Source: a virus
DNA length: 64,000 bases
Reading direction: 5' to 3' (one strand)
IMG/VR virus record: IMGVR_UViG_3300005077_000018
Span: 1,686 to 65,685 of that record
In this document: one piece after another, positions 1 through 64,000 of the stretch
How positions within the stretch are numbered: the stretch's first letter is position 1
Layout of the letters: each line of letters starts with the position of its first letter
Position numbers and translations under genes: made by a program
Notes under the pieces: generated by a model
Database searches by the model: none
Told to the model about the DNA's origin: nothing
The model's input: the letters and a program-made list of their open reading frames with translations, nothing else

Positions 1-16
1 GCGGTTATTTCATACG

Positions 17-25
17 TGCTAAAAT
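17..25 (+). promoter_or_regulatory. Extended -10 promoter candidate for the small-ORF operon
   Basis: TGcTAAAAT about 55 nt upstream of the AAGGAGG RBS (66-72) and ATG 79. Confidence 0.4.
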
Positions 26-78
26 AGGGTAGGTAGGAATTTGCCTACCCTCAACCACCAGCCTAAAGGAGGCTCACA

Positions 79-225
79 ATGGAACTCATTATTGCCGTAG
101 TCAAGTTACCCCTAACCCTGGTTCAAGCCTGGGTTGAGGCCATGCGTCAGGATCCGTTCGTTACCCTGGCGCTTACGGTCATCGGTTTAGCCGTACTTCT
201 CGCAGTTGTTTCACGGGGGCGGTAA
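79..225 (+). CDS. 48-aa membrane peptide
   Basis: RBS AAGGAGG at 66-72; MELIIAVVKLPLTLVQAWVEAMRQDPFVTLALTVIGLAVLLAVVSRGR; hydrophobic C-terminal helix; below the ORF-track cut-off. Confidence 0.7.
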   Translation: MELIIAVVKLPLTLVQAWVEAMRQDPFVTLALTVIGLAVLLAVVSRGR

Positions 226-302
226 TGGACATCATCGTCATGATCGTGGTTATCGCATTTCTCGTCCTTTTCGGAATTTTGACTTTTGGGGGGTTGGCAT
301 GA
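225..302 (+). CDS. 25-aa hydrophobic peptide
   Basis: TAATG overlap with upstream stop; MDIIVMIVVIAFLVLFGILTFGGLA. Confidence 0.55.
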   Translation: MDIIVMIVVIAFLVLFGILTFGGLA

Positions 303-355
303 ACCTTCTTCTGGTCGCTATCCTGGTTCTGGTTCTGTTCTGGAGCTGGTCATGA
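299..355 (+). CDS. 18-aa hydrophobic peptide
   Basis: ATGA overlap at both ends; MNLLLVAILVLVLFWSWS. Confidence 0.45.
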   Translation: MNLLLVAILVLVLFWSWS

Positions 356-537
356 TCACTCTTGAGAAGTCACTCATCAGGCACGTACGAAATGTAGTCG
401 TGGTTCGCGAGCCTACCGCAGTCGTTTTTCCGTGGCGATTGTATGCTGAGTTCATGGGTGAACGTTTCCTCATGGCTTTCTCAGACAACGAGGATGAGAT
501 TCGGGGTCTTGAATCCCTGATCACTTCGGTAAATTAG
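352..537 (+). CDS. Hypothetical protein (61 aa)
   Basis: ATGA-coupled start; C-terminal part of track ORF 286..537. Confidence 0.55.
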   Translation: MITLEKSLIRHVRNVVVVREPTAVVFPWRLYAEFMGERFLMAFSDNEDEIRGLESLITSVN

Positions 538-549
538 TCGTGGTATTTC

Positions 550-587
550 GGAAAGACCGTCGTGCCGTGAGGTTCGGCGGTCTTTTC
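550..587 (+). terminator. Stem-loop with GNRA (GTGA) tetraloop after the small-ORF operon
   Basis: AAAGACCGTCG (552-562) pairs with CGGCGGTCTTT (575-585), plus inner GCC/GGT stem and GTGA loop; weak U tract. Confidence 0.55.
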
Positions 588-594
588 AGTTGTT

Positions 595-702
595 GTGGTA
601 AGATCCTCAAGAGGACGCCTACTCTGAGACTGAAAGACGCTCAGGCTTCAGTCAGCATGGTATCGGGTTCAGACGCTCGTGGTAAGACCTTCAAGAGGAC
701 GC
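595..702. repeat. 24-nt direct repeat, two copies 84 nt apart, among five GACGC motifs
   Basis: GTGGTAAGATCCTCAAGAGGACGC (595-618) vs GTGGTAAGACCTTCAAGAGGACGC (679-702), 22/24 identical. Confidence 0.85.
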
Positions 703-824
703 TCAGTCTCAGACGCAAGGGTCTTCAGGCCCGCTTGCCCGCTTGCCCGCGCTGTCTCAGTCGCGCATGGGCAAAAAAATGGGCAACGGGTTGCCCCGTT
801 GCCCCGTTGTCCCGTTGCCCTTGC

Positions 825-1058
825 CTATCGCACTTCCCCTATATAGGCCCCGGTTCTGGCGTAAAATACAACTGTAGCTTGCCAATCTTGCATGGCATCG
901 TAGTATTGTTTGTTATCGTAGTACTCGTTTATGGCAACATCCGGGTCCACTTCTGCGGGTTGCCCCGGTTTTGCGGCGGCCATTTTTAGGTTTTGTATCG
1001 CGGCAATTGCCGCATCCAGCGCATCTTGCAAGTTGTCGTAAGCCTGTTTGTTTTCCAT
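825..1058 (-). CDS. Hypothetical protein (77 aa)
   Basis: AGGAG RBS upstream of ATG on - strand; normal protein composition. Confidence 0.75.
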   Translation of the reverse strand: MENKQAYDNLQDALDAAIAAIQNLKMAAAKPGQPAEVDPDVAINEYYDNKQYYDAMQDWQATVVFYARTGAYIGEVR

Positions 1059-1073
1059 GGTATTGTACTCCTG

Positions 1074-1102
1074 TTTGGTGGTTTGGTGGTTTGGTGGTTT
1101 GG
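1074..1102. repeat. Tandem 8-mer TTTGGTGG x3.6
   Basis: Copies at 1074, 1082, 1090, partial at 1098. Confidence 0.9.
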
Positions 1103-1141
1103 GCAGCCGGGTTGCCCCGGCTGCCCTATAGGTGGTATTGG

Positions 1142-1576
1142 TTATTTAGCGGCGGTCGCTTTTACAAGCGCCCTAAGCGCTTTCGCGGCGGTCGCGGCCA
1201 CATATTTGCGCTTGCCCCAAACTACCACTTCAAAACCTTTTGCGGGTTGTTTTGTGCCTGCATCCCCGCCGCAAAGGGCCACGGCAAAACCACGGCTTTT
1301 TCCAAGCTCTTGTGCCAAATCGCACAACTTGGTAAGGGGCATGTATTTCGGGTCGTCGGCGGGGTTTGCGCTTGCCAATTGGTAGTACTTGCCTACTTTG
1401 CCAAGGTGGGCTAAACAAGTACTCCCAGTATCGTGGTTTGCTGGCTTGCCGCAGTACTGGCAAACACCAGTTTTGCCCGCAAAGCGCGGTTCGCGGCCAA
1501 TAAGCGGGCTTGTTGGCGGGGTTGGTGGGGTTGGTGGGTTGGTGGGGTTGGTGGGGTTGGTTGGTTGGTCGGCCAT
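1142..1576 (-). CDS. Hypothetical protein with PTN/PPT-repeat N-terminus and CxxC...H...C...H motif; paralog of 59021..59536
   Basis: AAGGAG RBS; CQYC and HDTGSTCLAH; shared GGD...F.VV..G.RKY motif. Confidence 0.8.
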   Translation of the reverse strand: MADQPTNPTNPTNPPTPPTPPTSPLIGREPRFAGKTGVCQYCGKPANHDTGSTCLAHLGKVGKYYQLASANPADDPKYMPLTKLCDLAQELGKSRGFAVALCGGDAGTKQPAKGFEVVVWGKRKYVAATAAKALRALVKATAAK

Positions 1577-1638
1577 CGTGTGCTCCTTTTTGGGTTGGTT
1601 GGCGCTTGCCCTATTGCACGCGCGCTTGCCCTAAAAAT

Positions 1639-1649
1639 ATTTTACCACA
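1639..1649 (-). promoter_or_regulatory. Extended -10 promoter driving the island genes
   Basis: Reverse complement TGTGGTAAAAT about 60 nt upstream of ATG 1576. Confidence 0.55.
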
Positions 1650-1790
1650 AACTACGTTTTGTGCTCGTCCACTTTTGCCCTTTTGCCCAAAAAGGGTAAA
1701 ATTTATCGTTTTAAGGGTATGACTGGTTCCAAAAATATCGGACCCGAAACTCGACTCTGAATTTGCCAGCACTATCCTTCAGAACTTCTT

Positions 1791-1801
1791 TGTGCTATAA
1801 T
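1791..1801 (+). promoter_or_regulatory. Extended -10 promoter, probably leaderless, for the packaging operon
   Basis: TGTGCTATAAT; ATG 1808 lies 7 nt after the TATAAT. Confidence 0.6.
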
Positions 1802-1807
1802 AAAGGT

Positions 1808-2170
1808 ATGGACAACCCGATACCCACTATCCTCGACCCGAACGACCGAAGCATCTCTGACGTCACCCGCAGAATGTTGGCCGACGCCTTCCGCGATCAG
1901 GGGCTTCAGGAAGTGGTCTACTTTCCTGACGGCGGAAGAAAGATGTCTTACGCCTCGGCTCTCTCCAAAATGATCTGGCAGGCTCTAGTTGAGGGAGAGA
2001 TGTATTTCGCTGATGGAACTGTCGTCAAAGTGTCGGGTGAGATGAAACAGTGGATAGAGATTTTGAAATTTGTAAGTACTCACATCGACGGAGCTGCTGG
2101 AACTAACAATTCCGTCGGTCAGGTCAACATATTCAAGGTCTACAAGGGAATTGATACAGACAGGGTATAA
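1808..2170 (+). CDS. terS: Putative terminase small subunit
   Basis: Size and position two genes upstream of terL; ATG start in frame with track ORF 1763. Confidence 0.5.
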   Translation: MDNPIPTILDPNDRSISDVTRRMLADAFRDQGLQEVVYFPDGGRKMSYASALSKMIWQALVEGEMYFADGTVVKVSGEMKQWIEILKFVSTHIDGAAGTNNSVGQVNIFKVYKGIDTDRV

Positions 2171-2463
2171 TGAGAAATGATCTACACCCTACCGATCGCT
2201 CTCTTCCCGAACATGACACCCTCAACCCTCGAGGAGGAGAATTCGACGAAGAGTTCGCCGTCGCCAGTGAACTTCGGGTCATCGACCTCGGAGATTCCCT
2301 CACGATCGGAAGAGTTTTCCTGGACCCGTATGGGGATCCCTATTCCTATGAGACCGACACCCTCTACGCAGACAATCTTTCCGGTCTTCGGGAGATGGTC
2401 AGAGAGATTACTCTCGCTTTGAGCAGACCTGCTGTGAATTCTCGAGACATGATCCAATGCTGA
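2170..2463 (+). CDS. Hypothetical protein
   Basis: TAATG-coupled ORF between terS and terL. Confidence 0.6.
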   Translation: MRNDLHPTDRSLPEHDTLNPRGGEFDEEFAVASELRVIDLGDSLTIGRVFLDPYGDPYSYETDTLYADNLSGLREMVREITLALSRPAVNSRDMIQC

Positions 2464-3773
2464 GAGCTTTTGCTGATCCAACTCTAGATCCCAGAAATGC
2501 TCCGTATCAGCCCTTCGGGGTTGCGGAAGATTTGCTGTATGACCAGAGCGATCAGATCATTCTGTGCGGTCCATCGGGAACGGGCAAGTCCAGAGCTTGT
2601 TTGGAGAAGCTTCATCTGATCTGCTCCAAATACGCCGGAACCAGAGCTTTGATGGTTAGAAAGACTAGAGCTTCTCTAACTCAGTCAGCTATGGTGACTT
2701 TTGAGAAGATGGTCGTTCCTCAAAATGACTCGGTTTCTTTTAGAACGGGAGAGCAAGAGTACAGATATGTGAACGGTAGCGTCATAGCTGTAGGCGGAAT
2801 GGATAAGGCAATCAAGATCATGTCTACGGAATACGACATAATCTATGTCCAGGAGGCTACCGAGCTAAGTGAAGAGGACTGGGAAACTCTAACAACCAGA
2901 GCCAGATTCGGAAGAGTTCCATACAATCAGGTTATCGGGGACTGCAATCCGTCATTTCCTTTCCATTGGATCAAGCGGAAATCTGACAGAGGAGAGCTCA
3001 AACTCTACAATAGCAGACATGAGGACAATCCTGTTCTATTCAATCAAATTTTGAGGGACTGGACTCCCAAGGGAAGAGCCTATCTAGCTAAATTGGAGAA
3101 GCTGTCGGGTGTACGGTTCAAGAGATTGAGATTGGGAATCTGGGCCGCCGCTGAGGGAATGATCTATACGGAGTACGATTCTAACGTTCATCTACTGGAC
3201 AGATTTCCCATTCCCGCCGAGTGGGATAGATATTGGGTCGTTGACTTCGGTTTCACAAATCCCTTCGTATGGCAAGCCTGGGCGATTGATCCTGAGGGAA
3301 GAGCCTACCGTTTCGCTGAGATCTACCGTACTCAGCTCCTTGTGGAAGATGCCGCCGCTATGATTTCTGCTTGGAGAAGAGAGAACTCTGAGCTTCCTCC
3401 AGCGGCTCTAATTTGCGATCACGACGCAGAGGACAGAGCTACTCTTGAGCGACATCTCAATCTGACTACGGAGCCAGCTATAAAGAATGTCAGCGGCGGT
3501 ATTCAGACGGTCAAGGAGAGACTGAGGATCAGAGAAGACGGGAAAGCCAGAATGTATTTTCTGAGAGACTCAGTTTGGGATGTCGATGAGGAATTGGTTG
3601 ATGCTATGAAACCCTACTCTACTGAGCAGGAATTTGATGCGTATGAGTGGGCTGATTCCAGGAAGCGTGACGAACCCAAGAAAGTTGATGATCATGGCAT
3701 GGACTGTACCAGATATCTTTCGGTTCATCTTGATAACTTCGTAGACGCATGGTCTATGGGAATGAGTTCATAG
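2457..3773 (+). CDS. terL: Terminase large subunit (PBSX-like)
   Basis: Walker A GPSGTGKS, Walker B-like YVQEATE, DCNP, nuclease VDFGFTNP and DDHGMDCTRY. Confidence 0.95.
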   Translation: MLRAFADPTLDPRNAPYQPFGVAEDLLYDQSDQIILCGPSGTGKSRACLEKLHLICSKYAGTRALMVRKTRASLTQSAMVTFEKMVVPQNDSVSFRTGEQEYRYVNGSVIAVGGMDKAIKIMSTEYDIIYVQEATELSEEDWETLTTRARFGRVPYNQVIGDCNPSFPFHWIKRKSDRGELKLYNSRHEDNPVLFNQILRDWTPKGRAYLAKLEKLSGVRFKRLRLGIWAAAEGMIYTEYDSNVHLLDRFPIPAEWDRYWVVDFGFTNPFVWQAWAIDPEGRAYRFAEIYRTQLLVEDAAAMISAWRRENSELPPAALICDHDAEDRATLERHLNLTTEPAIKNVSGGIQTVKERLRIREDGKARMYFLRDSVWDVDEELVDAMKPYSTEQEFDAYEWADSRKRDEPKKVDDHGMDCTRYLSVHLDNFVDAWSMGMSS

Positions 3774-3792
3774 ACTTAGCAAGGAGATTGAC

Positions 3793-5763
3793 ATGGTTCG
3801 TTCAGACCAGGATAAATTCAAAACACAGGAACCGGAAGATTTCTTCGCTAATATGGTGAAGATTTATACCGATATAGACGAGGAGAAAGAACCTCCGTAC
3901 TCTAAGGATAGTCGTGCTCGGGATAAGTGGCTCATAGAATTTGCGAGGAGAGAGCCGCATTTGAGCGGAATACTGTCAAGTGTTACTGCCATTGATAAGA
4001 ACAGAGGGTGGTCTCTAATCGGATCGATGCGTCAGGTTAACAAGTACGCACGAATTCTTCACAATTTCAGAGTGTCTCCCGGTCTAAAGGGATGGCGTCC
4101 AGCTTTCGCTCAGCTGTCGGCATCATTCTGGGGCACGAATCTGGGCGCAGTTGTTGAAGTCGGTAGAGTGGGAGTTGATGGACCTGTTCAGGAATTCTAC
4201 ACAGCAGATCCGACTAAATTCGTCCTCGCAAAGGATCAAAAATTCCCTATTTACTATTATCCTTCCAATGGAAAGAGAATGAAGTGGAGAGATTCAGATT
4301 TCTTCAGGATTTGTTCTCTTCCTTCCATTCTCGAGGAGAACATGGGAATAGGATTCTGTGCCGTCGATCGTGCTGTTCAGCTTGCGAGACTGATGCTGGC
4401 TCTTTTTCGTCATGATGAGGAGATGCTTCTTTCTCGTGCTCCAAGAGGCCTTCTGCTTCTGTCCGGAATAAAGCGCGATCAATGGGAATCCGCTATGAAA
4501 GCAAGAGACGCGGAGCTGGATCAGGGTCAAATGAAGTATTTCGGAGCGATAGCCGTTCTTGCCTCAGCTTCCTCTACCGTTGAGGCGAAGCTCATGGCCC
4601 TTTCTCAGCTTCCGGCGGGTTTCGATCTGAAGATATGGATGGATATGATCATGTACGGATATTCTCTATGCTTCGGATATGACGCATCGGAATTCTGGCC
4701 GGTTCAATACGGTTCTTTGGGGAGAGGAAATGAAACACAGATTCAGCACGAGAAAGCAACCGGAAAGGGTCGTCTTGACTTCGTTCTCGGATTCCAGGAA
4801 CAGGTTACTGATTTTCTGCCTGAGTCTCTTGACTTTGTTGTTGAGCAGCGTGATGATCAGGGAGATCTTACTCGTGCGTCCGTTATTCAGGCGTGGGCGA
4901 ATGTTGCCAAATCTCTGTACACATCTCAATTGAACGGAATTCCTCTGGTAACGAATGAGGAGGCTAGAGTACTTCTGGCCGAGTACGGAGTTATTCCAGC
5001 TACGTGGAGTCCTACCGCCGATGCTTCTGCTACCGATATCGATGATGCTGACGACGAGGAAGTGGTCGATCAACCCGAAGACGAGGAGTCTGCAGGAGGA
5101 TCGTCAGAAGGGAACATGAAGCCAAAGTCAACCAGTCCTGACTCGGCTTCTCCCACCGCTGAGATGCTTCGGTCAGCTTACAAAACTCGAAGAATTCAAG
5201 ATTTAAGAGAGGTTGTTCTTCAGAAAGCTTCTGTGTTTGAAGCCGCGAGAAGATTTCCTAAAGAACCTATTGTTCAGTTTACTTACCCCGGGAATAATAT
5301 CCTGGAGCTGTGGAAATCAGGAGAGGATTTGATGAAACCTAGAGTTTGGGCTTCCATAGGAGATGTTGTTAGAAGAGCAATTCAGGAGAGTCTTCCTCCG
5401 GCAGTTGTCGGATCTGGTCTTGTTCAATCCAATCAGCCGACTCAACCTCAGATTGTGGTTGTAGATACTGAGGGAAGAATAGTTCAGCAAGCACGTCAAG
5501 AACCTTCCATAGTTGTGAACGTGCCCGAGCAGAATTTCCAGGTTGACTTGGAGAGGCTCGGTGAAGTCATAGCCAAACAACTGAAACAGGCTTCTGATCC
5601 TACGATAACTCTTACTCCGATCATTCAACTTCCAGAAATTCCTGTGATCGTAGAGAATAACGTAACTATCCAGGAGCCAGTTACCGAGGCGGTCGTAGAG
5701 GTCAACAGAGGATTCGACGGGAAGATTAAATCGGTAAAGAAAACTGAAAAGGTCATACGATGA
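3793..5763 (+). CDS. Portal protein with acidic linker and C-terminal extension
   Basis: Directly after terL, 656 aa, helical portal-like composition. Confidence 0.8.
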   Translation: MVRSDQDKFKTQEPEDFFANMVKIYTDIDEEKEPPYSKDSRARDKWLIEFARREPHLSGILSSVTAIDKNRGWSLIGSMRQVNKYARILHNFRVSPGLKGWRPAFAQLSASFWGTNLGAVVEVGRVGVDGPVQEFYTADPTKFVLAKDQKFPIYYYPSNGKRMKWRDSDFFRICSLPSILEENMGIGFCAVDRAVQLARLMLALFRHDEEMLLSRAPRGLLLLSGIKRDQWESAMKARDAELDQGQMKYFGAIAVLASASSTVEAKLMALSQLPAGFDLKIWMDMIMYGYSLCFGYDASEFWPVQYGSLGRGNETQIQHEKATGKGRLDFVLGFQEQVTDFLPESLDFVVEQRDDQGDLTRASVIQAWANVAKSLYTSQLNGIPLVTNEEARVLLAEYGVIPATWSPTADASATDIDDADDEEVVDQPEDEESAGGSSEGNMKPKSTSPDSASPTAEMLRSAYKTRRIQDLREVVLQKASVFEAARRFPKEPIVQFTYPGNNILELWKSGEDLMKPRVWASIGDVVRRAIQESLPPAVVGSGLVQSNQPTQPQIVVVDTEGRIVQQARQEPSIVVNVPEQNFQVDLERLGEVIAKQLKQASDPTITLTPIIQLPEIPVIVENNVTIQEPVTEAVVEVNRGFDGKIKSVKKTEKVIR

Positions 5764-6653
5764 GCGGTTTGTCCGTAGTCATTCCCTCCAGGAACGAGCT
5801 ATTTCTGGAAAATACAGTCAGGGATATTTTGACCAACTCAAGAGGAGAACTTGAGATCATCGTAGTTCTTGACGGATATTGGCCCAATCCTCCTCTACCG
5901 GACGATCGAAGAATCAGCATCATTCACAGAGGAAAAGCTAGAGGAATGCGTGACGGGATCAATTCAGCGATTAGTATAGCTCGCAACAAATTCGTCATGA
6001 AATGCGATGCTCATTGTCTATTCGCCGAGGGATTTGATGAAATTTTGAAGGCTGACTGCGACGATGACTGGGTTGTTATTCCAAGAAGATACTCTCTAAA
6101 TCCAGACACGTGGGGTCTAAATAAAAAGACTCCGGTAGACTATCATTTTCTGAGTTATCCGTGGTGGAAGCCTGAGATGCTCGGTCTTCATGGAACGGTA
6201 TGGACAGAACGGGCCAAGGAGAGGCTTCACATTACTCTGGACGAGGAAATGAGTTTTCAGGGATCCTGCTGGTTCACTACCAAGGATCATTTTATCAACA
6301 GAATAAGATTTCTTGAAGAGGAAGGATACGAAACTTTCATCGGAGAACCTCAGGAGGTTGGAAATAAAACTTGGTTGGGAGGGGGCAAGGTAATGGTCAA
6401 TAAGAAGACCTACTACGCTCATCTCCACAAGGGAAAGAGGTTCGGACGAGGATACTTCATGAGCAAAGACGAGACCTACCGAGGAAATCAGTTCAGTTGG
6501 AATTTCTGGTTCTACGACCAATGGTCTGACAGAATTCACGATTTATCCTGGCTAGTAGACAGATTTTGGCCCGTTCCATCCTGGCCTGAAAACTGGAAAG
6601 ACATTCATGAAAACGATATTAGACTTCGTAGAAAACCTGGAAAGTCCTCGTAG
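5760..6653 (+). CDS. Family 2 glycosyltransferase
   Basis: LSVVIPSRNE, EIIVVLDG, GMRDGINSA, KCDAH. Confidence 0.9.
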   Translation: MSGLSVVIPSRNELFLENTVRDILTNSRGELEIIVVLDGYWPNPPLPDDRRISIIHRGKARGMRDGINSAISIARNKFVMKCDAHCLFAEGFDEILKADCDDDWVVIPRRYSLNPDTWGLNKKTPVDYHFLSYPWWKPEMLGLHGTVWTERAKERLHITLDEEMSFQGSCWFTTKDHFINRIRFLEEEGYETFIGEPQEVGNKTWLGGGKVMVNKKTYYAHLHKGKRFGRGYFMSKDETYRGNQFSWNFWFYDQWSDRIHDLSWLVDRFWPVPSWPENWKDIHENDIRLRRKPGKSS

Positions 6654-7236
6654 ATCTCCCGTTGAAATCACCGGAGTTGGGAGAGATGATCTTGCGGTCT
6701 TCTTCCGGGAAGCTGGATTTCGCGTAGGAGTTGAGCTGGGAGTTGAGCAGGGATTGTTCACTGAGGTTTTAGCGAAATCTAATCCTGAGGCTAAGATTTA
6801 TGCGATAGATGCTTGGGAGGCATATCGTGGATACCGAGATCATGTGTCTCAGAGCAAACTGTCGGATTTCTATCTCGAGGCGAATAGACGGGTTAGAGAT
6901 TTGAACGTAGAATTGGTTGTAGCTTTCAGCATGGATGCTCTAGAGCAGTTTGATGACGAATCTCTTGACTTTGTCTATATAGACGCAAATCACGAACTAC
7001 CGTATGTGATCAGAGACATAATCGAATGGAGTAAGAAAGTTAGGAAGGGTGGAGTAGTCTCTGGCCATGATTATTACGAGTCAAAACGTATTTCCACCAA
7101 GAATCATGTAAAATATGCGGTAGATTGCTACACTAGATCCTATAGAATAAATCCCTGGTTCATTCTAGGTTCCAAAGCTAAGAATGACGGGGAAATCAGA
7201 GACAAATCAAGGTCTTGGATGTGGGTAAAACGGTAG
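6607..7236 (+). CDS. Class I SAM-dependent (O-)methyltransferase
   Basis: GVELGVEQG, DESLDFVYIDANH, GGVVSGHDY. Confidence 0.9.
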   Translation: MKTILDFVENLESPRRSPVEITGVGRDDLAVFFREAGFRVGVELGVEQGLFTEVLAKSNPEAKIYAIDAWEAYRGYRDHVSQSKLSDFYLEANRRVRDLNVELVVAFSMDALEQFDDESLDFVYIDANHELPYVIRDIIEWSKKVRKGGVVSGHDYYESKRISTKNHVKYAVDCYTRSYRINPWFILGSKAKNDGEIRDKSRSWMWVKR

Positions 7237-8135
7237 ATTTATCAGTAATCATTCCTGCTAGAAATGAGGAATTTCTGGGAGAAACCGTCAAAGGAGTCCT
7301 GGATAACTCAAGAGCTAACACAGAGATTGTGGTGGTTCTCGATGGAGAGTGGCCTGTGAATTCGTTGAGAATTGATCCGAGATTGTCCATTCTCTACCGT
7401 CCTGAAAGTATAGGTCAAAGAGCAGCTATGAATGAGGCGTTCAGGTTATCCAGGGGTCGATGGATCATGAAACTTGACGCTCATTGCGCTGTTGATGAGG
7501 GTTTTGATCGGAAGCTTTTGTCCGTTATCAAGCCCGATTGGACGATGGCTCCCTGCATGAAGAATCTCCATGTTTTTGATTGGGTTTGCTCTTGTGGGCA
7601 TAGAATCTACCAAGGACCTATACCTAAGAAATGTCCTTCTTGCTCTGGATCTTCTTTCAGTAGAGAAATAGTCTGGATTCCCAAATCCAGTCCTAACAGT
7701 TGTTCCTTCAGATTCGATCGAGATCTTCGCTTTCAATACTGGAGAGAGTTTGGAAAGAGGCCTGAAGGAAAGGGTCCTATAGCTCCGTCTTTGAGTCTTC
7801 AGGGATCTTGTTTCATGTTGTCTAGGGAAAAGTACGAGGAGTTGAATATAGCTGACGAGGAACATGGTTCTTGGGGTCAGCAGGGAACAGAGGTAGCTTG
7901 TAAGACGTGGCTTTCCGGGGGTCAGGTTATGATCATGAAGACTACCTGGTATGCTCATCTATTCAGAACTCAAGCTGGATTTACTTTTCCCTATAAACTT
8001 GAATCTGGACAGGTTGATCATGCTAGAAAATACTCTAGAGAGCTTTTTCTCGAGGGAAAATGGGATAAGGCTATTTACGATCTGAATTGGTTGCTTGAAA
8101 AATTCAAACCAGTTCCAGGATGGCATGATGGCTGA
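7215..8135 (+). CDS. Family 2 glycosyltransferase, paralog of 5760..6653, with Cys-rich insert
   Basis: LSVIIPARNE, VVVLDG, KLDAHC, QGSCF, KTWLSGG shared with the first GT; CxC...CPSC insert. Confidence 0.9.
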   Translation: MDVGKTVDLSVIIPARNEEFLGETVKGVLDNSRANTEIVVVLDGEWPVNSLRIDPRLSILYRPESIGQRAAMNEAFRLSRGRWIMKLDAHCAVDEGFDRKLLSVIKPDWTMAPCMKNLHVFDWVCSCGHRIYQGPIPKKCPSCSGSSFSREIVWIPKSSPNSCSFRFDRDLRFQYWREFGKRPEGKGPIAPSLSLQGSCFMLSREKYEELNIADEEHGSWGQQGTEVACKTWLSGGQVMIMKTTWYAHLFRTQAGFTFPYKLESGQVDHARKYSRELFLEGKWDKAIYDLNWLLEKFKPVPGWHDG

Positions 8136-8820
8136 AATAATTTACTATACTTGTAATACTCATCCTCCAGAAATAGATCTGAACTGCAGAAGAGTTCTGA
8201 AGGATGTTCCTCTAAGAATAGTGTGTGTATCTTTGAACTCTATGCTGGATTTCGGAGATCACAACATCATGATGACCGGAGAAAGAGGTCCTCTGATGAT
8301 GTTTCGTCAGATCCTTACCGGACTTCGTGCTTCAGATGACGACTATGTATTTCTTTGCGAGTCTGACGTTCTTTATCCGTTCAGTCATTTTTCTCCTCCA
8401 GCTATTTTGAGTAACGAATTTCTGTACAATACGAATGTATGGAAGATGAGGTTCTCTGACGGTTTACTGGTTTGGACCGACAACATGATTCAAGTAAGTG
8501 GTTTATTCAGCAGAAGAGAGTTTCTCATGGACTGGGTTTTCAAGAAGATCGATCAGATAAAGAAAGATGGATTTGATCGACATTACGAGCCTGGTGTTCG
8601 TCAGAAACTAAAATTCGACTGCAAAGTCAATACTTGGGAATCGGCGTCTCCTCTAGTTTGCGTCAGACACGACAAGAACTTGACCAAATCAAAGTGGTCT
8701 CCTGAGGAATTCAGAAATTCCAAGTTTGCCTACGGATGGAAGACCGCTAGAGAAATTCCTCTGTGGGGAACATCTGAGCAGATTCTGTCAATTTTTGGTA
8801 GAAGTGGAGAATCGAAATGA
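8125..8820 (+). CDS. Glycosyltransferase-like protein (GT-A fold)
   Basis: QILTGL...DDDYVFLCESDVLY motif; start probably ATG near 8125-8128. Confidence 0.6.
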   Translation: MMAEIIYYTCNTHPPEIDLNCRRVLKDVPLRIVCVSLNSMLDFGDHNIMMTGERGPLMMFRQILTGLRASDDDYVFLCESDVLYPFSHFSPPAILSNEFLYNTNVWKMRFSDGLLVWTDNMIQVSGLFSRREFLMDWVFKKIDQIKKDGFDRHYEPGVRQKLKFDCKVNTWESASPLVCVRHDKNLTKSKWSPEEFRNSKFAYGWKTAREIPLWGTSEQILSIFGRSGESK

Positions 8821-11800
8821 GTCTAATTATACGCTCTACAAGAATAGCGGCTCCGACTTCTACCGGAAATCAAGATATAACAATCTCTGATTTCGGAACT
8901 CCGAAATTTGCTATTTTACAGATAACGAATGCTACACAGAATGCTACTTCTGTTAATCATTTAGTTTATGGATTTGGCATGGTCGGAAACAGTCAACAGA
9001 TGGCTGTTGGAAGAACCGACGAGCATAATCTCGATACTTCTGACGCTTACGATACGAATAGTACCAGCAAATGTCTGATCATTCTAAATCCAGCGGATGG
9101 AACTGTTGATGGAGAAGCAGAATTCGTAGAGTGGATAACCAATGGAATAAGAATAAATTGGACCAATGCTCCTTCTTCAGCCTATCTTGTTACCGCTACT
9201 CTTTTCGGAGGAACTGATCTCACGAACGTGTATTTGGGATCAGTAAATCCGAGCTCAACTTTGAATAATACAGTAGATGTCACTGCTCCTGGATTTCAAC
9301 CTAATCTAGTATTTACTGCCGAGTCTTTATCTTCAAGCACAGCTTACGGTGGAGTTAGTCTCGGAGTAGTTCATAGCGGAATTTCTGTGACTCAGGGGTC
9401 TATCCAGGCCATGTCCAGAGATGCTAGAGGAACTACTCAATCAGCTCTTAACATATCCGATTCTTACGGATCAGGTATAGCTCTTTTGACCGCTAATGGT
9501 TATCAGGCTGAGTTTGGTAGTTTTGATGCCAGCGGATTCTCTATTACTACCAGGGGAAGTGCGAATGCCGTAGGAACTCTGTTTTATGCGGCTTTAGCGA
9601 TAACTAATTTTGATATAAAGGTTGGATTCCTCTCTACTCCCACCTCTACCGGAAGTCAGGGAATTACAGGAGTCGGATTCAAACCTCAATTTCTGTATAC
9701 TCTATTCGGTGGAGCAGAAGCATACGACACTAATTACGATGATGATGATGGATGCTCTTTTTCTGTAGGTGTTGCTGATTATCTCAACGAGTATTCCTGC
9801 ACTATAACTACAGATATAGATGCCGGAACTTCAGATACGGAATCTAGAGTTGATGATAGTCTTGTAAGAATAAATAATCCGGATGGTTCCGTTCAAGCTC
9901 AGGCTTCGTTCACTCAATTTGACAATGACGGTTGGACTTGGAATTTCTCTTCAGTTGATGGTACTGCTGGGAAAGTTGGAGTTTATCTGGCAATTGAGGA
10001 AGAAGTTTCTACCGGATCTCCTAGCTCGTCGGTTTCTCCTTCCGGTTCACCCTCAAATTCTCCTTCTGTTTCTCCTTCTGTTTCTCCTTCTGGTTCTTCC
10101 TCCAACAGTCCTAGCAATTCTCCGTCGGTCTCTCCGTCGTCTAGTACCTCTCCTTCGAGTAGTGTGAGTCCTTCTCCTAGTGTAGGAATTTCTACTTTTG
10201 TGAATGGTTACGGAGGAGATGTAAATTCCGCTAAAGACGCTCTTCTTAATGGTAGAATTCCAGAGTTGGGTCTTGAGGATCACGGAAGTTTCGAGGTAGA
10301 TGATCAGCAGAGAGGCTTGATATTTTTCAGTTGTTCAGCTGTTCCTGCAGGAAGTCATTGTTCTTCGGCTACTCTCGAGATGTGGAAAAATGATTCGGGA
10401 GGAGTCAACGTTTGCGAAGTTGAGATTTACAAAGTAGCTCTAGCTAATAAGAATTGGATTCTGGGAGAGGGAGTAGGAAATCCTGCTCCTGAAGATTGTC
10501 CAACTTGGGAAGCTCTAGCCGCCGATGGAAGCGGAGGAGTGAAAGTTGCTTGGGCGGGTTCAGCCGGTTTGTCTACCGCTGGAACAGACTACAACTCTAC
10601 CATGATTGGATCTTTCATATTTTCCGGTTCTGACGCCGCAGGGACTCACTACACTTGTGAGTTGGATCCGGATTCTGTAGAGGAGTGGTTCGGGTCGGAC
10701 GATTATAATGCTGGACTGCTTCTGATATTCCCTGTATTCACAGGAAATCATCTTACTCAATCAGAATATGGGACAACTGGATACAGACCAAAACTAACCA
10801 TTGAGTATATAGAAGCTAGCGATTCTCCATCTCTATCTCCGTCGGCCTCTCTTTCTCCATCTTCTAGCGTTTCTCCCAGTGAGTCGGCAAGTTTATCTCC
10901 CTCATCCAGTATTTCTCCATCGTCTAGTAGTTCTAGCTCTCAGTCTCCTAGCGATTCTCCTTCGCTTTCTCCCTCTTCATCTCTCAGCCCTAGTAGCTCT
11001 GAGAGTCCTAGTGTTTCTCCTTCCAGCTCAGGCTCTTCGTCTCAGAGTCCCTCTGTTTCTCCGTCCAGTTCGAGCTCTGCAAGTCAATCTCCAAGCTCTT
11101 CTTTGTCTCCCAGCTCTTCTGTGAGTCCTTCTCAGAGCTCGTCTAATTCTCCTAGTTTATCTCCGTCAAGTTCGGAATCTGCTAGTCAGTCTCCTAGCTC
11201 TTCGAATTCAGCTAGTCAATCTCCTAGCTCGTCTACCTCTCCAAGTTCGTCAGTTTCTGCAAGCCAGTCGTCTAGTTCGTCTCCAAGTTCGTCGTCAAGT
11301 ATTTCTCCCTCTCCGTCCATTGGAGATATTCCGTGGAATCTGCCTTCGTCAGTCAATGTCTATATAGGATCCATCGATTCCGGATCCGTGTGGTCTACAC
11401 ATGACGATGACGATCAGAAGTTTGTGGTCTCTGGAGTCATAGGAACTCCAGCTTTCATGATCGATTTAGTTTTTGGAGAGGGAGAGGAAGTTCCGTCGTT
11501 TAATCTTCTACTTACCGTTAGAGGATTCTACTCCGGAAATCCAGGTCATAACGTAAAACTTCGTCAATATAACTGGGCTACAGAAGATTGGGATGATGTT
11601 ACTTCGGATGTTCAAGATTTTCCGGATCAAAGCTCCGATCAGGAATACGAATTTGATCTTATAGCAGATATTGATCATTTGAGTGATACAGGACTTGTGT
11701 CTGTAGCCATAGTCCACACTACCTCAGGAACTGCGGACGATCAGCTTAGTATAGATCATGCGTTCTTGACTCTTCTTGGAAGTCCTAGTAGTAGCGTCAG

Positions 11801-12458
11801 TCCTAGTAGTAGTGTCAGTCCTAGTAGTAGTGTTAGCTCATCTATTTCTCCATCGAGCTCGACTAGTCCTTCCTCTAGCGCATCTTCCTCATTGAGTCCG
11901 TCGTCGTCTGAGAGCTCTTCTCAGAGTTCCTCTGTTAGTTCGTCTCAATCCTCCAGCGAGTCGTCAAGTGCTAGCTCGTCTCAATCTCCTAGCTCTTCCG
12001 CTTCATCAAGTGAGAGCCCTTCTCCTAGTCCTGCAAGTCCTAGCAGTAGTCTAAGTCCTTCTTCCAGTCCCTCTGCCAGTGAGTCCGGTAGTGTCTCTCC
12101 TAGTTCTTCAGGATCGGCAAGTCAAAGTCCAAGCTCGTCTGAGAGCTCTAGTCAGAGTCCTAGTAGTAGTGCTTCCAGGTCAGTGTCTCCTTCCTCTTCA
12201 GGAAGTCCTTCTCGGTCTCCATCCTCGTCAGTTTCGTCCAGTCCTTCTTCCAGCGCTTCCAGAAGTACCTCTTCGAGCGCTTCCTCGAGTACTTCTTCTA
12301 GCAACTCATCCTCAGAATCTCCGTCAGTGTCTCCTTCCGAGGGTCCTGAGCCAGAGCCTAATCCAGCTCCTGTAGGTGGATCAGGTTGGAACAGATACTT
12401 CGTAGAACCTGGCGAAGACGATGAGGAATTGTTGAAAATTCTCATGTCAATTCTATAG
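8817..12458 (+). CDS. Large Ser/Pro-rich (mucin-like) putative virion protein
   Basis: Three SPS-repeat blocks separating beta-rich globular domains; middle domain resembles DNRLRE-type domains. Confidence 0.8.
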   Translation: MSLIIRSTRIAAPTSTGNQDITISDFGTPKFAILQITNATQNATSVNHLVYGFGMVGNSQQMAVGRTDEHNLDTSDAYDTNSTSKCLIILNPADGTVDGEAEFVEWITNGIRINWTNAPSSAYLVTATLFGGTDLTNVYLGSVNPSSTLNNTVDVTAPGFQPNLVFTAESLSSSTAYGGVSLGVVHSGISVTQGSIQAMSRDARGTTQSALNISDSYGSGIALLTANGYQAEFGSFDASGFSITTRGSANAVGTLFYAALAITNFDIKVGFLSTPTSTGSQGITGVGFKPQFLYTLFGGAEAYDTNYDDDDGCSFSVGVADYLNEYSCTITTDIDAGTSDTESRVDDSLVRINNPDGSVQAQASFTQFDNDGWTWNFSSVDGTAGKVGVYLAIEEEVSTGSPSSSVSPSGSPSNSPSVSPSVSPSGSSSNSPSNSPSVSPSSSTSPSSSVSPSPSVGISTFVNGYGGDVNSAKDALLNGRIPELGLEDHGSFEVDDQQRGLIFFSCSAVPAGSHCSSATLEMWKNDSGGVNVCEVEIYKVALANKNWILGEGVGNPAPEDCPTWEALAADGSGGVKVAWAGSAGLSTAGTDYNSTMIGSFIFSGSDAAGTHYTCELDPDSVEEWFGSDDYNAGLLLIFPVFTGNHLTQSEYGTTGYRPKLTIEYIEASDSPSLSPSASLSPSSSVSPSESASLSPSSSISPSSSSSSSQSPSDSPSLSPSSSLSPSSSESPSVSPSSSGSSSQSPSVSPSSSSSASQSPSSSLSPSSSVSPSQSSSNSPSLSPSSSESASQSPSSSNSASQSPSSSTSPSSSVSASQSSSSSPSSSSSISPSPSIGDIPWNLPSSVNVYIGSIDSGSVWSTHDDDDQKFVVSGVIGTPAFMIDLVFGEGEEVPSFNLLLTVRGFYSGNPGHNVKLRQYNWATEDWDDVTSDVQDFPDQSSDQEYEFDLIADIDHLSDTGLVSVAIVHTTSGTADDQLSIDHAFLTLLGSPSSSVSPSSSVSPSSSVSSSISPSSSTSPSSSASSSLSPSSSESSSQSSSVSSSQSSSESSSASSSQSPSSSASSSESPSPSPASPSSSLSPSSSPSASESGSVSPSSSGSASQSPSSSESSSQSPSSSASRSVSPSSSGSPSRSPSSSVSSSPSSSASRSTSSSASSSTSSSNSSSESPSVSPSEGPEPEPNPAPVGGSGWNRYFVEPGEDDEELLKILMSIL
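11782..11834 (+). repeat. 18-nt tandem repeat encoding SPSSSV x3
   Basis: AGTCCTAGTAGTAG(C/T)GT(C/T) three times. Confidence 0.8.
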
Positions 12459-12467
12459 GAGAAATCT

Positions 12468-12992
12468 ATGAGTGCAAGTCTTCCAATCGAGTATCTCAGA
12501 GATCTTCCGTTTCATTTTCCAGCTTTTTTCGAGACTGGAACTTCAGAGGGAGATACGGTTCAGTCGGCTCTTGAAGCTGGGTTTTCAGAAATCTACTCCG
12601 TAGAGTTCCATCCAGAAATTTTTAGGAAGGCTCAAAGAAGATTCGTCGAATCCAAAAATGTGAGTTTGCTGAATTTCAAATCGGTGGAAGGTCTCAAAAT
12701 TCTAATCCCGTTTATTGAGGTTCCTACCGTATTCTTCCTGGATGCTCATCCCGATAGAGATGCGGGAGAATCTCCAATCTTGGAGGAGCTAGACGAGATT
12801 TCCAAATTCAAGCTTCCGTTTGTAATATTCGCTGATGATATGAGACTCATGGGTCAGGGAAAATGGTCAAGATCTTCTACCTCGGCTATTCAAGAGAAGA
12901 TTCTGTCTATCCATTCTGATTTTATGATAGATTTTATCGGCAACGGTCATTCAGATAGAGATCTTCTTAGAGCCGTGAGGAATTGGAAATGA
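12468..12992 (+). CDS. SAM-dependent methyltransferase-like protein
   Basis: FFETGTSEG, YSVE, FFLDAH, ILEEL, FADDMR. Confidence 0.7.
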   Translation: MSASLPIEYLRDLPFHFPAFFETGTSEGDTVQSALEAGFSEIYSVEFHPEIFRKAQRRFVESKNVSLLNFKSVEGLKILIPFIEVPTVFFLDAHPDRDAGESPILEELDEISKFKLPFVIFADDMRLMGQGKWSRSSTSAIQEKILSIHSDFMIDFIGNGHSDRDLLRAVRNWK

Positions 12993-14686
12993 TCGTCTCC
13001 ATAGTTACAGGAACATACAATCGTTTGAAGTCTCTCAAGAGAATGATCGACAGCGTTAGAAATTCAGTAGGAATTGGATTTCCGTACGAAATAGTTGTCG
13101 TAGATGGCGGATCTACCGACGGAACTCAGGAATTTCTACGTAATCAATCTGACGTAGTTTTAATCGAACAGAAAGAGCTGCTCGGTGCAGTGAAAGCCTT
13201 CAACGAAGGAGCCAGATCCTCAAGAGGAAGATATGTGATCATGGCTAATGACGATATAGCATTCAAATACGAATCCATAGTGAATGCTATATCGGTTCTT
13301 GAAGACGATTCCTCGATTGGAATTGGGTGTTTTCCACAGAACAGATATTCCTCCGAGTATACCGTGTCCAGGATGCCTGCTGTGATAGATGGAGCTCAAT
13401 CCTCAACATGGTACGGTCAGGTCTGCATTATTCCAAGATGGCTGGGAAATAGAGTTGGATGGTGGGGAGAGGGATATCATACTTACGGTGGCGATAACGA
13501 GATGTCTTGTAAGGTTCTCGAGTTAGGACTTAGAGTTGTTCCGTTGGAATCATGTTGCATAGATGATTTCGTGGAGAAAGACGAGCTTAGAAAAATAAAT
13601 TCGAAGGGATTCGGACCTGGCGATAATCATCCCGACTCGATTCTGTGGAAATCAAGATGGACCAGAAATGACAAGATTGGTCCTGTAGTGTCAAATTTTC
13701 CTCTCATAGATATTCCGAAAAGAACCAAAGATATAAGAGTTTTGTATGCTCCCATATACGAGGATTCGTCTTTTCCAATTCAGCTGAAAACCAAGAAGGG
13801 CTTGAGGGAATCTCTTTCGAAACATTGGATGGTTTACGAAGTAAATTACAGACGAGATCCCGACTTGATTTACTATGGGGTTTCCATGTTTAGACCCAAC
13901 TTGGTGATCATTCAGTTTCATGATCCGAAAGCGATATCCTATGACTTGATGATGAAGCTTCGCGATGAATTCAAGGATACCGTATTCGTTAGCTGGAACG
14001 GAGATTATAACCTCAAAGCATTGGAATCTTCAGCCTATAAGCAAGTCGCAAAATTGTTCCATTTGACCACTTTCGTTTGCATGGATATTATTCCTCAGTA
14101 TATTGCCGAGGGGATCAACGCTAAATATTGGCAGATAGGATTCGAGGATTATGATGTCATTCCTGGAACTCTGAAGGAGAGAATAGACGTATTATTTATG
14201 GGGAATTGTTACACAAGACAACGTCAATCAATGGGAGAAATGTTGCGGATTCGTAAGGATCTGAAAACACGTTTGTACGGATCGTGGCCTTCTCACATAG
14301 GATCGGACGGAAACACTCTCTATGATTTTGCTACCGGAGATTTGATCTGCAGGTCTTCAGAAATAGTTCTCGGAGATAATAATTTTCCTGATTCCTATGC
14401 GTATGTTTCAAATAGACTTTTTCAGGTTCTTCACTCTGGAGCATTCTATCTTCAGCAGGTAATTCCTGGAATGACGCAAACTTTAGGTTTAGAAGATGGA
14501 GTTCATCTGGCGACGTGGACTGATTTGAATGATCTATCTAACAAGATAGATTTTTGGTTGCCCAGAAAATCAGAAAGACTTCAGATCGGAAGGGAGGGAA
14601 AGAAATTTATCGACAGATACCATTCCTTCGACGCTAGAGTTTCTGAGTTGATGCTAATGCTCGCAGAGTTGAAAATGGGTCACTAG
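12983..14686 (+). CDS. Two-domain glycosyltransferase (GT2 + CgeB/GT-B-like)
   Basis: IVVVDGGSTDGT, ANDDI, YGGDNE; C-terminal FMGNCY, SNRLFQ, HSFDARV. Confidence 0.85.
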   Translation: MEMIVSIVTGTYNRLKSLKRMIDSVRNSVGIGFPYEIVVVDGGSTDGTQEFLRNQSDVVLIEQKELLGAVKAFNEGARSSRGRYVIMANDDIAFKYESIVNAISVLEDDSSIGIGCFPQNRYSSEYTVSRMPAVIDGAQSSTWYGQVCIIPRWLGNRVGWWGEGYHTYGGDNEMSCKVLELGLRVVPLESCCIDDFVEKDELRKINSKGFGPGDNHPDSILWKSRWTRNDKIGPVVSNFPLIDIPKRTKDIRVLYAPIYEDSSFPIQLKTKKGLRESLSKHWMVYEVNYRRDPDLIYYGVSMFRPNLVIIQFHDPKAISYDLMMKLRDEFKDTVFVSWNGDYNLKALESSAYKQVAKLFHLTTFVCMDIIPQYIAEGINAKYWQIGFEDYDVIPGTLKERIDVLFMGNCYTRQRQSMGEMLRIRKDLKTRLYGSWPSHIGSDGNTLYDFATGDLICRSSEIVLGDNNFPDSYAYVSNRLFQVLHSGAFYLQQVIPGMTQTLGLEDGVHLATWTDLNDLSNKIDFWLPRKSERLQIGREGKKFIDRYHSFDARVSELMLMLAELKMGH

Positions 14687-14703
14687 TCGGTGACTAAAAA
14701 GTA

Positions 14704-14712
14704 TGCTATAAT
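14704..14712 (+). promoter_or_regulatory. Extended -10 promoter upstream of the scaffold/capsid genes
   Basis: TGCTATAAT followed by GAGG RBS and ATG 14734. Confidence 0.6.
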
Positions 14713-14733
14713 GGGTTATAACGAGGAATTGAA

Positions 14734-16071
14734 ATGAGCGATCTAAAGGAAATTTTTAGAGATTTTCAGACGCTAATGGGCAAGCTGTTCAAAGCTATTC
14801 CGGCTGAGCAGTCCGTTAGCGTTCAAAACTTGTACGAGCAGGTATGGACTGCCTCCCTGGAGGGCGAGGATTGGATGTGGTTGATCGATCTATACGTAGA
14901 TGAGGCTTCTGGATCCATCTCGGCTCTTTTCGCAAAAGAGGGAAAGCTCTTCATGTCTCCGGTTTCTCTTAGTGATTCTGGAGCAACTCTCGGAGAGATG
15001 ACTCAGGTCAAGGAAGTTTTTGAACCTGTGGTCAACTCTATTAGAGTACGTCAGAGCGTCGATGGAACTTCCAGATGGTTCCTGATTTCCTCGTCTACCG
15101 TTCTGAATCGATCCGGATACTTCAATACAAAAGAACTATTCGATAAATTCGTCGAACAGAGCGAAAGCGGTAAAAATCCTTACGCCACCTTCTATCATCT
15201 AGAAGAGGTGATGAAGCTAGGGTCTGTAGACTGGATCGCCAGAGAAGGAAATCTTCTGTTGATGTCCGGTCTTTTCGACGACTCTGAGCTAGGAAGATTG
15301 ATGAAGGAAGCGATAGAGAAGGATCCCGACTATTGGGGTTCTTCTATTTCGTTCTATCCCTACGACCATAAGATGGTTAAAATAACCGAGAGCATTTCTC
15401 TTCCTGCCTATACTGATGGAGAACTGATCGAGGTCTCATTCCTGCCCGAAAAAGAGGCATGTGCTCTTCTTACTTCGGCAGTAGCTCAAGGAAGGAACAA
15501 ACTGATGGAAGAAAGAATTCTTAATGCTTTGAAGAAATTGACCGACGGAGATGAAAGTCTTCTGGAAACCCTGGTCGACAAGATCGACTCGGCTAACGGA
15601 GTGATCACTAAAGAAGGTCTTCTTCACCAATCAACTGAGACGACCGAGGTGACCGAGGTGACCGAGGAAGCTGCTGAGGAATCGGCAGGTTCAGGTCAGG
15701 TCGAGGAGATTGTTCTCGACGAATCGCTCATCAAAACTGTTGTTAATCAGCTGGCTGATCATCCCTCCATGAATGAATTCAGGCTCCTGTCCGAGCAGAG
15801 ATTCCAGGATCTTCAGCAGTCGATCGAGTCTTTGACGAGATCACTCGAAGAGTTGAGAACTGCGTTCGGAGCTTCCACAACCTCGGTTGACCAGCGGCTC
15901 AAGAGGATGGAGAAACCTGTGGCTGAACTCCAGCAACAGACTCAGAATGACCTTCCGAGAAATTCCACTCAGAGAGTTGTGGTCTATAGACCCAGTCTTC
16001 AGGAAACCGGAGAAGAGGAAAAACTCAATCCGTCCGACCTCGCGGAACAGACGCTTTCGAGGATCCGGTAA
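14734..16071 (+). CDS. Putative prohead protease/scaffold protein
   Basis: Position upstream of capsid; globular N-terminal part and acidic coiled-coil C-terminal part. Confidence 0.55.
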   Translation: MSDLKEIFRDFQTLMGKLFKAIPAEQSVSVQNLYEQVWTASLEGEDWMWLIDLYVDEASGSISALFAKEGKLFMSPVSLSDSGATLGEMTQVKEVFEPVVNSIRVRQSVDGTSRWFLISSSTVLNRSGYFNTKELFDKFVEQSESGKNPYATFYHLEEVMKLGSVDWIAREGNLLLMSGLFDDSELGRLMKEAIEKDPDYWGSSISFYPYDHKMVKITESISLPAYTDGELIEVSFLPEKEACALLTSAVAQGRNKLMEERILNALKKLTDGDESLLETLVDKIDSANGVITKEGLLHQSTETTEVTEVTEEAAEESAGSGQVEEIVLDESLIKTVVNQLADHPSMNEFRLLSEQRFQDLQQSIESLTRSLEELRTAFGASTTSVDQRLKRMEKPVAELQQQTQNDLPRNSTQRVVVYRPSLQETGEEEKLNPSDLAEQTLSRIR

Positions 16072-17366
16072 TGAGCCAATTTACCGAAACCCAACTTCAC
16101 GAAGCTAGATCGGAAGAGCGTAGACGTAGAACTTATGTTGCTCCGTCTACTTTCGAGCGCATTAAGAAGTATTTCCGTCCGGATGTTAAATCCGCCCTGG
16201 GAAAATACACCTATTTTGCCTCCAGAGATATCGGTCTTGACGGATCTGACTATCAACCAAAGGTGAATTGGGATGCTTTGCGTGGAAGAATGAAGTTCGT
16301 GATCTGGAAAGCGGCCGAAGTTCCCGATTCCTGGAAAACCTACGATCCGGCTAACTGGATTCAGAAAACTTTCGCTGATGCCTGCGACAAGTGCTACTCC
16401 AATGACATTCCCTTCTCGGGATATATCTATCTGAATCCGGCATACTTCTGGGTAAACGGAGGAACCGAGCAGAGCTGGCTGAATATTGACGATGAAACGG
16501 ATCCGGTAATATGGGCGAAGAACGTTTTGAAGACCGATCTCAACGTTTACATCACGGTTAGATCCTGGATCATCGGAACTGGTTTAGGAGACTGGGTTTT
16601 AGATCCGAATCTTCTCAAGAAGGCGTACTACAAGAAAGTTTATTCCTGGTGGGGAGATGCTGAAAGATGGTACAGAAGTACTTCAGATTGGCTGACCAAC
16701 GGCAATTCAGCAACCAGGGTTGGATCCGTCTGGATCAATAATATGTTCGGTAGGTGGGCTTACCGCATGACCAGACTGATGCGTCATGGATTCATTCCTA
16801 CCGTTCCTGTTGGATTCTATTCGGCTAAGTGGTTCATAGACACATACTGCAAAGAATTCGATCTGTCAACAGCTCAGAATTATCCTGTATGGAACGCAGG
16901 ATGGTACTGGAATCCCAGTCCTTCGGTTGTAACGACTCTGGAGGGTGTGAAGGATCAATTTACCACTATACCCGATGAGTGGAGACCCAAGATGTGGGGT
17001 AAGGATCCCACCGACATTATTCAGGTCTCTGGCGACAGATTCAAGATTCCGGAGATCACGAATCTTAACGGAGTTCCTGTAGGAACTGACTGGAACGTTT
17101 GGTGGAATCCCGGTCAAACTCTTCATCAATTCCTGAAGTATTCTTCCAAACCTCAGGAATGTCCGACAGGATCTCATTGGGACGATGTTCAGAAGATTTG
17201 CGTTCCTGACGATGTTCCCGGTCCTTCTACTGATCTTGAGAAAAGAGTTCAGGCTCTGGAAGAATTCAGATTGGAAGCTCAAAGAAACATGGAAGAGCTG
17301 AATAAAACCGCGACTTCTCTTAGAGACTCCGTACATTCAGCTGGCGATTCCTTGAAGTCAGCCTAA
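16071..17366 (+). CDS. GH25-like muramidase (endolysin candidate)
   Basis: IGLDGSDYQPKVNW, FVIWKAAE, YSAKWF, VWNAGW, C-terminal coiled coil. Confidence 0.7.
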   Translation: MSQFTETQLHEARSEERRRRTYVAPSTFERIKKYFRPDVKSALGKYTYFASRDIGLDGSDYQPKVNWDALRGRMKFVIWKAAEVPDSWKTYDPANWIQKTFADACDKCYSNDIPFSGYIYLNPAYFWVNGGTEQSWLNIDDETDPVIWAKNVLKTDLNVYITVRSWIIGTGLGDWVLDPNLLKKAYYKKVYSWWGDAERWYRSTSDWLTNGNSATRVGSVWINNMFGRWAYRMTRLMRHGFIPTVPVGFYSAKWFIDTYCKEFDLSTAQNYPVWNAGWYWNPSPSVVTTLEGVKDQFTTIPDEWRPKMWGKDPTDIIQVSGDRFKIPEITNLNGVPVGTDWNVWWNPGQTLHQFLKYSSKPQECPTGSHWDDVQKICVPDDVPGPSTDLEKRVQALEEFRLEAQRNMEELNKTATSLRDSVHSAGDSLKSA

Positions 17367-17385
17367 ACATAGGAGGATTATCGAA

Positions 17386-17451
17386 GTGAAGTTAATCTTT
17401 GACGGTAAAGTTACTGCGAAAGCAGATCTAACGCACAGAAGGAGTTTGTAA
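17386..17451 (+). CDS. 21-aa ORF coupled to the capsid start
   Basis: AGGAGG RBS, GTG start, MKLIFDGKVTAKADLTHRRSL, TAATG overlap. Confidence 0.35.
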   Translation: MKLIFDGKVTAKADLTHRRSL

Positions 17452-18737
17452 TGACCATTTCAGATTTAGCTACGATCTATGGGTGCTGTGGTCTGTTTGA
17501 CCTATGCAGTGACCAAGATCTGATGCCCCTCTAGTTAGAGGGCCAGTCCAGATTCATGGAATAGATCGGATGGGCGAAAACGAATGTTTGTGTGATCAAG
17601 AAAAACTTCATCACCTACATTCGCGCCGAGGAGAGCAAGGATGTAATGACAACCGGCTATCTCTCCAATCCCTGCGGAGATTCCAATGGAGTCGAGTGGG
17701 GATCCTGCGACTTCACTCTTGAAGATTTTGCTCTTCTTCGCCGACACGGTCCCGAGCGGAATGCTACCAGATCTGCCGTGAAGTATTGCGAAACTCAGCC
17801 GCGCTATCGGCTAGACGGATCTCCGATCACCAGCGATGTCGAATTTGACATGAGACTCGCTACCGAAGGAGTACTTCAGGATCTCAAGAGAATGCTTGTT
17901 GACGGCAACAAGGCTACCGCCGGTCAGTTCGATGGATTGACTCGCCTCGTGAAAACCGGCTATACGAACTCTCGTGGCGTCCACTGTAGATCCATGGATT
18001 CCATCGTTGTCGACTGGAACGCCAATGGTTTGGACGGTGGTAACGGGATTACCTGGAATGGAGTCTCGGTTGCCAGCACCTACTCTATGGTAGATGTTTT
18101 GATCGCCATCATTCGCCGGATCAAGGATCGAATCTCCATGTCTCCGGCTCTGTCGGCTCAGCCTCTTTCAGTTGGCGACATCATCGTTCTCGCTCCGTCT
18201 CACATTCTGAGAGCTCTGCTTGATTCGTTTACCTGCTGGAGTGTTTGCCCTGGTTCCACCAGTATTCAGGTTGCAATTCAGAGCTACGAGGCTCGAAGAT
18301 TCCGGGACAGTCTCATGGGCGGTCTCTTTGGAGACGGAAAGATCTATATCGATGGTTTTGAGATTCCTCTCTGCAAGTATGACTGGGGTCTCCATACTCC
18401 ATCGACCGGATATTCTGACATGTACGTTCTCACCGGAAGAATCGGAAACGTGAAGACTATTTCCGGTCAGTATCTGGATCTTTCCACGGTTCCGACCAAC
18501 TACCCTGAGGCGAATTACTCCTATACCGATGGCGGTCGTCTTCTGACCTGGCTTGAAAGAACCAAGACCTGCGTCTACCGTGAGGTGGAAATGCAACCTC
18601 GGTTGCTGATGTGGGCTCCTTGGGCTCAGGCGAGAATTCAGGACATATCGATCACTCCTCTGGGTGGTGTTATCAGTCCTGATCCTTGGGCTGCTACCTT
18701 CCCCGAGACCAGTTTCTCGGCGGCGGTTTGTCCATAG
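17451..18737 (+). CDS. Major capsid protein; frame interrupted by TAG at 17532-17534 and 17562-17564
   Basis: AAGGAG RBS and ATG 17451 in frame with track ORF 17592..18737; GQFDGL motif; position between scaffold and head-tail genes. Confidence 0.75.
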
Positions 18738-18760
18738 TCATTTCCTGATCCTCCTTGAAA

Positions 18761-18792
18761 GAGGGTGGGAGATCCGAAATTCTCCCACCCTC
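18761..18792 (+). terminator. Perfect 12-bp hairpin after the capsid gene
   Basis: GAGGGTGGGAGA / TCTCCCACCCTC, 8-nt loop; no U tract, so attenuator or stabiliser. Confidence 0.6.
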
Positions 18793-18806
18793 GAAGGAAT
18801 AAAAAA

Positions 18807-20132
18807 TTGGATTTTTCTGTTATCGTTCCGTCGTTCAATTCCGCGAAGTATCTTCCGGATCTGTTTCACTCCATATTCGGAGGCGAAACTTCTATTGGCG
18901 TTCTCAAAGCTCAAACTATTCTACCGTACGAAATTATAGTTGTTGATGATGCCTCTCAGGATAATACAGAAGAGGTAGTTGATTCGTTTAGAAGCAAATT
19001 TCCCAGGATATCCTACTACAGGTTGAACAGAAATAGTGGAACTCCTGTGGCTTGCAACGTAGCCGTCAGAAACAGTTCTACGGAAATAATCACTAGAATT
19101 GATTCCGACGATATGCGAGAGTTCGAATCTTTCGAGCGGATGCTTTCTATTCAGAGGTCGAATCCGAATTCGTTCGTTTTCGACGACATAAAAATATTCG
19201 TAAATGGAAAAAGACAGGTTCACGCATGGATAATGCCTGAGTATGATTTCTTCGGTCTTTTGCGGCAAAATACAATTCATGCAGGAATAATGTTTCCTAA
19301 ATCCGCATGGGAGAAATGCGGAGGATATCCCGAAGAGTTTGTCCGCGGAAGAGATGACTGGTCATTCAATGTTGCTCTTGGATCTGTGGGATGTTGCGGT
19401 ATTCATGTTCCTTACGCTGGCTATTTGTACAGAAGAGAGCAGCAAAATCGAACTTTACGAAATTCGTCATCGGAAGCTCAGAGAGACTTCATGTTTCAGA
19501 TGACGAAAAGATTTCCTGATCTGTACTCTGGGAGGTTTCCTATGGGATGCTGTGGAAATAGAGGTTCGCGTACTGCGACTTCTAAACCCTCCGGTTCTTC
19601 GTCGGAACTGGTTGTTGGAGAGGAAGGAATGACAATCCTCGAATATCAGGGAGGAAATTACGGTACTGAGACTTTCTACGGTCCTGTAACCAGAACTCCT
19701 TATCGATTCAACTCCACAAAATATTCGAAAAGAAATGTAGACAATCGGGATTTGCACGCTCCGAAAGGTCAAGGTCTTTTGGATTTTCACAACGGATCTA
19801 AGCCGATATTCGTTATTTGGCGTCCTTCCGAGCCAGTCGTTCAGGTTAACGACGTTCCCGAAGTTCCCGACATTTCCAAGACTGTCGAAGTTCCTGAGAC
19901 TGCGGACGCAACTTCCTCTGAAGTCAATGAGGCTGTTATGACGTTTCCGATCAGAACTCCGATAGAATCGGGACAAGTGAAAGGAATAACGGTAAAGAGA
20001 ATAAAAGCTCTTTCCGACAGGGGCATATCGGATTGGGAATCTTTCGTGTCGTCTTCCTCGGAGCTTCTGTCCGAGATTACTGGAATGTCTGTTGAGGACA
20101 TCAACGCGATCAAGAAGGATCTGACTGAATGA
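18807..20132 (+). CDS. GT2 glycosyltransferase fused to an MGCCG-type domain and an HhH-like C-terminus
   Basis: SVIVPSFN, IIVVDDASQD, RIDSDD, GRDDW; TTG start after AAGGA. Confidence 0.85.
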   Translation: MDFSVIVPSFNSAKYLPDLFHSIFGGETSIGVLKAQTILPYEIIVVDDASQDNTEEVVDSFRSKFPRISYYRLNRNSGTPVACNVAVRNSSTEIITRIDSDDMREFESFERMLSIQRSNPNSFVFDDIKIFVNGKRQVHAWIMPEYDFFGLLRQNTIHAGIMFPKSAWEKCGGYPEEFVRGRDDWSFNVALGSVGCCGIHVPYAGYLYRREQQNRTLRNSSSEAQRDFMFQMTKRFPDLYSGRFPMGCCGNRGSRTATSKPSGSSSELVVGEEGMTILEYQGGNYGTETFYGPVTRTPYRFNSTKYSKRNVDNRDLHAPKGQGLLDFHNGSKPIFVIWRPSEPVVQVNDVPEVPDISKTVEVPETADATSSEVNEAVMTFPIRTPIESGQVKGITVKRIKALSDRGISDWESFVSSSSELLSEITGMSVEDINAIKKDLTE

Positions 20133-20479
20133 TTGACGATATTCTTAGAATTCCTCTCGCGATTCTGGCCGTCTTTAGAGTTACCGAACTGATGGTTTAT
20201 GACGACGGTCCTTTCGGAGTATTTCTACGATTTCGTCATTTTCTGGCGGATCTTTCTACTTCGTCGCGAGCAAGGAATTCGGGAATCAGAACCGTAAGTA
20301 CCGAACTTGCCGACTGGGTTCATTGTCCGTTCTGTGTTGGAGTTTGGATCTCTGTGGTATTTGCGGTTCTGATTCTGATTCCTTCCATTCCAGGAGATGT
20401 TATCATATTGATCCTGGGTTTGGCCGGAGGACAGTCATTTCTACAGCAAAAGGTTTCAAGAGATGCGCTCACGCAATAG
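20129..20479 (+). CDS. DUF1360-like membrane protein
   Basis: LAVFRVTELMVYDDGP and CPFCVGVW with hydrophobic helices. Confidence 0.7.
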   Translation: MIDDILRIPLAILAVFRVTELMVYDDGPFGVFLRFRHFLADLSTSSRARNSGIRTVSTELADWVHCPFCVGVWISVVFAVLILIPSIPGDVIILILGLAGGQSFLQQKVSRDALTQ

Positions 20480-20530
20480 TTTGGGTTTTTTGCAAGGTGT
20501 AAAAATACCTATTGCAATTATGCGCGAAAA

Positions 20531-20545
20531 AATCGAACGTTGTAG
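20531..20545. repeat. Dispersed 15-mer AATCGAACGTTGTAG, copy 1
   Basis: Identical at 51438-51452 and 56551-56565. Confidence 0.9.
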
Positions 20546-20582
20546 TGGCTCGTTTTTGGTCATTTTTAGGGTTGTATAACCA

Positions 20583-21638
20583 ATGCAAATCTATGGAGCT
20601 GGATTAGATCCTCAAGCTGTTTCTCTAAGCAGATATGCCTCTATCGTGGGCTATACTGAGTGGGCTTTCTTCGGAATATCTCACAGTTCCAACTACAGAT
20701 ACAGTATACGAGAAATCTGGAATGAGCATCAGAGGCAAGAAATCGTATCGAGTCTTTCTCAAGCTCAGTCCATGCTAGAAGATGTTATCGGATATCCTCT
20801 GGCTAAGCGTTGGATAGCAGGAGAAAGACACAATCTTTCCGGAAATACTCCCGAAATTCTTTTGACCAAATGGTGCGACGTTCAGGATCTAGGAGTGGAG
20901 CTCAACGAGGTACTCTCAGAAAACGTCCTGATAGATTATACAGGCTCGATTCCTACCGTTTCTATTCTTGTTTCTGAGGATGTTCCTATTCAGGAAGTTC
21001 ATGTTTTTCATCCCGGAGAATCTGAAGAGATAGAATCTTCAAGAAAATCGTCAGTTCCTTCTGGAAGTAATTTCGTTATAACTATTCAGATTCCTCAACC
21101 AAGACTTGTAACTCTTGAGAACAGAGAAAATCCCGAGGAAGGATGGACTAGTGACGATCTTTCGAAATTTCTTTCCGTGGTTGATGTTAGAAGAATACGA
21201 AATGATTCGTCAGTTCAGGCTAATTTCATCAGAAGAATAAATATGACCTCGTCTTTTGGATCCGAGGAAGCTTATCCAGGATTGGAGTATTGCGAAGATC
21301 CTGTTATAGGAAAAATTCAGACTATTCTTTATCCGTCTTTGGGAGGATGTACTCCTTTCGAAGTGGTTGAACTAAACTATTCCGCAGGACGAACCACGAT
21401 ATCAAGAGTAGCAGAAAACATTTTGGTCAGATTAGCTCACTCGTTGATGCCTTCTGAGCCTTGCGGTGAAGATGTAGTTTTGAGGCTGTGGACTAGGGAT
21501 CAGACAATTCCGAAGATTCTTACCAAAGAAAGAATTGAGTGTCCATTCGGAATGTCTGACGGAGCCTGGAGTGCTTGGAAATTCGCTCAGAATATAACGG
21601 TCTTCAGAGCATCCACTACCGCTGTGAGGTATTCATGA
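20583..21638 (+). CDS. Putative head-tail adaptor
   Basis: Position after capsid; C-terminal Y.AG...RLAH. Confidence 0.5.
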   Translation: MQIYGAGLDPQAVSLSRYASIVGYTEWAFFGISHSSNYRYSIREIWNEHQRQEIVSSLSQAQSMLEDVIGYPLAKRWIAGERHNLSGNTPEILLTKWCDVQDLGVELNEVLSENVLIDYTGSIPTVSILVSEDVPIQEVHVFHPGESEEIESSRKSSVPSGSNFVITIQIPQPRLVTLENRENPEEGWTSDDLSKFLSVVDVRRIRNDSSVQANFIRRINMTSSFGSEEAYPGLEYCEDPVIGKIQTILYPSLGGCTPFEVVELNYSAGRTTISRVAENILVRLAHSLMPSEPCGEDVVLRLWTRDQTIPKILTKERIECPFGMSDGAWSAWKFAQNITVFRASTTAVRYS

Positions 21639-22168
21639 TAGCTATAAAATTCGAAGCTATAAGACCTCCTCAATTCAACTCTCAGTTCTACCGAAAGAAT
21701 TTAGTCTTCGAGATGGGAGCTTTCGGTAGAGAAGCCGTGAAGGAATTCTCCAAGGTTACTAAATTCTTCAAGTCCAACAGACCTAAATTTTCATACAATT
21801 TGAATACCATAGCCGAGGGAAGAACCAGAGTAGAAGTGTCAGTATCTACTGACAATCCTCTATTCTTTTGGCTTGATCAGGGAGTTCCTGCTCACGATAT
21901 AATTCCTAGAAAAAGATTCATATCAGGAACTTCAGGAACGTATCATTCGGCCTCTCTTCCTGGAACCCTCTCTACAGATCCTGCTGGAGGAACAAAAATA
22001 ATCGACGGAAGATATCTGAATTTAAACTGGGTAGTTCCCTGGTCAGGAATACGGGCAAGAGAGTGGACCAGACTTATAAGAGAGAAGATGGAGTCTGAGT
22101 ATTCCTTGGCTGACAGACTTCAGACAGCTCTAAATAAATCAGCTGGAGAATGCTGGAAGGGAGAGTGA
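21635..22168 (+). CDS. Putative neck/tail-completion protein (HK97 gp10-like)
   Basis: WLDQGVPAHDIIP and PWSGIRAREW; ATGA-coupled start. Confidence 0.5.
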   Translation: MIAIKFEAIRPPQFNSQFYRKNLVFEMGAFGREAVKEFSKVTKFFKSNRPKFSYNLNTIAEGRTRVEVSVSTDNPLFFWLDQGVPAHDIIPRKRFISGTSGTYHSASLPGTLSTDPAGGTKIIDGRYLNLNWVVPWSGIRAREWTRLIREKMESEYSLADRLQTALNKSAGECWKGE

Positions 22169-22533
22169 TGAAATCTGCCAGATTTATTCTTAGAAGACGA
22201 AGAGCAGTTATTCTCGAAATGGAAATCGAAGGAAAATTTCAGAGAGCTTCTTTTCCTGCCGAAAGTATTGCTCTTAGCAACGAAGATATCGTTTATATGA
22301 CTGAAGAGGAATTTTCTTTAGGAATTCCATTCGGCATACCCTTCGAGGATCGTTTATCCGGAAAGTTTCTTAGTCCAATTTCCATAGCAGAAGCACTTCA
22401 TAATGTGGGTTTGTGGACTTCGAAGGACATTCAGGAAAATCCTCGACTTGTTCAGTCAGCTTTGGTGTCTCTCTTGGGAGATACTCTACATGAGATCACC
22501 AGCTTAGCTCGGGAATTCAAAGCGAAGGAGTAA
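22168..22533 (+). CDS. Hypothetical virion morphogenesis protein
   Basis: ORF between neck and tail-tube genes. Confidence 0.55.
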   Translation: MKSARFILRRRRAVILEMEIEGKFQRASFPAESIALSNEDIVYMTEEEFSLGIPFGIPFEDRLSGKFLSPISIAEALHNVGLWTSKDIQENPRLVQSALVSLLGDTLHEITSLAREFKAKE

Positions 22534-22535
22534 AG

Positions 22536-23993
22536 ATGACTAATTATCTTGCTGGTCAAGCCTCTCTGTGGGTACAACCGGATGGACCCAATACTGAACC
22601 CAAATATCTTGGGTGTCACAGTATCGGGGATATTCCGGAACCGAAAGGCGATTCGACTTTTCTGTACTGTCCCGATCCGGCCCAGGTTGGGAAATTCGTG
22701 GTGAAGAACAGCTACCGTGGAGAGCCTGGGACTATCACTACGACTCTTGAGACCGATCTAAGGTCCACGGCTGACTATCTTGAGGATCTCTCCTCGAAGG
22801 GTTGTACCTTCCCGATCTTCGTTCACAAACTCACTACGGGTCGTCGCGACGTCTTCACCAACTTTGAACGGTCGTTTGTTCTTCGCGGTGTCGACATCAC
22901 CCAGAGCACTCTAAGTAAATTGGCCTCAAGAACACCTTCTGATGAAGGCGAATCTATGCAGTCCTTTGATCTGTCGGTTCTTCAGGTTCTTAGATGCTTC
23001 AATCTTCAGGCTGTCAGAACTTCGATTACGGAAACTGAGGACGTTACCGCCATCGCTGTTCTTGGTCAGGATCGTTGCGAAGGTGGCGGTCTTAGAAGAA
23101 TGGATCCTGAGGACTCTTTATTCGCCGCCACAAAGCATCTTTCCGGAAGCTCGGCCAATGTTGCCAATGTCCTGAATTCAGCTTACGAAGCTTCCTGGGG
23201 AGCCACCGGAGCAAATCCATTCGGTGCTGGATACGATATCAACGGAATAGTCGGATTCCTGATCTCCGCCACTTCGGTCAGAGTGGTTGTTGCCAGAGGA
23301 ACCACCATTGGTGGAACTCCGGCTCAAATCGCGTATTCTGACGACGACGGCGATACTTGGACGACCGTTACCGTTGGGTCGGTCAATGGAGAATTCGTTT
23401 CTGGAGCGCACGCTCTGTTCTCCCTCGACAGATATCACATCTGGCTCGGAACCAATCTCGGTAGAATATACTTCTCGGCTGACGGAGGTCTTACCTGGTC
23501 TCTTCAAGAGAATCAAGCCATATCCAACACAGCGATCAAGGGCATAGATTTCGTAGACGAGCTTACCGGAATGGTGGTTTACACCGGAGGAGAAGTCGGA
23601 CTCTCGGTTGATGGAGAGACCTGGTCCGAGCTGACGGATACCACTTCATCTGCCCTCGTTGACTGTCAGATGATCACCAGATACAATCTCTGGGCAGTCG
23701 GAACTGACGGAATGTTTTATTCCATGGACGGTGGAGTTACCTGGGTCAGCAGATCCTCGGATAACGTCGGAGCTATCGACTTCTTGAACGAAATGTTCGG
23801 TATAGCAGTCGGCGGAGCTGCCAACGGGAATATCTGGATGACCATAGACGGAGGGTATGACTGGCTTCCGCTGACTGCGGTGACCAATTCCGGCCTTACC
23901 GATGTTGTGGTCGTATCAACCAAGTTGGCCTATGTTGTCGGAAATGCCAACGGCGGAACAGGCTTCATTGCCAAACTCGTTCCGGCCTCCTAA
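22536..23993 (+). CDS. Major tail tube protein with C-terminal Asp-box (BNR) beta-propeller
   Basis: Precedes chaperones and TMP; SDDDGDTW, SADGGLTW, SMDGGVTW, TIDGGYDW. Confidence 0.75.
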   Translation: MTNYLAGQASLWVQPDGPNTEPKYLGCHSIGDIPEPKGDSTFLYCPDPAQVGKFVVKNSYRGEPGTITTTLETDLRSTADYLEDLSSKGCTFPIFVHKLTTGRRDVFTNFERSFVLRGVDITQSTLSKLASRTPSDEGESMQSFDLSVLQVLRCFNLQAVRTSITETEDVTAIAVLGQDRCEGGGLRRMDPEDSLFAATKHLSGSSANVANVLNSAYEASWGATGANPFGAGYDINGIVGFLISATSVRVVVARGTTIGGTPAQIAYSDDDGDTWTTVTVGSVNGEFVSGAHALFSLDRYHIWLGTNLGRIYFSADGGLTWSLQENQAISNTAIKGIDFVDELTGMVVYTGGEVGLSVDGETWSELTDTTSSALVDCQMITRYNLWAVGTDGMFYSMDGGVTWVSRSSDNVGAIDFLNEMFGIAVGGAANGNIWMTIDGGYDWLPLTAVTNSGLTDVVVVSTKLAYVVGNANGGTGFIAKLVPAS

Positions 23994-24039
23994 TTCTGAT
24001 CCAAGGGGAGATCTTGAAATCTGCCTTGAAATTTTATTA

Positions 24040-24087
24040 CTCTCGGAAGGAGGGAATGGTAACTCCCCGCCACCTTCCTTCCGAGAG
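24040..24087 (+). terminator. 15-bp hairpin after the tail tube gene
   Basis: CTCTCGGAAGGAGGG / CCTTCCTTCCGAGAG. Confidence 0.55.
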
Positions 24088-24101
24088 TCGGGGAGAACTA
24101 T

Positions 24102-24680
24102 ATGTCAAAAGGATATAAAAATACTCAGCTAGCTCAGCTAGTTGAGGATGTTTCCAGAACAGAAGAAGTTATCTGGACCAATTCTCGAGGAATTACTGTA
24201 AGACTTCTTCCTATTCCTCCGTATTTGGTTCAGTTGGCCTCTTCCTCAATTGAGAGACCTACTCCTCCTACTTATACGGTAAAATTAGAGGGTGGAGGAA
24301 CTGAAACGCATATTCATGATGAGACCTCAATAGCTCAATCCTCAGAAGAGGAGAAGAAGTTATGGGAGGACTACAAGTTAGCTGAGATGCAGGCTGATCA
24401 AGCTGTCTCAGATCTTATTCTGGATATCGTTCTCATGGAAGGAGTCGTTCTTGAGCCAGAGACGCTTGAAGCAAGCAAGAAAAGGCTCCAGTTGTATAGA
24501 GTGAGTCTTCCTGAGGATCCAGAGGAAGCAGAACTATTTATGCGAAGAACATTCCTTATCGGAAATAGAAATGACGCGGAGGCTATAGTTTCAGTTGCTA
24601 TGGCTTTGACTGGAGCTTCTCCGGAAAGGTTGAAAGTTATGCGTAAATCCTTTCCAGATCCAATGGACTCCGAGTCATAA
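24102..24680 (+). CDS. Tail assembly chaperone (G-like)
   Basis: Between tube and TMP; acidic, helical. Confidence 0.75.
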   Translation: MSKGYKNTQLAQLVEDVSRTEEVIWTNSRGITVRLLPIPPYLVQLASSSIERPTPPTYTVKLEGGGTETHIHDETSIAQSSEEEKKLWEDYKLAEMQADQAVSDLILDIVLMEGVVLEPETLEASKKRLQLYRVSLPEDPEEAELFMRRTFLIGNRNDAEAIVSVAMALTGASPERLKVMRKSFPDPMDSES

Positions 24681-24900
24681 CGAAGGGAAAGGAATTCCCA
24701 TTGAGAATCTCAAGATCTCTAAGGGTAGTTGGGAATTTTCTCAGCTGTTTCTTGAGGTGGGAGTAGCTAAGGATTGGAATATGGATCCGATGGAATTCTG
24801 GTCAAAACCTAGAATTGCTCGAGAACTTATGATAGCCTTCTCTATTTCGTCGGGAGAGATGACGACTTTTGAGCGAGATCAGGTTACCAAGGAGACGTAA
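24655..24900 (+). CDS. Frameshift extension of the tail chaperone (GT-like)
   Basis: +1 frame open 24634-24900, encoding QIQWTPSHNEGKG...WNMDPMEFWSKPRIARELMIAF; TAA overlaps the TMP ATG. Confidence 0.7.
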   Translation, partial: QIQWTPSHNEGKGIPIENLKISKGSWEFSQLFLEVGVAKDWNMDPMEFWSKPRIARELMIAFSISSGEMTTFERDQVTKET

Positions 24901-27900
24901 TGGCAACTCCTGCTGAGATAGGTCTAAGAGCCGTTCTCGACATGGCGAATATGGACTCTAACAGCAAGAGATTTCTTGCTGAAGTGGATCAACTGAAAAA
25001 GGAAGTATCCTCATTTGCTTCTAGTTCTTCCAGTTCTCTGCGGAATTCTGGTAAAGAAATGGGGATCTTCGGAGAAGCAGTCCATAGAGTCTCGTCCATC
25101 GTCAACGGAATCATCGTAGCTGATATTTTCCGAGGAATAGCTCGAGAGATTCGAGGAGTTGTTTCTGAAGTTTTTCAGGCTACTTCTGAGTTCCAGAGTC
25201 TTCAAATTCAATTCGAAACTCTAGCGGCTAGAGATTACATGGCTGAATTCGGAGGTAGCATTGACGAAGCTCTCGAAGCCACCTCAGGAACAGCCCAAGA
25301 TCTGTTGATGTGGGTAAGACAGATAGCTGTAACTACGCCGTTCACGGTGGAAAATCTAGGAAATACTCTCGCCATGGGAAAGGCTTACGGATTCACCACA
25401 GAGGAGGCTCAGAAGCTGGTTCTTACCGTAGGCGACTTTACTGCCGGAATGGGTTTGTCCGGTGAGGTCATGGAAAGAATCATCTACAATATGGGTCAGA
25501 TGATGGCCGCTGGAAAGCCAACAGGAAGAGAGCTTAGAGACCTATCCAACAGTTTTGTTCCGGTAATAGAAATAGCCGACAGAATGGCTGAGAAGCTGGG
25601 AGTAACCAGAAATGAAATGCTGGAGATGTTCAGAACCGGCAAAGTTTCTGCTAGAGAGTTTGTAGACGAATTTACCTTATTGGTTGGAGAACAATTCCCT
25701 GGAGCTATGGAGAGAATGAGCAGAACCTTCCAGGGAGTTACTTCCAACATACAAGACTTCATTCAGACTATCCTAGGTTTTGAGCTGCTGGGTCCGATAG
25801 CCTCAGACATAGCCTCCGATCTGAATGATGCTCTTAAGGGTTTGCTAACTCCTGAAGTTTTCTCGGTAGCTGAAGCCGGAGGAGAATCTCTATCCTTTGC
25901 TTATGGTAAAATAGCAGAAGCTGTAAAAGCTGGAATAAGCTCTATATCTGATTTCCGCAAAGCTCTTGGAATAAATGCTCCTACAGTTACCGGATTTGCC
26001 GAATCAATTCTACGAATTGCGGCTAATGCAGTCAATATGGCCGAGGGAGTGTACGCTGGATTCGACTCGCTTTCTGCGGCCATATCTGATGTTCTCGGCT
26101 TCTTCAATACCTCATTCGAGCAGCTTGGTGCTGATATGCAGCTCTGGGGTCAAAACGTAATTTATCAGTTCGCCGCAGGTATCGTTCAAGGAATAGTGTT
26201 TGTAATTCAGGCCATAACTGCTGTTGCCAATACCATAACGAAAATGCTTCAAGCTAATAGCCCTCCGCTTATTCTTCCTGAATTGGAAGAGTGGGGAGCT
26301 AGTGCTATGCTGTCATACATGAATGGTTGGAGAAATGCAGATTTTTCTGCCTTCGAGGATATCGGAGCTCTTCTAGAAAGAGCTATAATGTCATGGAGAG
26401 GAACAACTGACGAACAGGATCTTGTTTCTAGGGTTATAGGATCCACTATTTCCATGAGCTCTGCTGTGGAAGAATTCAAGAATTTCGGAAGAGTTAGTGA
26501 GTCGACTCTATCGAAGATAGCTGATGCCGCCGGATTTGCCAGCGATGAATTCAAGGACTTCATCAATCTTTCCCTCAGTTTCGAGGGTTTTCAGGGTATT
26601 TCGGATGCGGTAGAATCTGCTCTTGACTTCGAAGGAGTTGGCTCAGTCAACGTCTTCGGTCAGGTAGTCGATTCTTTTCAAGATCTGATCTCTATGGCGG
26701 ATTTGTTCGGACGAGACCTTTCTGCTACCGTATCTTCCTATGCCTCCGATTCCATGAGACTGATCGAAATAAATGATTTGGTGAAAAGATCTCAAGAAGA
26801 AATAAATACAGTCACAAAGCAATATGACGAAGTTCTCGCATCTTTGAATGCGGAGCTTCAGCTTCTGATCAATAGGCAAGAAGATACTACTAGAATATAC
26901 GACATAGACAAAGCTCTAACGAGTAAGATTCTTACCTCCAGAGAACGAGAGCGTTTGGAATTAGAAAAGAAGAGAATTCTTCTTGAAAGAGAAATAAAGA
27001 CCACTCAAGCAGAGAAAAATACCACTCTGAGCACCCTCAAATCTAAACTCGAGGGATATCAACAGGAACAAGACGCTATTGAGGCTAGGGTCAATAGAGA
27101 AAAAGATCTTCTAAAGAGCCTATCAGAAGCTCAACTTCAATCAGCCAAAGATCAGTTAGAAGCTGTAAGATCTGTAATTCAAGCTCAAATTGAGCTCAAT
27201 GAATTATACGGTAGAACCATAGAAGTTGGAGTAAAAGCTAAGAAGGGTGGAGCTGGTTCAGCAGAGGAACTCGCCGAGGAAATAGAGTCAGCTATAAGCG
27301 GAGCTATCGGTAGTGGAATAAACACCGAGGATATAGAGCTGGCTTTCGACGAACTGTGGGAAACCATAAAAGCTGAAGTTGACAAGGCTTGGGAAGAATT
27401 CGGGAAAATTTTTGATCCCATCGAGGAACCATTCAACGAGCTGGTCGGCGCTCTTGAGCAACTATTCGGTTCTGGAGAGCTTCAGAAGTCTATAGATGGC
27501 TTCGTAGCAGATGTTCAGACTGCTTTGAAGCCACTTTCTGATTGGTGGGAAACTGACGGAGAGAAACTCGCTACGGCTTTTGGAGAAATATTCGGAACTA
27601 TTTTGGGAAACATAATAGCCGATAATCCGAACACCGGAAAAAGTATGCTTGACGTTATAGCTGAATCGCTAGGATACATAGTTGACTCCATTGTTGAAAA
27701 TGGTCCCGAGCTTACCGATCTTCTCGGAGACGTGAAAGATTTTCTCAATGACGACGCTTTTCCTAAAATTCAAGAAATTCTTCTAAAGATTTCCAAAGAC
27801 GTCATTCCCAAAATCATAGATTTCGTTGTTCAAGCCGGACCGACCGTTCTTGATATTTTGGGTTTCATCGTAAGAAACGTTGACAAGATAGTTTTGTTTC

Positions 27901-29318
27901 TTACAGCTCTAAGATTCTTGTCTATTTTTGCCGTCATTCTTCCGGTAGTTTTGGCTCTTCAGGGTCCTCTTGCTGGAGTAGTTACAGCTCTAACAGGGCT
28001 CGGAGCACCGGCTCTTTTCGCTGTTGGTCTCATGGCTCTTCTCGGCGGAGGAATAATTGCTGTTCAGGATGCTTACGATGCTGGAAAATTCGACGGAATC
28101 CTAAAATTCTTCAACGAGCTTGGACCGAACATAAAAGAAGGAGTATCTAAAGCTTCGGAGGCTGTAACAGAGTGGATAACTACAATTTCGGAGAGTATAA
28201 ATACTTGGATTCAGGAAACTTTTGGAGAGGGAGGAACTTTAGAAACTTCCTTCTCAGAATTCGGAGCAACCGTAACAGAAAAGTTGGGTGAGATAGGAAC
28301 TTCTCTCGCCGAGTGGTACAATTCAGTTTTTGGAGAGCAGGGAACCATAACTCTCGCAAAAGATGCCTTCTTCGACGCTATCATGAAAACCTACGAAGAT
28401 TTCGGAATATGGATTTCGGAGAAAGCTACGGAAATATCTGAAACCCTAGGAACGTGGATAGTAGATACCTTCGGGGAAGAAGGAACAGTTACCACAGGAA
28501 TCAAAAATTTCTGGGAATCTACCAAACTAGGATTCTCTTTATGGGCATTGGACGTTCTAGGTAAATTTCTGGAGCTCAAAGATAGTGTAGTCGCATGGCT
28601 TACGGAAACATTCGGTCCTGAAGGAACTCTAATTACCGGATTCTCCGAATTCATCACTACTACGGTAGAGGATTTCTCTACGTGGATTTCAGACGTATTT
28701 GAGAAATTCAACGAGCTGATGAAGAGTCTAGGAGATTGGGTGGTAGATGTTTTCGGTCCTGAAGGAAGTTTGATCGAAGGAATAAAAGCATTCGGAACAG
28801 AATTCGAAGCCTGGTGGGACAAAGTTTTCGGTCCTGAGGGTCTTCTAGTTTCTTGGTTTTCGGATTTCTTCGAGAACGTAGTTCCCGGTATAGTTGAGGA
28901 TTTTGTTTCTCTGGGTCAAGATCTAGTGAAGGGAGTTATTCACGGAATAACCAAAATGTGGGAATGGGGAGTAGATCAGGTATCTACCTTCTTCAACGAT
29001 CTGATAGAAGCCGCAAGAGGAGCGGTAAGAGCTGAATCTCCGTCAAAAGAATTCGCCGATTTGGGTGTAGATATCGTTCAGGGACTAGTTCTTGGTATTC
29101 AGTCTCTGTCACATGTTCCTCAGGATTTGATAACCGGAATGCTCAAGAGAAGTATATCTGCATCAGTAGCTCTTTCATCTCCGTCTAATTTCGGATCCTC
29201 TACCGTATACAATGACAATAGGGTCAGCGTGAATATGCAAGCTTCTTACGCTGGCTCTCCTTCACCAGTTACCGTTTATCACGATCTTACTGCGGCTCTA
29301 GCTTCTGCGAGGTTATAG
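24900..29318 (+). CDS. Tape measure protein
   Basis: 1472 aa; tape-measure domain (TPFTVENL, GQMMAAGKPTGRELRDL), W/F helical repeats, C-terminal SPSKEF. Confidence 0.95.
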   Translation: MATPAEIGLRAVLDMANMDSNSKRFLAEVDQLKKEVSSFASSSSSSLRNSGKEMGIFGEAVHRVSSIVNGIIVADIFRGIAREIRGVVSEVFQATSEFQSLQIQFETLAARDYMAEFGGSIDEALEATSGTAQDLLMWVRQIAVTTPFTVENLGNTLAMGKAYGFTTEEAQKLVLTVGDFTAGMGLSGEVMERIIYNMGQMMAAGKPTGRELRDLSNSFVPVIEIADRMAEKLGVTRNEMLEMFRTGKVSAREFVDEFTLLVGEQFPGAMERMSRTFQGVTSNIQDFIQTILGFELLGPIASDIASDLNDALKGLLTPEVFSVAEAGGESLSFAYGKIAEAVKAGISSISDFRKALGINAPTVTGFAESILRIAANAVNMAEGVYAGFDSLSAAISDVLGFFNTSFEQLGADMQLWGQNVIYQFAAGIVQGIVFVIQAITAVANTITKMLQANSPPLILPELEEWGASAMLSYMNGWRNADFSAFEDIGALLERAIMSWRGTTDEQDLVSRVIGSTISMSSAVEEFKNFGRVSESTLSKIADAAGFASDEFKDFINLSLSFEGFQGISDAVESALDFEGVGSVNVFGQVVDSFQDLISMADLFGRDLSATVSSYASDSMRLIEINDLVKRSQEEINTVTKQYDEVLASLNAELQLLINRQEDTTRIYDIDKALTSKILTSRERERLELEKKRILLEREIKTTQAEKNTTLSTLKSKLEGYQQEQDAIEARVNREKDLLKSLSEAQLQSAKDQLEAVRSVIQAQIELNELYGRTIEVGVKAKKGGAGSAEELAEEIESAISGAIGSGINTEDIELAFDELWETIKAEVDKAWEEFGKIFDPIEEPFNELVGALEQLFGSGELQKSIDGFVADVQTALKPLSDWWETDGEKLATAFGEIFGTILGNIIADNPNTGKSMLDVIAESLGYIVDSIVENGPELTDLLGDVKDFLNDDAFPKIQEILLKISKDVIPKIIDFVVQAGPTVLDILGFIVRNVDKIVLFLTALRFLSIFAVILPVVLALQGPLAGVVTALTGLGAPALFAVGLMALLGGGIIAVQDAYDAGKFDGILKFFNELGPNIKEGVSKASEAVTEWITTISESINTWIQETFGEGGTLETSFSEFGATVTEKLGEIGTSLAEWYNSVFGEQGTITLAKDAFFDAIMKTYEDFGIWISEKATEISETLGTWIVDTFGEEGTVTTGIKNFWESTKLGFSLWALDVLGKFLELKDSVVAWLTETFGPEGTLITGFSEFITTTVEDFSTWISDVFEKFNELMKSLGDWVVDVFGPEGSLIEGIKAFGTEFEAWWDKVFGPEGLLVSWFSDFFENVVPGIVEDFVSLGQDLVKGVIHGITKMWEWGVDQVSTFFNDLIEAARGAVRAESPSKEFADLGVDIVQGLVLGIQSLSHVPQDLITGMLKRSISASVALSSPSNFGSSTVYNDNRVSVNMQASYAGSPSPVTVYHDLTAALASARL

Positions 29319-29319
29319 A

Positions 29320-30249
29320 ATGAACTGTGTTACTGAATTCACTTCATTTATAACACCTGACGGAGTTGAGTACAAGTTTGACACCTCTCACAGATTCATC
29401 TTGACCGAGGAAGGATTTGGAGCGGCTCCGGTTACTTACATAACTCAAAAAGGTCCTTTTCAACACGGAGAATCCATAATAGATTTCAGATTAACTCCGA
29501 GAACTATTCAGATGGTTATTCGCAATAATGGAGATTCCAGGCAAGATTACTGGAACAATCGGTCCGGACTTCTGAATGCTCTTCGTCCCAATAGATCTTT
29601 GTCAGGACAAATGAATTCAGGAAAACTGAGAAAAATTTTCCAAGACGGTTCAATTAGAGACATAGACGTAGTTTGTGTTTCTGGTCCTGGATTCGTAGCC
29701 AGAGATCTTTCCAGGTGGGATGAATGGGGTTTCACGGAAACGCTAAGATTCATAGCGTATGACCCTACTTTCTACAATCCTGTGGAACAAGTTGTCACTT
29801 GGGCTACGATGATTGTGTCGAGTTTCGCCGGATACATGACTTTTCCTATCACATTTCCGCTCACTACCGGAACTATTCTATCCGATAAGAGCGACACGGT
29901 AACTTACGCAGGTTCCTGGCTATCGTATCCGAGAATTAAAGCTACAGGACCTATAGAAAATCTTATTCTTCAAAACGAGTCAACAGGAGAAAGAATATCT
30001 TTTCTATACGATATTCAAGAGGGCGAAGAAGTGACCTTTGATCTTTCGTATGGAAACAAAACCGTCATTTCGTCTACCGGAGCTAATCTTATAGGAGCGG
30101 TTAGTTCAGACAGCGATCTTGTAACTTTTCATCTTGCTCCTGATCCTGAGGTCGTCAATGGGATAAACGAGATATCAGTTTCTGCCTCGGCTATAACCGA
30201 TGAATCAGGTCTTGAAATAAGATACTACGAAAGATTCGTGGGAATCTAG
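29320..30249 (+). CDS. Distal tail protein (Dit-like)
   Basis: After TMP; QHGE, AYDPTFY, YPRIKATGP. Confidence 0.8.
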   Translation: MNCVTEFTSFITPDGVEYKFDTSHRFILTEEGFGAAPVTYITQKGPFQHGESIIDFRLTPRTIQMVIRNNGDSRQDYWNNRSGLLNALRPNRSLSGQMNSGKLRKIFQDGSIRDIDVVCVSGPGFVARDLSRWDEWGFTETLRFIAYDPTFYNPVEQVVTWATMIVSSFAGYMTFPITFPLTTGTILSDKSDTVTYAGSWLSYPRIKATGPIENLILQNESTGERISFLYDIQEGEEVTFDLSYGNKTVISSTGANLIGAVSSDSDLVTFHLAPDPEVVNGINEISVSASAITDESGLEIRYYERFVGI

Positions 30250-30251
30250 AG

Positions 30252-31382
30252 ATGCAGAGCATAACTCCAGCCTATACCGTCATTCTTAGGGATTGGAATT
30301 TCAATGTGATAGCCATATTTGACAATCCTCTGATGCTATCATACTCTAAGAAAATTCATGACGTCAACTCCTTCTCTGTGAGTCTGTCTGCAAGAGATTC
30401 AAGAGTAGACTTATTTCTTCTGGACTATTTCGTAGAAATAATCCGATCAGTTCCAGGACTTGGAATAACTCCGTATAGAGAATTTCTGGGATTTCACAGA
30501 GATCCTAGCTTCAACATGGACTCAGATGGACAGGCTATCTTTACCAGTACGGGAGTTGGTCTGATCTATATCCTTCAGGGAGGAATAATAAATTATCATG
30601 AAGGAACTATTAGATCGTACAAGGAATGCTCATCTAACAGAGCCATGCAGGAATATGTTGAGGAGAATTGTACAGAGATGGCTACAGTCTCCAACGAGCG
30701 ATTAGCTGATTCTGTGATTCCTGGATTTATGATCGACGAGAAGTCAGATTATGGACCTGTGTGGGAAGGAGATAGAGCCTTTCAGAATCTTCTGGATGTG
30801 ATTAAGGACATATCGTCTTTCTCTTCCATAGATTTTGACGTTCTTAAGGATGATACGCTAGGAAAAATAGTCTTTAGAACCTATCCTCTGGGAATAGGTT
30901 CTGATAGAACTAATAGAGGTCTTCAATCATCTACCGGACTCAATCAGGCGGGAAACTCTCCGGTAGTATTCGCTAGAGAGCTGGGCAACGTTTCAGTTAT
31001 ATCTTATAAGAAAAGTTCCAGCTCTGAAGTAAATATCGTATCCGTTCTAGGAGAAGGTGACGGAGCTACTAGACATGTAGAGGTTAGGGAATCTGACAGA
31101 AGAAATGATTCTCCGTTCAATCGAAGAGAAGTCAGTAGACCCTATACCGGATTTACTTACGAAATGCAAGTATTCGGAGACGAAATTCTTAATGATGGAA
31201 GAGCTAAGGAGATTATATCCATAACTCCTATTCTTCTTCCTACATCTATGTACGGTCTTCACTATTTCGTTGGAGATTGGATTACCGTTAGATTTAGAGG
31301 AGTTGACTATCACAAAAGAATAGTCAGCGTGAAAAATACCGTCGGAACTTCGGACAGTTTGGCTATTTCGTTCGAGGAATAG
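30252..31382 (+). CDS. Baseplate hub / minor tail protein
   Basis: After Dit; VLGEGDGATR, HYFVGDWITV. Confidence 0.65.
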   Translation: MQSITPAYTVILRDWNFNVIAIFDNPLMLSYSKKIHDVNSFSVSLSARDSRVDLFLLDYFVEIIRSVPGLGITPYREFLGFHRDPSFNMDSDGQAIFTSTGVGLIYILQGGIINYHEGTIRSYKECSSNRAMQEYVEENCTEMATVSNERLADSVIPGFMIDEKSDYGPVWEGDRAFQNLLDVIKDISSFSSIDFDVLKDDTLGKIVFRTYPLGIGSDRTNRGLQSSTGLNQAGNSPVVFARELGNVSVISYKKSSSSEVNIVSVLGEGDGATRHVEVRESDRRNDSPFNRREVSRPYTGFTYEMQVFGDEILNDGRAKEIISITPILLPTSMYGLHYFVGDWITVRFRGVDYHKRIVSVKNTVGTSDSLAISFEE

Positions 31383-31395
31383 CAGGAGGACACAG

Positions 31396-32448
31396 ATGGC
31401 TGAAAGCTCTTATTTCTGGGGAGGAACTACTACTGGAGATGCAGGTCCGTACACTGACGACGCATTTTCCGATGCTTTTGCCAAGATATTTCTTAGAGAT
31501 AGAACTACTCAAGGAGTTCTAAAGGGTATAGGATCTGAGCTGGTAGTTTCTAATCCCTCAGGAATGACTTTGAGAGTAGCCTCTGGATACGGAATTGTTG
31601 ATGGAAAAATCTACTTCAATACCGCCAACGTAGATACTACGATATCAGTTCCCGGAGCTTTGAGGTATTACAGAGTAGTTCTTCGAAAATCTTTTACGGC
31701 TCAAACTGTAAGAGTTGCTATTCTCGGCCCTTCTGTTGGATCGTTTCCTGCTCTTACTCAGAATGACGGTACAACCTGGGAGATTTCTCTGGCTACCTTC
31801 ACAATAGATGCTTCTAACGTTTTCACTATTACTGACACCCGTCAATTCTGTGTGTTTACCGGAAATGTAGCTACTGAAGTTATAGCCGATTCAGCGGTAA
31901 CTACAGTCAAGATAGCTGATCTTAACGTAACTGGAGCTAAGATTGCCAACGAGACCATAACACCGGATAAAATTGACAATAGAACCAGAAGATTCTATGT
32001 TCCTGTAGAGAATGCAGTTGATGATGGAACTGTAATCAACAAAATTAGCAACGGTTTCGGTTGGATGACCAACAACTCTGGTATGACCTGGTTCCAGGGA
32101 GCTTTTCTTGTTCCTGACGACTATGTGTCCGACCTGATGGTATATGGTCTATTCGCAAATCATGGAGCTAGCAATAATCAAGTAGTTCTGAACTTTCAGG
32201 CGAAGTATTTCTTCGTAAGTGGATCCCACGATACTCCTACTGAGGAAAACATAACAGGAAGAGTAGCGGTCATTCCAAGTGGAGGAACTCTATACTTCGA
32301 TTTGTTCGTCCATCTTCCGGACGTGGAAGCCAATGACTTGGTGGAATTGTATGCGGCAAGAGACGGAGCCAACGTCAATGACACCGGAACTGTAGCATTC
32401 GGATGTCAATTTCACGGATTCTATGTAACCTATATGGCTGACAGCTAA
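31396..32448 (+). CDS. Minor tail / baseplate protein
   Basis: Position; VASGYGIVDG, ALTQNDGTTWEISLA, IADSAVTTVKIAD repeat. Confidence 0.6.
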   Translation: MAESSYFWGGTTTGDAGPYTDDAFSDAFAKIFLRDRTTQGVLKGIGSELVVSNPSGMTLRVASGYGIVDGKIYFNTANVDTTISVPGALRYYRVVLRKSFTAQTVRVAILGPSVGSFPALTQNDGTTWEISLATFTIDASNVFTITDTRQFCVFTGNVATEVIADSAVTTVKIADLNVTGAKIANETITPDKIDNRTRRFYVPVENAVDDGTVINKISNGFGWMTNNSGMTWFQGAFLVPDDYVSDLMVYGLFANHGASNNQVVLNFQAKYFFVSGSHDTPTEENITGRVAVIPSGGTLYFDLFVHLPDVEANDLVELYAARDGANVNDTGTVAFGCQFHGFYVTYMADS

Positions 32449-32449
32449 A

Positions 32450-35071
32450 ATGAGTGAACTAGAAGAATCCATCATAAATTCACTTTCTAGTCTAGCCAAA
32501 AGAGTTAGAACTCTTGAAACTAGATCGACGGGAATATCCTCTGAGACCACTGATTCCGACATATCTCTCGGAGAATTAACTGATGTTAGTTCTACAGTTG
32601 CCGGAGCTTCCGATAGGGATGCTCTTGTATTTGATCAGGGATCCTCAGAGTGGATTCCGGAGGAAATTCCTCGATCTCTAGAAGAGCTGTCAGATGTGAG
32701 TATTTCCTCACCCCCGTCAGACGGAAATCTTCTTGAATTTGATTCGTCTTCAGGTAGATGGATTCCAGGAGACGGATTGTCCACAATCGGTCCCTTTGCC
32801 CCGGATCCTCACGATCTGGATGGAGATCATCATACAGGAACAATCTCTGACGATCAAGGTCCTCAGTTCTTCCTCTTGGACGGCACTAGAACGATAACAG
32901 GAAACATTGATCTTTCAGAATTGTCTACCGTTGATGGAGTAGATCTAAGTGAGTTCAAGAGTGACTTCGACTCCCATAATCATGATCTCTATCATCTAAG
33001 ATTAGGAACTCCTGACGTAATAACAGCTGTTCATTCGTTTGAGCCAGCTTCTACGTCTGCTCCATTTTCTCTTGGAACGAATGCTCAGGGTCAGTTAGTT
33101 GCGGGATTTCAGGCGGATCAGCTCAACAAGTCCGTAATTGCCGGAGATGGACTTCTTACCGGAGGACTTCTTACCGCTGACGTTACTTTGGAAATAAATG
33201 AGGCGTTCGAGTTTGTATGGTCAGCGTCTCATGAGTTTCAGAGTAGCATAAATCTTAGTGACGCAATTCCTAGACAATCCTATCAGTTTGACTTAGGATC
33301 TGCCGATAAATTGTGGGGAGTTCTTCACGTAGCGGAATTGGATACCTTCCTGATCAAAGCGGACGCTATATCTGTCATGGGAGGAAAACAGATTGTGGCT
33401 AAAGCGGAAGGACTTCTTCCTCTTGATGTAGATGCGGTTCAAACTGATATAGATTTTTCAGGAATTCTATCCGTTGGAGACTTCATTCTTTTGAAGACTC
33501 TTCTTCAGGTTGAATTCATGCAGATTACTGCTTTCATATCCGGAACTACATATACAGTTACCAGAAATGTAGATGGAACCGGAGCGAATTCCTGGCCCGC
33601 TGGATCCGTTTGGGTTGATCTGGGATCCTTTCAAGACGGAAGAATAGAGCTAGAAGCTGTATCTACCCCAAGAATTTCTATTGTGCTTCAAGGAGCTACT
33701 TTTGATGAAGTGGATTCTGAACCTCTAAGAATAGGAGATCTTGAAGGATGGGACGATGTAGTAGGAACTCGATACGGAGTAGGTATAGGAGACTTTTCGG
33801 GAGAGAATTATTTCAAATACGATCCGGTAGAAGGATTTTCCCTTCGATCAGGAGACGGAAAACTACAAATAGATCCAAATGGATTTAGTTTTCTTCTTCA
33901 ACCGGCTCTTGATTCGTCTACAGCTATAAAGTGGACTACTTCCTATGGAACTTCCAGTTTATCTAGTTTGACTACTTACTCAGGTACAGGTGGATTCTAT
34001 GCCTCGGAATGGGTTTTGAATACTCCAGAGCCTTCCTTGATACGAATGAGGTCAGATCATGACTTTGGATCTCAACCGTCGGCTAGTATTCAACTTCTTG
34101 CAGGATGGGATTTGGATGGAATTTCAGATTTAGCCAGAAAATCTCAAGTTATCCTAACTGCTCAAGGAGATACCGCCGAAAGATCGTCAGTTGGACTTTC
34201 TGCGGACGATATACTCATAACCAAACATGAAGATGGAGCTAATGCGTCTTCTCCTATAATATCTATTGAGGAAACTTCTTCTAATCCTTCCGATCCATCT
34301 TCTACGAAAATAAAGCTCTACTCCAGATACGGAATTCCCACCATACGAAGATCCAACGGAGCTATGCACTCTCTGATATATGCCGATAAATTTCTTGAGG
34401 CAATTCCTGGAGGAACGGTATGGGCTGGGAGTTCCATGGTAGCTGGATCATTTCTGATAGCTGACAGATCTGGAGGAGGAAATCATCTTACGAGATCCGG
34501 AGCAGGAGTTTCTGTAGCTCCTAACGCTGGAACTGTAGGAAAGACTGTTCTCCCTTCTGTTTCGTTTAATGGATCAACCTATGCCTATAGAACCAATGCC
34601 AATCAGCTTCAGCCAAATAACGGTAATTATCAATGTCTCGGAGGATGGTATTATTTAGACGCAGTAAATAGATATCATTCCTTGATGCAATTCGGAGTGG
34701 CTACTCCGAATATTTCTCTGTACATAAATAATGCTAACGGAATAGAATTTCGTTTCTGGAATACAATAGGAACATTTTATACTCATGGAGTGGGTGTTGG
34801 AGTTACTACCGGATGGCATTTTTTCTTGGCCTATCTTTATTGGAATAGTTCGGTTAGTCAGCAAATGGGTCTAATGTATGACGGAACCTGGTGGTATTAC
34901 ACTCCAACTTCCACTTCTACAATTAGAGCTCCCGGAGGAGATTTTAGACTAGGTCATGACGGAAGTAATTTTCTTCTGGGAAAATTCTCTGTTGCTTTTA
35001 CCGGAGACTATTCTGGATGCATAGAGTTGGGAACCGAATATTACAATATGACGAGGAATCTGTTCAAATGA
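32450..35071 (+). CDS. Tail fibre / receptor-binding protein with C-terminal LamG/ConA-like domain
   Basis: LxELSDV repeats; C-terminal LGGWYYLD...GWHFF...DFRLG. Confidence 0.7.
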   Translation: MSELEESIINSLSSLAKRVRTLETRSTGISSETTDSDISLGELTDVSSTVAGASDRDALVFDQGSSEWIPEEIPRSLEELSDVSISSPPSDGNLLEFDSSSGRWIPGDGLSTIGPFAPDPHDLDGDHHTGTISDDQGPQFFLLDGTRTITGNIDLSELSTVDGVDLSEFKSDFDSHNHDLYHLRLGTPDVITAVHSFEPASTSAPFSLGTNAQGQLVAGFQADQLNKSVIAGDGLLTGGLLTADVTLEINEAFEFVWSASHEFQSSINLSDAIPRQSYQFDLGSADKLWGVLHVAELDTFLIKADAISVMGGKQIVAKAEGLLPLDVDAVQTDIDFSGILSVGDFILLKTLLQVEFMQITAFISGTTYTVTRNVDGTGANSWPAGSVWVDLGSFQDGRIELEAVSTPRISIVLQGATFDEVDSEPLRIGDLEGWDDVVGTRYGVGIGDFSGENYFKYDPVEGFSLRSGDGKLQIDPNGFSFLLQPALDSSTAIKWTTSYGTSSLSSLTTYSGTGGFYASEWVLNTPEPSLIRMRSDHDFGSQPSASIQLLAGWDLDGISDLARKSQVILTAQGDTAERSSVGLSADDILITKHEDGANASSPIISIEETSSNPSDPSSTKIKLYSRYGIPTIRRSNGAMHSLIYADKFLEAIPGGTVWAGSSMVAGSFLIADRSGGGNHLTRSGAGVSVAPNAGTVGKTVLPSVSFNGSTYAYRTNANQLQPNNGNYQCLGGWYYLDAVNRYHSLMQFGVATPNISLYINNANGIEFRFWNTIGTFYTHGVGVGVTTGWHFFLAYLYWNSSVSQQMGLMYDGTWWYYTPTSTSTIRAPGGDFRLGHDGSNFLLGKFSVAFTGDYSGCIELGTEYYNMTRNLFK

Positions 35072-35265
35072 AAATAGAAACCATAGAAAGTATGCTCAGA
35101 GAACTGGAGGATAAACTCCTTTCCGGAAAAGAAAAACTTGCAGAGTTGGATGCTACCAGAAGATCTCTTTTGGATAGTTTGATTGAGATATCCGGAGCAA
35201 TTAAGATCTGCAGAAGAATTCTTAGCTCAGAGGAGATCGAAGATGCCAACAACCCCAACTCCTAA
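35068..35265 (+). CDS. Small coiled-coil protein
   Basis: ATGA-coupled start, heptad pattern. Confidence 0.55.
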   Translation: MKIETIESMLRELEDKLLSGKEKLAELDATRRSLLDSLIEISGAIKICRRILSSEEIEDANNPNS

Positions 35266-35728
35266 AAACCTTTCTGACACAGTGTCTAAGTTCGATTTAA
35301 TCCTTGAGAAGATTGAGGCTATTCAAACCACGCAGAATTTGCGTTTCGCCAATCTGGAAACTTCCTTGATCAAATTAGAGGAGACTGGCGAAGAGAGCAG
35401 AAGAGCATTACGTGGTTCAAACGGAGACGTTGGACTCGTGGGTACAGTGAATAACTTGATCTCAAGAGTCAGAGAGATTGAGCGATCAGTTGACGAACTG
35501 ACGAAACAGGTCATGGAGCAGGGAAAACTAGTCAAAACTCATGGTGCTCATGCCGATTCGTCAAGAACACAAAAGGAGGAAATTATCGAGATAGTAAAGG
35601 AAGCAACCAGTGAGGATCACGTTGTAAGATGGTCTACTGTAAGAGATAAGACTTTGTGGCCTCTGATTCTGATAGCCATTCTCGGACTAGCTTTCTTGCT
35701 CGGTCAGCAAGGTCTAATTCACCCCTGA
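35243..35728 (+). CDS. Coiled-coil protein with C-terminal TM helix (lysis-associated?)
   Basis: AGGAG RBS; C-terminal LWPLILIAILGLAFLLG. Confidence 0.6.
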   Translation: MPTTPTPKNLSDTVSKFDLILEKIEAIQTTQNLRFANLETSLIKLEETGEESRRALRGSNGDVGLVGTVNNLISRVREIERSVDELTKQVMEQGKLVKTHGAHADSSRTQKEEIIEIVKEATSEDHVVRWSTVRDKTLWPLILIAILGLAFLLGQQGLIHP

Positions 35729-35737
35729 GGAGTTGAC

Positions 35738-36064
35738 ATGACTGTAGAGAAGGTTGTTTTTCTTGCCGTCGTGGTTGAAGCTGTAGTGAATTTGTTCATG
35801 TCAGTTTACAACCACAAAGAGGGATCTCCATTCTACAAGAATATTGAGTGGAAACTGATTGCATCCCTAATCGTAGGAGAATTCGTTGCCTTCGGTTTCG
35901 GAATCGATATTACCGAAATCGTCGGAATTCCTCCTGTAATTCAGCCGGCGGGTTTGATCCTTACCGGACTTCTTCTCGGAAGAGGATCCAACTTCGTTCA
36001 TGATTTGTTCTCCCTGGTCAAATCTGGCAAGGAGATGAATCAAGAGAGGCTGAAATCTCTGTAG
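35738..36064 (+). CDS. Putative holin
   Basis: Three hydrophobic segments and TGLLLGRGSNFVHDL motif at the end of the late operon. Confidence 0.7.
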   Translation: MTVEKVVFLAVVVEAVVNLFMSVYNHKEGSPFYKNIEWKLIASLIVGEFVAFGFGIDITEIVGIPPVIQPAGLILTGLLLGRGSNFVHDLFSLVKSGKEMNQERLKSL

Positions 36065-36070
36065 TTCTCA

Positions 36071-36101
36071 GCAATAGGGCAGATTATTTCTGCCCTATTG
36101 C
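36071..36101. terminator. Perfect 13-bp hairpin ending the late operon
   Basis: GCAATAGGGCAGA ttatt TCTGCCCTATTGC. Confidence 0.75.
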
Positions 36102-36126
36102 ATTTAAATCTCAGATGTGGTAAAAT
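36098..36126 (+). promoter_or_regulatory. Sigma70-type promoter 1 of the replication operon
   Basis: TTGCAT-17-TAAAAT with TG extension. Confidence 0.7.
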
Positions 36127-36170
36127 AAAAATATGACATTCAATTTTGAGATTAATTTTGTTTCGCCCTA

Positions 36171-36199
36171 TTGCTTTTTGGCTTCAGGTATGCTATAAT
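36171..36199 (+). promoter_or_regulatory. Sigma70-type promoter 2 of the replication operon
   Basis: TTGCTT-17-TATAAT with TG extension. Confidence 0.8.
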
Positions 36200-36228
36200 T
36201 TAGGTACAAAATTACAAAGAGGATTCAA

Positions 36229-38151
36229 ATGGAATACGACTGGGAAAAGCCCGAACACGTCATGATTGCTTTGATCACCCTGTTTGAACAGCAAACTAAA
36301 CAAGAGCAGAATTCAGGTGCAACCGTAGAGCAAAATTACGCTGGATTCAACGCTGTAGATGCTCCTATTCTTTCCTCATTCGCCTCACAAATTATAGTGA
36401 GGCGAAGACGTCTATCCGATAAGCAGCTCAATTTAGCCCGAGGATTACTCCATAAGTACTGGAGACAACTTTCAACTTTGAATCCCTTATCATTACCAGA
36501 TCTCGAACCTACCGCCAAAAGATCTCCTAATTCCCAGGGAACTCTGAGGATTGATGGAGATAAACTGATCTTTACTCCTCGAGTCTATCCTTCCGGTCAA
36601 ATAAAGTCTCTCGGATTTACTTGGCTCGCTAAGGAAAAGGGATGGCAAGCTCCTCTTAGAGAGCCTTTGATCCGGGGCGTAATGGATCTTTTTTCGCCTA
36701 TAGATGTTGACGAATCAGTCGAGAACTTTCTCGATTTAGCTAATGTTCCAGTAGAGTTGTCTGATCAAGTTCATAAAAGTTCTCTATACGAGAAGCAGAA
36801 GGAAGCGGTAGCTTTTGTTAAGAAGGGCAAAAGAGTTCTTCTTGGAATGAGACCTGGAACTGGGAAAACTGCTTCTTCTATTTTTGCTGTGAATGAATTA
36901 ACTCAATACGACGATGTACTCGTAGTTTGTCCTCTTTCTCTTTGCCGTAACTGGCAGAACGAGATAAAGAAGTGGATAGGAGAGGATTCGGTAATCTGGC
37001 ACGGTCAGCCCTCTACCTGGTCCCCCTATCGTAAATGGGTTATCACGAATTACGACACCTTCATTCGTCAGATGCCGTCTATTCAGGCTCAGTCATTCAA
37101 AGTAGTAATCTTCGACGAATCCATAGTGATGAAGAACAGAAAAACTGTTCGCTCAGCGAAAGCGTCTGAATTCTCCAAAAATATGGATTATGTTATTCTT
37201 CTTTCTGGAGCTCCGGTAGCTAAGTTCGCTGACGATCTCTGGAGTCAATTCCATGTTCTTGATTCTAGACGATTTTCATCATATTGGAGATTTGTCGATC
37301 AATACTGCGAAAAAGAGCAAACTCAATGGGGAACATCAATTACTGGGAATCAGCATGATGCCCTCTTCAGAATACGAAGAGACTGCTCGGATATATTCTT
37401 CACGTGTACACTTGAGGATCTGAAGGATGTTCCTGATTGGATATTTGAGGACATAGAAGTTCCTATGTCCTCTGATCAGTACAGAATGTACGATGAAATG
37501 GAGAGAAATTTTCTAGCAAATCTTCCTGACGGAGATGTGGTTTTGGCTCCAAACGTTCTTTCTCAATTGCTCAGACTTGTTCAAATCTCTTCAAATCCAA
37601 TTCTACTCAACGGTCCTGACGATGGAGCCAAATGGAAAGCTGTCGAGGAACTCCTGGAATTCAAGGAGTTACCGGCCATAATTTGGACTACCTTTATTCA
37701 TACAGCTGACCTCATGGTTTCCAAACTTCGCTCCAAAAAATTAAGAGTGGAAAGGCTAACAGGAGCTACCGATCCATCGGTTCGTCAGGATATAGTCGAT
37801 AAATTCCAACGAGGAGAGATTGATGTTCTGGTAGCTCATCCAGCAGTTGGAAAATTCGGATTAACCCTCACAAAAGCCAGAACTATGATATATCTGGAAA
37901 TGTCCTTCAACGGAGACGACTATAATCAATCTCTCTACCGAGTCAAAAGAATAACTACAGAATTGTCTCCAAACGTTATCCATCTGTTAGCCGTGAGACC
38001 TTCCGGTTCCGATAGAACCATAGATCATGTGATAAGGTCAGTTCTGGAATTCAGAAAGAATCAAAATCTACAGATAACTGGTTCTTCTTCTCCACAGTTG
38101 ACCTCGGGAATGATCAGAGAAATGCTTAGAAAACCTAAGGAGAATGAATGA
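36229..38151 (+). CDS. SNF2-family helicase
   Basis: MRPGTGKT, VVCPLSL, FDES, LSGAP, FGLTLTKA, YNQSLYRVKR. Confidence 0.9.
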   Translation: MEYDWEKPEHVMIALITLFEQQTKQEQNSGATVEQNYAGFNAVDAPILSSFASQIIVRRRRLSDKQLNLARGLLHKYWRQLSTLNPLSLPDLEPTAKRSPNSQGTLRIDGDKLIFTPRVYPSGQIKSLGFTWLAKEKGWQAPLREPLIRGVMDLFSPIDVDESVENFLDLANVPVELSDQVHKSSLYEKQKEAVAFVKKGKRVLLGMRPGTGKTASSIFAVNELTQYDDVLVVCPLSLCRNWQNEIKKWIGEDSVIWHGQPSTWSPYRKWVITNYDTFIRQMPSIQAQSFKVVIFDESIVMKNRKTVRSAKASEFSKNMDYVILLSGAPVAKFADDLWSQFHVLDSRRFSSYWRFVDQYCEKEQTQWGTSITGNQHDALFRIRRDCSDIFFTCTLEDLKDVPDWIFEDIEVPMSSDQYRMYDEMERNFLANLPDGDVVLAPNVLSQLLRLVQISSNPILLNGPDDGAKWKAVEELLEFKELPAIIWTTFIHTADLMVSKLRSKKLRVERLTGATDPSVRQDIVDKFQRGEIDVLVAHPAVGKFGLTLTKARTMIYLEMSFNGDDYNQSLYRVKRITTELSPNVIHLLAVRPSGSDRTIDHVIRSVLEFRKNQNLQITGSSSPQLTSGMIREMLRKPKENE

Positions 38152-38456
38152 ATAATGAGGCATCATTTAGATGTGTTTACATAGTGGAACCTTCCCATGA
38201 TTTCAGCAAAGCCAGGGATTCAACGAAAAGAGTGACGTTCCTCTCCACTGGAGACGAAAAAGTCTTCGAGCTAAAGGATGTCATGGAAAAGATGCTGGAG
38301 GATTTTGATCCGGAAAAAGATGCGATAATTCCTATGGGAAGAGTTTCTGCCAGTCTTCTAGCCGGACTAATTCTCGGAAACAAATTTCCCGGACATACCA
38401 TCAATGTAGGAATATTTTCTACCTCAGGATACATATTTGAAAAGGTGAAAATGTGA
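38148..38456 (+). CDS. Hypothetical small alpha/beta protein
   Basis: ATGA-coupled ORF. Confidence 0.65.
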   Translation: MNNEASFRCVYIVEPSHDFSKARDSTKRVTFLSTGDEKVFELKDVMEKMLEDFDPEKDAIIPMGRVSASLLAGLILGNKFPGHTINVGIFSTSGYIFEKVKM

Positions 38457-39304
38457 TAGACAGAGCTCTTTCTCATTCGTCCATGTCTTGCTATAGAAGA
38501 TGTAGAAGACAATACAAATGGAAGTACATAGACAATCTATCTCCTAAGGAAGGTATAGGAAGAGTAAGAGGATCCGCCGGTCATTCAGCGTTAGCAGAAT
38601 GGTATAGAAACGGATGCGACCTGGAAGCTGATGAGATGGCTATGAAAGCTGCGTCCTCCTTACTGAGCGACTTCGAGAATTCCAACAATGTTTCTTTATC
38701 TTCAGAGTGGGAACTTCTGGAGATTATTCTTCCAAGATACTTCGATTGGGCTAGAGCTAACGATTCTTTCGAAGAAATTCTTAGCATAGAACAGGAATTC
38801 GAGATTGATCTGGATGGATATAGAATCGTGGGATTCATAGATGGTGTGGTAAAGGCGACCAACGGAACTGTGTGGCTCTTGGAGCACAAGTTCAACAAGC
38901 AGGTTTCTACCAGTCACATCGATTTGGATCCCCAGATGAGCATGTATCTGTGGGCAGCTCATAAACTTGGAATAGAGGCTAGAGGAGTTCTCTACAACGT
39001 TATCCGGGTTGCTGAAGGTGGAATAGCCGCTACGAAACCCGTGGAAAGAAGAATGGTCTATAGGAGGCCTGATGGTCTAAGATACATAGAAAATGAAATC
39101 AAGCTACAGCTCAAAGAAATGGATTTGTTTCATGCTGGTAAGCTCCCAGCCTACCGAAATCCAACGTCTAATTGTTCTTGGGACTGCTCGTTTTTCAATA
39201 GTTGTCTAGCTATAAATGACGACGGAGACGAAGAGTCGGCAGTCTCAAATATTCCTCTTTCCCAACGTTCGAGGAAAGAAAAGGACATGGACAATGCCCA
39301 ATAA
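38453..39304 (+). CDS. PD-(D/E)XK exonuclease (RecB/Cas4-like) with Cys ligands
   Basis: GFIDG, LLEHKF, QMSMY; Cys at YRRC and CSWDCSFFNSC. Confidence 0.85.
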   Translation: MIDRALSHSSMSCYRRCRRQYKWKYIDNLSPKEGIGRVRGSAGHSALAEWYRNGCDLEADEMAMKAASSLLSDFENSNNVSLSSEWELLEIILPRYFDWARANDSFEEILSIEQEFEIDLDGYRIVGFIDGVVKATNGTVWLLEHKFNKQVSTSHIDLDPQMSMYLWAAHKLGIEARGVLYNVIRVAEGGIAATKPVERRMVYRRPDGLRYIENEIKLQLKEMDLFHAGKLPAYRNPTSNCSWDCSFFNSCLAINDDGDEESAVSNIPLSQRSRKEKDMDNAQ

Positions 39305-40058
39305 TATTCAGCTTACTGACGATGAACTTGTCTCGTTCGAGCAAGAATGGTCTACAATACTCGAGAAAAAAGAAATCGGATTTGATCCGGACGAAGTTAA
39401 ATTCCTGGTCTACGGAGAAAGCGGAGTAGGAAAAACGGTATTCGGATCTACCTGGATCAAACCCGTATTTTTAGATATTGACAAGGGTATGTCCTCTATT
39501 CGAAGACAGGTTCATCGGATTAAGATTAATGCCTGGGAGGATCTTCAGAATTCGTATGACCTTCTTGCCAATCATAGGCATCCGTTCAGAACTGTTGTAG
39601 TAGATTCTCTCAACGAGCTTCAGAAGCTTACGATGAGGAATGTAGTTCAAACGTACACTTCTATAAGAAGGTCATACGACAGTCTGCCATCCCAGTCAGA
39701 TTATGGTAAGATGCTAGACGACTACGACAAAATGATCAGAGCTTTCAGAGCTCTTCCTATGCACGTAGTCTTTATTTCTCAGGTAGCTTCCAGAGAGTAC
39801 GAGACTGATCCGGTTCAGCCTCAACTTACCGGAAAGAATGCCGCTAGAGACCTTTGCCGAATGATGGATGTTGTCGGATATCTCGATAAGCGAGATTCAG
39901 AAGGGAGCGGTCCAAAAACAAGAGTTATGGTATTTGATCAGGTGGGTTACGTCACCAAGGATCGTTCGGGGATGCTTCCAGGGATGCTGGAGAATCCATC
40001 TTATGAGTCCATAGCGAAAATATGGAGTCCTCTTACAAAAGCTAAAAATCAGGAGTAA
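39294..40058 (+). CDS. AAA ATPase / Sak4-like single-strand annealing protein
   Basis: YGESGVGKT, LDIDKG, VVDSLNE, KDRSG. Confidence 0.85.
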   Translation: MPNNIQLTDDELVSFEQEWSTILEKKEIGFDPDEVKFLVYGESGVGKTVFGSTWIKPVFLDIDKGMSSIRRQVHRIKINAWEDLQNSYDLLANHRHPFRTVVVDSLNELQKLTMRNVVQTYTSIRRSYDSLPSQSDYGKMLDDYDKMIRAFRALPMHVVFISQVASREYETDPVQPQLTGKNAARDLCRMMDVVGYLDKRDSEGSGPKTRVMVFDQVGYVTKDRSGMLPGMLENPSYESIAKIWSPLTKAKNQE

Positions 40059-40066
40059 AAGCAAAA

Positions 40067-40504
40067 ATGCCTATCAATCTAGACAGAAATACGGGTCTCG
40101 TTTCCGAGGGAACCCATCTATTCAAAATTACCAGAGCCGAAGAGAAGCTCAACAACGACGGAGAGCCCAAGTTCATCGTGGAATTTACCTGTCAGGATTC
40201 CGGACCCGATCAGGGACTCAAGTTCACGGAATTCTTTTCCATTGATGGAAGGGCTCGCTACCGGCTTGACAACTTCCTCGACGCTCTCAACGCTCCGAAG
40301 AAGGGTTCCTGGGGAGCATCGGATGTTATGGGAAAATTGATCAGAATCACCATCGCTCATAACGAATGGCAAGGAAACGTCAGAGCTCAGGGTCAGGCTT
40401 TCCACGACGCCAAATCCACGGTGAATCCTGAGGTTAGAAAGAATCCGACCTCTACCGGAGCTACCCTTCCGAAATCTGACAAGGATAAGGAAATCCCGTT
40501 CTAG
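40067..40504 (+). CDS. Putative single-stranded DNA-binding protein (DUF669-like)
   Basis: Follows the AAA ATPase; acidic IPF C-terminus. Confidence 0.7.
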   Translation: MPINLDRNTGLVSEGTHLFKITRAEEKLNNDGEPKFIVEFTCQDSGPDQGLKFTEFFSIDGRARYRLDNFLDALNAPKKGSWGASDVMGKLIRITIAHNEWQGNVRAQGQAFHDAKSTVNPEVRKNPTSTGATLPKSDKDKEIPF

Positions 40505-40567
40505 AGTTTTAGTCGGATAGACCTCTACGGTATGATGCTGTAGAGGTCTATCCTTCTGGAGAGTACA

Positions 40568-40945
40568 ATGACTTCTATCGTGTCCTTTGATCCAGGAATG
40601 TCTACAGGAATATTTTTGTATCTGTCCGGAAATCCAGATTTTGAATACTCTTTGGTGAAGGATCCTTCTGGCTTGAAAAGATTTATTTCAACTTTCGATT
40701 TTGACATAGTTATCTGTGAAAGACTTCCTACTCCAGTAGCATCAGGTTTAGGATTTGTAGTTCAGATTATAAAAGAAAGATTCGACGAAATTTATTTTAT
40801 TTCTCCAGGAGAATGGAAACCCCTGGCAAGAACTTGGAAACATCCTACTTTCAAAACTGAGCATGAGAAGGATGCTTACTTCCTTATGAGATACTGGTCT
40901 ACCTTTAAGAGAAAGGATTTTGTATGCGGAAAAAAGTGGCAATAG
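40568..40945 (+). CDS. RuvC-like Holliday junction resolvase
   Basis: SFDPGMSTG, VICE, HEKDA. Confidence 0.7.
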   Translation: MTSIVSFDPGMSTGIFLYLSGNPDFEYSLVKDPSGLKRFISTFDFDIVICERLPTPVASGLGFVVQIIKERFDEIYFISPGEWKPLARTWKHPTFKTEHEKDAYFLMRYWSTFKRKDFVCGKKWQ

Positions 40946-41715
40946 TCGGAGGAGGTCCGTCATCGTGGTTTGCAAGAATGGCTTGCTTCCACGCTGGAAT
41001 AGTTCCGACAGTTTTTGTAAGATCAGAGGTCAATCCTCCAGGAGCTTTCTGGATTCATGAACTTCCAGATTTTGCTCATCATCTTCCTATGTTCAAAATT
41101 TCAGTTAGAAGTTCGGGATCAAGAGAGATCTATAAGAGGAAACAGTGGGGAAACATAGATCTTCCTGAAAATTATAGATCTTCTTTTCCCGATCTAGAGT
41201 ACGAAACCTACGGAGCTGATCCGTCGACGGTAAGATCATTTGTTGATTCTGAACTCGCTCACGAAAGAATAATTTTAGAAGGAAATCTTAATGATGAGGA
41301 TCTTTCTTCTCTAAAGGATACTTATGACGAGGTTTTCTACACTTTTCCGTCTGAAAGATCAAAGCGAGAAAACTCCGAGTTCTTCCGGTTTATTCCCATA
41401 TTTTCCACCCAAACTCCTGTAGCTGATAGGCATATAAAAGAAATATTTTATGACGGCAGATCTCAATCTTCCGTTGTAAGATTTTCTGAAATATGGGGAA
41501 TGCAATTCAGAGAATATCAGGTGATTCGATATCCCAGTCAAGTGGACAAATTTGCAAAATCTAACTGTGTCTTCATTCCGGACATAATTCCTACAGATAG
41601 GAAACTATCTCCGCTGTCCCCTGAAGGAACAACTCCTATAGGAAGATTGGCATGTATGAACAGAACTATGCTGTCTCATCAGACCTATGAAATAGTGAGG
41701 GAAAAGTTATCATGA
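40924..41715 (+). CDS. FAD/NAD-binding oxidoreductase (UDP-galactopyranose-mutase-like architecture)
   Basis: KVAIVGGGPS Rossmann start; C-terminal IGRLA. Confidence 0.65.
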   Translation: MRKKVAIVGGGPSSWFARMACFHAGIVPTVFVRSEVNPPGAFWIHELPDFAHHLPMFKISVRSSGSREIYKRKQWGNIDLPENYRSSFPDLEYETYGADPSTVRSFVDSELAHERIILEGNLNDEDLSSLKDTYDEVFYTFPSERSKRENSEFFRFIPIFSTQTPVADRHIKEIFYDGRSQSSVVRFSEIWGMQFREYQVIRYPSQVDKFAKSNCVFIPDIIPTDRKLSPLSPEGTTPIGRLACMNRTMLSHQTYEIVREKLS

Positions 41716-42632
41716 ATTCTCCTTTCGATCTTCTTTACAAAAGACAGAGATTCTATAACACAAAATTGCGAGCAGAAAAGGGTGGAGACAGAATGACCTG
41801 GACTAAGACCTATCTCCTCGGTCTGTCGTCGGAAATAGGTGACGTACTGAAAAGTCTCGCATGGAAAGCGCATAGAAAGAAAGAGACAACGGAACCTTCT
41901 AGAGATAATCTTGCGTTCGAGTTCGCCGATCTTCTCAAATACGTCATGTCTCTTTCAGAACTGTGGGGCTTGGATTCCGACGAACTTATTTCTTTTGCGA
42001 ACAGGAAGAGCGCTCTTCTGGAAAGAATTAGCTACGAGGATTCTCGGGAAATTCCGAATGGCTCTACCGTTCTCATGGTAGATTTAGATGGAACAGTAGG
42101 AGATTGGAGATCCTCTTTTAGATCATTTCTTGAGAATCTTGGTCTAGATCTAGGTGAAGATTCAGAGAGGTCTCTTGACATAGAGATGGAACTAAATCTC
42201 TCCTACAGTGAATATATTGATCTAAAGGATAAATTCGAATCTACTGGAGGATACGCTAATCTGTATGCCTATCCTGACGCAGTTGACTTTCTTATAGAAG
42301 CTAAGAGCAGAGGTTTCAAAATAGTAGTCTTTACCGCTAGACCGGTGGATAAGCATAGAAGAATATGGTCGGACACTTTGGACTGGTTATACTCTAACGG
42401 AATTTCGGCTGATCAGGTACGCTTCGGCTCTGAAACCAGAATCGTCTATGCCAAAGAGTTGTCCTGGAACAATAGGGTATTTGTACTAGAGGACAATCCT
42501 CAATTGATGTTGAGAGCGGCGAACGCCGGTCTTACAGTAATAGGACGAAGGCATCAATATAACTCCGGTATAGATCATCCCGGAATACGCATGGTAGATT
42601 CATTTGAAGAGATAAATCTGGAGGATCTATGA
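41712..42632 (+). CDS. MazG-like NTP pyrophosphatase fused to HAD 5'-nucleotidase
   Basis: SEIGDV...EFADLLKY; VDLDGT, VFTARP, VLEDNP. Confidence 0.85.
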   Translation: MNSPFDLLYKRQRFYNTKLRAEKGGDRMTWTKTYLLGLSSEIGDVLKSLAWKAHRKKETTEPSRDNLAFEFADLLKYVMSLSELWGLDSDELISFANRKSALLERISYEDSREIPNGSTVLMVDLDGTVGDWRSSFRSFLENLGLDLGEDSERSLDIEMELNLSYSEYIDLKDKFESTGGYANLYAYPDAVDFLIEAKSRGFKIVVFTARPVDKHRRIWSDTLDWLYSNGISADQVRFGSETRIVYAKELSWNNRVFVLEDNPQLMLRAANAGLTVIGRRHQYNSGIDHPGIRMVDSFEEINLEDL

Positions 42633-42955
42633 GAACTAGGGAGGATATGGAAGCTCATTTTGAGCGTCGCGACAGTCAATTTGAAGACATCTGCACATCT
42701 TCAGCGGCCATCTTCGAGGTAAAGAACAGACAGTACAATGACGCGATATCTAGAACTGGTCTTCTCGGAGCGTGCGTAGAGATTGTAGGAGTAGCCGCTA
42801 GACTGGAACCTCTGATCATACAAAATTCAACTTTTGAGAGTGACTTTGAAACTGATTCCTTCAGATCTTCTGTTCTGAACGCTCTGAACGATCTTCACAA
42901 TTACGCAGTTATCGCCCTGATGATGCTTGAGGATCAAAACTGGAGGGGAGAGTGA
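42629..42955 (+). CDS. Nucleotide-modification-associated domain 1 (Nmad1/DUF1599)-like protein
   Basis: KNRQYND...G..G...RL...DLHNYAVIALMML. Confidence 0.7.
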   Translation: MRTREDMEAHFERRDSQFEDICTSSAAIFEVKNRQYNDAISRTGLLGACVEIVGVAARLEPLIIQNSTFESDFETDSFRSSVLNALNDLHNYAVIALMMLEDQNWRGE

Positions 42956-43764
42956 GAATTCTCGCGGGAATACCTACAAGACTACGAAATACCAGCGGAA
43001 AGATAGCTCAGACCCTGGCTACCGTAGTAGATGATGTCTTCGTAGTGTCTCAGGGAGCTGAAGTATGGGTTGACGAAGGAACGGACCTCTCAAAGATTCA
43101 TGTTCAGGAATATCCCGAAAATTTTGGAGTAATTCCTGCTAGAAATGAAATTCTTAGAGTTGCTTTCCAGGGAGACTACGACATAGTCATTCAGAGTGAT
43201 GATGACATTTCATTCCGTGAAGCTACTATTCGGAGAATGATAGAAATTCTGGATGAATTTCCAACCATAGGAGCTATAACCTCAGAAAGCAGAGCTTATT
43301 TCAACTGGAACAAGGATGTCAGAAGTACCAGACCATTTCTTCTTACTCCGTGCGCCGCTCAACTCTGGGCTGCTAGAGTACCGATCATGAGGGAAATCGG
43401 GTTAATGGAAGTTCCGTATTTAGAGGATAGAGAGCACGGTTGTCGACTCTGGAAGTCCGGATATCCGGTAGTTGAACTTCACGAAACTATAGATCTTGCT
43501 CATAATCCATTCATTTCAAGAACGAATGTCTCCTCGAAAATTGGTGGGCAGAATGAGGAGCACGAAGGAGATATTCACTCCGGTCTGAAAGCTGGAATAG
43601 AAGAAATGAACCTCAGACATGGAGACATAGTAAATCTCAAGTATCTCGGAATACGAGGAAGATCGTTTACTTCCAGATACAATTGGCCCAGAATGATAGA
43701 GTATGTAGATCGTCGATTCGGAAAAATTCTTGGGTATGCGGATTCCAAGGGAAGAGTCTTATGA
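42952..43764 (+). CDS. GT-A fold glycosyltransferase
   Basis: ILAGIPT, GVIPARNEIL, QSDDDI, YLEDRE. Confidence 0.75.
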   Translation: MRILAGIPTRLRNTSGKIAQTLATVVDDVFVVSQGAEVWVDEGTDLSKIHVQEYPENFGVIPARNEILRVAFQGDYDIVIQSDDDISFREATIRRMIEILDEFPTIGAITSESRAYFNWNKDVRSTRPFLLTPCAAQLWAARVPIMREIGLMEVPYLEDREHGCRLWKSGYPVVELHETIDLAHNPFISRTNVSSKIGGQNEEHEGDIHSGLKAGIEEMNLRHGDIVNLKYLGIRGRSFTSRYNWPRMIEYVDRRFGKILGYADSKGRVL

Positions 43765-44543
43765 GGATATTTTCTGCTATAAAAACTCTCGGAAGGAAGA
43801 CTGCTGGCAAGGTAGCTGATAATCTATCGAGGCTGTCAGAATGCGTAACAGTCGTGTCATTTGGAGCTACCGTAGAAACCAAATCTTCCAATACGAAAAT
43901 AATAGAGGTATTCGGAACTGATAAAGCTGAGGCTGAGAATATACTCATACAAGAATTTCTTGCCTCAGACTGTGACATCTATCTTTCTTGCGACGACGAC
44001 ATCATTGTTCCTGAGGTCTCCGCTCTTGCTTCTGCTAAGATCGTTTCAGAAATTCAATCCGCGGGAATAGTGTCCATTCCCGATCGAAAAACTTTCTTCT
44101 ATCAGTCTAAAGTAACCTGTAACAGAGGATTCAAACTTACGACCAATATATCGAAGATATGGATTGCTAGAAGAGAGGTTGTGAAAGAAGTTGGTTGGTT
44201 TAGGTTTCCCTTTGCAGAAGACAGAGATTTCATGGTACGAGCATATAGGGCTGGATTCGCTGTAGTTTCTCTGTCAGAATCTGTAGAGCAGTCCTGCAGA
44301 TCTCTATCCTCAAAAGAAGATCTTTCTGATTTCTCCAATTTTATACGAACCAAGGAAAAGCAGAAGAAAGCCATGATAAGTTTCTTCAGAGCTAACAAAC
44401 CTCTGGTAAGTTTGGAACCTGAGAATCCCTCAGAGAAAAATCCGTTCATAGTGAAGTATGATTGGAATCAACTCCTACTGATAGTTGTCAAAAGATTCGG
44501 AGTATCGGTAGGATATGAAGACTCTCTTGGAAGGAGATTTTGA
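43761..44543 (+). CDS. GT-A fold glycosyltransferase, paralog of the preceding gene
   Basis: SCDDDI, FAEDRD; similar C-terminus (GVSVGYEDSLGRRF vs GKILGYADSKGRVL). Confidence 0.7.
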   Translation: MRIFSAIKTLGRKTAGKVADNLSRLSECVTVVSFGATVETKSSNTKIIEVFGTDKAEAENILIQEFLASDCDIYLSCDDDIIVPEVSALASAKIVSEIQSAGIVSIPDRKTFFYQSKVTCNRGFKLTTNISKIWIARREVVKEVGWFRFPFAEDRDFMVRAYRAGFAVVSLSESVEQSCRSLSSKEDLSDFSNFIRTKEKQKKAMISFFRANKPLVSLEPENPSEKNPFIVKYDWNQLLLIVVKRFGVSVGYEDSLGRRF

Positions 44544-44544
44544 A

Positions 44545-45285
44545 ATGCCAGTTGTAAGAACAGCTTATGACGACCGTCACGATACAACGATTGAGTTCGT
44601 CACTTTGCCGATCTCTACCGTTGAGTTTGTTGACGGAATTACCGATCCGTTTCAGACAGTAGCCAAGATGTCTCGAGGCTACGGGGGGATCTACTCAAAT
44701 GATCCCTGTACAGAAGATGAAATTGCTCAAGCAATCAAGGATATGAATTCCACCAAACTTGGAACTCCTCTAGAAACGGTAGAGGTCATATTTTTGATCC
44801 ACGATGTGTCCAGAGCATTTACCCATCAACAGGTCAGAACTAGAATTGGTGCTTCATTCGTTCAGGAGTCCATGAGATTTCTGGGACATCAGGGTAAGTA
44901 TCGCATAATGGTCTCCGGGGAAATCTTCCGTAATTCAGAAGCCTTTGAAGCCTACCAGCAAGCGTGCTTCACGTCCATCTGGACGTACGAGGAAATGCTC
45001 AAAATCGGAATTCCAGGAGAGGATGCACGAGACATTCTTCCTCACGGAATATGTACTCGTTTGTTCGTTGGATACGCCATGAGTACTCTTCGTACCGTGT
45101 ATGCTCAGAGAATGTGTTGTCAGGCTCAGCCTGGTCAATGGCAACATATTCTTCGTCAGATGAAGAGGATTCTCATAGAGAAATACGGAGAACGAATGAC
45201 CGACATGCTTTCAGCTCCGTATGAGCGAGGAGAACCTTGCGGTTATCGGGCCAGCTTCGATCGTCCGTGTACATGGCAAAAATGA
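44545..45285 (+). CDS. thyX: Flavin-dependent thymidylate synthase-like protein with RTR variant motif
   Basis: TPLE, VSRAFTHQQVRTRIGASFVQESMRF, EDARDILP. Confidence 0.85.
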   Translation: MPVVRTAYDDRHDTTIEFVTLPISTVEFVDGITDPFQTVAKMSRGYGGIYSNDPCTEDEIAQAIKDMNSTKLGTPLETVEVIFLIHDVSRAFTHQQVRTRIGASFVQESMRFLGHQGKYRIMVSGEIFRNSEAFEAYQQACFTSIWTYEEMLKIGIPGEDARDILPHGICTRLFVGYAMSTLRTVYAQRMCCQAQPGQWQHILRQMKRILIEKYGERMTDMLSAPYERGEPCGYRASFDRPCTWQK

Positions 45286-45914
45286 AAACTCCAATCTGCG
45301 ATCTTGCTGAAAAATATGGAAGTGACAAGGCTCCCTGGGGTCACAACTATACTCCGGTATACTGGGATCTCATGTGCGAAAAGCAGTACGAAGAGGTGAA
45401 TATTCTGGAGATAGGAGTTTTGACAGGAGCTTCCATCAGAATGTGGCTAGAGTTCTTCCCTCGTTCCACCGTATTCGCTCTAGATGTAGACGAGGTAGCT
45501 CTAGAGAGGCTTCGAGGAACCAGTCACAGAATTATTCCTATGTTAGGATCTCAGACCGACTTCCTAGTATGGAATTCCTTTCCTAGGGTTTCTTACGATT
45601 TCATAATAGACGACGGAAGTCATATTCCCAATGACCAGATGAGGACATTCGAGGAAAATTTTCATCGCGTAAAATCCGGAGGATTCTGGATCATAGAAGA
45701 TACTCATTGTATGTTTCATGACAAATTCAATCCAACCAAAAGCTTCGAGTTATATACCTGGTTTTCGCAGCTTATACTTCTTCAGCAAATGCGAGGAGCC
45801 GAGGGCGGAAATTTTGATCGAGCTCTGAATTCTGGAATACTAATCGGAAGTCTTACCAGAATGATTAGATCCATACGAAGCTACAAATCTCTGATGATTT
45901 TCGAGAGGGCTTAA
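45282..45914 (+). CDS. SAM-dependent O-methyltransferase (MycE/TylE-like)
   Basis: KYGSDK...HNY, ILEIGV, FIIDDGSH, GGFWIIEDT. Confidence 0.85.
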   Translation: MKTPICDLAEKYGSDKAPWGHNYTPVYWDLMCEKQYEEVNILEIGVLTGASIRMWLEFFPRSTVFALDVDEVALERLRGTSHRIIPMLGSQTDFLVWNSFPRVSYDFIIDDGSHIPNDQMRTFEENFHRVKSGGFWIIEDTHCMFHDKFNPTKSFELYTWFSQLILLQQMRGAEGGNFDRALNSGILIGSLTRMIRSIRSYKSLMIFERA

Positions 45915-46609
45915 TGAACAAGGTAATCTCGTATACTACTAGCTCCTATTATCAAAATATGGAGGATATGCTTCATGAATGTTGCGAGAGATTCGATCTT
46001 CAACACGAGAGATATGATCAAGAATGGTTTCATTCCACCGAATACTATTCGAAACACAAAGACGTCGCTGATCAAAGAAGAATGGCAGGTTTCGCAATTT
46101 GGAAACCATTCATCATTCTGGACGCTTTGAGGAAGGTCGAAGAAAACGATGTAATCTGCTATCTTGACGCTAGCGTGGTATTCGAAGAAGACCCCAGACC
46201 ATTCTTCGACACAGTAAAATTCATAGCGGTAGGTAACGCAGACGACTGGGTGAATCGAGACTGGATAAAGAGAGACGCGTTTATCCTGATGAATGCCGAT
46301 AGCTCGGAATTTTGGAATGCAAGACAGATTTGGGCGGGTCAAATTGTTGTTAGGAAGAATAACGCTTCGATGACCCTCATGGAAGAATTCTTGACGTGGT
46401 GTGAAGATAGAAGAATAATAACTGACGAAGATAACGTCTGCGGTCTTCCGAATTTCTCGGGATTTAGAGAAAATAGATCCGAGCAAGCTATTCTCGCCAT
46501 AATGGCGGTCATCTATCCTGAATTCATTTCTCACGATCCTACCGTATTCCACGATTATGCTGGAAACTGGTCAGAGTGGATTCCTTGGTCCAAGAAGGGA
46601 AGAAGATGA
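45914..46609 (+). CDS. Nucleotide-diphospho-sugar transferase-like protein
   Basis: IWKPFIILDAL, CYLDAS, EQAILAI. Confidence 0.6.
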   Translation: MNKVISYTTSSYYQNMEDMLHECCERFDLQHERYDQEWFHSTEYYSKHKDVADQRRMAGFAIWKPFIILDALRKVEENDVICYLDASVVFEEDPRPFFDTVKFIAVGNADDWVNRDWIKRDAFILMNADSSEFWNARQIWAGQIVVRKNNASMTLMEEFLTWCEDRRIITDEDNVCGLPNFSGFRENRSEQAILAIMAVIYPEFISHDPTVFHDYAGNWSEWIPWSKKGRR

Positions 46610-46842
46610 TAGTTCTGACTTGTATCGACTGCAGAGGATTAGTGGAATCCAGAGGAGGATTCCCTTACTGCGAAAGATGCGGTAAGTTCTTGTATATGTA
46701 TCAGATTAGATTTACCGTGGTTCCTACGCCAGAAAACTGGACAGAAAAAGAGGAGTTTTTAGATGTCAGAACAACCCCAGAAGGATTACATAACGACATT
46801 CGATCAACTGGAGAGATGCAAGGGTCATCCGATATCTCTTGA
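46606..46842 (+). CDS. Small Zn-ribbon protein
   Basis: CIDC...CERC; overlaps the polA start. Confidence 0.5.
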   Translation: MIVLTCIDCRGLVESRGGFPYCERCGKFLYMYQIRFTVVPTPENWTEKEEFLDVRTTPEGLHNDIRSTGEMQGSSDIS

Positions 46843-48727
46843 CACAGAAACCACAGGTCTGAATCCCTGGATGGACGATCTGATCGGAGTTTCGTTTTAT
46901 TGCGAATCTCTGGGTTTAGGCGGATATATTCCCACTTTGGATTCGGAAAGCAGAGTTACGGCAAAGAGGATCTGCAGTGAATTTCCAGACAAGAACGTGA
47001 TTGTTTTTCACAATGCGAAATTTGACCTTCACTTTCTTCGAATGGACCCCAATCTTCATGACTGGACTATAATGGATACTACAGTCATGCTTCATCTTCT
47101 AGACAGTAGACAACCCAAGGCATTAGTTCTTGCGGAGAAACGTTGGCTTGGAACTGAAAGCAAGAGAGACAAAGTTGAAGCCGCTCCTGCTAGAACAAAA
47201 ATATGGAATTGGCCGATAAGGATAATTTCGGCCTACGCCGCCAATGACGCAAAAGTCACATGGCAACTTGCTCAAAAACTCTGGCCCTATCTCAAGGAAA
47301 TGGGTCTTACCGATCTTTTCTGGAAAGATATGGAATACGTGAAAACTTTGTATTCTATAGAAGATTACGGAGTTCTAATTGACGAGGAGTTCATTGAGGA
47401 ATCTGCCGAAAAGCTACAGGGTCATCTAAGAAATATGGAACGTGAGCTCATGGATAGTTGCGGAGCTCAGTTCAATTGGAGAAGTCCTCAGCAGCTCAGC
47501 AGGGCAATCTATGATGGTCTCGGAATTCCTAAACCGAAGAATCCTTTCGCTGACGCCGATGGAGTTGATCGAAGTCGTTTTGCTGACGCAGGTAAGTACA
47601 AATCAACTTGCACAGCTACCTTCATTCTTACAGAAAAGATCCATCATCCTCTAGGAGAGCTTATTTCCTCGATGAGAGAAGCCGATAAACTTCGGAAAGC
47701 CTTCTTGAAGTGGTTGGAATTGAAGGACGAAAATAACATTCTTCACACAAACTTCAATCAAACTGGAACCAGAACTGGCAGATTATCCTCGTCAAGACCC
47801 AATCTTCAAAACATAGCCTCTCAAACCAGAGGAAGATTCACTCAGAGCGTCTATACCGGATCTGTGGATCGATCCGACGAATTCAACATGAGAAGAGCAG
47901 TAATTCCAAGACCTGGAAACTGCTTCATATCGGTAGACTATAAGCAGATGGAAATGAGAATGTTCGGAATTCTTAGCAAAGATCCATTCATGCTCAATGC
48001 TCTGATTGCCGGAAAGGATGTTCATCTGGAGATTGCTCTGAAAGTATGGGGAGATTGCGGTGAACACATGAACAAAGTTCATCGCGAGTGGTCCAAAACA
48101 ATAACATTCGGTCTTATCTACGGAATGACTCTCGGCTCTCTTCAGTATAAACTTAATATGACTAGAATTGAAGCCGCCAAAGTGACCGATCAATATTGGG
48201 GTCAATTCCCAAGAATCAAACCCTGGATGGACGAAATAGTTGAATCATGCAAACTTGACGGGTTCCTGAGATACTGGAGTGGAAGAATCTGGAAAGAGGA
48301 AAATCCCATTGACATGTACAAGGGATGCAACGCTCTTATTCAGGGAGGATGTGCTGATCTTCTTTCAATAGCCGCCATGAGAGTGCATGAATGGATGAGA
48401 AAGCAACCAAATCACAGATTGATCAATCTGGTTCATGACGAAACAATTAGCGAAGTTCCTGTCGACGACATTCTTCGATCGGCAAAATTCGTTTCGGAAA
48501 CTATGCAAGTACCTGATCTATTCGGAATTCCCTTCGCTACAGATGTGAAAATAGGACATTCCTACGGAGACATGGTAAAAGTTTCCAAAGATGTTTTGAA
48601 TGATCCTTCAAGAACTTCTCTGTCAATGGAGGAAGTATTCCAGGAAACTCCGGTTGCCGTAGCTGAGATTCCTGACGCGATAGATTTTGATGACTCGGAT
48701 GAAGACGAAGATTCTGAAGAGTCTTAA
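46763..48727 (+). CDS. polA: Family A DNA polymerase with 3'-5' exonuclease
   Basis: LDTETTG, HNAKFD, TGRLSSSRPNLQNI, VDYKQME, KTITFGLIYG, VHDE. Confidence 0.97.
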   Translation: MSEQPQKDYITTFDQLERCKGHPISLDTETTGLNPWMDDLIGVSFYCESLGLGGYIPTLDSESRVTAKRICSEFPDKNVIVFHNAKFDLHFLRMDPNLHDWTIMDTTVMLHLLDSRQPKALVLAEKRWLGTESKRDKVEAAPARTKIWNWPIRIISAYAANDAKVTWQLAQKLWPYLKEMGLTDLFWKDMEYVKTLYSIEDYGVLIDEEFIEESAEKLQGHLRNMERELMDSCGAQFNWRSPQQLSRAIYDGLGIPKPKNPFADADGVDRSRFADAGKYKSTCTATFILTEKIHHPLGELISSMREADKLRKAFLKWLELKDENNILHTNFNQTGTRTGRLSSSRPNLQNIASQTRGRFTQSVYTGSVDRSDEFNMRRAVIPRPGNCFISVDYKQMEMRMFGILSKDPFMLNALIAGKDVHLEIALKVWGDCGEHMNKVHREWSKTITFGLIYGMTLGSLQYKLNMTRIEAAKVTDQYWGQFPRIKPWMDEIVESCKLDGFLRYWSGRIWKEENPIDMYKGCNALIQGGCADLLSIAAMRVHEWMRKQPNHRLINLVHDETISEVPVDDILRSAKFVSETMQVPDLFGIPFATDVKIGHSYGDMVKVSKDVLNDPSRTSLSMEEVFQETPVAVAEIPDAIDFDDSDEDEDSEES

Positions 48728-48729
48728 CA

Positions 48730-48903
48730 ATGGAGGTTCTTATCTGTCCTTTCTGCGACTCCATATTTCTTCAAGAGTATGATGCTGGAGACGAATGTCC
48801 GGAATGCGAACTAGGAGTCCTCATATCATTCGATGAGTATTTAGAGAGAATAAGCTCCTCATTTGGAGAAGCATTCTCATTCTTCAGAGGTTCAGATGAG
48901 TGA
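48730..48903 (+). CDS. 57-aa Zn-ribbon protein
   Basis: CPFC...CPEC; not in the ORF track. Confidence 0.6.
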   Translation: MEVLICPFCDSIFLQEYDAGDECPECELGVLISFDEYLERISSSFGEAFSFFRGSDE

Positions 48904-51382
48904 ACTAGACGAAACTGCTGAGCTTCTTCTGGACATATTTGGCGGAAATCCGTACAGAGCGGTAGCCTCTTCTACCGGAAGAGATATTTACTATGCTCCA
49001 GTGGACGTTCCCCTATCTCTGGACGATTTGAAGAGACATCTATCCGGGGAAATATGTTTGGGAGCGTATCAACTTCTCTCCGGATCAGACGTTGTGAATT
49101 GGTTGGGATTCGACGTCGATAGCGTTGATCTTGACAAGGCTAGAGAAATCGTAAGAAAAATCCAAACCCATCTTAACAACATTCCTCATGCGGTTGAATT
49201 TTCCGGGGGTAAGGGATATCATATACTCATATTTCTAAAATCTCCTCTTCCAGCCGTCAAAGCTAAGAAGATTGTAGACTGGGTGAGGGAAACTGAGGGA
49301 TTTGCCTCTACCGGATCAGTTCACGTTGAATGCTTTCCGAAACAAGACAGGCTCACAAAATCTAGGCCAAAGGGAAATCTTCTGAAGATTCCGTTAGGAG
49401 AGCATCCTAGATCTCACGCGAGATCAATATTCGTAGATCCGGCTAATGGATGGGAAAACGGTCCATCAATTGATCCGGTGTCTACACTCAGAGCCAAAGC
49501 AGACATAGATGATCTGATGGCAATAATCAATGAGGGTCCTGATCCAACTACTCAATTGGTTGAGCTCATAGGTCAATATTGGGAATCCGGAAAAAGACAC
49601 GACTTAGCTCTGTTTCTGAGCGGATACCTAGCTCATGAAGGATGGGGAGTTGACCAGGCAAGAGATTTGATGCTTCAAATCGTAAGAACGACTGGAGACG
49701 ACGAAGAATTCAATAGACTTGCTACCGTAGAAACTACTTTCGTAAAACATAAGGAAGGGAAATCTGTTAGAGGAAGACAGGGTTTAGGGGAAATTCTTCC
49801 AGTATCAGCTATGCAAAAGCTGACGGAATTGGTCTCCAATCTAAGAGCTCCTGACACGGTAAGACAGATAGACGACATAAGATTCACAAAGAGTCGTCCT
49901 CCGATAGAAAATGCAAGATTATCAGCGGCAACCATGTGGGGAATACTCAATGACGAAGGAAGTAGATTATTTCAAACATCTGAAGGATTTGCTTATTGGT
50001 ATAATGCTTCAGACCATACAGTGACTGAAACAGGCTCTGAAATGTGGAAGTCTATTCTCAATAGACTTTTCGGAATGAATCCCCACGATAATTTCAGTAA
50101 ACTTACAACTCAGGAACTTCATCTCCGAACAGTCAGAGAAGCTCCTATAGTCCCTGTAGAGACTAGAACATTCTGGTCGGAAGCGGCAGAAAAGTTGTAT
50201 GTGAATCTTGGAGGTCCTGAGGTATATGTTCTAAACGGAGAGTCGATCGACAAGAGCTATAATGGAGAGTGTGGTATCATGTTCGTTACCAATCAGAACG
50301 GTAAGTACATAGAACCAGACTTTGAATCTAAACCAGTTGACTGCTGGAATTTTCTTACGAATGATCTGAGCTTCAAATCAACTACGGAAGCTCCTTCAAG
50401 ACCTGCAGAACAGAGAGAACTTCTCAAAGCATGGCTTCTGGCCTTCTTCTTCCAGGAGTTGATGCCAACTAAACCCATTCTTGCCATGCTAGGACAACCA
50501 GGAAGCGGAAAAACTACAGCTATCAGAAGAATTCTACGAATCGTTGAGAATCCTGATAGTGATGTGCTTGGGGTTCCAACTGACAAGCAAGATGCTTTCA
50601 GAGCTTCAATCTCGTCGCATCGTCTCCTCGTTCTTGACAACCTCGAGAAATCGGGAGCCGGATGGATGGTTGACATGCTCAATAAACTATCTACCGGAAA
50701 TACAATTGAGCTCAGGGAACTGTATAAAACTAACGCCAGACATTTGATAGCTCCTAAATGTTTCGTAGCTTGTACTGCTGTGAATATGCCTTTCTCCGAT
50801 GAAACTCTATTTTCAAGACTTCTAGTTCTTGAGATGGATCAGCTTCAGGAACCTATGGCAGAGCATCTTATTCAACGGAGAATAAGAGAAAACGGTCCGG
50901 CTATATGGGCTGATCTTCTTCGTAAACTGAACGATATAGTCTCTCAGATCAAGACCTACCGTAATCCAAGAGCTCCGACTAAATCAAGACTTGTAGACTT
51001 CAACGTCTTCTGCGATAGGATAAAAAAGTCTTACGCGGTAAATGGAGAAATGTTGATGATGGGTCTTCTTAGTATGGTAGATGCTCAGCTCAGACAGTTG
51101 AAAGAAAGCTCTCAAGCTGTAACTTTGATTGAAGAATGGATAACTTCTAGACCGCATGAAGCTGAGGAATGGAAGTCTTTCCAGGAGTTATACGCCGCTT
51201 TGAGCCTGATGTGTCAAGCAAGGAAAATAGATTTCAGATGGAAGAATGCTCTAGGACTCGGTAGGCATCTATCGACTCTGAAGGAAAGACTGATTGCGGA
51301 TTTCGGGGCCGAGTTTTCTGAAGTCGAGTCGAAGGAATCGGCTAGATCTGTGACGAAAGTGAGATTTAGAATAAATGTGTAA
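48896..51382 (+). CDS. AEP-type primase fused to P-loop ATPase/helicase
   Basis: GFDVDS, EFSGGKGYH, GNLLKIPLG, GQPGSGKTT, LVLDN. Confidence 0.9.
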   Translation: MSELDETAELLLDIFGGNPYRAVASSTGRDIYYAPVDVPLSLDDLKRHLSGEICLGAYQLLSGSDVVNWLGFDVDSVDLDKAREIVRKIQTHLNNIPHAVEFSGGKGYHILIFLKSPLPAVKAKKIVDWVRETEGFASTGSVHVECFPKQDRLTKSRPKGNLLKIPLGEHPRSHARSIFVDPANGWENGPSIDPVSTLRAKADIDDLMAIINEGPDPTTQLVELIGQYWESGKRHDLALFLSGYLAHEGWGVDQARDLMLQIVRTTGDDEEFNRLATVETTFVKHKEGKSVRGRQGLGEILPVSAMQKLTELVSNLRAPDTVRQIDDIRFTKSRPPIENARLSAATMWGILNDEGSRLFQTSEGFAYWYNASDHTVTETGSEMWKSILNRLFGMNPHDNFSKLTTQELHLRTVREAPIVPVETRTFWSEAAEKLYVNLGGPEVYVLNGESIDKSYNGECGIMFVTNQNGKYIEPDFESKPVDCWNFLTNDLSFKSTTEAPSRPAEQRELLKAWLLAFFFQELMPTKPILAMLGQPGSGKTTAIRRILRIVENPDSDVLGVPTDKQDAFRASISSHRLLVLDNLEKSGAGWMVDMLNKLSTGNTIELRELYKTNARHLIAPKCFVACTAVNMPFSDETLFSRLLVLEMDQLQEPMAEHLIQRRIRENGPAIWADLLRKLNDIVSQIKTYRNPRAPTKSRLVDFNVFCDRIKKSYAVNGEMLMMGLLSMVDAQLRQLKESSQAVTLIEEWITSRPHEAEEWKSFQELYAALSLMCQARKIDFRWKNALGLGRHLSTLKERLIADFGAEFSEVESKESARSVTKVRFRINV

Positions 51383-51407
51383 ATTCATTACAATTTTTTT
51401 GCCATAG

Positions 51408-51452
51408 TTTTATATGGCTTGTGTATTTTACGCATATAATCGAACGTTGTAG
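51408..51452. repeat. 45-nt dispersed element, copy A
   Basis: 40/45 identical to 56521-56565. Confidence 0.9.
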
Positions 51453-51520
51453 GGGCATGTTTTTGGTCATTAGGCAGGTACGCGCAAAAAATAGCCCCGT
51501 TTCAGGTCAAAAGTGGGCTA

Positions 51521-51549
51521 TTGCAAAATATTTTCTGGCGGGTTATAAT
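51521..51549 (+). promoter_or_regulatory. Sigma70-type promoter
   Basis: TTGCAA-17-TATAAT. Confidence 0.85.
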
Positions 51550-51597
51550 AAATTGTAGCAAAAAATTCTTTCGTCTTCAAGAGATAAGGAGGCTAGT

Positions 51598-51915
51598 ATG
51601 GGTACAAAATTCACTATCGAAGAGGTTGACTTCTTCCCATCAAAGCGTGCGGTCAGCAACGAGTACTCTCCAATATACGAGATGATTGCGTCTGCTCCCC
51701 TGGAAAGTCCCCGAAGAATCGGTCCGTTCAGTCGTCGGGAAGCCAACAGCGTTCAGACCTCAATCACCGAGAAATTCAAGGATTCCTTGGAATTCAAGGT
51801 CTTTACGACAATTCGGGATATCCACGGAGATAAACCCTCCTCTGATGAGGAAGGTCGCTATGTCTTCGTGACAAAGGTTGCTCGGGTTAATCCCAACTCT
51901 TCCCAGGAAGATTAG
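51598..51915 (+). CDS. Hypothetical small protein
   Basis: AAGGAGG RBS. Confidence 0.75.
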   Translation: MGTKFTIEEVDFFPSKRAVSNEYSPIYEMIASAPLESPRRIGPFSRREANSVQTSITEKFKDSLEFKVFTTIRDIHGDKPSSDEEGRYVFVTKVARVNPNSSQED

Positions 51916-51934
51916 CAATCTGAATAAACATGCG

Positions 51935-52010
51935 GGGCCTCTAGCTCAGTGGTTAGAGCGGACGGCTCATAACCGTTTGGTCGCTGGTTCGATCCCAGCG
52001 AGGCCCACCA
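51935..52010 (+). tRNA. tRNA with CAT anticodon, likely Ile2 (lysidine, reads AUA)
   Basis: Cloverleaf GGGCCTC/GAGGCCC, loop CT-CAT-AA, TTCGATC T-loop, encoded ACCA; resembles ileX-type more than Met tRNAs. Confidence 0.9.
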
Positions 52011-52159
52011 TGTCACAGTAATTTTCGGGCGTGGTGAGTAGGCAGAAGGCAGTAGAAGGATACCGCGACAAGATCGCTAAACTCGAGACCGTGATCACCT
52101 CAGTACCGGCGTCGAGGGAACCGTAAACCTCAAAAAAAAATTCACTATAGGAGTTTTAT

Positions 52160-52312
52160 ATGGGACCGAATGATGATAAGAGGGAACGAGAAAGAAGAGA
52201 GCGTGCTGAGCAAGAAGCAAGAAGACTTGCCGAAGAGCTCAAACGAAAGATTGAAGAGCGAGAGAATGCTCAGAGGGTTATAGAGCGAATGAATCAAGGT
52301 AAGAAACCCTAG
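52160..52312 (+). CDS. 50-aa charged single-alpha-helix peptide
   Basis: AGGAG RBS; ER/K-rich. Confidence 0.6.
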   Translation: MGPNDDKRERERRERAEQEARRLAEELKRKIEERENAQRVIERMNQGKKP

Positions 52313-52323
52313 AGGGTCTAATC

Positions 52324-52396
52324 GCTCTCGTAGCTCAACGGACAGAGCATCTGCCTTCTAAGCAGAGGGTTGTGGGTTCGAATCCCACCGAGAGCG
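52324..52396 (+). tRNA. tRNA-Arg(UCU)
   Basis: GCTCTCG/CGAGAGC acceptor, TCTGC-CT-TCT-AA-GCAGA anticodon arm, GTGGG-TTCGAAT-CCCAC T arm; CCA not encoded. Confidence 0.92.
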
Positions 52397-52400
52397 CAAG

Positions 52401-52550
52401 CCTCGCGAACACGTACTCGGGGAACCCCCGACGAGGCCCGAACGGTAGAACATACGATGACATGTGCAGAGGTGAGTCCCAGTCCTGCAACCCACTACCG
52501 TTCTGAACTTTAAAAACGAGCGGGGAGCTAATGGCTCAAATCTTCCGCTC
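52401..52550 (+). ncRNA. Putative structured RNA downstream of tRNA-Arg
   Basis: Three consecutive stems, including perfect 9-bp GAACGGTAG/CTACCGTTC. Confidence 0.45.
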
Positions 52551-52564
52551 TTTAGGAGAGTGTT

Positions 52565-53140
52565 ATGAAAACACTACTCAATGCTTTGTTTAGAGCGCCA
52601 GTTCTAGTTATGGTAGCTCTGTCGCTGGCTCTGAGCGGTTGCTTTGGAGCTGTCAACCTCCCGGCCAATACTGAGGCTATTCTCTACTATACAGCGACTT
52701 CCGTTGGACCGAGAACGGTAGCCTTCGGCATCTCCCAAGCTCTCGCCGACAAGCCTGGAGCAGAGATTTTGATGAAGGGATCCCAGTATATCTTCCTATG
52801 GACCCAAGAGGGCATAGGGACCGCTATGTGGGCGATAGATCTCAAGAGTGGTACTGCGACCTGGGACGTCATTAAAAACCTAAATTTGGGAGGTCAAATC
52901 GGGAACTTCCGAGCAGTTTCTGATTTGAAGGCGTGGTTGATGAGACCGGAAAATGGGTGGACTATAACTACAGGATCCGCCCTAGCGTCGACTGCCAGAT
53001 CATTATTGACCTCAGCAATTTCTGCCGTTTCTTCGTCTACGCTTTCTCTCTATATGCTTACTCCGACAATGATGTCAGGATCTCAGGTTCCATGGGATCA
53101 CCTGATGCCCCCGGACGACTTCGAAATTCCACAGAGTTAG
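52565..53140 (+). CDS. Predicted lipoprotein
   Basis: Signal peptide with lipobox LSGC. Confidence 0.7.
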   Translation: MKTLLNALFRAPVLVMVALSLALSGCFGAVNLPANTEAILYYTATSVGPRTVAFGISQALADKPGAEILMKGSQYIFLWTQEGIGTAMWAIDLKSGTATWDVIKNLNLGGQIGNFRAVSDLKAWLMRPENGWTITTGSALASTARSLLTSAISAVSSSTLSLYMLTPTMMSGSQVPWDHLMPPDDFEIPQS

Positions 53141-53155
53141 GCACTCTAAACGAGT

Positions 53156-53211
53156 GAGAGTTGCTTGGAGCACGGATCCATGATTCGTCCGGTTCGATTC
53201 CGGAACTCTCC
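53156..53211 (+). ncRNA. Miniature tRNA-like element
   Basis: GAGAGTT/AACTCTC acceptor-like stem, CCGG-TTCGATT-CCGG T arm, CAT-loop hairpin. Confidence 0.55.
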
Positions 53212-53237
53212 TTTAATCTTTTTCTAAAGGAGATGAA

Positions 53238-53624
53238 ATGCTAGAAAGATTGATTCGGCTTTTGGTGGAACCCGTTCAGCGGGAAATATCGATTCGTCAG
53301 ATTGCTCGAGATTCCGGAATGAATTTGAGAGTTCTTCGCGACTCTGCGGATCTTCTTGACACGGTATACAGATTTTGTAGCAAGATGTCAATAAAACTTG
53401 ACGATCAATACAGTCTGGATACCAGAAATAGAGCACTTCTATTCTGCAGAAATCTTTTGGCTGTCCTGGTAACTGTGTCAGATGCCGAAGATTTAGAGGA
53501 GATGAACAGAGTAATAGACGGAACCAGCGAAATACTCTACTCTCTTATGGAGAGATCGTCGGAACCGGATAATCTTCTTCTGTACAAACAGTTCGAGGAT
53601 ATCGCTCGAGGAGACAGACTATGA
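53238..53624 (+). CDS. Hypothetical protein
   Basis: AAGGAG RBS. Confidence 0.65.
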   Translation: MLERLIRLLVEPVQREISIRQIARDSGMNLRVLRDSADLLDTVYRFCSKMSIKLDDQYSLDTRNRALLFCRNLLAVLVTVSDAEDLEEMNRVIDGTSEILYSLMERSSEPDNLLLYKQFEDIARGDRL

Positions 53625-54160
53625 ATCTGGATTTTATAACGTCTGACGAAATCTTCGTTATAGACACGGAAACTACTGGCTTGGGATCTACAGCTGAAGC
53701 GGTTCAGATAGCCATAGTAGACTACTATGGAAATATCAGATTCGATCAGCTGATTAAACCAACCTATCCCATTCCGATCGAAGTTTCCACAATTCATGGA
53801 ATACTCAATTCAGATGTCGAGAAGGCTCAAACACTTCACTATTACTGGGATATGATCAGACATCAGTGGATAGATGGAAAGGTTCTGACCGGATATAACG
53901 TCAACTTCGACATGAGAATTCTAACTACTACCTTGACTGCCAGAGATCCGGAAATAGCGAGAACCAGAATGCCTACTCCTCTTATGATTCTTGACGTCAT
54001 GCTTCTGGTCAAACATCATTTCAGACTCGAAAAATTTGTCAGTCTCAAAAAAGCTGTGGAACTTCTGGATCTTCCTCTTTCTTCCGGAGATGAATTCCAT
54101 ACGGCTAGAACTGACGCCGTAATGACAGCTATGGTTCTGAGAGAAGTTCTGAGCCTATAA
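53621..54160 (+). CDS. DEDDh 3'-5' exonuclease (DnaQ-like)
   Basis: IDTETTG, GYNVNFD, HTARTDA. Confidence 0.92.
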   Translation: MNLDFITSDEIFVIDTETTGLGSTAEAVQIAIVDYYGNIRFDQLIKPTYPIPIEVSTIHGILNSDVEKAQTLHYYWDMIRHQWIDGKVLTGYNVNFDMRILTTTLTARDPEIARTRMPTPLMILDVMLLVKHHFRLEKFVSLKKAVELLDLPLSSGDEFHTARTDAVMTAMVLREVLSL

Positions 54161-54568
54161 ATGGAAGCAATAACCTCAATCACGATCAGAAATTTGTATC
54201 TTCAATCTTCGAAACCTACCGTCAAAGAGAAGGTCTACGAAACATTCAGATCGACTTTGGCTGAAATCTCTCGAATTCTTCACGAGGATCCTCCTGACCA
54301 AACTTGGAAGTATGCTCAGGTCTTTGATAGCGTAGCTGTTGAATGGACTATAGCCTCTGTAGAGATCAACAAACTTCTAATCGACCTGAAATCTGAAGAT
54401 CTTGTGGCATCTGACGCGTTCAGAATACTTCTAAGAGCGGAGAACCCAACATTCTATTTTCGCCTGTTGATGGCGGGAATGACTCCTCTTCCCGACGAGG
54501 AGAATTTGACTTTGAAGGCTAGAGCTAGAGCGAGGAAGAATAATGGCAGAAAAAGACACCTTAACTAA
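54161..54568 (+). CDS. Hypothetical protein
   Basis: Operonic ORF. Confidence 0.6.
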   Translation: MEAITSITIRNLYLQSSKPTVKEKVYETFRSTLAEISRILHEDPPDQTWKYAQVFDSVAVEWTIASVEINKLLIDLKSEDLVASDAFRILLRAENPTFYFRLLMAGMTPLPDEENLTLKARARARKNNGRKRHLN

Positions 54569-54842
54569 TTCCTTTATGGACGGAGTGTGGAAAAATCTAG
54601 CAGAATCTATGGATGACCCCTCTCCGCTCTTTTCAACTACTATCACGATTTTCAAAATCAACGTTCTTAGAGACTCATTCAGAGCGATCGTTCATTTCCA
54701 CTTCTTGATCGTCATTTCCTGTTTCGTATATGCCGTTCTAGAACGCGGAGAAACGTTTATTCCCTGGATTCCTTTCGTTTCGTCGATGACGAGTCTCTTG
54801 ATCACTACCATGACGGTAAATTCTCGGGTGGTGAACTCATGA
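54543..54842 (+). CDS. Hypothetical protein, partly hydrophobic
   Basis: Overlap-coupled ORF. Confidence 0.45.
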   Translation: MAEKDTLTNSFMDGVWKNLAESMDDPSPLFSTTITIFKINVLRDSFRAIVHFHFLIVISCFVYAVLERGETFIPWIPFVSSMTSLLITTMTVNSRVVNS

Positions 54843-55666
54843 GCGAATTTTCTGCTCTCGTCGATGTTTGCAAAAGAAAGCTTCAGGATGTTGAAGAAGG
54901 TCATCTTCCTAAATTTTCCCTGGTTCAACCGAAATATGACGGATGGTGGACACTTCTCAGAATTCGTCACGAGATGATGCAATTCATAACATCCGGGGGA
55001 GAGGTGAGAAGCGAAATTCGCATTCCTGGATGCGAGGATGGATTGATCATAGCGGAGTGGATTATAGGAACCAACTGGAGCCTGCTTCAGAAGCAGACGG
55101 ATATAGCTGGAAAGGCTATTCTCCATACCGTTATTTCCATCGGTGGAGATGAAGTTTCTCTTCCTCTCGATAAGAACGCTGAAGTTCTTTCAGATTTCTG
55201 TCGTCGCAATCTTCCCGAGAATAAATTCAGAATGGTGGAGTCTTATCCAATCAGTCAGTGGAGAAACGTCTGGGAAGAATTCGTCGACTCTAAAGGATTC
55301 GAGGGATTGGTATTCAAGCAGGGATCTCTTCCCTACCATTCTTCAGCCCTCGGAAGGATGAAAAAGAAGATAACAATAGACTATGTTGTAATGGGTTTCA
55401 CTGAGGGCAAGAATAGACTTGAGGGAACTCTTGGAGCTATCGAGGGAGGTCTATTCGTTGACGGTAAACTGAAAAAGGTTTGCACGGTAGGAGGAGGATT
55501 TTCAGACTTCGATCGTCATTCAATTTGGAAGAATAGAGCAAATCTTATCGGAAAGGTCTTCGAGGCTACCGGAAAAGTTCTATTCGATTCGGGAGCTTTG
55601 AGACATCCAACCTTTATCCGATTTAGAGACGATAAGAAATCGGGAGAATGCATTTGGCTTGGATAG
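54839..55666 (+). CDS. Minimal ATP-dependent DNA ligase
   Basis: QPKYDG, EGLVFK, KMKK-like RMKK, OB fold LRHPTFIRFRDDK. Confidence 0.92.
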   Translation: MSEFSALVDVCKRKLQDVEEGHLPKFSLVQPKYDGWWTLLRIRHEMMQFITSGGEVRSEIRIPGCEDGLIIAEWIIGTNWSLLQKQTDIAGKAILHTVISIGGDEVSLPLDKNAEVLSDFCRRNLPENKFRMVESYPISQWRNVWEEFVDSKGFEGLVFKQGSLPYHSSALGRMKKKITIDYVVMGFTEGKNRLEGTLGAIEGGLFVDGKLKKVCTVGGGFSDFDRHSIWKNRANLIGKVFEATGKVLFDSGALRHPTFIRFRDDKKSGECIWLG

Positions 55667-56478
55667 GGTCAGGTAAAAGCAAGAGAGTAATTAGAATGGA
55701 CACAGGGGAGGTATTCTCCTGTGTCTATTCGATCGCCTATGTACTAAGAGTAGAAAGTAAAGCCATATTTCTATGTTGCGAAAAATACATTCCAACGGTA
55801 AAGGGAATTCGTCTGGAATGGCTTGAGCAATTTCTTCATGACCATCCTGAAAAAGCTGATTTTCCCAAATATCGTGTTCCGAAGCCGATTAGAATCAAGA
55901 AACCCAAGGAAATAGAAATTCCCAAGGGATACAATAGTCAGGGCAATCTTCGAAAATACAATCTGGGATTTCTGAAGCTCATGACCGAATTCCTGGATCA
56001 TGTGCTAAAAGATCAGGAAACAATTTCTCTGTCCTGCTATGAACTTGAGGTGGGATTTGTCGAGTTCGTGCGTCAAAAAAGACCTCTATTCAAGACTTCA
56101 GCCTCCGGAATATCGAGACATCTTCTCAATAAAAAAGACATATATGAGAAGACCTATGGAATGGAAGTTTCCGAAGGATACTCCGTAGAGTCCAGAAAAA
56201 ACGTTAATCTTTACAAATTTCACAGAGCGGAAAACGGTAGCAATCTTGTGGAAACAAGAGCCTACAATTTCAGATTCCATAAGACTGGAACTTTCCACTC
56301 AAGAAACGGTAAGCCAGTAATTAGAATGAGGGATAAGATGATATTTTCATCCATAAGAATGGCCTCAAAACTCACGTCGATATCTGCTAACAAGATAAGA
56401 TGGTGTTGTGAGGGAGACATCCCCGCTGTAAAACTTTTCGCTGGAGAAGAGGTTTTCAGATATGTCGAATTCCGCTAA
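55648..56478 (+). CDS. Protein with two NUMOD1-like DNA-binding repeats
   Basis: KRVIRMDTGEVFSC and KPVIRMRDKMIFSSIRMAS...IRWCC. Confidence 0.6.
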   Translation: MHLAWIGSGKSKRVIRMDTGEVFSCVYSIAYVLRVESKAIFLCCEKYIPTVKGIRLEWLEQFLHDHPEKADFPKYRVPKPIRIKKPKEIEIPKGYNSQGNLRKYNLGFLKLMTEFLDHVLKDQETISLSCYELEVGFVEFVRQKRPLFKTSASGISRHLLNKKDIYEKTYGMEVSEGYSVESRKNVNLYKFHRAENGSNLVETRAYNFRFHKTGTFHSRNGKPVIRMRDKMIFSSIRMASKLTSISANKIRWCCEGDIPAVKLFAGEEVFRYVEFR

Positions 56479-56520
56479 AGAGAGAAATTCATGTATTTAT
56501 TGGCGGTTGTACTGGTATAC

Positions 56521-56565
56521 TTTTATATGGCTTGTGCACTTTGTGCATAAAATCGAACGTTGTAG
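56521..56565. repeat. 45-nt dispersed element, copy B
   Basis: 40/45 identical to 51408-51452. Confidence 0.9.
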
Positions 56566-56632
56566 CGCCCCCAAAATATTCATTTAGGGGGCATGTAGCG
56601 CCCAAAAACTTTGTAGGAAAGGAAATCTGCGC

Positions 56633-56821
56633 ATGAACGAAAGAAACGAGCTGATAAGTCACATCAACGAAGTTGAGAGAAAACTCTTTAACACGAGTCG
56701 TGACGCGGAAGTTTTGATTGAGTCCATCCTTGTGTTGGCTAAGTCAGTCCTTCTTCTGGAAAATACCATAAGAAGGCCCGTATCAGAATATGACGAAAGT
56801 ATCAAGGTAAAAATCATATGA
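56633..56821 (+). CDS. Hypothetical protein
   Basis: AAAGGA RBS. Confidence 0.6.
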   Translation: MNERNELISHINEVERKLFNTSRDAEVLIESILVLAKSVLLLENTIRRPVSEYDESIKVKII

Positions 56822-57003
56822 GATGCTCAAGATGTGGAGGAAGAGGAAAGATCGTTACAGAACACTCGGTGTATGATCCATACGAGCGAAGAAATGTCGT
56901 CGTAAAACACGAAGTGAGTTGCTCAGCGTGTGGTGGTAGAGGAGAAATTCCCGATCCCAGAACATCTGAGGAAGACAGGTCCAAGAGAAAACTTGAGGAC
57001 TAG
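56818..57003 (+). CDS. DnaJ-type Zn-finger mini protein
   Basis: CSRCGGRG and CSACGGRG. Confidence 0.75.
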   Translation: MRCSRCGGRGKIVTEHSVYDPYERRNVVVKHEVSCSACGGRGEIPDPRTSEEDRSKRKLED

Positions 57004-57192
57004 ATGATTGCCGTAGGAGCTATCCTGGTAATTTTCGGATTGACTGATCTTCTGGTTCTTGCCTTTGAAGAATACTTCGACAAGACCACCAGAAATTTGA
57101 TCGTGGTAACTGACACCAAGAGATGCTCCTACTGCGATTCACCAATCCTCACTAAATCTTCCAAATGCAAGTTTTGTGGAGCAAACCTATGA
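57004..57192 (+). CDS. TM + Zn-ribbon protein
   Basis: N-terminal hydrophobic helix; CSYC...CKFC. Confidence 0.7.
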   Translation: MIAVGAILVIFGLTDLLVLAFEEYFDKTTRNLIVVTDTKRCSYCDSPILTKSSKCKFCGANL

Positions 57193-57437
57193 TCAAGTCG
57201 AAATCAGGAATCAGAAGAATCGCGGATACTCTTCTGAAAATCTTTAGCGGAGAATCATTCATAGTCGATCCTGCTCAATCCAGCAGAGAATCCTACGGAT
57301 CTCCCTCTAGTATACGGGGAAAACTCATCAGTGATCTCTATACAGAGGATGCATCTTTATCTGTGTCACTATCTGTATCTCCATCTGAAGAGGAATTTGA
57401 ATCTCCATCGGAAGAGCCGGGAGAGTACTTAGAGTAG
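57189..57437 (+). CDS. Hypothetical protein
   Basis: ATGA-coupled start within track ORF 57165. Confidence 0.5.
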   Translation: MIKSKSGIRRIADTLLKIFSGESFIVDPAQSSRESYGSPSSIRGKLISDLYTEDASLSVSLSVSPSEEEFESPSEEPGEYLE

Positions 57438-57451
57438 ACTGGACGATTCTT

Positions 57452-57658
57452 TTGAAACTGTCATTTGAAAGGTTAGTCGAATGGACTCTTTCTACCGTTC
57501 TTCAATCAAGACTATTTTCGCACTTTCGGCAGTATTGGGAATTCTGGTACTTTGTCTACTTCTTGTCGGAAGACTTTGCCTGGATGGACTATGCTAGAAT
57601 TCTCTTTCTTCTCGGAAGCATATCGTTTGGAATTTACGTTTTAGAAGCTATTTTATGA
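57452..57658 (+). CDS. Small membrane protein
   Basis: Aromatic/hydrophobic ORF. Confidence 0.4.
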   Translation: MKLSFERLVEWTLSTVLQSRLFSHFRQYWEFWYFVYFLSEDFAWMDYARILFLLGSISFGIYVLEAIL

Positions 57659-57683
57659 AGACGATAACTCACGATTTTAATCG

Positions 57684-58238
57684 ATGAAGACCTCTATTCT
57701 TAGAGCCAGAAGAAAAGATAGATTGGAAGTTCTTGAGGAATGGTTGAACTCAGGAACTCTTGTATATTGGAGAAGAGCTCCAGAAGTTCTCCACGAGTCG
57801 GGACTGGTGTCCGTAAATTACGGAATGAGTAACTTATACATGGATATATGGTATCTAAGAAGACCCTATCTTTCTCCGGATGTAAAATCTATGGAGGAAG
57901 CAGAGTGCGACTCGGGTAAAATATTGTTCCATGTAATCATGAGAAGTCTTCTAGATTTCAGATCCGGTAGGCCATGCGATTCCGGAATATGGAACGACGA
58001 CATGTCATCTGACTTCTCTTCTTGCACATCTGATCATCATCTCTGCTCAGGAGATGCCGAGAGGTTTCTGAAAACCTTAGATCCTGAGGTTGAGGAATTT
58101 TGCAATTTGTCCAGGGGGAAGATACGAGATCTGCTGAAATCTATAAAAAAAGACCCAATCTTTCAAATTGGGTCTATTCTTGACTCTGAGGAACCTACTT
58201 CATTTGTTGCTCTAAGAATCTCCAGTCTCCAACTCTAA
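57684..58238 (+). CDS. Hypothetical protein
   Basis: 184-aa ORF. Confidence 0.6.
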   Translation: MKTSILRARRKDRLEVLEEWLNSGTLVYWRRAPEVLHESGLVSVNYGMSNLYMDIWYLRRPYLSPDVKSMEEAECDSGKILFHVIMRSLLDFRSGRPCDSGIWNDDMSSDFSSCTSDHHLCSGDAERFLKTLDPEVEEFCNLSRGKIRDLLKSIKKDPIFQIGSILDSEEPTSFVALRISSLQL

Positions 58239-58518
58239 GCGCAAATTGAATTTGACTGTAGACTGAGGGACCGCAATGAGACGCTTCTTCTAGGAGCGTC
58301 TCTTTTTGTTCGTTTGTTGGATTTCTTCCCAAATTTTCTATCAACGGACTCATCTTTTCATAGCAGGTAAGCTGTCCTACCGAACCTCTTGCAAATCCCG
58401 ACAATTCCGAATAGGTAGGAATAATTTCATTCTTGGCAGATACCCCTATGATTATCATCGACATTCCCACAATTACCGCCGAAGAACTGAGGAAAGCTCT
58501 TAGAATTCTTGATCTCAT
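58195..58518 (-). CDS. Secreted or membrane-anchored protein
   Basis: N-terminal signal-like helix, two Cys. Confidence 0.5.
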   Translation of the reverse strand: MRSRILRAFLSSSAVIVGMSMIIIGVSAKNEIIPTYSELSGFARGSVGQLTCYEKMSPLIENLGRNPTNEQKETLLEEASHCGPSVYSQIQFALRVGDWRFLEQQMK

Positions 58519-58620
58519 AGTAGATTACTGGCGCTTTTTAGCATGGCAAACCACCTTTCACATGCCCCTGTAGGGCAAAAAACATGCCCAAATTTGCTCA
58601 TTTTTAGGGCGCAAGTACAT

Positions 58621-58959
58621 TTACCCTACCCCAAAATTTTCCGCTTTTAGGTCGTTCAATTTGATTCCCGACCAGATAGCCAGGAATAACTGAGCTCTGT
58701 TACGAAGCATAAGAGCGAGGCGATGTTTGCAGATGAATCTCATACGATAGCCCTGATCAGGACACTCGCAGATCTCGACGGTCGTCTTGTATTTCGTGAG
58801 GGGATCGGAGGATAGAGCCAACGCGAATGCTTTATTCAGACGACCAATCTCAACACCTTCTAGAGCTGGATCGTCTATACTATTCAGCATGAGCTTATAC
58901 GCTTCTCGTATATCTCTTTGTCTTTTTTCAGTCGCTCTTGCCGTCATGTTCTCTCCCAT
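58621..58959 (-). CDS. SWIM zinc-finger protein
   Basis: CECPD...CKHRLA. Confidence 0.8.
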   Translation of the reverse strand: MGENMTARATEKRQRDIREAYKLMLNSIDDPALEGVEIGRLNKAFALALSSDPLTKYKTTVEICECPDQGYRMRFICKHRLALMLRNRAQLFLAIWSGIKLNDLKAENFGVG

Positions 58960-58966
58960 CTAGTAG

Positions 58967-58998
58967 AATAGGGCTGGGACCGAAGTCCCAACCCTATT
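58967..58998 (-). terminator. Hairpin with C(UUCG)G tetraloop on the - strand
   Basis: Reverse complement AATAGGGTTGGGAC TTCG GTCCCAGCCCTATT. Confidence 0.7.
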
Positions 58999-59020
58999 TC
59001 TCCAGGAACTTTCCTGAATC

Positions 59021-59536
59021 TTACTTTTTCTCCGTCCAGACCTGTGCTGAGGCCTCGGTAGGAGCGCTCACCTTGAGCTTCTTGGGAGCCGCCGGAGTAG
59101 CCGGAGCAGTTGCCGAGCCATCTCCCTCGGATTTTTCTTTCTTCGTGCGACCACGCCGAGCCGGTTTGTGATATTCCGGGTCCTTGAGCAGTTCGAAACC
59201 GCGGGTCAAAATCTCCGGGGAACCGTACTTGCGACCGCCCACGTAAACAACCTTGAAAACTTCGTCCCAAGGCTCCGAGGCGCACCGGTCTCCACCCATG
59301 GCCGCGCAAATCCGGGAACGACCGATGTCATTTTCGACAGCCTTCTTGACGATCTGCGCCATGTTAAGCCATCCAACCGGAACCTGCTGAACGGTCATTT
59401 CGGCGATTTTCGCGGTCCAGGCCTCTGCGGTCCATTTCTTGCCCAAGCGGGGTTCTGCCGGAGGTTTGGGTTCCTTGACCTGTTTGACCTTCTTGGTCTT
59501 CTCTACTGGTTCGACTGAAACGGTCTGTTCTGACAT
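59021..59536 (-). CDS. Lys/Pro-tailed protein, paralog of 1142..1576
   Basis: AAGGAG RBS, own promoter, shared core motif. Confidence 0.85.
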   Translation of the reverse strand: MSEQTVSVEPVEKTKKVKQVKEPKPPAEPRLGKKWTAEAWTAKIAEMTVQQVPVGWLNMAQIVKKAVENDIGRSRICAAMGGDRCASEPWDEVFKVVYVGGRKYGSPEILTRGFELLKDPEYHKPARRGRTKKEKSEGDGSATAPATPAAPKKLKVSAPTEASAQVWTEKK

Positions 59537-59593
59537 TTGAAACTCCTTTACATGAAAACCGACTGGATTTTAGGGGTTCTTGCCCACAACCTT

Positions 59594-59622
59594 ATTATAC
59601 CTCGACTGACGCTATATTGCAA
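59594..59622 (-). promoter_or_regulatory. Sigma70-type promoter
   Basis: Reverse complement TTGCAA-17-TATAAT. Confidence 0.8.
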
Positions 59623-59660
59623 GTACCAATTTAGACGTGAATGCCTAAATGATACTGCCG

Positions 59661-59897
59661 TCATTTCCTATTTGCCCTCTCTTTCTCCGCTCTAATCGCG
59701 AGATTTCTGAACAGGGCCTTCCTAAAAATGCTTACTCCATAAGAATATCCTAAATCCGACAAAACACTCTCCATGATATTCCTAGCAAGAATTTCCATCA
59801 GATCGGGATCTTTCTCATAGAGCTTTTTGATCTCAGGATCCTTGGGATCCACTATACCTAGCATGACATCGGCAAATTCAGCCGGAGTTTGAGTCAT
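59661..59897 (-). CDS. Hypothetical protein
   Basis: GAGGAGG RBS. Confidence 0.65.
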   Translation of the reverse strand: MTQTPAEFADVMLGIVDPKDPEIKKLYEKDPDLMEILARNIMESVLSDLGYSYGVSIFRKALFRNLAIRAEKERANRK

Positions 59898-60427
59898 AGT
59901 AATTTCTTCCTCCTCAACTCCTTGATCTCTTCCTTTTCATGATTGGTCAAGAGCTCTTCTGTGTTGAAAGTCTTGACCGTTGAAACCAAATCCTGAGCGG
60001 TCATGTTGAAACGGTAGGAAGATCCACAAATGAAACAAGAAGGATTATTGCGGGTTCTGTAAACTACGAGACATTCCTCGCATTTCCAGAAATTCATGGC
60101 TATAAGAACTCCGTCCTCCGCTAGATCCTGGAATGACGTCAAGTATTCTCCCGTGAAAAGATTCTTCCGCTTCATCTCTTCTAAATCTATCCAGATCATG
60201 TGACGAAGATCGTCTTCAGTGTAGTGTTTAGAGCGAAGAAAGACAACAGCCGCGTCTCTTGAGCCAAAGAATTTTTCTTTATTGAAAGAATCCTTCCTTG
60301 AATTTTCCATGAGAAATTCTATCGGTTCTTCCTCCGAATCTGAAAGAAGAGAGCCTGACAACCTAGCTACGAATCCACCTTCCATTATTTCCTCCATATT
60401 ATGGATACGCAATAGATCGGATTCCAC
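59894..60427 (-). CDS. Hypothetical protein with Zn ribbon
   Basis: CEEC...CFIC; start may be about 14 codons downstream. Confidence 0.6.
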   Translation of the reverse strand: MESDLLRIHNMEEIMEGGFVARLSGSLLSDSEEEPIEFLMENSRKDSFNKEKFFGSRDAAVVFLRSKHYTEDDLRHMIWIDLEEMKRKNLFTGEYLTSFQDLAEDGVLIAMNFWKCEECLVVYRTRNNPSCFICGSSYRFNMTAQDLVSTVKTFNTEELLTNHEKEEIKELRRKKLL

Positions 60428-60520
60428 CAGACTATGTATCGGTTACTGACGAAAAAGATAATTCCGACGATTGAGCCGTTTGTGACAGCCCAATCGACGG
60501 AAATCTTGAATCCGGGGATT

Positions 60521-60625
60521 CTAGTCCAGAATGAAAGCATAGAGCGGTAGACATCCGAACAGAAATGCGATCGCAAGAGCAACTCCGATTATGACCGTTA
60601 GAGGATCAATCTTCTTGTGAGCCAT
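60521..60625 (-). CDS. 34-aa membrane peptide
   Basis: AAAGGA RBS; MAHKKIDPLTVIIGVALAIAFLFGCLPLYAFILD. Confidence 0.55.
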   Translation of the reverse strand: MAHKKIDPLTVIIGVALAIAFLFGCLPLYAFILD

Positions 60626-60626
60626 A

Positions 60627-62144
60627 CTATCCTTTCCTCAGAATTGAAACCAAGAATTTCATTCGGTCCAGCAACGATTGAGCAGTCAAACGAGCCAGAA
60701 AACTCATGAAGGTGGTCAAGACTTCGTTGTGACCTGTTTCCTTTAGATGAGCCACTTCCTCGCAAGCTGTCTGCCATAGAGACATAATCTGAGCTTCCGG
60801 AGAAGGCTGAACTGGAATGCTCTTGGTAGACAGGCAGAAGAATGTAACGTTTTCAACCGTGGTTATCTCGCTGATTACGTTATCCTCCCCGATTAATCCT
60901 ACTCCGAACTGGAATCCGTCAGGAAGAACTAGCTCCAGAATGTGCGCCCAGGTAACAATCATTCTAGAATCCCGATCCAAATCATCCGGACTAGGCTCGT
61001 AATTGAAGAGTCTAAGAAGCGGCATTGTGGAATTCGGATCGTAGAATTCAGACAGTCCGTCTTTTTCTTCTAGATTCGATCCCGCATTTCCTCCGTAGAA
61101 AGCTGTAGCCATCCACGATCTAACATCTTCGACCATTTTTGACGGATTTTCAATTTCCCGTAGCCTGTCTTCGACGAAGCCACCGCTCCTTTTACCGACA
61201 TACAATCTTCCGCGAGTGAACTTCAATTCGTTGGAGGTTATCTTCCTGCGAACCAGTTGGGAAGTAGTAATCCCGTTTTGAGTGTTGAACGAGTGCCATT
61301 CTGCAACCTCTGTCTCCACATTCCCAATCAATTTTTCTCGACTCATAACCATTGGGAATTTTGGATCGTCAGGACTCATTGAAGCATCAAGATCTATAAG
61401 CAGATTATTCCTCATGCTCTCGTTGTAGGGACGATAGCGGTCATGCTGAACCAGACCGTTTAGACGAACCATAGCGTATCCTTCGAAGGATTCACCGAAG
61501 AGTTCGAACTGCGAGCCGTACATCGTACCGTATCCAGTCCACCCAGAGCCTGTCATCATCTCCGTCTTCTCAAACTTTCCGCCAAGTATCTCTGATCGAT
61601 GGATCTCGCCATCTCGGAGATAGCTCAATTTGACCGGATATTCTGAAAATGCCAGCATCATAATCATGCGGCGATACCACTCATACGAAGAGCGGATGTC
61701 GTCATAGACTATTTCTATTCTGGTTCCCTCGCGGTAGGCAGCCTCCTGGATATCCAACTCCTGCGCTACAATTTCATTGCTTACGAAATTGTCCCGTGTG
61801 TGAACTTTCCAAGAAACTCCGCACATAAGAGCAACTTTCGCAACTCCGAAACGACCCGTAGCTTCCGTCCCAGCTTTGCTGGAACCTCCTAGACAAAGAA
61901 ATTTGGAGACGATCGTTTCCTCGTCCATTCCTATTCCGTTGTCTTCGCAGATTACCGTTACCTGGGATTTGGAAGAATCGTAATCCACGCTGATGCTTAT
62001 TTCGGCCAGTCTATCGCAAACCTTGCAAGCATCAACTGAATTCTGATAGAGCTCCCGTACCGCGATTACAATCGGATGGGAAGTATATAATTTTCTTCCC
62101 AACAGACTGAACAATCGCTGATCGACACTGTATTTAGCCTTCAT
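60627..62144 (-). CDS. GHKL (HSP90/MORC-like) ATPase domain protein
   Basis: RELYQNSVDA, EDNGIGMD, GRFGVA. Confidence 0.85.
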   Translation of the reverse strand: MKAKYSVDQRLFSLLGRKLYTSHPIVIAVRELYQNSVDACKVCDRLAEISISVDYDSSKSQVTVICEDNGIGMDEETIVSKFLCLGGSSKAGTEATGRFGVAKVALMCGVSWKVHTRDNFVSNEIVAQELDIQEAAYREGTRIEIVYDDIRSSYEWYRRMIMMLAFSEYPVKLSYLRDGEIHRSEILGGKFEKTEMMTGSGWTGYGTMYGSQFELFGESFEGYAMVRLNGLVQHDRYRPYNESMRNNLLIDLDASMSPDDPKFPMVMSREKLIGNVETEVAEWHSFNTQNGITTSQLVRRKITSNELKFTRGRLYVGKRSGGFVEDRLREIENPSKMVEDVRSWMATAFYGGNAGSNLEEKDGLSEFYDPNSTMPLLRLFNYEPSPDDLDRDSRMIVTWAHILELVLPDGFQFGVGLIGEDNVISEITTVENVTFFCLSTKSIPVQPSPEAQIMSLWQTACEEVAHLKETGHNEVLTTFMSFLARLTAQSLLDRMKFLVSILRKG

Positions 62145-62265
62145 TTTTTTGAGACCTCCTATAGGTGATTTTTGGCGCTATGCGCCTAAAAATAGTGTAG
62201 CATGTATGAAGCTAAAGAGCAACAACCAATTTTGAATTGATTGCTGCTCTTCACCGTCATACAGA

Positions 62266-62403
62266 CTAGACGGGGCTGAGAATTGAAAGAAGAATGAAAA
62301 CTCCTATTCCCCCGAATAGGAAAATCAAACCCGTACAGATCAAAAAGATCGCCACAGGACCCAAGCATCCTGAAGCATCTCCGTCCTGAAGTGCAAAATT
62401 CAT
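62266..62403 (-). CDS. 45-aa membrane peptide
   Basis: ATGA-coupled; MNFALQDGDASGCLGPVAIFLICTGLIFLFGGIGVFILLSILSPV. Confidence 0.55.
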   Translation of the reverse strand: MNFALQDGDASGCLGPVAIFLICTGLIFLFGGIGVFILLSILSPV

Positions 62404-62570
62404 TTAAAGCTCCTTGTTCCAATGAACATTAGAAGAATGAGGATAAGACAGATGGTGAAAGACCAAGAAAAAACAAGTCCTGTTATGATGGAGATAGCAA
62501 GAGCAATAATACCCGCTCCTATAATTCCACCCAAGACTGCTCCGACTATTTCAGGGATAGCCGATTCCAT
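62400..62570 (-). CDS. 56-aa two-helix membrane peptide
   Basis: AGGAGGA RBS; MESAIPEIVGAVLGGIIGAGIIALAISIITGLVFSWSFTICLILILLMFIGTRSFK. Confidence 0.65.
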   Translation of the reverse strand: MESAIPEIVGAVLGGIIGAGIIALAISIITGLVFSWSFTICLILILLMFIGTRSFK

Positions 62571-62598
62571 AAGTCCTCCTAATAGTTTGACCTCTAGA

Positions 62599-62880
62599 TC
62601 ATTTTCTTTCCTGTATGATCGTTCGTACAGTGGAAGTTTCTATGACACTTGCCGAAAGGCATAAAATAATCGCCGAATTCATCTGAAACATTGTCTCTAA
62701 TTTGAATAGTAAAGACTGAATTTCCTCCTCTGGAATATCCAGAACTTCGGCCTCTTCTGAGCTGTCGACGAATTTGAGCGGATCCAAAGCCGCAACAAAT
62801 ATTGAGAAGTACGAGTCGTCTCCCTCAAAACGAATCTGCACGACTACTCCACTGAACAGTATCTTTTCCTCAACTTTCAT
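62599..62880 (-). CDS. Hypothetical protein
   Basis: AAGGAG RBS. Confidence 0.6.
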   Translation of the reverse strand: MKVEEKILFSGVVVQIRFEGDDSYFSIFVAALDPLKFVDSSEEAEVLDIPEEEIQSLLFKLETMFQMNSAIILCLSASVIETSTVRTIIQERK

Positions 62881-62881
62881 T

Positions 62882-63310
62882 TTACTCTCCTTGTTTAGAT
62901 TTCCAACGCTTTACGACTGCTCTTTGCATTCCTTCAAAATACCCATACAGAGTTGTTACCGTTCCGTATTTGAAGAGATCATACTTCTGGTATATCTCCT
63001 TAACCTTTTCCTCTACGGCTAATCTGGTTCCCAGAATGCTGTAAATGACTTGACCCGAGTCCTCTGACTCAAGCACATCTACTTGGGACTGATCAGAATC
63101 TACAAAATCAATCTTGCCGTCCGATTCATGAGTAGCGATGTAGAAGTCGTTATGAATAGATCCCAGAGCAACCGACAGAATACGAATGTCCTCCAAGCTA
63201 GGTCGTCTGTTACTGCGACGAAGAGCCTCAACCTCCAGAATTACCTGCTGAAGCCTTTCTTGAATTGCCTCTATTCTTTCTCTGTCTGCATGTTTGAAAA
63301 TTATTGCCAT
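62882..63310 (-). CDS. Hypothetical protein, tandem paralog A
   Basis: FKHAD...LGSIHNDFYIATHE. Confidence 0.75.
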   Translation of the reverse strand: MAIIFKHADRERIEAIQERLQQVILEVEALRRSNRRPSLEDIRILSVALGSIHNDFYIATHESDGKIDFVDSDQSQVDVLESEDSGQVIYSILGTRLAVEEKVKEIYQKYDLFKYGTVTTLYGYFEGMQRAVVKRWKSKQGE

Positions 63311-63337
63311 ATTTCCCTCGCTATGTAGTCAACTCCT

Positions 63338-63733
63338 TTAGTCTGAACGAATTTTCCTAGACATTCGCGCGCTTCGTACTCCGAGCTCATTGGTCTCGTC
63401 GTATGTTATCTTGACATCGTACTCTTCTTTGGGGTATGCTCCGAGAACATTCTGAATTTCACATTCCACGCTCACCGGATCTCCGGAGAATGCGTAGACT
63501 ACTCTCGTTCCGTTGGCTACTCTTTTCACTCTGGCCGGAGCATGTCCCTCATGAGTAGCTATGTAGAGATCGTTGTGAATGGATCCAAGAACGATGGATA
63601 AGAGGTAAATCTCATCCCGTCTCGGCTGTCTGTCTCTGTAGTAGATACTTTCTACGCCAGTGACAACCTCGGAAAGACGAGCAAGAATTTCTTCCATCTT
63701 CTTCTCGTCAGCATGCTTGAAAGTTACTGACAT
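63338..63733 (-). CDS. Hypothetical protein, tandem paralog B
   Basis: AAGGAGG RBS; FKHAD...LGSIHNDLYIATHE. Confidence 0.75.
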   Translation of the reverse strand: MSVTFKHADEKKMEEILARLSEVVTGVESIYYRDRQPRRDEIYLLSIVLGSIHNDLYIATHEGHAPARVKRVANGTRVVYAFSGDPVSVECEIQNVLGAYPKEEYDVKITYDETNELGVRSARMSRKIRSD

Positions 63734-63763
63734 AATTCCTCCTTTAGGATTCCGGAACATTGA

Positions 63764-63955
63764 TTACACATCTGAGTTCTCTTTCTGCAACCTGTCAATT
63801 GTGATGCGCGTAGAGATCGTCCTCGTAACTGTTACCGGAACTATGATCACGACTGCAAACGGGAACCTGTTGGAAATCGAAATCCGGATGAATTCCAGAT
63901 TGACTTCTCCGGGATCGAAGATCTTTATCTCTTTGAGATCCTGAGTAAAAATCAT
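63764..63955 (-). CDS. Hypothetical protein
   Basis: GGAAGGGG upstream; beta-rich 63-aa ORF. Confidence 0.45.
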   Translation of the reverse strand: MIFTQDLKEIKIFDPGEVNLEFIRISISNRFPFAVVIIVPVTVTRTISTRITIDRLQKENSDV

Positions 63956-64000
63956 GGGCTCTTGCCCCGAAAGGAAAAAGTCAAAACTTCCTTCCCCTCC

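What the first reader, a model, noticed from the sequence alone, without database searches (positions are those of the whole stretch)
8817..12458. 1213-aa mucin-like protein with three SPS-repeat stalks separating globular domains
Seen: Ser/Pro blocks at about 10010-10185, 10820-11320 and 11780-12340 (SPSSSVSPS units, diverse codons, local 18-nt tandem repeats), then a short acidic/hydrophobic C-terminal tag (DDEELLKILMSIL). It sits in the centre of the GT cluster. Inference: a dedicated O-glycosylation scaffold forming a bottle-brush head fibre anchored by the C-terminal motif, with lectin-like domains displayed on the stalks.
Basis: partly seen in the sequence, partly recalled or inferred. 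Interest (0 to 1): 0.7.

Follow-up and report, generated by a model that had tools for sequence, protein, structure and literature searches.

The report
Phage serine-repeat adhesin beside mucin-type glycosyltransferases
An uncultured 70-kb phage encodes a 1213-residue protein whose three stalks have serine at every second position and which sits among enzymes resembling the animal enzymes that start mucin glycosylation, so it is most likely a sugar-coated, carbohydrate-binding fibre on the virus particle, though no sugar has been measured.

Summary
ORF 8817-12458 encodes a 1213-aa protein, and its Ser/Pro blocks are strict (Ser-x)n arrays. They cover 412 residues, one run is 84 unbroken dipeptides, and they are the only such arrays in the genome.

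The glycosylation-scaffold idea is supported by comparison, not by chemistry.
- The two upstream GT genes most resemble animal polypeptide GalNAc-transferases (GT27), with the DxH motif aligned.
- 17 of 19 viral loci with a homologue of the first GT carry a (Ser/Thr-x)n-array protein within 10 kb, against 2 of 41 control loci.
- A second phage (L011) pairs the same N-terminal module with a 612-aa array and the same GT.

New here: the first 398 residues form a single-chain pseudo-trimer of C1q/TNF-like jelly-rolls (pLDDT 96). This belongs to an unannotated family (3,606 cluster representatives; the matching ESM Atlas clusters are almost all viral). Domain 2 is DNRLRE/CBM-like. Domain 3 is CBM-like, from a weak model.

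Not supported: "head" fibre and "anchored by the C-terminal tag". The tag is unique, many array proteins end with the array, and the constant part is N-terminal.

Earlier AI notes of this scan report the same array/GT27-like pairing on other DNA. I found no paper describing it.

The parts
8817..12458 (+). P0001, 1213-aa modular serine-repeat protein (whole ORF including the stop)
   Evidence: RBS and ATGA start/stop overlap with the upstream gene
8817..10010 (+). N-terminal module (aa 1-398): three ~130-aa jelly-roll repeats (about aa 1-133, 134-264, 265-398) forming a single-chain pseudo-trimer. It belongs to a large unannotated family whose matching Atlas clusters are almost all viral
   Evidence: internal repeat; AF2 pLDDT 96.3 and pTM 0.94; single-chain C1q/TNF trimers Z 7.7-8.8 over residues 1-398; 3,606 cluster representatives; matching Atlas clusters 88-100% viral
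10011..10184 (+). (Ser-x)n array 1 (aa 399-456)
10188..10817 (+). Domain 2 (aa 458-667): DNRLRE / polysaccharide-binding-module-like beta-sandwich
   Evidence: NF033679 E 7e-7 at 29.4 bits, below the 34-bit cutoff; shared with P0006, P0011 and P0029 at 34-42% identity; chondroitin-sulfate CBM 8wab Z 9.1 and alginate-binding CBM 7vbo Z 8.2, from a moderate-confidence model
10818..11321 (+). (Ser-x)n array 2 (aa 668-835): 84 consecutive Ser-x dipeptides
11322..11780 (+). Domain 3 (aa 836-988): beta-sandwich resembling CBM22/CBM15 and phage tail-tip domains; no sequence relatives found
   Evidence: no relatives; pLDDT 55-76; CBM22 Z 8.4
11781..12341 (+). (Ser-x)n array 3 (aa 989-1072 and 1074-1175, one register shift)
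12342..12455 (+). C-terminal peptide (aa 1176-1213): Pro/Glu-rich stretch, then GGSGWNRYFVEPGEDDEELLKILMSIL. The last 11 residues are predicted helical. Unique to this protein
5760..6653 (+). GT2_a: soluble GT-A enzyme with a DxH motif (CDAHC); its closest solved relatives are polypeptide GalNAc-transferases
   Evidence: Pfam GT2; family profile against PDB; no TM segment; homologues next to arrays in 17 of 19 viral loci
6607..7236 (+). Methyltransf_24 methyltransferase, conserved in the cassette (12 of 19 loci)
7215..8135 (+). GT2_b: second GT27-like GT-A (LDAHC), with a Cys-rich CxC...CxxC insert
   Evidence: all 14 PDB hits are polypeptide GalNAc-transferases
8095..8820 (+). The '241-aa' protein: a divergent GT-A-fold glycosyltransferase. 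In most related loci it is fused to the C-terminus of GT2_b as one ~530-600-aa protein. The real start is probably an ATG near 8125
12468..12992 (+). 174-aa protein of unknown function, starting 10 nt after the P0001 stop behind its own AGGAG; no relatives in the loci examined
12983..14686 (+). 567-aa two-domain glycosyltransferase (GT2 + Glyco_trans_1_2)
18765..20132 (+). 455-aa GT2 with a C-terminal helix-hairpin-helix match, an outlying member of the GT cluster

Best explanation
P0001 is a modular, adhesin-like protein of an uncultured siphovirus, probably carried on the virion. It has a conserved N-terminal module, a single chain that imitates a C1q/TNF-type trimeric head. After it come three mucin-like stalks with Ser at every second residue. 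The stalks separate two carbohydrate-binding-module-like domains, and the protein ends in a short unique peptide. The stalks are most likely O-glycosylated on serine in the cytoplasm, before or during assembly. The enzymes would be the soluble ones encoded around the gene: two GT27-like (polypeptide GalNAc-transferase-like) initiating enzymes, up to four further GT domains for extension, and a methyltransferase that may methylate the sugars. The product would be a stiffened, protease-resistant bottle-brush fibre about 100-140 nm long if extended. It would display glycan-binding domains for attachment to cell-surface or matrix polysaccharide. Shown: the architecture, the Ser-x periodicity, the confident N-module fold, the GT27 resemblance and the array/GT co-occurrence. 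Inferred: the glycosylation itself, the virion location, the ligand, and which end is attached. Comparative evidence favours the N-terminal module as the attached end.
For: Architecture and periodicity.
GT27 resemblance: the GT2_a family profile matches ppGalNAc-T1, 2, 4, 9 and 12 at E 1e-8 to 1e-7 over profile positions 3-255 of 288, with DxH aligned, while other GT2 structures match only the first ~90 residues. All 14 PDB hits of GT2_b are ppGalNAc-Ts.
Soluble enzymes, and no signal peptide or TM segment in P0001.
Co-occurrence: 17 of 19 IMG/VR loci with a GT2_a homologue hold a ([ST]x)>=10 array protein within 10 kb, against 2 of 41 control loci of similar length. Fisher p = 7e-11; the non-redundant count is 12 of 14 against 2 of 36, p = 6e-8.
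L011: an N-module at 37% identity, a 612-aa array, and directly after it a GT2_a homologue at 56% identity.
The array carrier typically follows GT2_b::241 directly, as P0001 does. P0001 is the only array frame in the 70-kb genome.
Phage structural context: L003 and L005 place stand-alone modules in podovirus tail modules next to a beta-helix tailspike, and three relatives are fused to beta-helix domains. The window's operon runs from terminase to tape measure.
Binding domains.
Precedent for phage-encoded virion glycosylation: Freeman et al. 2023, as cited in PMC12619734 and PMC13313380.
Against: There is no chemical or proteomic evidence, because the phage is uncultured. Two viral loci with the GT (L054, L058) and all four MAG loci (L063-L066) show no strict array within 10 kb. 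Resemblance to GT27 does not fix the acceptor or the sugar. Virion location rests on gene position and on relatives' contexts only. D3 and parts of D2 come from a low-confidence model with mean pLDDT 49. The structural Z-scores of 8-9 are near the level where only a common arrangement may be shared.
Confidence: 0.6

Rival explanations
1. One reading: a head fibre anchored to the capsid or portal by the C-terminal acidic/hydrophobic tag, with the N-terminal module and lectin-like domains displayed distally.
For: The gene lies between the putative portal and the remaining head genes. C1q/TNF-type heads are usually distal ligand-binding ends (established knowledge), and the N-module resembles them. 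The last 11 residues are predicted as an amphipathic helix. L011's protein also ends in a short non-repeat peptide.
Against: The C-tag has no relative in about 250 family members or 60 loci. C-tails after arrays are unrelated to one another, and about eight of about twenty carriers end with the array. The cassette and its carriers sit in tail-tip modules in L044, L049 and L051, so gene position follows the cassette, not the head. Stand-alone N-modules of ~420 aa, with no tail at all, are the commonest form and lie in tail modules.
Confidence: 0.12
2. The Ser-x arrays are plain flexible or extended linkers that are not glycosylated. The flanking GTs would act on another target, such as host envelope polysaccharide, other virion proteins or DNA.
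For: Low-complexity linkers are common in modular adhesins and glycoside hydrolases. Six loci carry the GT but show no array within reach. Phage GT2 enzymes of the GtrB type modify O-antigen, with weak PHROG hits for two of the GTs here. The genome carries another sugar cassette proposed for DNA.
Against: The co-occurrence is strong, p = 7e-11. Over the whole catalytic domain the closest solved relatives are peptide O-GalNAc transferases. Strict Ser periodicity kept across two codon families points to constraint on the Ser side chains themselves. The enzymes lack TM segments, unlike GtrB-type lipid-carrier transferases.
Confidence: 0.15
3. P0001 is not part of the particle. It would be made during infection and released at lysis, or act inside the cell, for example as a soluble glycoprotein that binds matrix polysaccharide or decoys defences.
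For: No virion proteomics exists. The protein has no recognised virion-attachment domain. The N-module is a self-contained globular unit.
Against: The gene is translationally coupled within the late structural operon. In other loci arrays lie inside bona fide tail-tip proteins of the Gp37-like type. Family members are fused to tailspike-type beta-helices or sit in tail modules.
Confidence: 0.1

Closest known systems
Serine-rich repeat glycoprotein adhesins of Gram-positive bacteria (Fap1, GspB, SraP, PsrP, L. reuteri SRRPs)
   Same: Long arrays with Ser at alternate positions flank folded ligand-binding regions. Dedicated soluble glycosyltransferases are encoded alongside, and glycosylation is cytoplasmic, before the protein reaches its final site. 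The role is adhesion (review PMC12355684; the Ser-x periodicity and cytoplasmic glycosylation of SRRPs are from established knowledge).
   Different: P0001 has no signal peptide, no LPXTG anchor and no SecA2/Y2 export genes. The enzymes are GT-A/GT27-like, not the GT-B GtfA/GtfB pair. Pro is the commonest partner residue. The protein is encoded by a phage, with three arrays and three folded parts.
Animal and apicomplexan mucin-type O-glycosylation started by polypeptide GalNAc-transferases (CAZy GT27)
   Same: GT2_a and GT2_b align with GT27 catalytic domains, including the DxH metal-binding motif. The putative substrate is a Pro-containing Ser-rich tandem array, like a mucin PTS domain.
   Different: Identity is low (E about 1e-8). 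There is no ricin-type lectin domain; instead GT2_b is usually fused to another GT-A domain. The setting is cytoplasmic, not the Golgi. The arrays are Ser-only (261 Ser, 6 Thr). The sugar is unknown.
Mycobacteriophage virion glycosylation (Freeman et al. 2023, Cell Host Microbe 31:1216; cited in PMC12619734 and PMC13313380)
   Same: Phage-encoded glycosyltransferases, with methyltransferases nearby, lie among the structural genes and modify the phage's own particle proteins.
   Different: There the glycans sit at the C-termini of the capsid and tail-tube subunits. Here the candidate substrate is a separate 1213-aa protein with 412 array residues. Neither GT2_a nor GT2_b has any tblastn match in 50,697 GenBank phage records.
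Trimeric C1q/TNF-like jelly-roll heads (C1q globular head, adiponectin, BAFF/APRIL)
   Same: The N-module model superposes over its full length on engineered single-chain trimers of these heads (5kca Z 8.8, 4dou 7.9, 5hzf 7.8, 4zch 7.7; about 245 residues aligned, rmsd about 5 A).
   Different: Here the three jelly-rolls are naturally joined in one chain. There is no sequence similarity to the C1q or TNF families. The Z-scores are modest and the module sits at the N-terminus.
DNRLRE domain (NF033679) and polysaccharide-binding modules of lyases (alginate-binding and chondroitin-sulfate-binding CBMs)
   Same: D2 matches the DNRLRE profile over positions 27-164 of 164. Its model is closest to 8wab and 7vbo.
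   Different: The score is below the curated cutoff (29.4 against 34 bits). The model has only moderate confidence. No lyase domain is attached here.

Membership tests
Serine-rich repeat glycoproteins (SRRP: Fap1/GspB type) | Long Ser-x dipeptide arrays flanking a folded binding region | tested here: met
   Unbroken Ser-x runs of 56, 168, 84 and 102 aa flank D2 and D3
Serine-rich repeat glycoproteins (SRRP: Fap1/GspB type) | Extended N-terminal signal peptide for accessory Sec export | tested here: not met
   The N-terminus is part of the folded beta module. Maximum hydropathy over 15-aa windows in the first 60 residues is 0.81
Serine-rich repeat glycoproteins (SRRP: Fap1/GspB type) | C-terminal LPXTG cell-wall anchor | tested here: not met
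   No LPxTG-like motif in the protein
Serine-rich repeat glycoproteins (SRRP: Fap1/GspB type) | GtfA/GtfB (GT-B) initiating pair and SecA2/SecY2 in the locus | tested here: not met
   The flanking enzymes are GT-A (GT2/GT27-like). The neighbours are a phage structural operon with no Sec genes
CAZy GT27 polypeptide GalNAc-transferases (for GT2_a and GT2_b, the presumed modifying enzymes) | GT-A catalytic domain with a DxH motif and the downstream Gal/GalNAc-T region | tested here: met
   The profile aligns over positions 3-255 of 288 with CDAHC opposite LDSHC. GT2_b residues 166-267 match the second half of the catalytic domain of GalNAc-T1, T2 and T9
CAZy GT27 polypeptide GalNAc-transferases (for GT2_a and GT2_b, the presumed modifying enzymes) | C-terminal ricin-type lectin domain | tested here: not met
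   GT2_a is only 297 aa. GT2_b is followed by, or fused to, a GT-A-fold domain instead
CAZy GT27 polypeptide GalNAc-transferases (for GT2_a and GT2_b, the presumed modifying enzymes) | Transfer of GalNAc from UDP-GalNAc to Ser/Thr of a polypeptide | not testable with these tools
   Needs an enzyme assay
Phage virion glycosylation (mycobacteriophage type) | Phage-encoded GTs embedded in the structural module | tested here: met
Phage virion glycosylation (mycobacteriophage type) | Glycans demonstrated on virion proteins | not testable with these tools
   The phage is uncultured and no proteomic data are available
DNRLRE domain (NF033679) | Score at or above the curated NCBIfam cutoff | tested here: inconclusive
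   29.4 bits against a cutoff of 34, E 7e-7, covering profile positions 27-164. Structural matches to polysaccharide-binding modules have Z 8.2-9.1
C1q/TNF superfamily | Jelly-roll protomers arranged around a three-fold axis | tested here: inconclusive
   The top four matches are single-chain C1q/TNF trimers at Z 7.7-8.8 over residues 1-398. No sequence match exists and the Z-scores are near the background level
Pfam DUF7483 (PF24299) | Match to the Pfam profile | tested here: not met
   No Pfam hit at E up to 10. There is only a structural resemblance, TM 0.54

The most novel reading that the evidence does not exclude
Uncultured phages carry a portable 'mucin kit': GT27-like initiating transferases plus extension and methylation enzymes. 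The kit glycosylates any virion protein that bears a (Ser-x)n tag. In this phage it has been combined with a previously unrecognised phage family, the single-chain C1q/TNF-like pseudo-trimer, and with two carbohydrate-binding modules. The result would be a viral counterpart of bacterial serine-rich-repeat adhesins. It would also make prokaryotic viruses a reservoir of mucin-type O-glycosylation enzymes related to the animal ones.
Probability: 0.5. Interest if true: 0.85.

Novelty: new variant of a known kind. Interest (0 to 1): 0.7.

Why it matters
As far as I know, glycosylation of phage particles has been shown experimentally only in mycobacteriophages, where short C-terminal segments of capsid and tail-tube proteins are modified. 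Here a dedicated, very long serine array (a third of a 1213-aa protein) lies beside enzymes whose nearest solved relatives start mucin synthesis in animals. The same enzyme/array pairing recurs across otherwise unrelated uncultured phages.

If the arrays are glycosylated, this would be a second, mechanistically different route to sugar-coated virions. It would have consequences for host recognition, adhesion to polysaccharide matrices, protease and immune shielding, and the evolutionary history of GT27 enzymes.

Independently, the N-terminal module defines a very large, confidently folded family with no annotation. It is a natural single-chain trimer mimic that deserves a name and a structure.

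Tried and rejected
- Pfam and PHROG scans of the whole protein and of each domain gave nothing, apart from the sub-threshold DNRLRE hit.
- tblastn of the N-module, GT2_a, GT2_b, the 656-aa and the 381-aa proteins against 50,697 GenBank phages gave no match. I therefore could not name the portal or major capsid protein, nor find a cultured relative.
- PDB sequence searches with the N-module, D2, D3, the 241-aa, 381-aa and 656-aa proteins gave nothing significant.
- D3 has no sequence relatives of similar length, and only unnamed look-alikes in the Atlas.
- Foldseek on the N-module gave low TM-scores, so the independent aligner was needed.
- The contigs carrying P0012, P0024 and P0006 were too short to show any GT genes.
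- The first related-loci run with the 93-sequence alignment failed for lack of conserved blocks. It was repeated with 12 sequences.
- The 174-aa downstream protein is not a conserved partner of N-module genes.
- A Pfam scan of the N-terminal domains of ten other array carriers gave only sub-threshold noise.
- A relaxed Ser/Thr/Pro-richness criterion was rejected because it picks up off-frame ORFs in GC-rich loci. Only the strict periodic criterion was used.
- A complex-prediction job on three copies of the C-terminal peptide (aa 1165-1213) returned 'no answer', score 0.00, and the controls were not run. This is no evidence either way.
- PEP-CTERM, LPXTG and foldon-like readings of the C-tag were considered. 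LPXTG was tested and is absent. PEP-CTERM was dropped because no TM helix or basic cluster follows the PEP-like stretch. The foldon idea remains an untested resemblance in length only.
- Freeman et al. 2023 could not be read here, so it is cited second-hand.

Full report
**1. Observation**

The ORF at 8817-12458 (+) is open and encodes 1213 aa. Its ATG overlaps the stop of the upstream gene (ATGA) behind a GGAG site. The next gene starts 10 nt after its stop, behind an AGGAG. It is therefore one cistron of a tightly packed late operon.

They are more regular than "SPS repeats": serine occupies every second residue.
- The unbroken Ser-x runs are 56 aa (401-456; 58 aa, 399-456, with Thr allowed in phase), 168, 84 and 102 aa long. 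There is one register shift at residue 1073.
- In array 2, 83 of 84 in-phase positions are Ser against 22 of 84 out-of-phase, and none of 10,000 shuffles reaches this.
- The arrays hold 412 residues, 34% of the protein, with 261 Ser and only 6 Thr.
- In-phase Ser is written with both codon families, 125 TCN and 80 AGY. Tandem DNA repeats are short and local.
- The pattern is thus maintained at the protein level and is not a recent slippage product.
- No other frame in the whole 70,023-nt genome holds such an array.

**2. Context**

The window is an IMG/VR record of an uncultured siphovirus.
- Recognised phage genes: large terminase 2457-3773, tape measure 24900-29318, Dit 29320-30249 and a Gp37-like tail-tip protein 30252-31382.
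- Upstream of P0001: GT2_a (5760-6653), a Methyltransf_24 enzyme (6607-7236), GT2_b (7215-8135) and a 241-aa protein (8095-8820).
- Downstream of P0001: a 174-aa unknown, a GT2+GT1 fusion (12983-14686) and, further on, another GT2 (18765-20132).
- The 241-aa protein is itself a divergent GT-A-fold transferase (Atlas TM 0.68-0.72 to GT2 clusters). In most related loci it is fused to the C-terminus of GT2_b.
- None of these enzymes has a TM segment, and P0001 has no signal peptide. Any modification would therefore be cytoplasmic.

**3. The folded parts**

*N-terminal module (residues 1-398).*
- It contains three ~130-aa repeats sharing a PTSTGxQxITxxGFxPxF-type motif.
- An exhaustive HMMER search found 3,606 cluster representatives at E <= 1e-3. 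Most are stand-alone proteins of ~415-430 aa. Others carry the module at the N-terminus, in the middle or at the C-terminus of proteins of up to about 3,100 aa.
- All named members are "hypothetical" and none has a Pfam domain.
- With a 93-sequence alignment, AlphaFold2 gives pLDDT 96.3 and pTM 0.94, all-beta.
- The independent aligner ranks four single-chain trimers of C1q/TNF heads first: 5kca Z 8.8, 4dou 7.9, 5hzf 7.8 and 4zch 7.7. Each aligns about 245 residues spanning residues 1-398. Foldseek's only high-probability hits are the same kind of object.
- I read the module as a natural single-chain pseudo-trimer of jelly-rolls. The Z-scores are modest, so this describes an arrangement and is not a claim of homology.
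- The best-matching ESM Atlas clusters are 88-100% viral. DUF7483 proteins resemble the module only loosely, at TM 0.54.
- Stand-alone members sit in SU10-like podovirus tail modules, just before a beta-helix tailspike (L003, L005). Three of nine relatives with N-terminal extensions carry a right-handed beta-helix ahead of the module. The family thus keeps company with host-surface-polysaccharide machinery.

*Domain 2 (aa 458-667).*
- It matches the DNRLRE domain at E 7e-7 and 29.4 bits, under the 34-bit cutoff.
- It recurs after the N-module in P0006, P0011 and P0029 at 34-42% identity, there with non-serine linkers.

*Domain 3, the arrays and the C-terminus.*
- A second fold, of residues 455-1213 with only four sequences, is poor overall, with mean pLDDT 49. 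The arrays are predicted without secondary structure. D2 and D3 are beta cores at pLDDT 55-85, and residues 1202-1212 form a helix.
- On that model D2 is nearest to a chondroitin-sulfate-binding module (8wab, Z 9.1) and an alginate-binding module (7vbo, Z 8.2).
- D3 is nearest to CBM22/CBM15 modules and to tail-tip domains of phages phi812, T1 and lambda (Z 7.4-8.4).
- D3 and the C-terminal peptide have no sequence relatives.

**4. Are the arrays the substrate of the GTs?**

Three independent lines say probably yes.

(a) *Enzyme kinship.* A profile of 17 GT2_a homologues matches polypeptide GalNAc-transferases 1, 2, 4, 9 and 12 at E 1e-8 to 1e-7 over positions 3-255 of 288. The DxH motif is aligned (CDAHC opposite LDSHC). 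Other GT2 structures match only the first ~90 residues. GT2_b alone hits 14 PDB sequences, and all of them are GalNAc-transferases. The lead to GT27 came from earlier AI notes of this scan, and I tested it here.

(b) *Reverse co-occurrence.*
- GT2_a homologues in IMG/VR (19 loci, 29-57% identity) have a ([ST]x)>=10 array protein totalling at least 30 aa within 10 kb in 17 cases.
- In 41 loci of similar length chosen for the N-module and lacking the GT, only two do. Both are Thr/Ser-type arrays on very short contigs.
- Fisher p = 7e-11. After collapsing near-identical loci the count is 12 of 14 against 2 of 36, p = 6e-8.
- The enzymes form a conserved cassette: GT2_a, the methyltransferase in 12 of 19 loci, GT2_b::241 and extra 241-like paralogues.
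- The carriers differ. Some are Gp37-like tail-tip proteins (L044, L049, L051). Some are small proteins with C-terminal arrays that follow a 364-408-aa gene I take to be the capsid gene (L056, L059, L060). Others are large proteins directly after GT2_b::241, which is the position P0001 occupies.

(c) *A second instance of this very combination.* L011 encodes a 1041-aa protein with an N-module (37% identity), an uninterrupted 612-aa Ser-x array and a 26-aa tail. It is followed at once by a GT2_a homologue of 56% identity, although the rest of that phage's structural genes are unrelated to the window's.

*Caveats.*
- Two viral loci and four MAG loci carry the GT without a strict array in reach. 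Three of the MAG loci are labelled Gammaproteobacteria and one Candidatus Woesebacteria. There the cassette is expanded with paralogues.
- No glycan has been measured.

**5. Which end is attached, and where?**

This is not settled.
- Every array carrier has a folded N-terminal domain. About eight of about twenty end with the array itself. The C-tails that do exist share no motif.
- The C-tag of P0001 is unique.
- The N-module is the conserved part and exists alone in most phages.
- These points favour N-terminal attachment with the stalks and CBM-like domains projecting outward, and they go against a general C-terminal anchor.
- "Head" is not supported either, because the gene's position follows the cassette, which lies in tail-tip modules elsewhere.
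- If extended at 0.25-0.34 nm per residue, the arrays would span about 100-140 nm (inference).

**6. Comparison and novelty**

- Functionally the closest analogue is the bacterial serine-rich-repeat adhesin (PMC12355684). P0001 fails three of its defining features: signal peptide, LPXTG anchor, and the GtfA/B-SecA2/Y2 locus. It works like an SRRP but is not one.
- The enzymes resemble GT27 but lack the lectin domain.
- Phage virion glycosylation is known from mycobacteriophages (Freeman 2023, cited in PMC12619734 and PMC13313380). It differs in both substrate and enzymes, and neither GT here has a match in GenBank phages.
- Literature searches found no description of Ser-x arrays with GT27-like enzymes in phages, and none of DUF7483.
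- Earlier AI notes of this scan report the same pairing on other DNA, in phages and in Patescibacteria. This window adds a new carrier type and the characterisation of the N-module family.

**7. Verdict**

The best explanation is a cytoplasmically O-glycosylated, carbohydrate-binding fibre that is probably part of the virion (confidence 0.6). It is a new variant of known kinds, namely virion glycosylation and SRRP-like adhesins. Interest is 0.7.

Noticed in passing
window 7215-8820: GT2_b (7215-8135) and the 241-aa GT-A-like protein (8095-8820) overlap by 41 nt in different frames. They correspond to the two halves (residues 3-299 and 312-530) of a single ~533-aa protein in L044 and most other loci. 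This is either a natural split at the domain linker, as in L057, or a frameshift.
   Followed up: partly
window 7560-7640 (GT2_b residues ~118-140): GT2_b and its homologues carry a Cys-rich CxC...CxxC insert (e.g. CSCGHRIYQGPIPKKCPSCSG) inside the GT27-like catalytic domain. This may be a zinc ribbon. The animal enzymes it aligns with do not have it.
   Followed up: no
L011:10001-14006: A second phage contig (IMGVR_UViG_3300042731_006342) encodes N-module + 612-aa uninterrupted Ser-x array + 26-aa tail. It is followed by a GT2 56% identical to the window's GT2_a. The contig ends about 100 nt later.
   Followed up: yes
L007:461-2281 and L008:260-2002: Two N-module proteins (P0012, P0024) carry Thr/Ser-type alternating tails instead of Ser/Pro ones. 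L007 also has a 72-aa upstream ORF that is mostly a Thr/Ser array. The contigs are too short to see whether GT genes accompany them.
   Followed up: partly
L063-L066 (MAG contigs labelled Gammaproteobacteria and Candidatus Woesebacteria GW2011_GWA1_39_21): GC is 33-39%. The cassette is expanded here, with up to five GT2_a-like paralogues and several 241-like paralogues, but no strict Ser-x array lies within 10 kb. These may be mis-binned phage contigs or cellular versions of the system.
   Followed up: partly
window 22536-24680, and L050/L051: The 485-aa BNR/Asp-box protein and the 192-aa protein just upstream of the tape measure have homologues in the same position in L050 and L051 (E 7e-16 and 8e-8). 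They are probably a decorated tail-tube protein and a chaperone.
   Followed up: no
window 20583-21638 and L008:2559-3137: The 351-aa window protein has a weak homologue (E 3e-7) two genes after the N-module gene in L008. In a cassette-free relative, the N-module gene and this structural gene may therefore be near neighbours.
   Followed up: no
P0002, P0003 (relatives of the N-module): Some relatives hold two complete N-modules in tandem (P0002, 822 aa). In P0003 (1153 aa) two modules are separated by THTTDALLKK-type heptad-like repeats.
   Followed up: no
window 2457-3773: The large terminase is up to 49% identical to those of Thermobifida phage P1312 and Streptomyces phages, although the genome has only about 44% GC. 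The host remains unknown.
   Followed up: no

Follow-up and report, generated by a model that had tools for sequence, protein, structure and literature searches.

Four non-coding gaps at gene-block boundaries of this uncultured phage are nearly free of the dinucleotide GA on the + strand, and this depletion is real, GA-specific and beyond what base composition explains. The window (the whole 64,000-nt stretch of DNA analysed) belongs to a 70-kb genome that is 95% complete. Pooled over the four stretches singled out in the initial annotation, GA occurs 4 times where 33.5 are expected (O/E 0.12); here and below, paired figures are observed over expected counts, with the expectation taken from local base composition, and O/E is their ratio. 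The counts that had been reported are correct (2 in 20464-20595, 1 in 51371-51580, 1 in 56486-56616 and 0 in 58525-58662), and the remaining GAs do lie mostly in a conserved motif, with three of the four falling within AATCGAACG (at 20531, 51438 and 56551). None of 5000 mononucleotide shuffles was as low as the pooled count. GA is the most depleted of the 16 dinucleotides in the pooled stretches, followed by CT (0.56), TC (0.62) and AG (0.63), while AA (1.54) and TT (1.28) are in excess and GG and GC are also high. This dinucleotide profile is the inverse of that of the bulk genome (r=-0.60).

The extent of the depletion depends on where a gap is taken to end. Gap limits were set by a greedy longest-ORF caller; an RBS-guided gene caller was dropped because it gave worse gap definitions. 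With strict stop-to-start limits, pooled GA is 14/36 (O/E 0.39), the limits chosen in the initial annotation having been trimmed to minimise GA. Gap cores without ribosome-binding sites have a sense GA O/E of 0.33 (p=5.5e-8). When shuffles of 401-nt neighbourhoods were boundary-optimised in turn, the four stretches gave P<0.0005, 0.003, 0.003 and 0.09, with the 20.5-kb island being the marginal one. When all 130-nt windows of the 70-kb genome were scanned with correction for composition, the stretches ranked 1, 7, 8 and 10 (single-window p-values of 1e-4 to 1e-2), and the other top GA-depleted windows are mostly inside a 1-kb island at 714-1720. Masking the 7-mers that the islands have in common leaves unique sequence with GA still at 2/17.2 (p=6e-6). 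As a control, 37 co-directional gaps from unrelated viral contigs were scored; their sense GA O/E is 1.06, and all 37 exceed 0.3. The depletion is not explained by avoidance of Shine-Dalgarno mimics, since YGAY (1/16.5) is lost from the gaps and RGAR (16/19), mostly in true ribosome-binding sites, is not.

As had been proposed, the stretches carry conserved regulatory words. The first gap (20480-20582, + strand) lies between a DUF1360 gene (20129-20479) and a gene for a 351-aa protein (20583-21638). It contains the clade-conserved word TTGCAAGGTGTAAAAATA (20490-20507), CCTATTGCA (20508-20516), a 15-mer (20531-20545) and TCATTTTTAGGG (20560-20571), and within strict limits its sense GA is 2/6.3 and its TC 3/4.9. 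The second (51383-51597, + strand) is located 3' of the primase-helicase gene and includes the ribosome-binding site of the gene at 51598-51915. Here a terminator-like hairpin (51401-51418) is followed by the 15-mer (51438-51452), GGGCATGTTTTT (51453) and the best sigma70-like promoter, TTGCAA-N17-TATAAT (51521-51549), which matches at 10/12. This gap is the top GA-depleted window genome-wide (sense GA 4/13.6, TC 10/10.8), with a GA-free run of 139 nt (51443-51581). The third (56479-56632, + strand) holds a second copy of a ~45-nt element with the 15-mer (56551-56565); downstream of it stand GGGCATG and TAGCGCCCAAAAAC words and then the ribosome-binding site of the gene at 56633-56821. GA is 1/7.5 within the limits of the initial annotation and 6/10.6 within strict limits, the additional GAs being at the end of the upstream gene and in the ribosome-binding site. 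The fourth (58519-58620, minus strand) separates a minus-strand SWIM-like gene (58621-58959; a weak match, E 0.0034, below cut-off) from a minus-strand ORF at 58195-58518. It is the convergence point of the two arms and is upstream of no rightward gene. Module words are present in both orientations, the + strand has GA 1/5.7 and TC 2/6.9, and a GA-free run extends over 140 nt (58524-58663). Terminators are found nearby at 58278-58302 (+) and 58175-58151 (-), and GC skew changes sign at this gap.

The 15-mer, AATCGAACGTTGTAG, has three exact copies in the genome, all of them in gaps. Together with its companion words it constitutes a clade-specific repeated regulatory module, and the GA-depleted gaps are those built from this module. 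Recurrence in several gaps and retention in relatives are what is expected of a repeated intergenic regulatory element: a conserved short element is present in two copies in each of the relatives L035, L040 and L043, and the core GAACGTTGT(A/G)G is present in gaps of L035, L049 and L043. In L040, those two positions are taken by another repeated module. Another 34 exact matches to the 15-mer in IMG/VR were judged to be chance, being single copies in unrelated contigs, and these contigs later supplied the unrelated sequence used as a control. The segment 19000-23000 had no megablast match among 50,697 deposited phages. PHROGs and Pfam searches of ten small island-adjoining genes and of the early-arm genes revealed no regulator, sigma factor or RNase.

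The depletion recurs in diverged relatives whose primase is 64-68% identical and whose gap sequence is otherwise unalignable (GA 2/8.1 and 2/5.8 in L035, 6/15 in L040, 0/3.0 in L047), and their surviving GAs are again in a GAACG core and in ribosome-binding sites. In a crude all-gap comparison of 13 loci, with gaps taken as stretches not covered by ORFs of at least 70 aa and small genes heavily contaminating the set, gap depletion did not correlate with the GA/TC bias of coding sequence.

The initial annotation had likened the four stretches to the 1-kb island at 714-1720, and their 16-dinucleotide profile does resemble that of the island (r=0.85, or 0.78 without GA). The claim that they also have words in common with each other and with the island is true in part. 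CTATTGC is on the + strand at 1611, 20509 and 51518, yet it has two further copies, at 36095 and 36168, within a gap showing no depletion. ATTTTTAGGG stands on the + strand at 20562 and 58600, but the 1-kb island has nothing but its reverse complement (1629), and GGGCATGTTTTT is on the + strand at 51453 only, with a reverse complement at 58.5 kb.

The 1-kb island is a complete minus-strand transcription unit of two genes (1142-1576 and 825-1058) with a minus-strand terminator at 804-781. On the + strand it contains no GA (0/45) and TC at 42/77, with AA at 2.35 and TT at 1.37. Its non-coding parts are GA-poor in their own sense frame as well (11/26), and, when read on the + strand, the island has a dinucleotide profile like that of the gaps in their sense frame (r 0.80 and 0.68). 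No convincing + strand terminator was found at its left edge, so the island could correspond to untranslated read-through RNA. A homologous island in the relative L070 has no GA and only 7 TC where 61 are expected, suggesting that the dinucleotide is read at the level of DNA. No relative of the 144-aa island protein was found in the search for related loci. It should also be noted that the strand logic of gaps and unit differs, since the gaps lose GA on the non-template strand and the 1-kb unit on the template strand; this conflict would be lifted if the unit were untranslated read-through DNA of the rightward arm.

Depletion had been proposed to hold regardless of local gene orientation, and the leftward arm contradicts this. 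On the + strand, what the gaps in that arm lack is TC and not GA (GA 33/27.3, TC 13/28.5), so the purge follows the sense strand; a rule in which the + strand is always purged was rejected on the same grounds. Taking both arms together, sense GA is 0.33 and sense TC 0.86 (asymmetry p=0.0009), and the leftward and rightward gap profiles correlate in their own sense orientation (r 0.64) and not otherwise (r 0.12). For example, the leftward-arm gap at 59537-59660 (minus strand), which has the TCATTTAGG word in minus orientation and a minus-strand TTGCAA-N17-TATAAT promoter at about 59594-59622, has GA 9/6.4 and TC 3/8.7 on the + strand, corresponding to a sense GA of 3/8.7. A reader of double-stranded DNA should heed both strands, but sense TC is near neutral.

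Nor is the depletion a general property of sites that need contact with host RNA polymerase, as had been suggested. The gap at 36065-36228 (+ strand), upstream of the replication module, contains a perfect hairpin and two promoters that are among the best sigma70-like sequences on direct reading (CCCTATTGC as the -35 region, N17, and TAAAAT or TATAAT), and it has GA 7/8.6 and TC 9/8.9, with one GA inside a promoter spacer. Pairs of near-consensus -35 and -10 hexamers with a spacing of 16-18 nt occur at 51521-51549, at 59.5 kb (minus strand) and twice at 36.1 kb, and no sigma70 match of at least 9/12 was found in the 20.5-kb, 56.5-kb or 58.5-kb islands. The islands do not coincide with promoters or regulatory sites in general, and depletion tracks module-bearing gaps only. 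Spacers around the tRNA genes are not depleted either (12/12.6 and 15/11.9), so absence of GA cannot be a universal property of untranslated RNA. These genes, tRNA-Arg at 52324-52397 (+ strand; anticodon TCT, reading AGA) and the adjoining tRNA-Met at 51935-52010, were the only two hits of an Rfam search of the window.

Outside the islands, GA and TC behave as a protected, probably modified context would, in keeping with the initial annotation. Genome-wide O/E is 1.42 for GA and 1.45 for TC. Both are raised in every codon phase (GA in phase 2-3, 1.80; TC in phase 3-1, 1.90) and are enriched, not depleted, at synonymous and codon-junction positions; GGA makes up 63% of Gly codons and AGA 59% of Arg codons, and the phage encodes its own tRNA-Arg(UCU). 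The bulk genome is enriched in YTCY/RGAR words. Restriction-type avoidance would make GA/TC scarce genome-wide, which is not what we see; GA is scarce only locally and on one strand. Among 6-bp palindromes, those lacking GA/TC are avoided (O/E 0.65 under a first-order Markov model), in contrast to the 16 with GA/TC (1.05; p=0.005), and no other dinucleotide class shows such an exemption. The exemption is missing in unrelated contigs (0.76 vs 0.86) and in the wider TerL group (0.77 vs 0.73), and it is present in relatives without glycosyltransferase and without strong bias. When 4-bp and 6-bp palindromes are pooled under the same model, those with GA/TC score about the same as the rest (0.87 vs 0.90). 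The exemption is seen in the 6-bp class only, making this evidence moderate. Taken with the codon-independent enrichment and the phage tRNA-Arg(UCU), it indirectly supports GA/TC as a modified context.

A candidate DNA-modification cassette, identified by Pfam and PHROGs matches, is located at 40924-46609 (+ strand). Its genes encode an NTP-pyrophosphatase/PNK-like fusion, two family-2 glycosyltransferase-like proteins (weak scores), a ThyX-like thymidylate-synthase homologue (E 3.8e-25) and a methyltransferase. The ThyX-like protein could simply be a conventional thymidylate synthase. No match to Tet_JBP (PF12851) was found in the genome, and no recognisable gene for a 5-hmdU DNA kinase (5-HMUDK) was identified. 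TGT/DpdA (PF01702) gave no match even at E<=10, whereas 14/14 control genomes matched; the absence of a homologue from a 95%-complete genome excludes the preQ0 DpdA pathway. Among related loci covering the cassette region, members of the GA/TC-biased clade have the glycosyltransferase and relatives outside that clade do not, except L038, which has the gene and little bias. In the primase tree, glycosyltransferase, strong bias and depleted gaps coincide in one clade only. We down-weighted this association (4 lineages vs 4) because the positive lineages are one clade and effectively one event. Since relatives lacking the glycosyltransferase also show the palindrome exemption, the modification, if any, is not simply that of the glycosyltransferase.

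The compartment pattern, the strand polarity, the GA specificity and the recurrence in diverged relatives are observed directly, and the explanation that we favour for them, tentatively and at somewhat less than an even chance, is that the gaps are regulatory modules kept sparsely modified in a GA/TC-hypermodified genome. The four stretches would be regulatory intergenic modules of a virulent-type tailed phage. In them, terminator hairpins and promoter-like elements would accompany a repeated operator-like module that is centred on GAACGTTGTAG and conserved in the clade. GA and TC would be under a two-compartment regime. In coding DNA, both would be driven up on both strands, most likely because they are the context of a protective hypermodification (our best guess is the pyrimidine in YTCY), with the ThyX-like/NTP-pyrophosphatase/glycosyltransferase cassette as its candidate maker. 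Selection would strip GA/TC from the module-bearing gaps and from the 1-kb early unit, chiefly on one strand, where sense-strand GA equals template-strand TC, and the resulting sparse modification would coincide with the sites that phage regulators and the transcription machinery need to read or melt. The leftover GAs would be functional, in the operator core and ribosome-binding sites. What we infer from this pattern is the existence of a modification, its placement at GA/TC and its avoidance as the cause of the purge. A rather improbable variant adds a switch: YTCY/RGAR hypermodification would serve as genome armour, and the GA of the operator core (TCGAACGTT) would time middle/late transcription through its modification state, being fully modified on infecting DNA and unmodified on newly replicated DNA. 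Strand-specific modification-free windows would then be carved around the modules with one modifiable GA kept on purpose.

Selection could instead act on RNA, with GA disfavoured in transcribed but untranslated message for reasons unrelated to DNA modification, such as a host or phage endoribonuclease cutting GA in ribosome-free RNA, or hybrid and structure effects, with translation acting as a shield. We regard this as unlikely, though of appreciable weight. In both arms it is the sense strand that is purged, the gaps of the two arms are alike only in their own sense orientation, and the 1-kb island resembles a sense-frame gap when read on the + strand, all of which an RNA-level process would explain. 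However, the untranslated tRNA spacers and the 36.1-kb leader are not depleted, and the 139-nt GA-free run at 51.4 kb is largely upstream of its only good promoter and so may not be RNA. Selection on RNA also leaves the GA/TC surplus, the palindrome exemption and the loss of both GA and TC in L070 unexplained, and we know of no GA-specific nuclease of such a kind. A further, distinctly unlikely explanation is that the gaps are mosaics of functional words that happen to lack GA, with no selection on GA itself and with common regulatory words accounting for the likeness to the 1-kb island. The depleted gaps are exactly those with the 15-mer, TCATT..AGG, GGGCATG and TAGCGCC..AAAAA, word-free gaps are not depleted, and low AG, CT and TC with high AA, TT, GG and GC is expected of run- and hairpin-rich DNA. 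Against this, the unique sequence left after masking is equally depleted, the deficit of GA is 4-5 times deeper than that of any other dinucleotide, relatives with other word sequences are equally GA-depleted, and in the 1-kb island the ban runs through two protein-coding genes.

Mutational decay resembling CpG loss, in which a hypermutable modified dinucleotide erodes (TC to TT, GA to AA) wherever coding selection is lacking, is very improbable. It would account for the AA/TT excess in the islands and the 1-kb island, where GA and TC are low, but synonymous and codon-junction positions are GA/TC-enriched and other non-coding DNA (at 36.1 kb and in the tRNA spacers) has not eroded. In addition, the total absence of GA over 1 kb of coding sequence, kept in relatives, requires selection, and the polarity is opposite to that of deamination of an exposed non-template strand. 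That the depletion reflects chance and boundary picking in AT-rich gaps is hardly credible. Boundaries were indeed trimmed, the 20.5-kb island alone is marginal once boundary choice is corrected for, and single-window p-values fail genome-wide multiple-test correction if the neutral O/E is 1. Nevertheless, each of the four stretches ranks among the ten most GA-depleted windows of the genome, the pooled gap cores are significant, the other three islands pass boundary-optimised shuffles, gaps of unrelated phages are never so low, and relatives replicate the result.

Several known systems share features with this phage. According to the excerpted text of two reports, a two-letter context including TC picks the bases that become bulky modified pyrimidines blocking restriction (PMC6449724, PMC13229309): 5hmdU-derived bases at TG/TC are a dinucleotide-context phage hypermodification (PMC6449724), and the phage T-dioxygenase 5mYOX97 prefers NTC/YTY (PMC13229309). 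The same excerpts mention neither genome enrichment for the context nor context-free regulatory islands (PMC6449724, PMC13229309). The present phage carries a thymidylate-synthase homologue, an NTP pyrophosphatase and glycosyltransferase-like genes and has a YTCY/RGAR-rich bulk, and it differs from these systems in having no Tet_JBP gene and no recognisable 5-hmdU DNA kinase, and in that its modification is putative. In phage CAjan, DpdA directs preQ0/7-deazaguanine to GA and GGC, and GA is a proven modification motif, with GA-containing restriction sites turning resistant (PMC7544227); unlike CAjan, the present phage lacks a TGT/DpdA homologue.

In vertebrate CpG islands, the density of the modifiable dinucleotide differs sharply between regulatory islands and bulk, and TpG/CpA are the decay products. 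The phage shows a comparable contrast for its candidate modifiable dinucleotide, with AA/TT as decay-like products. Its polarity is reversed, with islands lacking the dinucleotide and the bulk enriched, and the pattern is strand-specific and upheld by selection instead of differential mutation, unlike vertebrate CpG depletion (PMC4804638).

Phage genomes also avoid restriction sites and other short motifs, which is visible only after composition correction. Here too a short word is counter-selected, and ordinary 6-bp palindrome avoidance is also found; however, the avoided word is a non-palindromic dinucleotide, lost from one strand over about 2% of the genome and over-represented elsewhere. 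Repeated intergenic cassettes, such as the PeSL units of T4-type phages and the start-associated or stoperator repeats of mycobacteriophages, likewise place a conserved short element in several gaps at gene-block boundaries. To our knowledge, such elements are defined by a motif or hairpin, with no dinucleotide ban reaching into unique flanking sequence as it does here.

On the sequence evidence, the GA-purged gaps may well mark DNA that needs freedom from a protective chemical modification. If the link to modification is true, sequence alone would reveal the two-letter context of a phage DNA hypermodification, and a context-enriched bulk, context-free sense-strand islands and exempt context-bearing palindromes would together allow modified phages to be found and typed in metagenomes cheaply, by computation. 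The same islands would pinpoint stretches of DNA for testing the effects of bulky bases on bacterial transcription. Even without modification, a ban on one dinucleotide that is strand-specific, limited to regulatory gaps and retained throughout a clade is a selective constraint in need of explanation. With it, heavy modification would carry a cost for regulation, which the phage would pay by editing its own control regions.

The initial annotation described four intergenic stretches (20464-20595, 51371-51580, 56486-56616 and 58525-58662) as poor in GA on the + strand. A recount gave the same 2, 1, 1 and 0 occurrences, and three of the four lie within AATCGAACG, the conserved motif said to hold most of them. 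Pooled, the stretches contain 4 GA against 33.5 expected from local base composition (observed/expected, O/E, 0.12), and every other dinucleotide has an O/E of at least 0.56. The boundaries behind these counts were trimmed; with strict stop-to-start limits the GA O/E is 0.39, so the depletion remains after base-composition correction. Since GA and TC are both over-represented genome-wide (1.42 and 1.45), the contrast between islands and surroundings exceeds 10-fold. When all 130-nt windows of the genome are ranked by composition-corrected depletion, the four stretches take 1st, 7th, 8th and 10th place, most other top places falling in the 1-kb island at 714-1720. Two stretches hold GA-free runs of 140 and 139 nt, the genome's third and fourth longest. 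Control gaps from unrelated viral contigs have a sense-strand GA O/E of 1.06, none being at or below 0.3.

The gaps at 20.5, 51.4 and 56.5 kb each separate rightward genes at a gene-block boundary and carry an exact 15-mer, AATCGAACGTTGTAG, followed by related words (GGGCATG, TTTTTGG, TCATT..AGG). A word like the TTGCAAGGTGTAAAAATA at 20490 is found again in two primase-related loci, L035 and L040. The 51.4-kb gap has a terminator-like hairpin directly 3' of the primase gene and the region's best sigma70-like promoter (TTGCAA-N17-TATAAT, 51521-51549). The fourth stretch lies between two leftward genes where the arms converge, adjoins strong terminators on both strands, and contains module words in both orientations. 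Primase-based relatives (58-71% identity) retain the gap architecture: the core GAACGTTGT(A/G)G sits in two gaps each of L035/L049 and L043, and in L040 the corresponding two positions hold a distinct repeated module. Recurring words and conserved architecture thus place the four stretches in a family of repeated regulatory gap modules specific to this clade, with promoter, operator and leader as candidate roles. At L043:12490-12720 a GA-rich inserted gene, possibly a homing-endonuclease-like ORF, replaces the post-primase gap; the regulatory module of that locus is located elsewhere, at 17473 and 21436.

The depletion had been proposed to hold regardless of local gene orientation, which our data do not support. 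Nine curated gaps outside the 1-kb island were each read in the direction of their flanking genes. Sense-strand GA was 32/67.5 (0.47) and sense-strand TC 59/59.9 (0.98); once 8 nt at the start and 20 nt at the end (ribosome-binding zone) were removed, the values were 16/48.5 (0.33, p=5.5e-8) and 42/48.8 (0.86; asymmetry p=0.0009). Which strand is purged depends on the arm: leftward-arm gaps have GA 33/27.3 and TC 13/28.5 on the + strand, and they share the dinucleotide profile of the rightward gaps when read in their sense direction (r 0.64) but not otherwise (0.12).

Nor are contact sites for host RNA polymerase generally kept free of GA, as had been suggested. The gap at 36065-36228, with a perfect hairpin and two sigma70-like promoters sharing the word CCCTATTGC, has GA 7/8.6, one within a promoter spacer. 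GA is likewise not depleted in the spacers beside two tRNA genes or in a short gap with a terminator at 59.0 kb. The purge is therefore a property of module-bearing gaps, not of promoters or untranslated DNA generally. A perfect inverted repeat at 36071-36101, GCAATAGGGCAGA...TCTGCCCTATTGC, is made of the CCCTATTGC word, which also serves as the extended -35 for the pair of promoters immediately downstream.

The source genome is a 70,023-nt linear viral contig rated 95% complete (the window being its bases 1686-65685), and no DNA-level match to deposited phages was found. The rightward arm (~1.7-58.3 kb) begins with terminase, portal, capsid and a glycosylation and tail block, followed by an SNF2 helicase, a PD-(D/E)XK nuclease, an AAA_24 ATPase, a candidate modification cassette, a family A polymerase, an AEP primase-helicase and small genes. 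The leftward arm runs from 58.6 to ~66.4 kb, and the sign of GC skew flips at ~58.3 kb. Where the arms meet (58151-58302), two strong intrinsic-terminator hairpins of 11 bp each lie on opposite strands, the minus-strand one within the last rightward gene. Apparent gaps beside the polymerase gene (46610-46762 and 48728-48862) resemble unannotated small zinc-ribbon genes (CxxC...CxxC) and are GA-rich, as in coding DNA. Just beyond the window end, genome positions 68122-68255 (window coordinates 66437-66570) form 134 nt without TC upstream of the leftward operon. This stretch has tandem GAGTGAACG and GAACA/GAACG repeats with an adjoining AT-rich tract, shares a GAACG core with the island 15-mer, and is iteron- or operator-like; it is possibly an origin or master control region.

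The GA/TC surplus lies at the DNA level. Each of the three codon phases shows it (GA phase 2-3 1.80, TC phase 3-1 1.90), synonymous codons lean the same way (GGA 63% of Gly, AGA 59% of Arg, TTC 61% of Phe), and RGAR/YTCY words are about 2-fold in surplus. A phage-encoded tRNA-Arg(UCU) suggests that codon choice is not host-copied. As protection of GA/TC-containing sites predicts, the 16 6-bp palindromes with GA/TC are not avoided (O/E 1.05) and those without it are (0.65; first-order Markov, p=0.005), an exemption that no other dinucleotide class shows and that vanishes when 4-bp palindromes are pooled in. It does not extend to unrelated contigs (0.76 vs 0.86) or to the wider terminase group (0.77 vs 0.73) and is present in all primase relatives (0.95 vs 0.69 and 0.94 vs 0.71). 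TTAA is extremely rare, at 61 sites across 70 kb and an O/E of 0.15 on a mononucleotide model and 0.20 on a first-order Markov model, every other 4-mer being far higher, and TTA makes up only 6% of Leu codons.

The candidate cassette, upstream of the polymerase, closely packs an NTP-pyrophosphatase/PNK-like fusion, a ThyX-like gene, two glycosyltransferase-like genes and a methyltransferase; neither DpdA/TGT nor Tet/JBP genes were found in the genome. Dinucleotide contexts are on record for phage hypermodification: TG/TC (PMC6449724), NTC/YTY (PMC13229309) and GA/GGC (PMC7544227). Three indirect lines (surplus, palindrome exemption, and cassette with published contexts) thus point toward GA/TC as a candidate modifiable context. 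Glycosyltransferase and strong bias occur together with depletion of the post-primase gap (GA O/E 0.29 in the window, 0.25 in L035, 0.40 in L040 and 0 in L047), in contrast to L036 (1.18), L039 (0.70), L052 (0.83) and L061 (0.94). Since all positive lineages fall in one well-supported clade, the co-occurrence amounts to about a single event; the palindrome exemption reaches more lineages than the glycosyltransferase does.

The GA-poor islands are exempt from the bulk genome's palindrome avoidance. Short palindromes avoided by the bulk are several-fold denser within 714-1720 and the four stretches (GCGC 16x, CGCG 6x, TGCA and GGCC 4x), which contain no GATC (525 in bulk) or GAATTC (90 in bulk). 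The 1-kb island is a minus-strand unit of two genes with a strong terminator at 804-781; its non-coding parts are GA-poor in their own sense frame as well (11/26). Read on the + strand, the whole island resembles a sense-frame gap (r 0.80), no convincing + strand terminator was found at its left edge, and its orientation relative to the terminase gene is the same in both relatives having it (L070 and L071). On one reading, the island would behave as untranslated DNA belonging to the rightward arm.

The most serious rival is that selection at the RNA level causes the purge, because sense-strand polarity would follow naturally from it. However, the homologous island upstream of the terminase gene in L070 (5461-6464; terminase 66% identical) is purged on both strands, with GA 0 and TC 7 against 61 expected, and this near-total loss favours a DNA-level reader. 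Avoidance of Shine-Dalgarno mimics is excluded by GA context: YGAY is almost absent from gaps (1/16.5) and RGAR is near neutral because these are real ribosome-binding sites. The gaps' word vocabulary could also lie behind the depletion, but with all shared 7-mers masked the unique remainder is still depleted (GA 2 vs 17.2 expected), which rules out shared repeats as the cause. CpG-like decay and chance are further rivals; allowing for boundary optimisation, three islands stay significant at P<=0.003, with the 20.5-kb island borderline (P=0.09).

The pattern joins known ideas of motif avoidance, dinucleotide-context hypermodification and CpG-island-like compartments. What appears new is the arrangement of bulk GA/TC enrichment with a strand-specific purge in regulatory gaps, no description of which was found in the portions of the full-text literature returned by our search. 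A tentative account, in which we place slightly less than even confidence, is that coding DNA would be loaded with a protective modification in GA/TC context, while module-bearing gaps and the 1-kb early unit would stay almost unmodified, mainly on a single strand. Should the pyrimidine of TC be the base that is modified, the template strand would be the purged one in gaps; purely by inference, bulky template bases may be tolerated in ribosome-coupled elongation but not at initiation or in untranslated stretches.

Follow-up and report, generated by a model that had tools for sequence, protein, structure and literature searches.

The stretch between positions 24102 and 24900 is very probably one recoded gene, from which a short and a long protein are made by means of a forward slip of few ribosomes. 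The window, meaning the whole analysed stretch of 64,000 nucleotides, covers bases 1686-65685 of a 70,023-base IMG/VR virus record. Judged from sequence comparison, a +1 slip at UUU_C is likely, and it would yield a low-level fusion of the upstream protein (G) with an extension encoded in the +1 frame (T). We infer the slippage itself, its direction (+1 as opposed to -2), its efficiency and the roles of G and T. The gene can be annotated as one recoded gene with two predicted products, neither part of which had been annotated before in the databases for this phage lineage.

Reading frames and coding signal of the locus

The features of the locus are listed in Table 1. In the +1 frame, a stop at 24631-24633 is followed by 88 open codons that run from 24634 to the TAA at 24898-24900. 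It is the sole frame that is open as far as the ATG of the tape measure gene, and its TAA overlaps with this ATG, the last A being shared at 24900 (TAATG). The -1 frame contains stops at 24644 and 24764, so that no more than about 38 codons could be gained by a -1 shift. The coordinates of the initial annotation (frame 0, the +1 open frame 24634-24900 and the overlap with the tape measure gene) were all correct. It had also placed TCC TTT CCA at 24648-24656 in frame 0 and inside 24634-24680, as was found here, and had let the -1 frame close after about 38 codons, which agrees with the stop at 24764.

Table 1. Features of the locus in the window and corresponding features in four related phages (L002 to L005).
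Feature	Genome	Position	Strand	Details
ORF with BNR/Asp-box repeats, 5' of G	window	22536..23993	+	485 aa
Hairpin	window	24039-24088		loop ~24061-24068; SD GGGGAG 24090-24095 (region 24039-24095)
Putative G-like tail assembly chaperone ORF	window	24102..24680	+	frame 0; 192 aa; stop TAA 24678-24680
Overlap permitting entry into the +1 frame	window	24634..24680	+	47 nt; from the +1-frame stop 24631-24633 to the frame-0 stop
Proposed shift site TCC_TTT_CCA	window	24648..24656	+	frame 0; UUU 24651-24653, UUC 24652-24654, then CAG 24655-24657
Putative T-like extension	window	24655..24900	+	+1 frame; 81 codons plus TAA 24898-24900
First canonical +1-frame starts	window	24757..24783	+	GTG 24757, ATG 24781; candidate internal initiation sites
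Tape measure protein gene	window	24900..29318	+	1472 aa; PF20155 TMP_3, E 1.2e-22; phrog_58 and other tape-measure PHROGs
Hairpin region	L002	2382-2480
Hairpin region	L003	2371-2470
Hairpin region	L004	1888-1975
Hairpin region	L005	1881-1962
Site codons	window			AAA TCC TTT CCA
Homologous codons	L002			AAA TCC TTT CAG
Homologous codons	L003			AAC TCC TTT CAG
Homologous codons	L004			GCC CTC TTT CGC
Homologous codons	L005			GCA TCC TTT CAG

The coding signal was scored with a codon-usage model trained on 31 long ORFs in the window. Per codon, the +1 frame scores +0.23 overall, with +0.30 between 24682 and 24780 and +0.29 between 24781 and 24897. As references, in-frame gene windows have a median of 0.36, and the 95th percentile of off-frame windows is -0.17. 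The score of the -1 frame is -0.19 to -0.27, and that of frame 0 past its stop is -0.72. No ATG, GTG or TTG occurs in the +1 frame before the GTG at 24757 (codon 42), which is followed by the ATG at 24781, so that 41 coding-like codons precede any canonical start. A -1 shift was rejected, as the -1 frame is short and non-coding by its codon score.

The length of the open +1 frame was compared with that found after the other in-frame TTT_C sites of the window, of which 101 are present in 33 long ORFs. With 81 codons after the slip it is the longest of all, the median being 11 codons and the 95th percentile 38, and the site at 24651 is the sole one of the 101 whose +1 open frame outlasts its own ORF. 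The open +1 frame is beyond chance.

In the same 33 long ORFs (2457-56478), the 101 in-frame TTT_C sites stand against 47 expected from codon and first-base frequencies. With TTT_C this common in the genome, the motif cannot by itself act as a strong signal. A side observation in the same ORFs is that TTC followed by C is depleted (48 versus 71 expected). Within the long ORFs, TCC_TTT_C occurs in frame just once more, at 33626-33632 (ORF 32450-35071), where the +1 frame is stopped after 4 codons.

Conservation of the site in related phages

Four IMG/VR contigs of related phages (L002, L003, L004 and L005) were read as DNA. The identity of their G proteins to that of the window is 28% (L002), 41% (L003) and 25% (L004), and L004 has a G+C content of 54% versus 44% in the window. 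All four share the layout in which G is followed by a +1-frame extension that ends at or just before the start of the tape measure gene. At the homologous codon, TTT_C is present in frame in each of the five genomes (Table 1). It is the only in-frame homopolymer codon common to the five overlaps, and the overlap of L003 contains no other. Conservation of TCCTTTC in relatives had been proposed as a check, and this is borne out in part: TTT_C is kept in five of five, but TCC_TTT_C in four of five genomes, since L004 reads CTC_TTT_C.

Around the Phe codon, the conserved reading frame changes. Over the 12 codons upstream, the mean BLOSUM62 score per site amounts to 1.11 for the G frame versus 0.42 for the T frame, and within this stretch the T frame contains stops in four of the five genomes. 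Over the 7 codons downstream, the T frame scores higher, with 2.93 versus 1.14 for the G frame. It is precisely at the Phe codon that protein conservation leaves the G frame and continues in the +1 frame.

The basis for TTT_C is the DNA of five genomes plus protein-level inference from further homologues. Six homologues of G (122-209 aa, 36-56% identity) were found by a word-indexed search of 5.8 billion proteins and were combined with G from three of the related phages to a set of nine sequences. Their C-termini line up on ..S-F-P/Q-D.., and Phe184 is one of 10 invariant columns among the nine. It is followed by P, P, P, Q, P, H, Q, Q and R, and although this residue varies, its codon begins with C in every case. 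The nine proteins terminate within a few codons of one another, one of them (P0003) having its stop two codons past the Phe. In the T frame, the Phe is likewise present in nine of nine database proteins that reach the column of the window's +1-frame Phe. A Phe in both frames, one base apart, means that the DNA reads TTTY, and owing to the C-first codons in G this TTTY is TTTC. In the AlphaFold model of G (pLDDT 79, confident for residues 21-170), the tail is predicted to be disordered, with pLDDT <50 at residues 185-192 and a mean of 45 for the block 181-190. An invariant Phe184 in such a low-pLDDT tail points to a constraint on the nucleotides or the RNA rather than on the fold.

Further relatives were sought at the level of the locus. 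A tblastn search with G and the extension against 50,697 phage records gave no relatives, locus searches with G, the extension, alignment A1 or P0003 in viral, metagenome and genome contigs returned nothing, and neither did a search of viral contigs with alignment A7.

The window derives from a metagenome assembly, and the frame break could in principle be an assembly or sequencing indel or the mark of a decayed gene, the real gene being an in-frame G-T fusion or the extension being dead. This is extremely improbable, as the same +1 break occurs at the same codon in four independent assemblies (five of five together with the window) and the end of G is conserved in nine homologues. In addition, an in-frame fusion is absent from the protein searches, in which no longer G-T protein was found with G (105-336 aa) or with T (all lengths). 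Against decay, the extension retains its coding signature and a conserved sequence.

The same +1 frame might also be reached from within 24634-24680 by another route, namely a -2 shift, a +1 slip of tRNA-Lys at AAA_G or transcriptional slippage. A -2 and a +1 shift lead to the identical frame, and AAA_G (24633-24636) is the first codon whose +1 slip still enters the open frame; the overlap of L005 also has an in-frame AAA_G. However, AAA_G is missing from L002, L003 and L004, and a run of at least five identical bases, as would permit -2 re-pairing or slippage of the polymerase, occurs in none of the five overlaps. The conservation of the T frame begins right after the Phe codon and not earlier, its upstream part is interrupted by stops (within 12 codons in four of five genomes), and the early stop of P0003 leaves little room downstream. 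Another route is on these grounds highly unlikely. The +1 shift at TTT_C, as put forward in the initial annotation, is supported by its conservation in five of five genomes, by the switch of the conserved frame and by the conserved extension residues encoded upstream of the starts.

The G protein and its extension

G has no match in Pfam or PHROGs, and Foldseek searches with its model against PDB and BFVD gave nothing at E<=0.001. Among the weak BFVD rows, the best is a protein of Bacillus phage Staley (probability 0.97, E 0.02), and one named 'tail assembly chaperone' is found with a probability of 0.72. In a VIA-align comparison of the G model with 48,161 PDB chains, YqbN (3klu) ranked first with Z 6.1, an rmsd of 4.1 and 95 aligned residues, followed by an uncharacterised protein (3fgx, Z 4.9) and the HK97 tail assembly chaperone (2ob9, Z 4.7), all Z being below 8. 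YqbN is the protein at the tail-chaperone position of the Bacillus skin prophage. With modest Z values of 4.7-6.1, the model is suggestive of a tail-chaperone fold. G is assigned as a tail assembly chaperone mainly because of its position before the tape measure gene.

For the extension, a HMMER search with the 88-aa frame against 1.84 billion representatives identified 35 homologues with E<=1e-3, and for eight of these E was <=1e-10. They are 58-105 aa long with one exception, the repetitive 620-aa protein P0034. In this protein, six separate stretches match extension residues 9-45 (E 3.4e-5), which may mean that it consists of repeats of the N-terminal T-domain motif or may be no more than low-complexity noise. 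The conserved core in the alignment A2 comprises G-x-W-E-Y/F-S, A-x-E-W-G, P-x-E-F-W and M-I-A, with G31, W33, A45, W48, P52, F55 and M66 being near-invariant. The extension has no Pfam, PHROG or Foldseek (PDB) match and no structural match above threshold. Two of the 35 family members match PF09550 (Phage_TAC_6) weakly (best E 0.0072) and the extension of the window does not, which is a hint of a distant kinship at the sequence level.

Among the extension homologues, the annotated N-termini spread across some 36 columns of the alignment, a pattern expected where a frame has no true start and gene callers settle for the first one at hand. The extension is a conserved T domain without a conserved start. 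Its AlphaFold model (pLDDT 85) has a core from about residue 31 of 88 and a helix at 37-47, so that starts at codon 42 or 50 would give a truncated core. The GTG at 24757 and the ATG at 24781 both lie 3' of the conserved W-x-P-x-H and G-S-W-E-F-S motifs, and neither position is conserved in L002-L005.

These starts bear on the explanation that the extension is a separate small protein that is made from its own start and without a frameshift. The candidates are the GTG at 24757, the ATG at 24781 (39 aa) and the non-canonical ATC at 24658 or ATT at 24694/24700. The ATG has a well-spaced AAGGA (24769-24773) 7 nt upstream, which arises, however, from conserved Lys-Asp/Glu codons. Many database homologues are annotated as free-standing ORFs of 58-105 aa, but their start positions are scattered and unconserved. 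About ten of them have an initial Met 1-2 residues before the conserved Trp, and some have it upstream of the Phe; the Met at F+2 occupies a column that is otherwise Ile or Val.

Among the five genomes, L004 and L005 have canonical T-frame starts (ATG or GTG/TTG) 5' of the Phe codon, while there is none before codon 42 in the window, 49 in L002 and 26 in L003. In these three, the available starts would lose the conserved W-N-P-x-H motif, and in the window and L002 they would also lose G31 and W33 and, according to the model, cut the helix 37-47. Moreover, the coding score is already positive upstream of the candidate starts. Translation of the extension from its own start in place of a frameshift is therefore regarded as highly unlikely, and in some lineages T may be initiated independently. 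The initial annotation had named a start near the ATG at 24781 as evidence against a shift. AAGGA is indeed present there, but this start is unconserved in the relatives and the near-invariant core would be lost, which speaks against it.

Proposed slip, known frameshift systems and flanking RNA

In the proposed +1 slip, most ribosomes would end at the TAA at 24678 and produce the 192-aa G protein of a long-tailed phage. In a small fraction, translation would pause while the P-site tRNA-Phe is on UUU 24651-24653, and this tRNA would move one base forward from UUU to UUC, with which its GAA anticodon pairs better. Decoding would resume at CAG 24655 in the +1 frame and run through to the TAA at 24898. 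The long product would be a 265-aa G-T fusion (184 + 81) with the junction ..RKSF-QIQWTPSH..., for which the predicted tryptic junction peptide of a +1 slip on UUU_C is SFQIQWTPSHNEGK. The junction given in the initial annotation, ..KSF/QIQWTPSHNEGK, was right. If lambda gpG/gpGT is a guide, coating of the tape measure protein would fall to the abundant G part, and the less frequent T part would bring in the tail tube protein; a low slip rate would then fix the G:GT ratio.

No stimulatory RNA structure was found in the 80 nt after the site, where folding is no better than in shuffled sequences, the z values of four genomes being 0.04, 0.47, 2.23 and 0.92. A conserved slow A-site codon is also missing, this codon being CCA in the window, CAG in L002, L003 and L005 and CGC in L004. 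In the window phage's own codon usage, from which that of the host may differ, CCA accounts for 7.4 and CAG for 19.0 per 1000. Since there is no conserved stimulator and TTT_C is common, the slip rate is probably low. By analogy with lambda (PMC5009743), such a rate would suit a pair of chaperones that is made in unequal amounts.

The frameshift between lambda gpG and gpGT is described as conserved among the tail assembly chaperones of long-tailed phages (Levin et al. 1993; Xu, Hendrix and Duda 2004; as cited in PMC5009743). Like there, the overlapping frames are located directly before the tape measure gene, here and in L002-L005, the second frame has no conserved start, a short and a C-terminally extended product are predicted, and a conserved shift site lies inside the overlap. 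In contrast to lambda, the direction is +1 and not -1, and 24634-24680 contains no X_XXY_YYZ heptamer, although the family as described admits other shift types. Also unlike the lambda chaperones, G and the extension have no sequence similarity to the chaperone families of Pfam and PHROGs.

In influenza A virus, PA-X is made by a +1 shift at UCC_UUU_CGU, in which the favoured event is a move from UUU to UUC with its better anticodon pairing (Firth et al. 2012, PMC3498833). The same motif is also listed for amalgaviruses, ASXL and PLEKHM2. The likeness to PA-X proposed in the initial annotation applies to UCC_UUU_C, the seven bases of which are identical in four of the five genomes, and does not extend to the rare CGN codon in the A site, which acts as a stimulator in PA-X. 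A slip of tRNA-Phe in the P site is proposed in both cases, and a low efficiency would suit the biology. Unlike PA-X, the site here is read by a bacterial and not a eukaryotic ribosome, and its A-site codon is CCA, CAG or CGC instead of a conserved rare CGN. Furthermore, UCC here also codes for a conserved Ser in G and a Pro in the T frame, which makes a role in the E site inseparable from protein constraint.

[quoted passage not shown] The site in the window shares with these the tetranucleotide, the bacterial translation and the dispensability of a neighbouring stop. In contrast to YopN-TyeA, it is conserved and would serve the production of a phage structural-assembly protein.

Forward shifts in phage tail genes are already known. 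The PRFect training set, drawn from SEA-PHAGES annotations of actinobacteriophages, includes 350 forward versus 2368 backward cases, nearly all of them in tail chaperones (PMC10885494), and in the archaeal virus HSTV-2 a tail chaperone shift was inferred that is probably +1 (PMC5009743). The gene class, the direction and the genomic position are the same here. Unlike the actinobacteriophage cases, a different protein family is concerned, in an uncultured phage with 44% G+C. Forward shifting in a tail gene as such is therefore on record. Phage Mu, as cited in PMC3498833, makes gpGT by a programmed -2 frameshift of ~2.2%, which involves the same relative frame and the same gene class; here, a sequence that would allow re-pairing two bases back is present in none of the five overlaps.

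The G/GT trick proposed here is very probably real and of the textbook kind, in the less common direction, and it is not new in kind. No new mechanism is opened, as forward shifts in chaperones and bacterial +1 slippage on UUU_Y have both been described. What it adds is a comparatively supported case of a UCC_UUU_C forward shift in a bacterial virus, with the same seven bases as PA-X. No report of a UCC_UUU_C site in a tail chaperone was found in the literature searched, which is not proof of absence.

Two further elements were observed in the five genomes. The first one is an SD-like purine block at -30 to -22 from the shift codon, which reads GGAAAGG in the window (24623-24629) and AGGAGG, GGGAGG, GGGGAGG and AGGAG in the relatives, while the encoded residues differ. 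A strict SD 4-mer is contained in four of the five blocks, compared to 6-11% of 9-nt windows in these loci. The end of the block lies 21-23 nt from UUU, except in L005, where the distance is about 25 nt. SD sequences are known to affect +1 shifts at a spacing of 3 nt and -1 shifts at about 10 nt, so that 21-25 nt is too long for the known effects.

The second one is a long, near-perfect hairpin between the upstream gene of about 490 aa and the start of the chaperone gene, which is found in five of five genomes (z -2.1 to -5.8). Its stem sequences vary among the genomes. Its C-rich loop, CUCCCC or in L004 GCCCCC, can pair with the ribosome-binding site that directly follows the hairpin, GGGGAG or in L004 GGGGGC, and as both are changed in L004, the two sides co-vary. 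In the window, L002 and L003, the duplex between loop and SD has an energy of -11.7 to -12.4 kcal/mol, which is matched by 3-23 of 500 shuffled loops. On sequence grounds, loop and SD may form a pseudoknot that gates the translation of the chaperone. It is conceivable, if rather unlikely, that UCC_UUU_C is a minimal +1 cassette for bacterial as well as eukaryotic ribosomes, to which UCC in the E site contributes and which, in this phage lineage, is tuned by the purine block and the hairpin. If so, RNA would jointly control the G:GT ratio and how much chaperone is made.

In L003, the chaperone gene ends with TCC_TGA_G (3021-3027), corresponding to the shift codon plus stop of the antizyme +1 site. 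This was seen in one of five genomes, and the likeness is probably due to chance.

Finally, a stop-to-stop frame of 489-499 codons precedes G in all four relatives. In the window, the 485-aa protein encoded at this place contains a BNR/Asp-box region similar to PF14870 (E 7e-9, residues 257-329). By its position, this protein is probably the major tail protein, and it is probably a tail tube protein with a propeller-like decoration domain.
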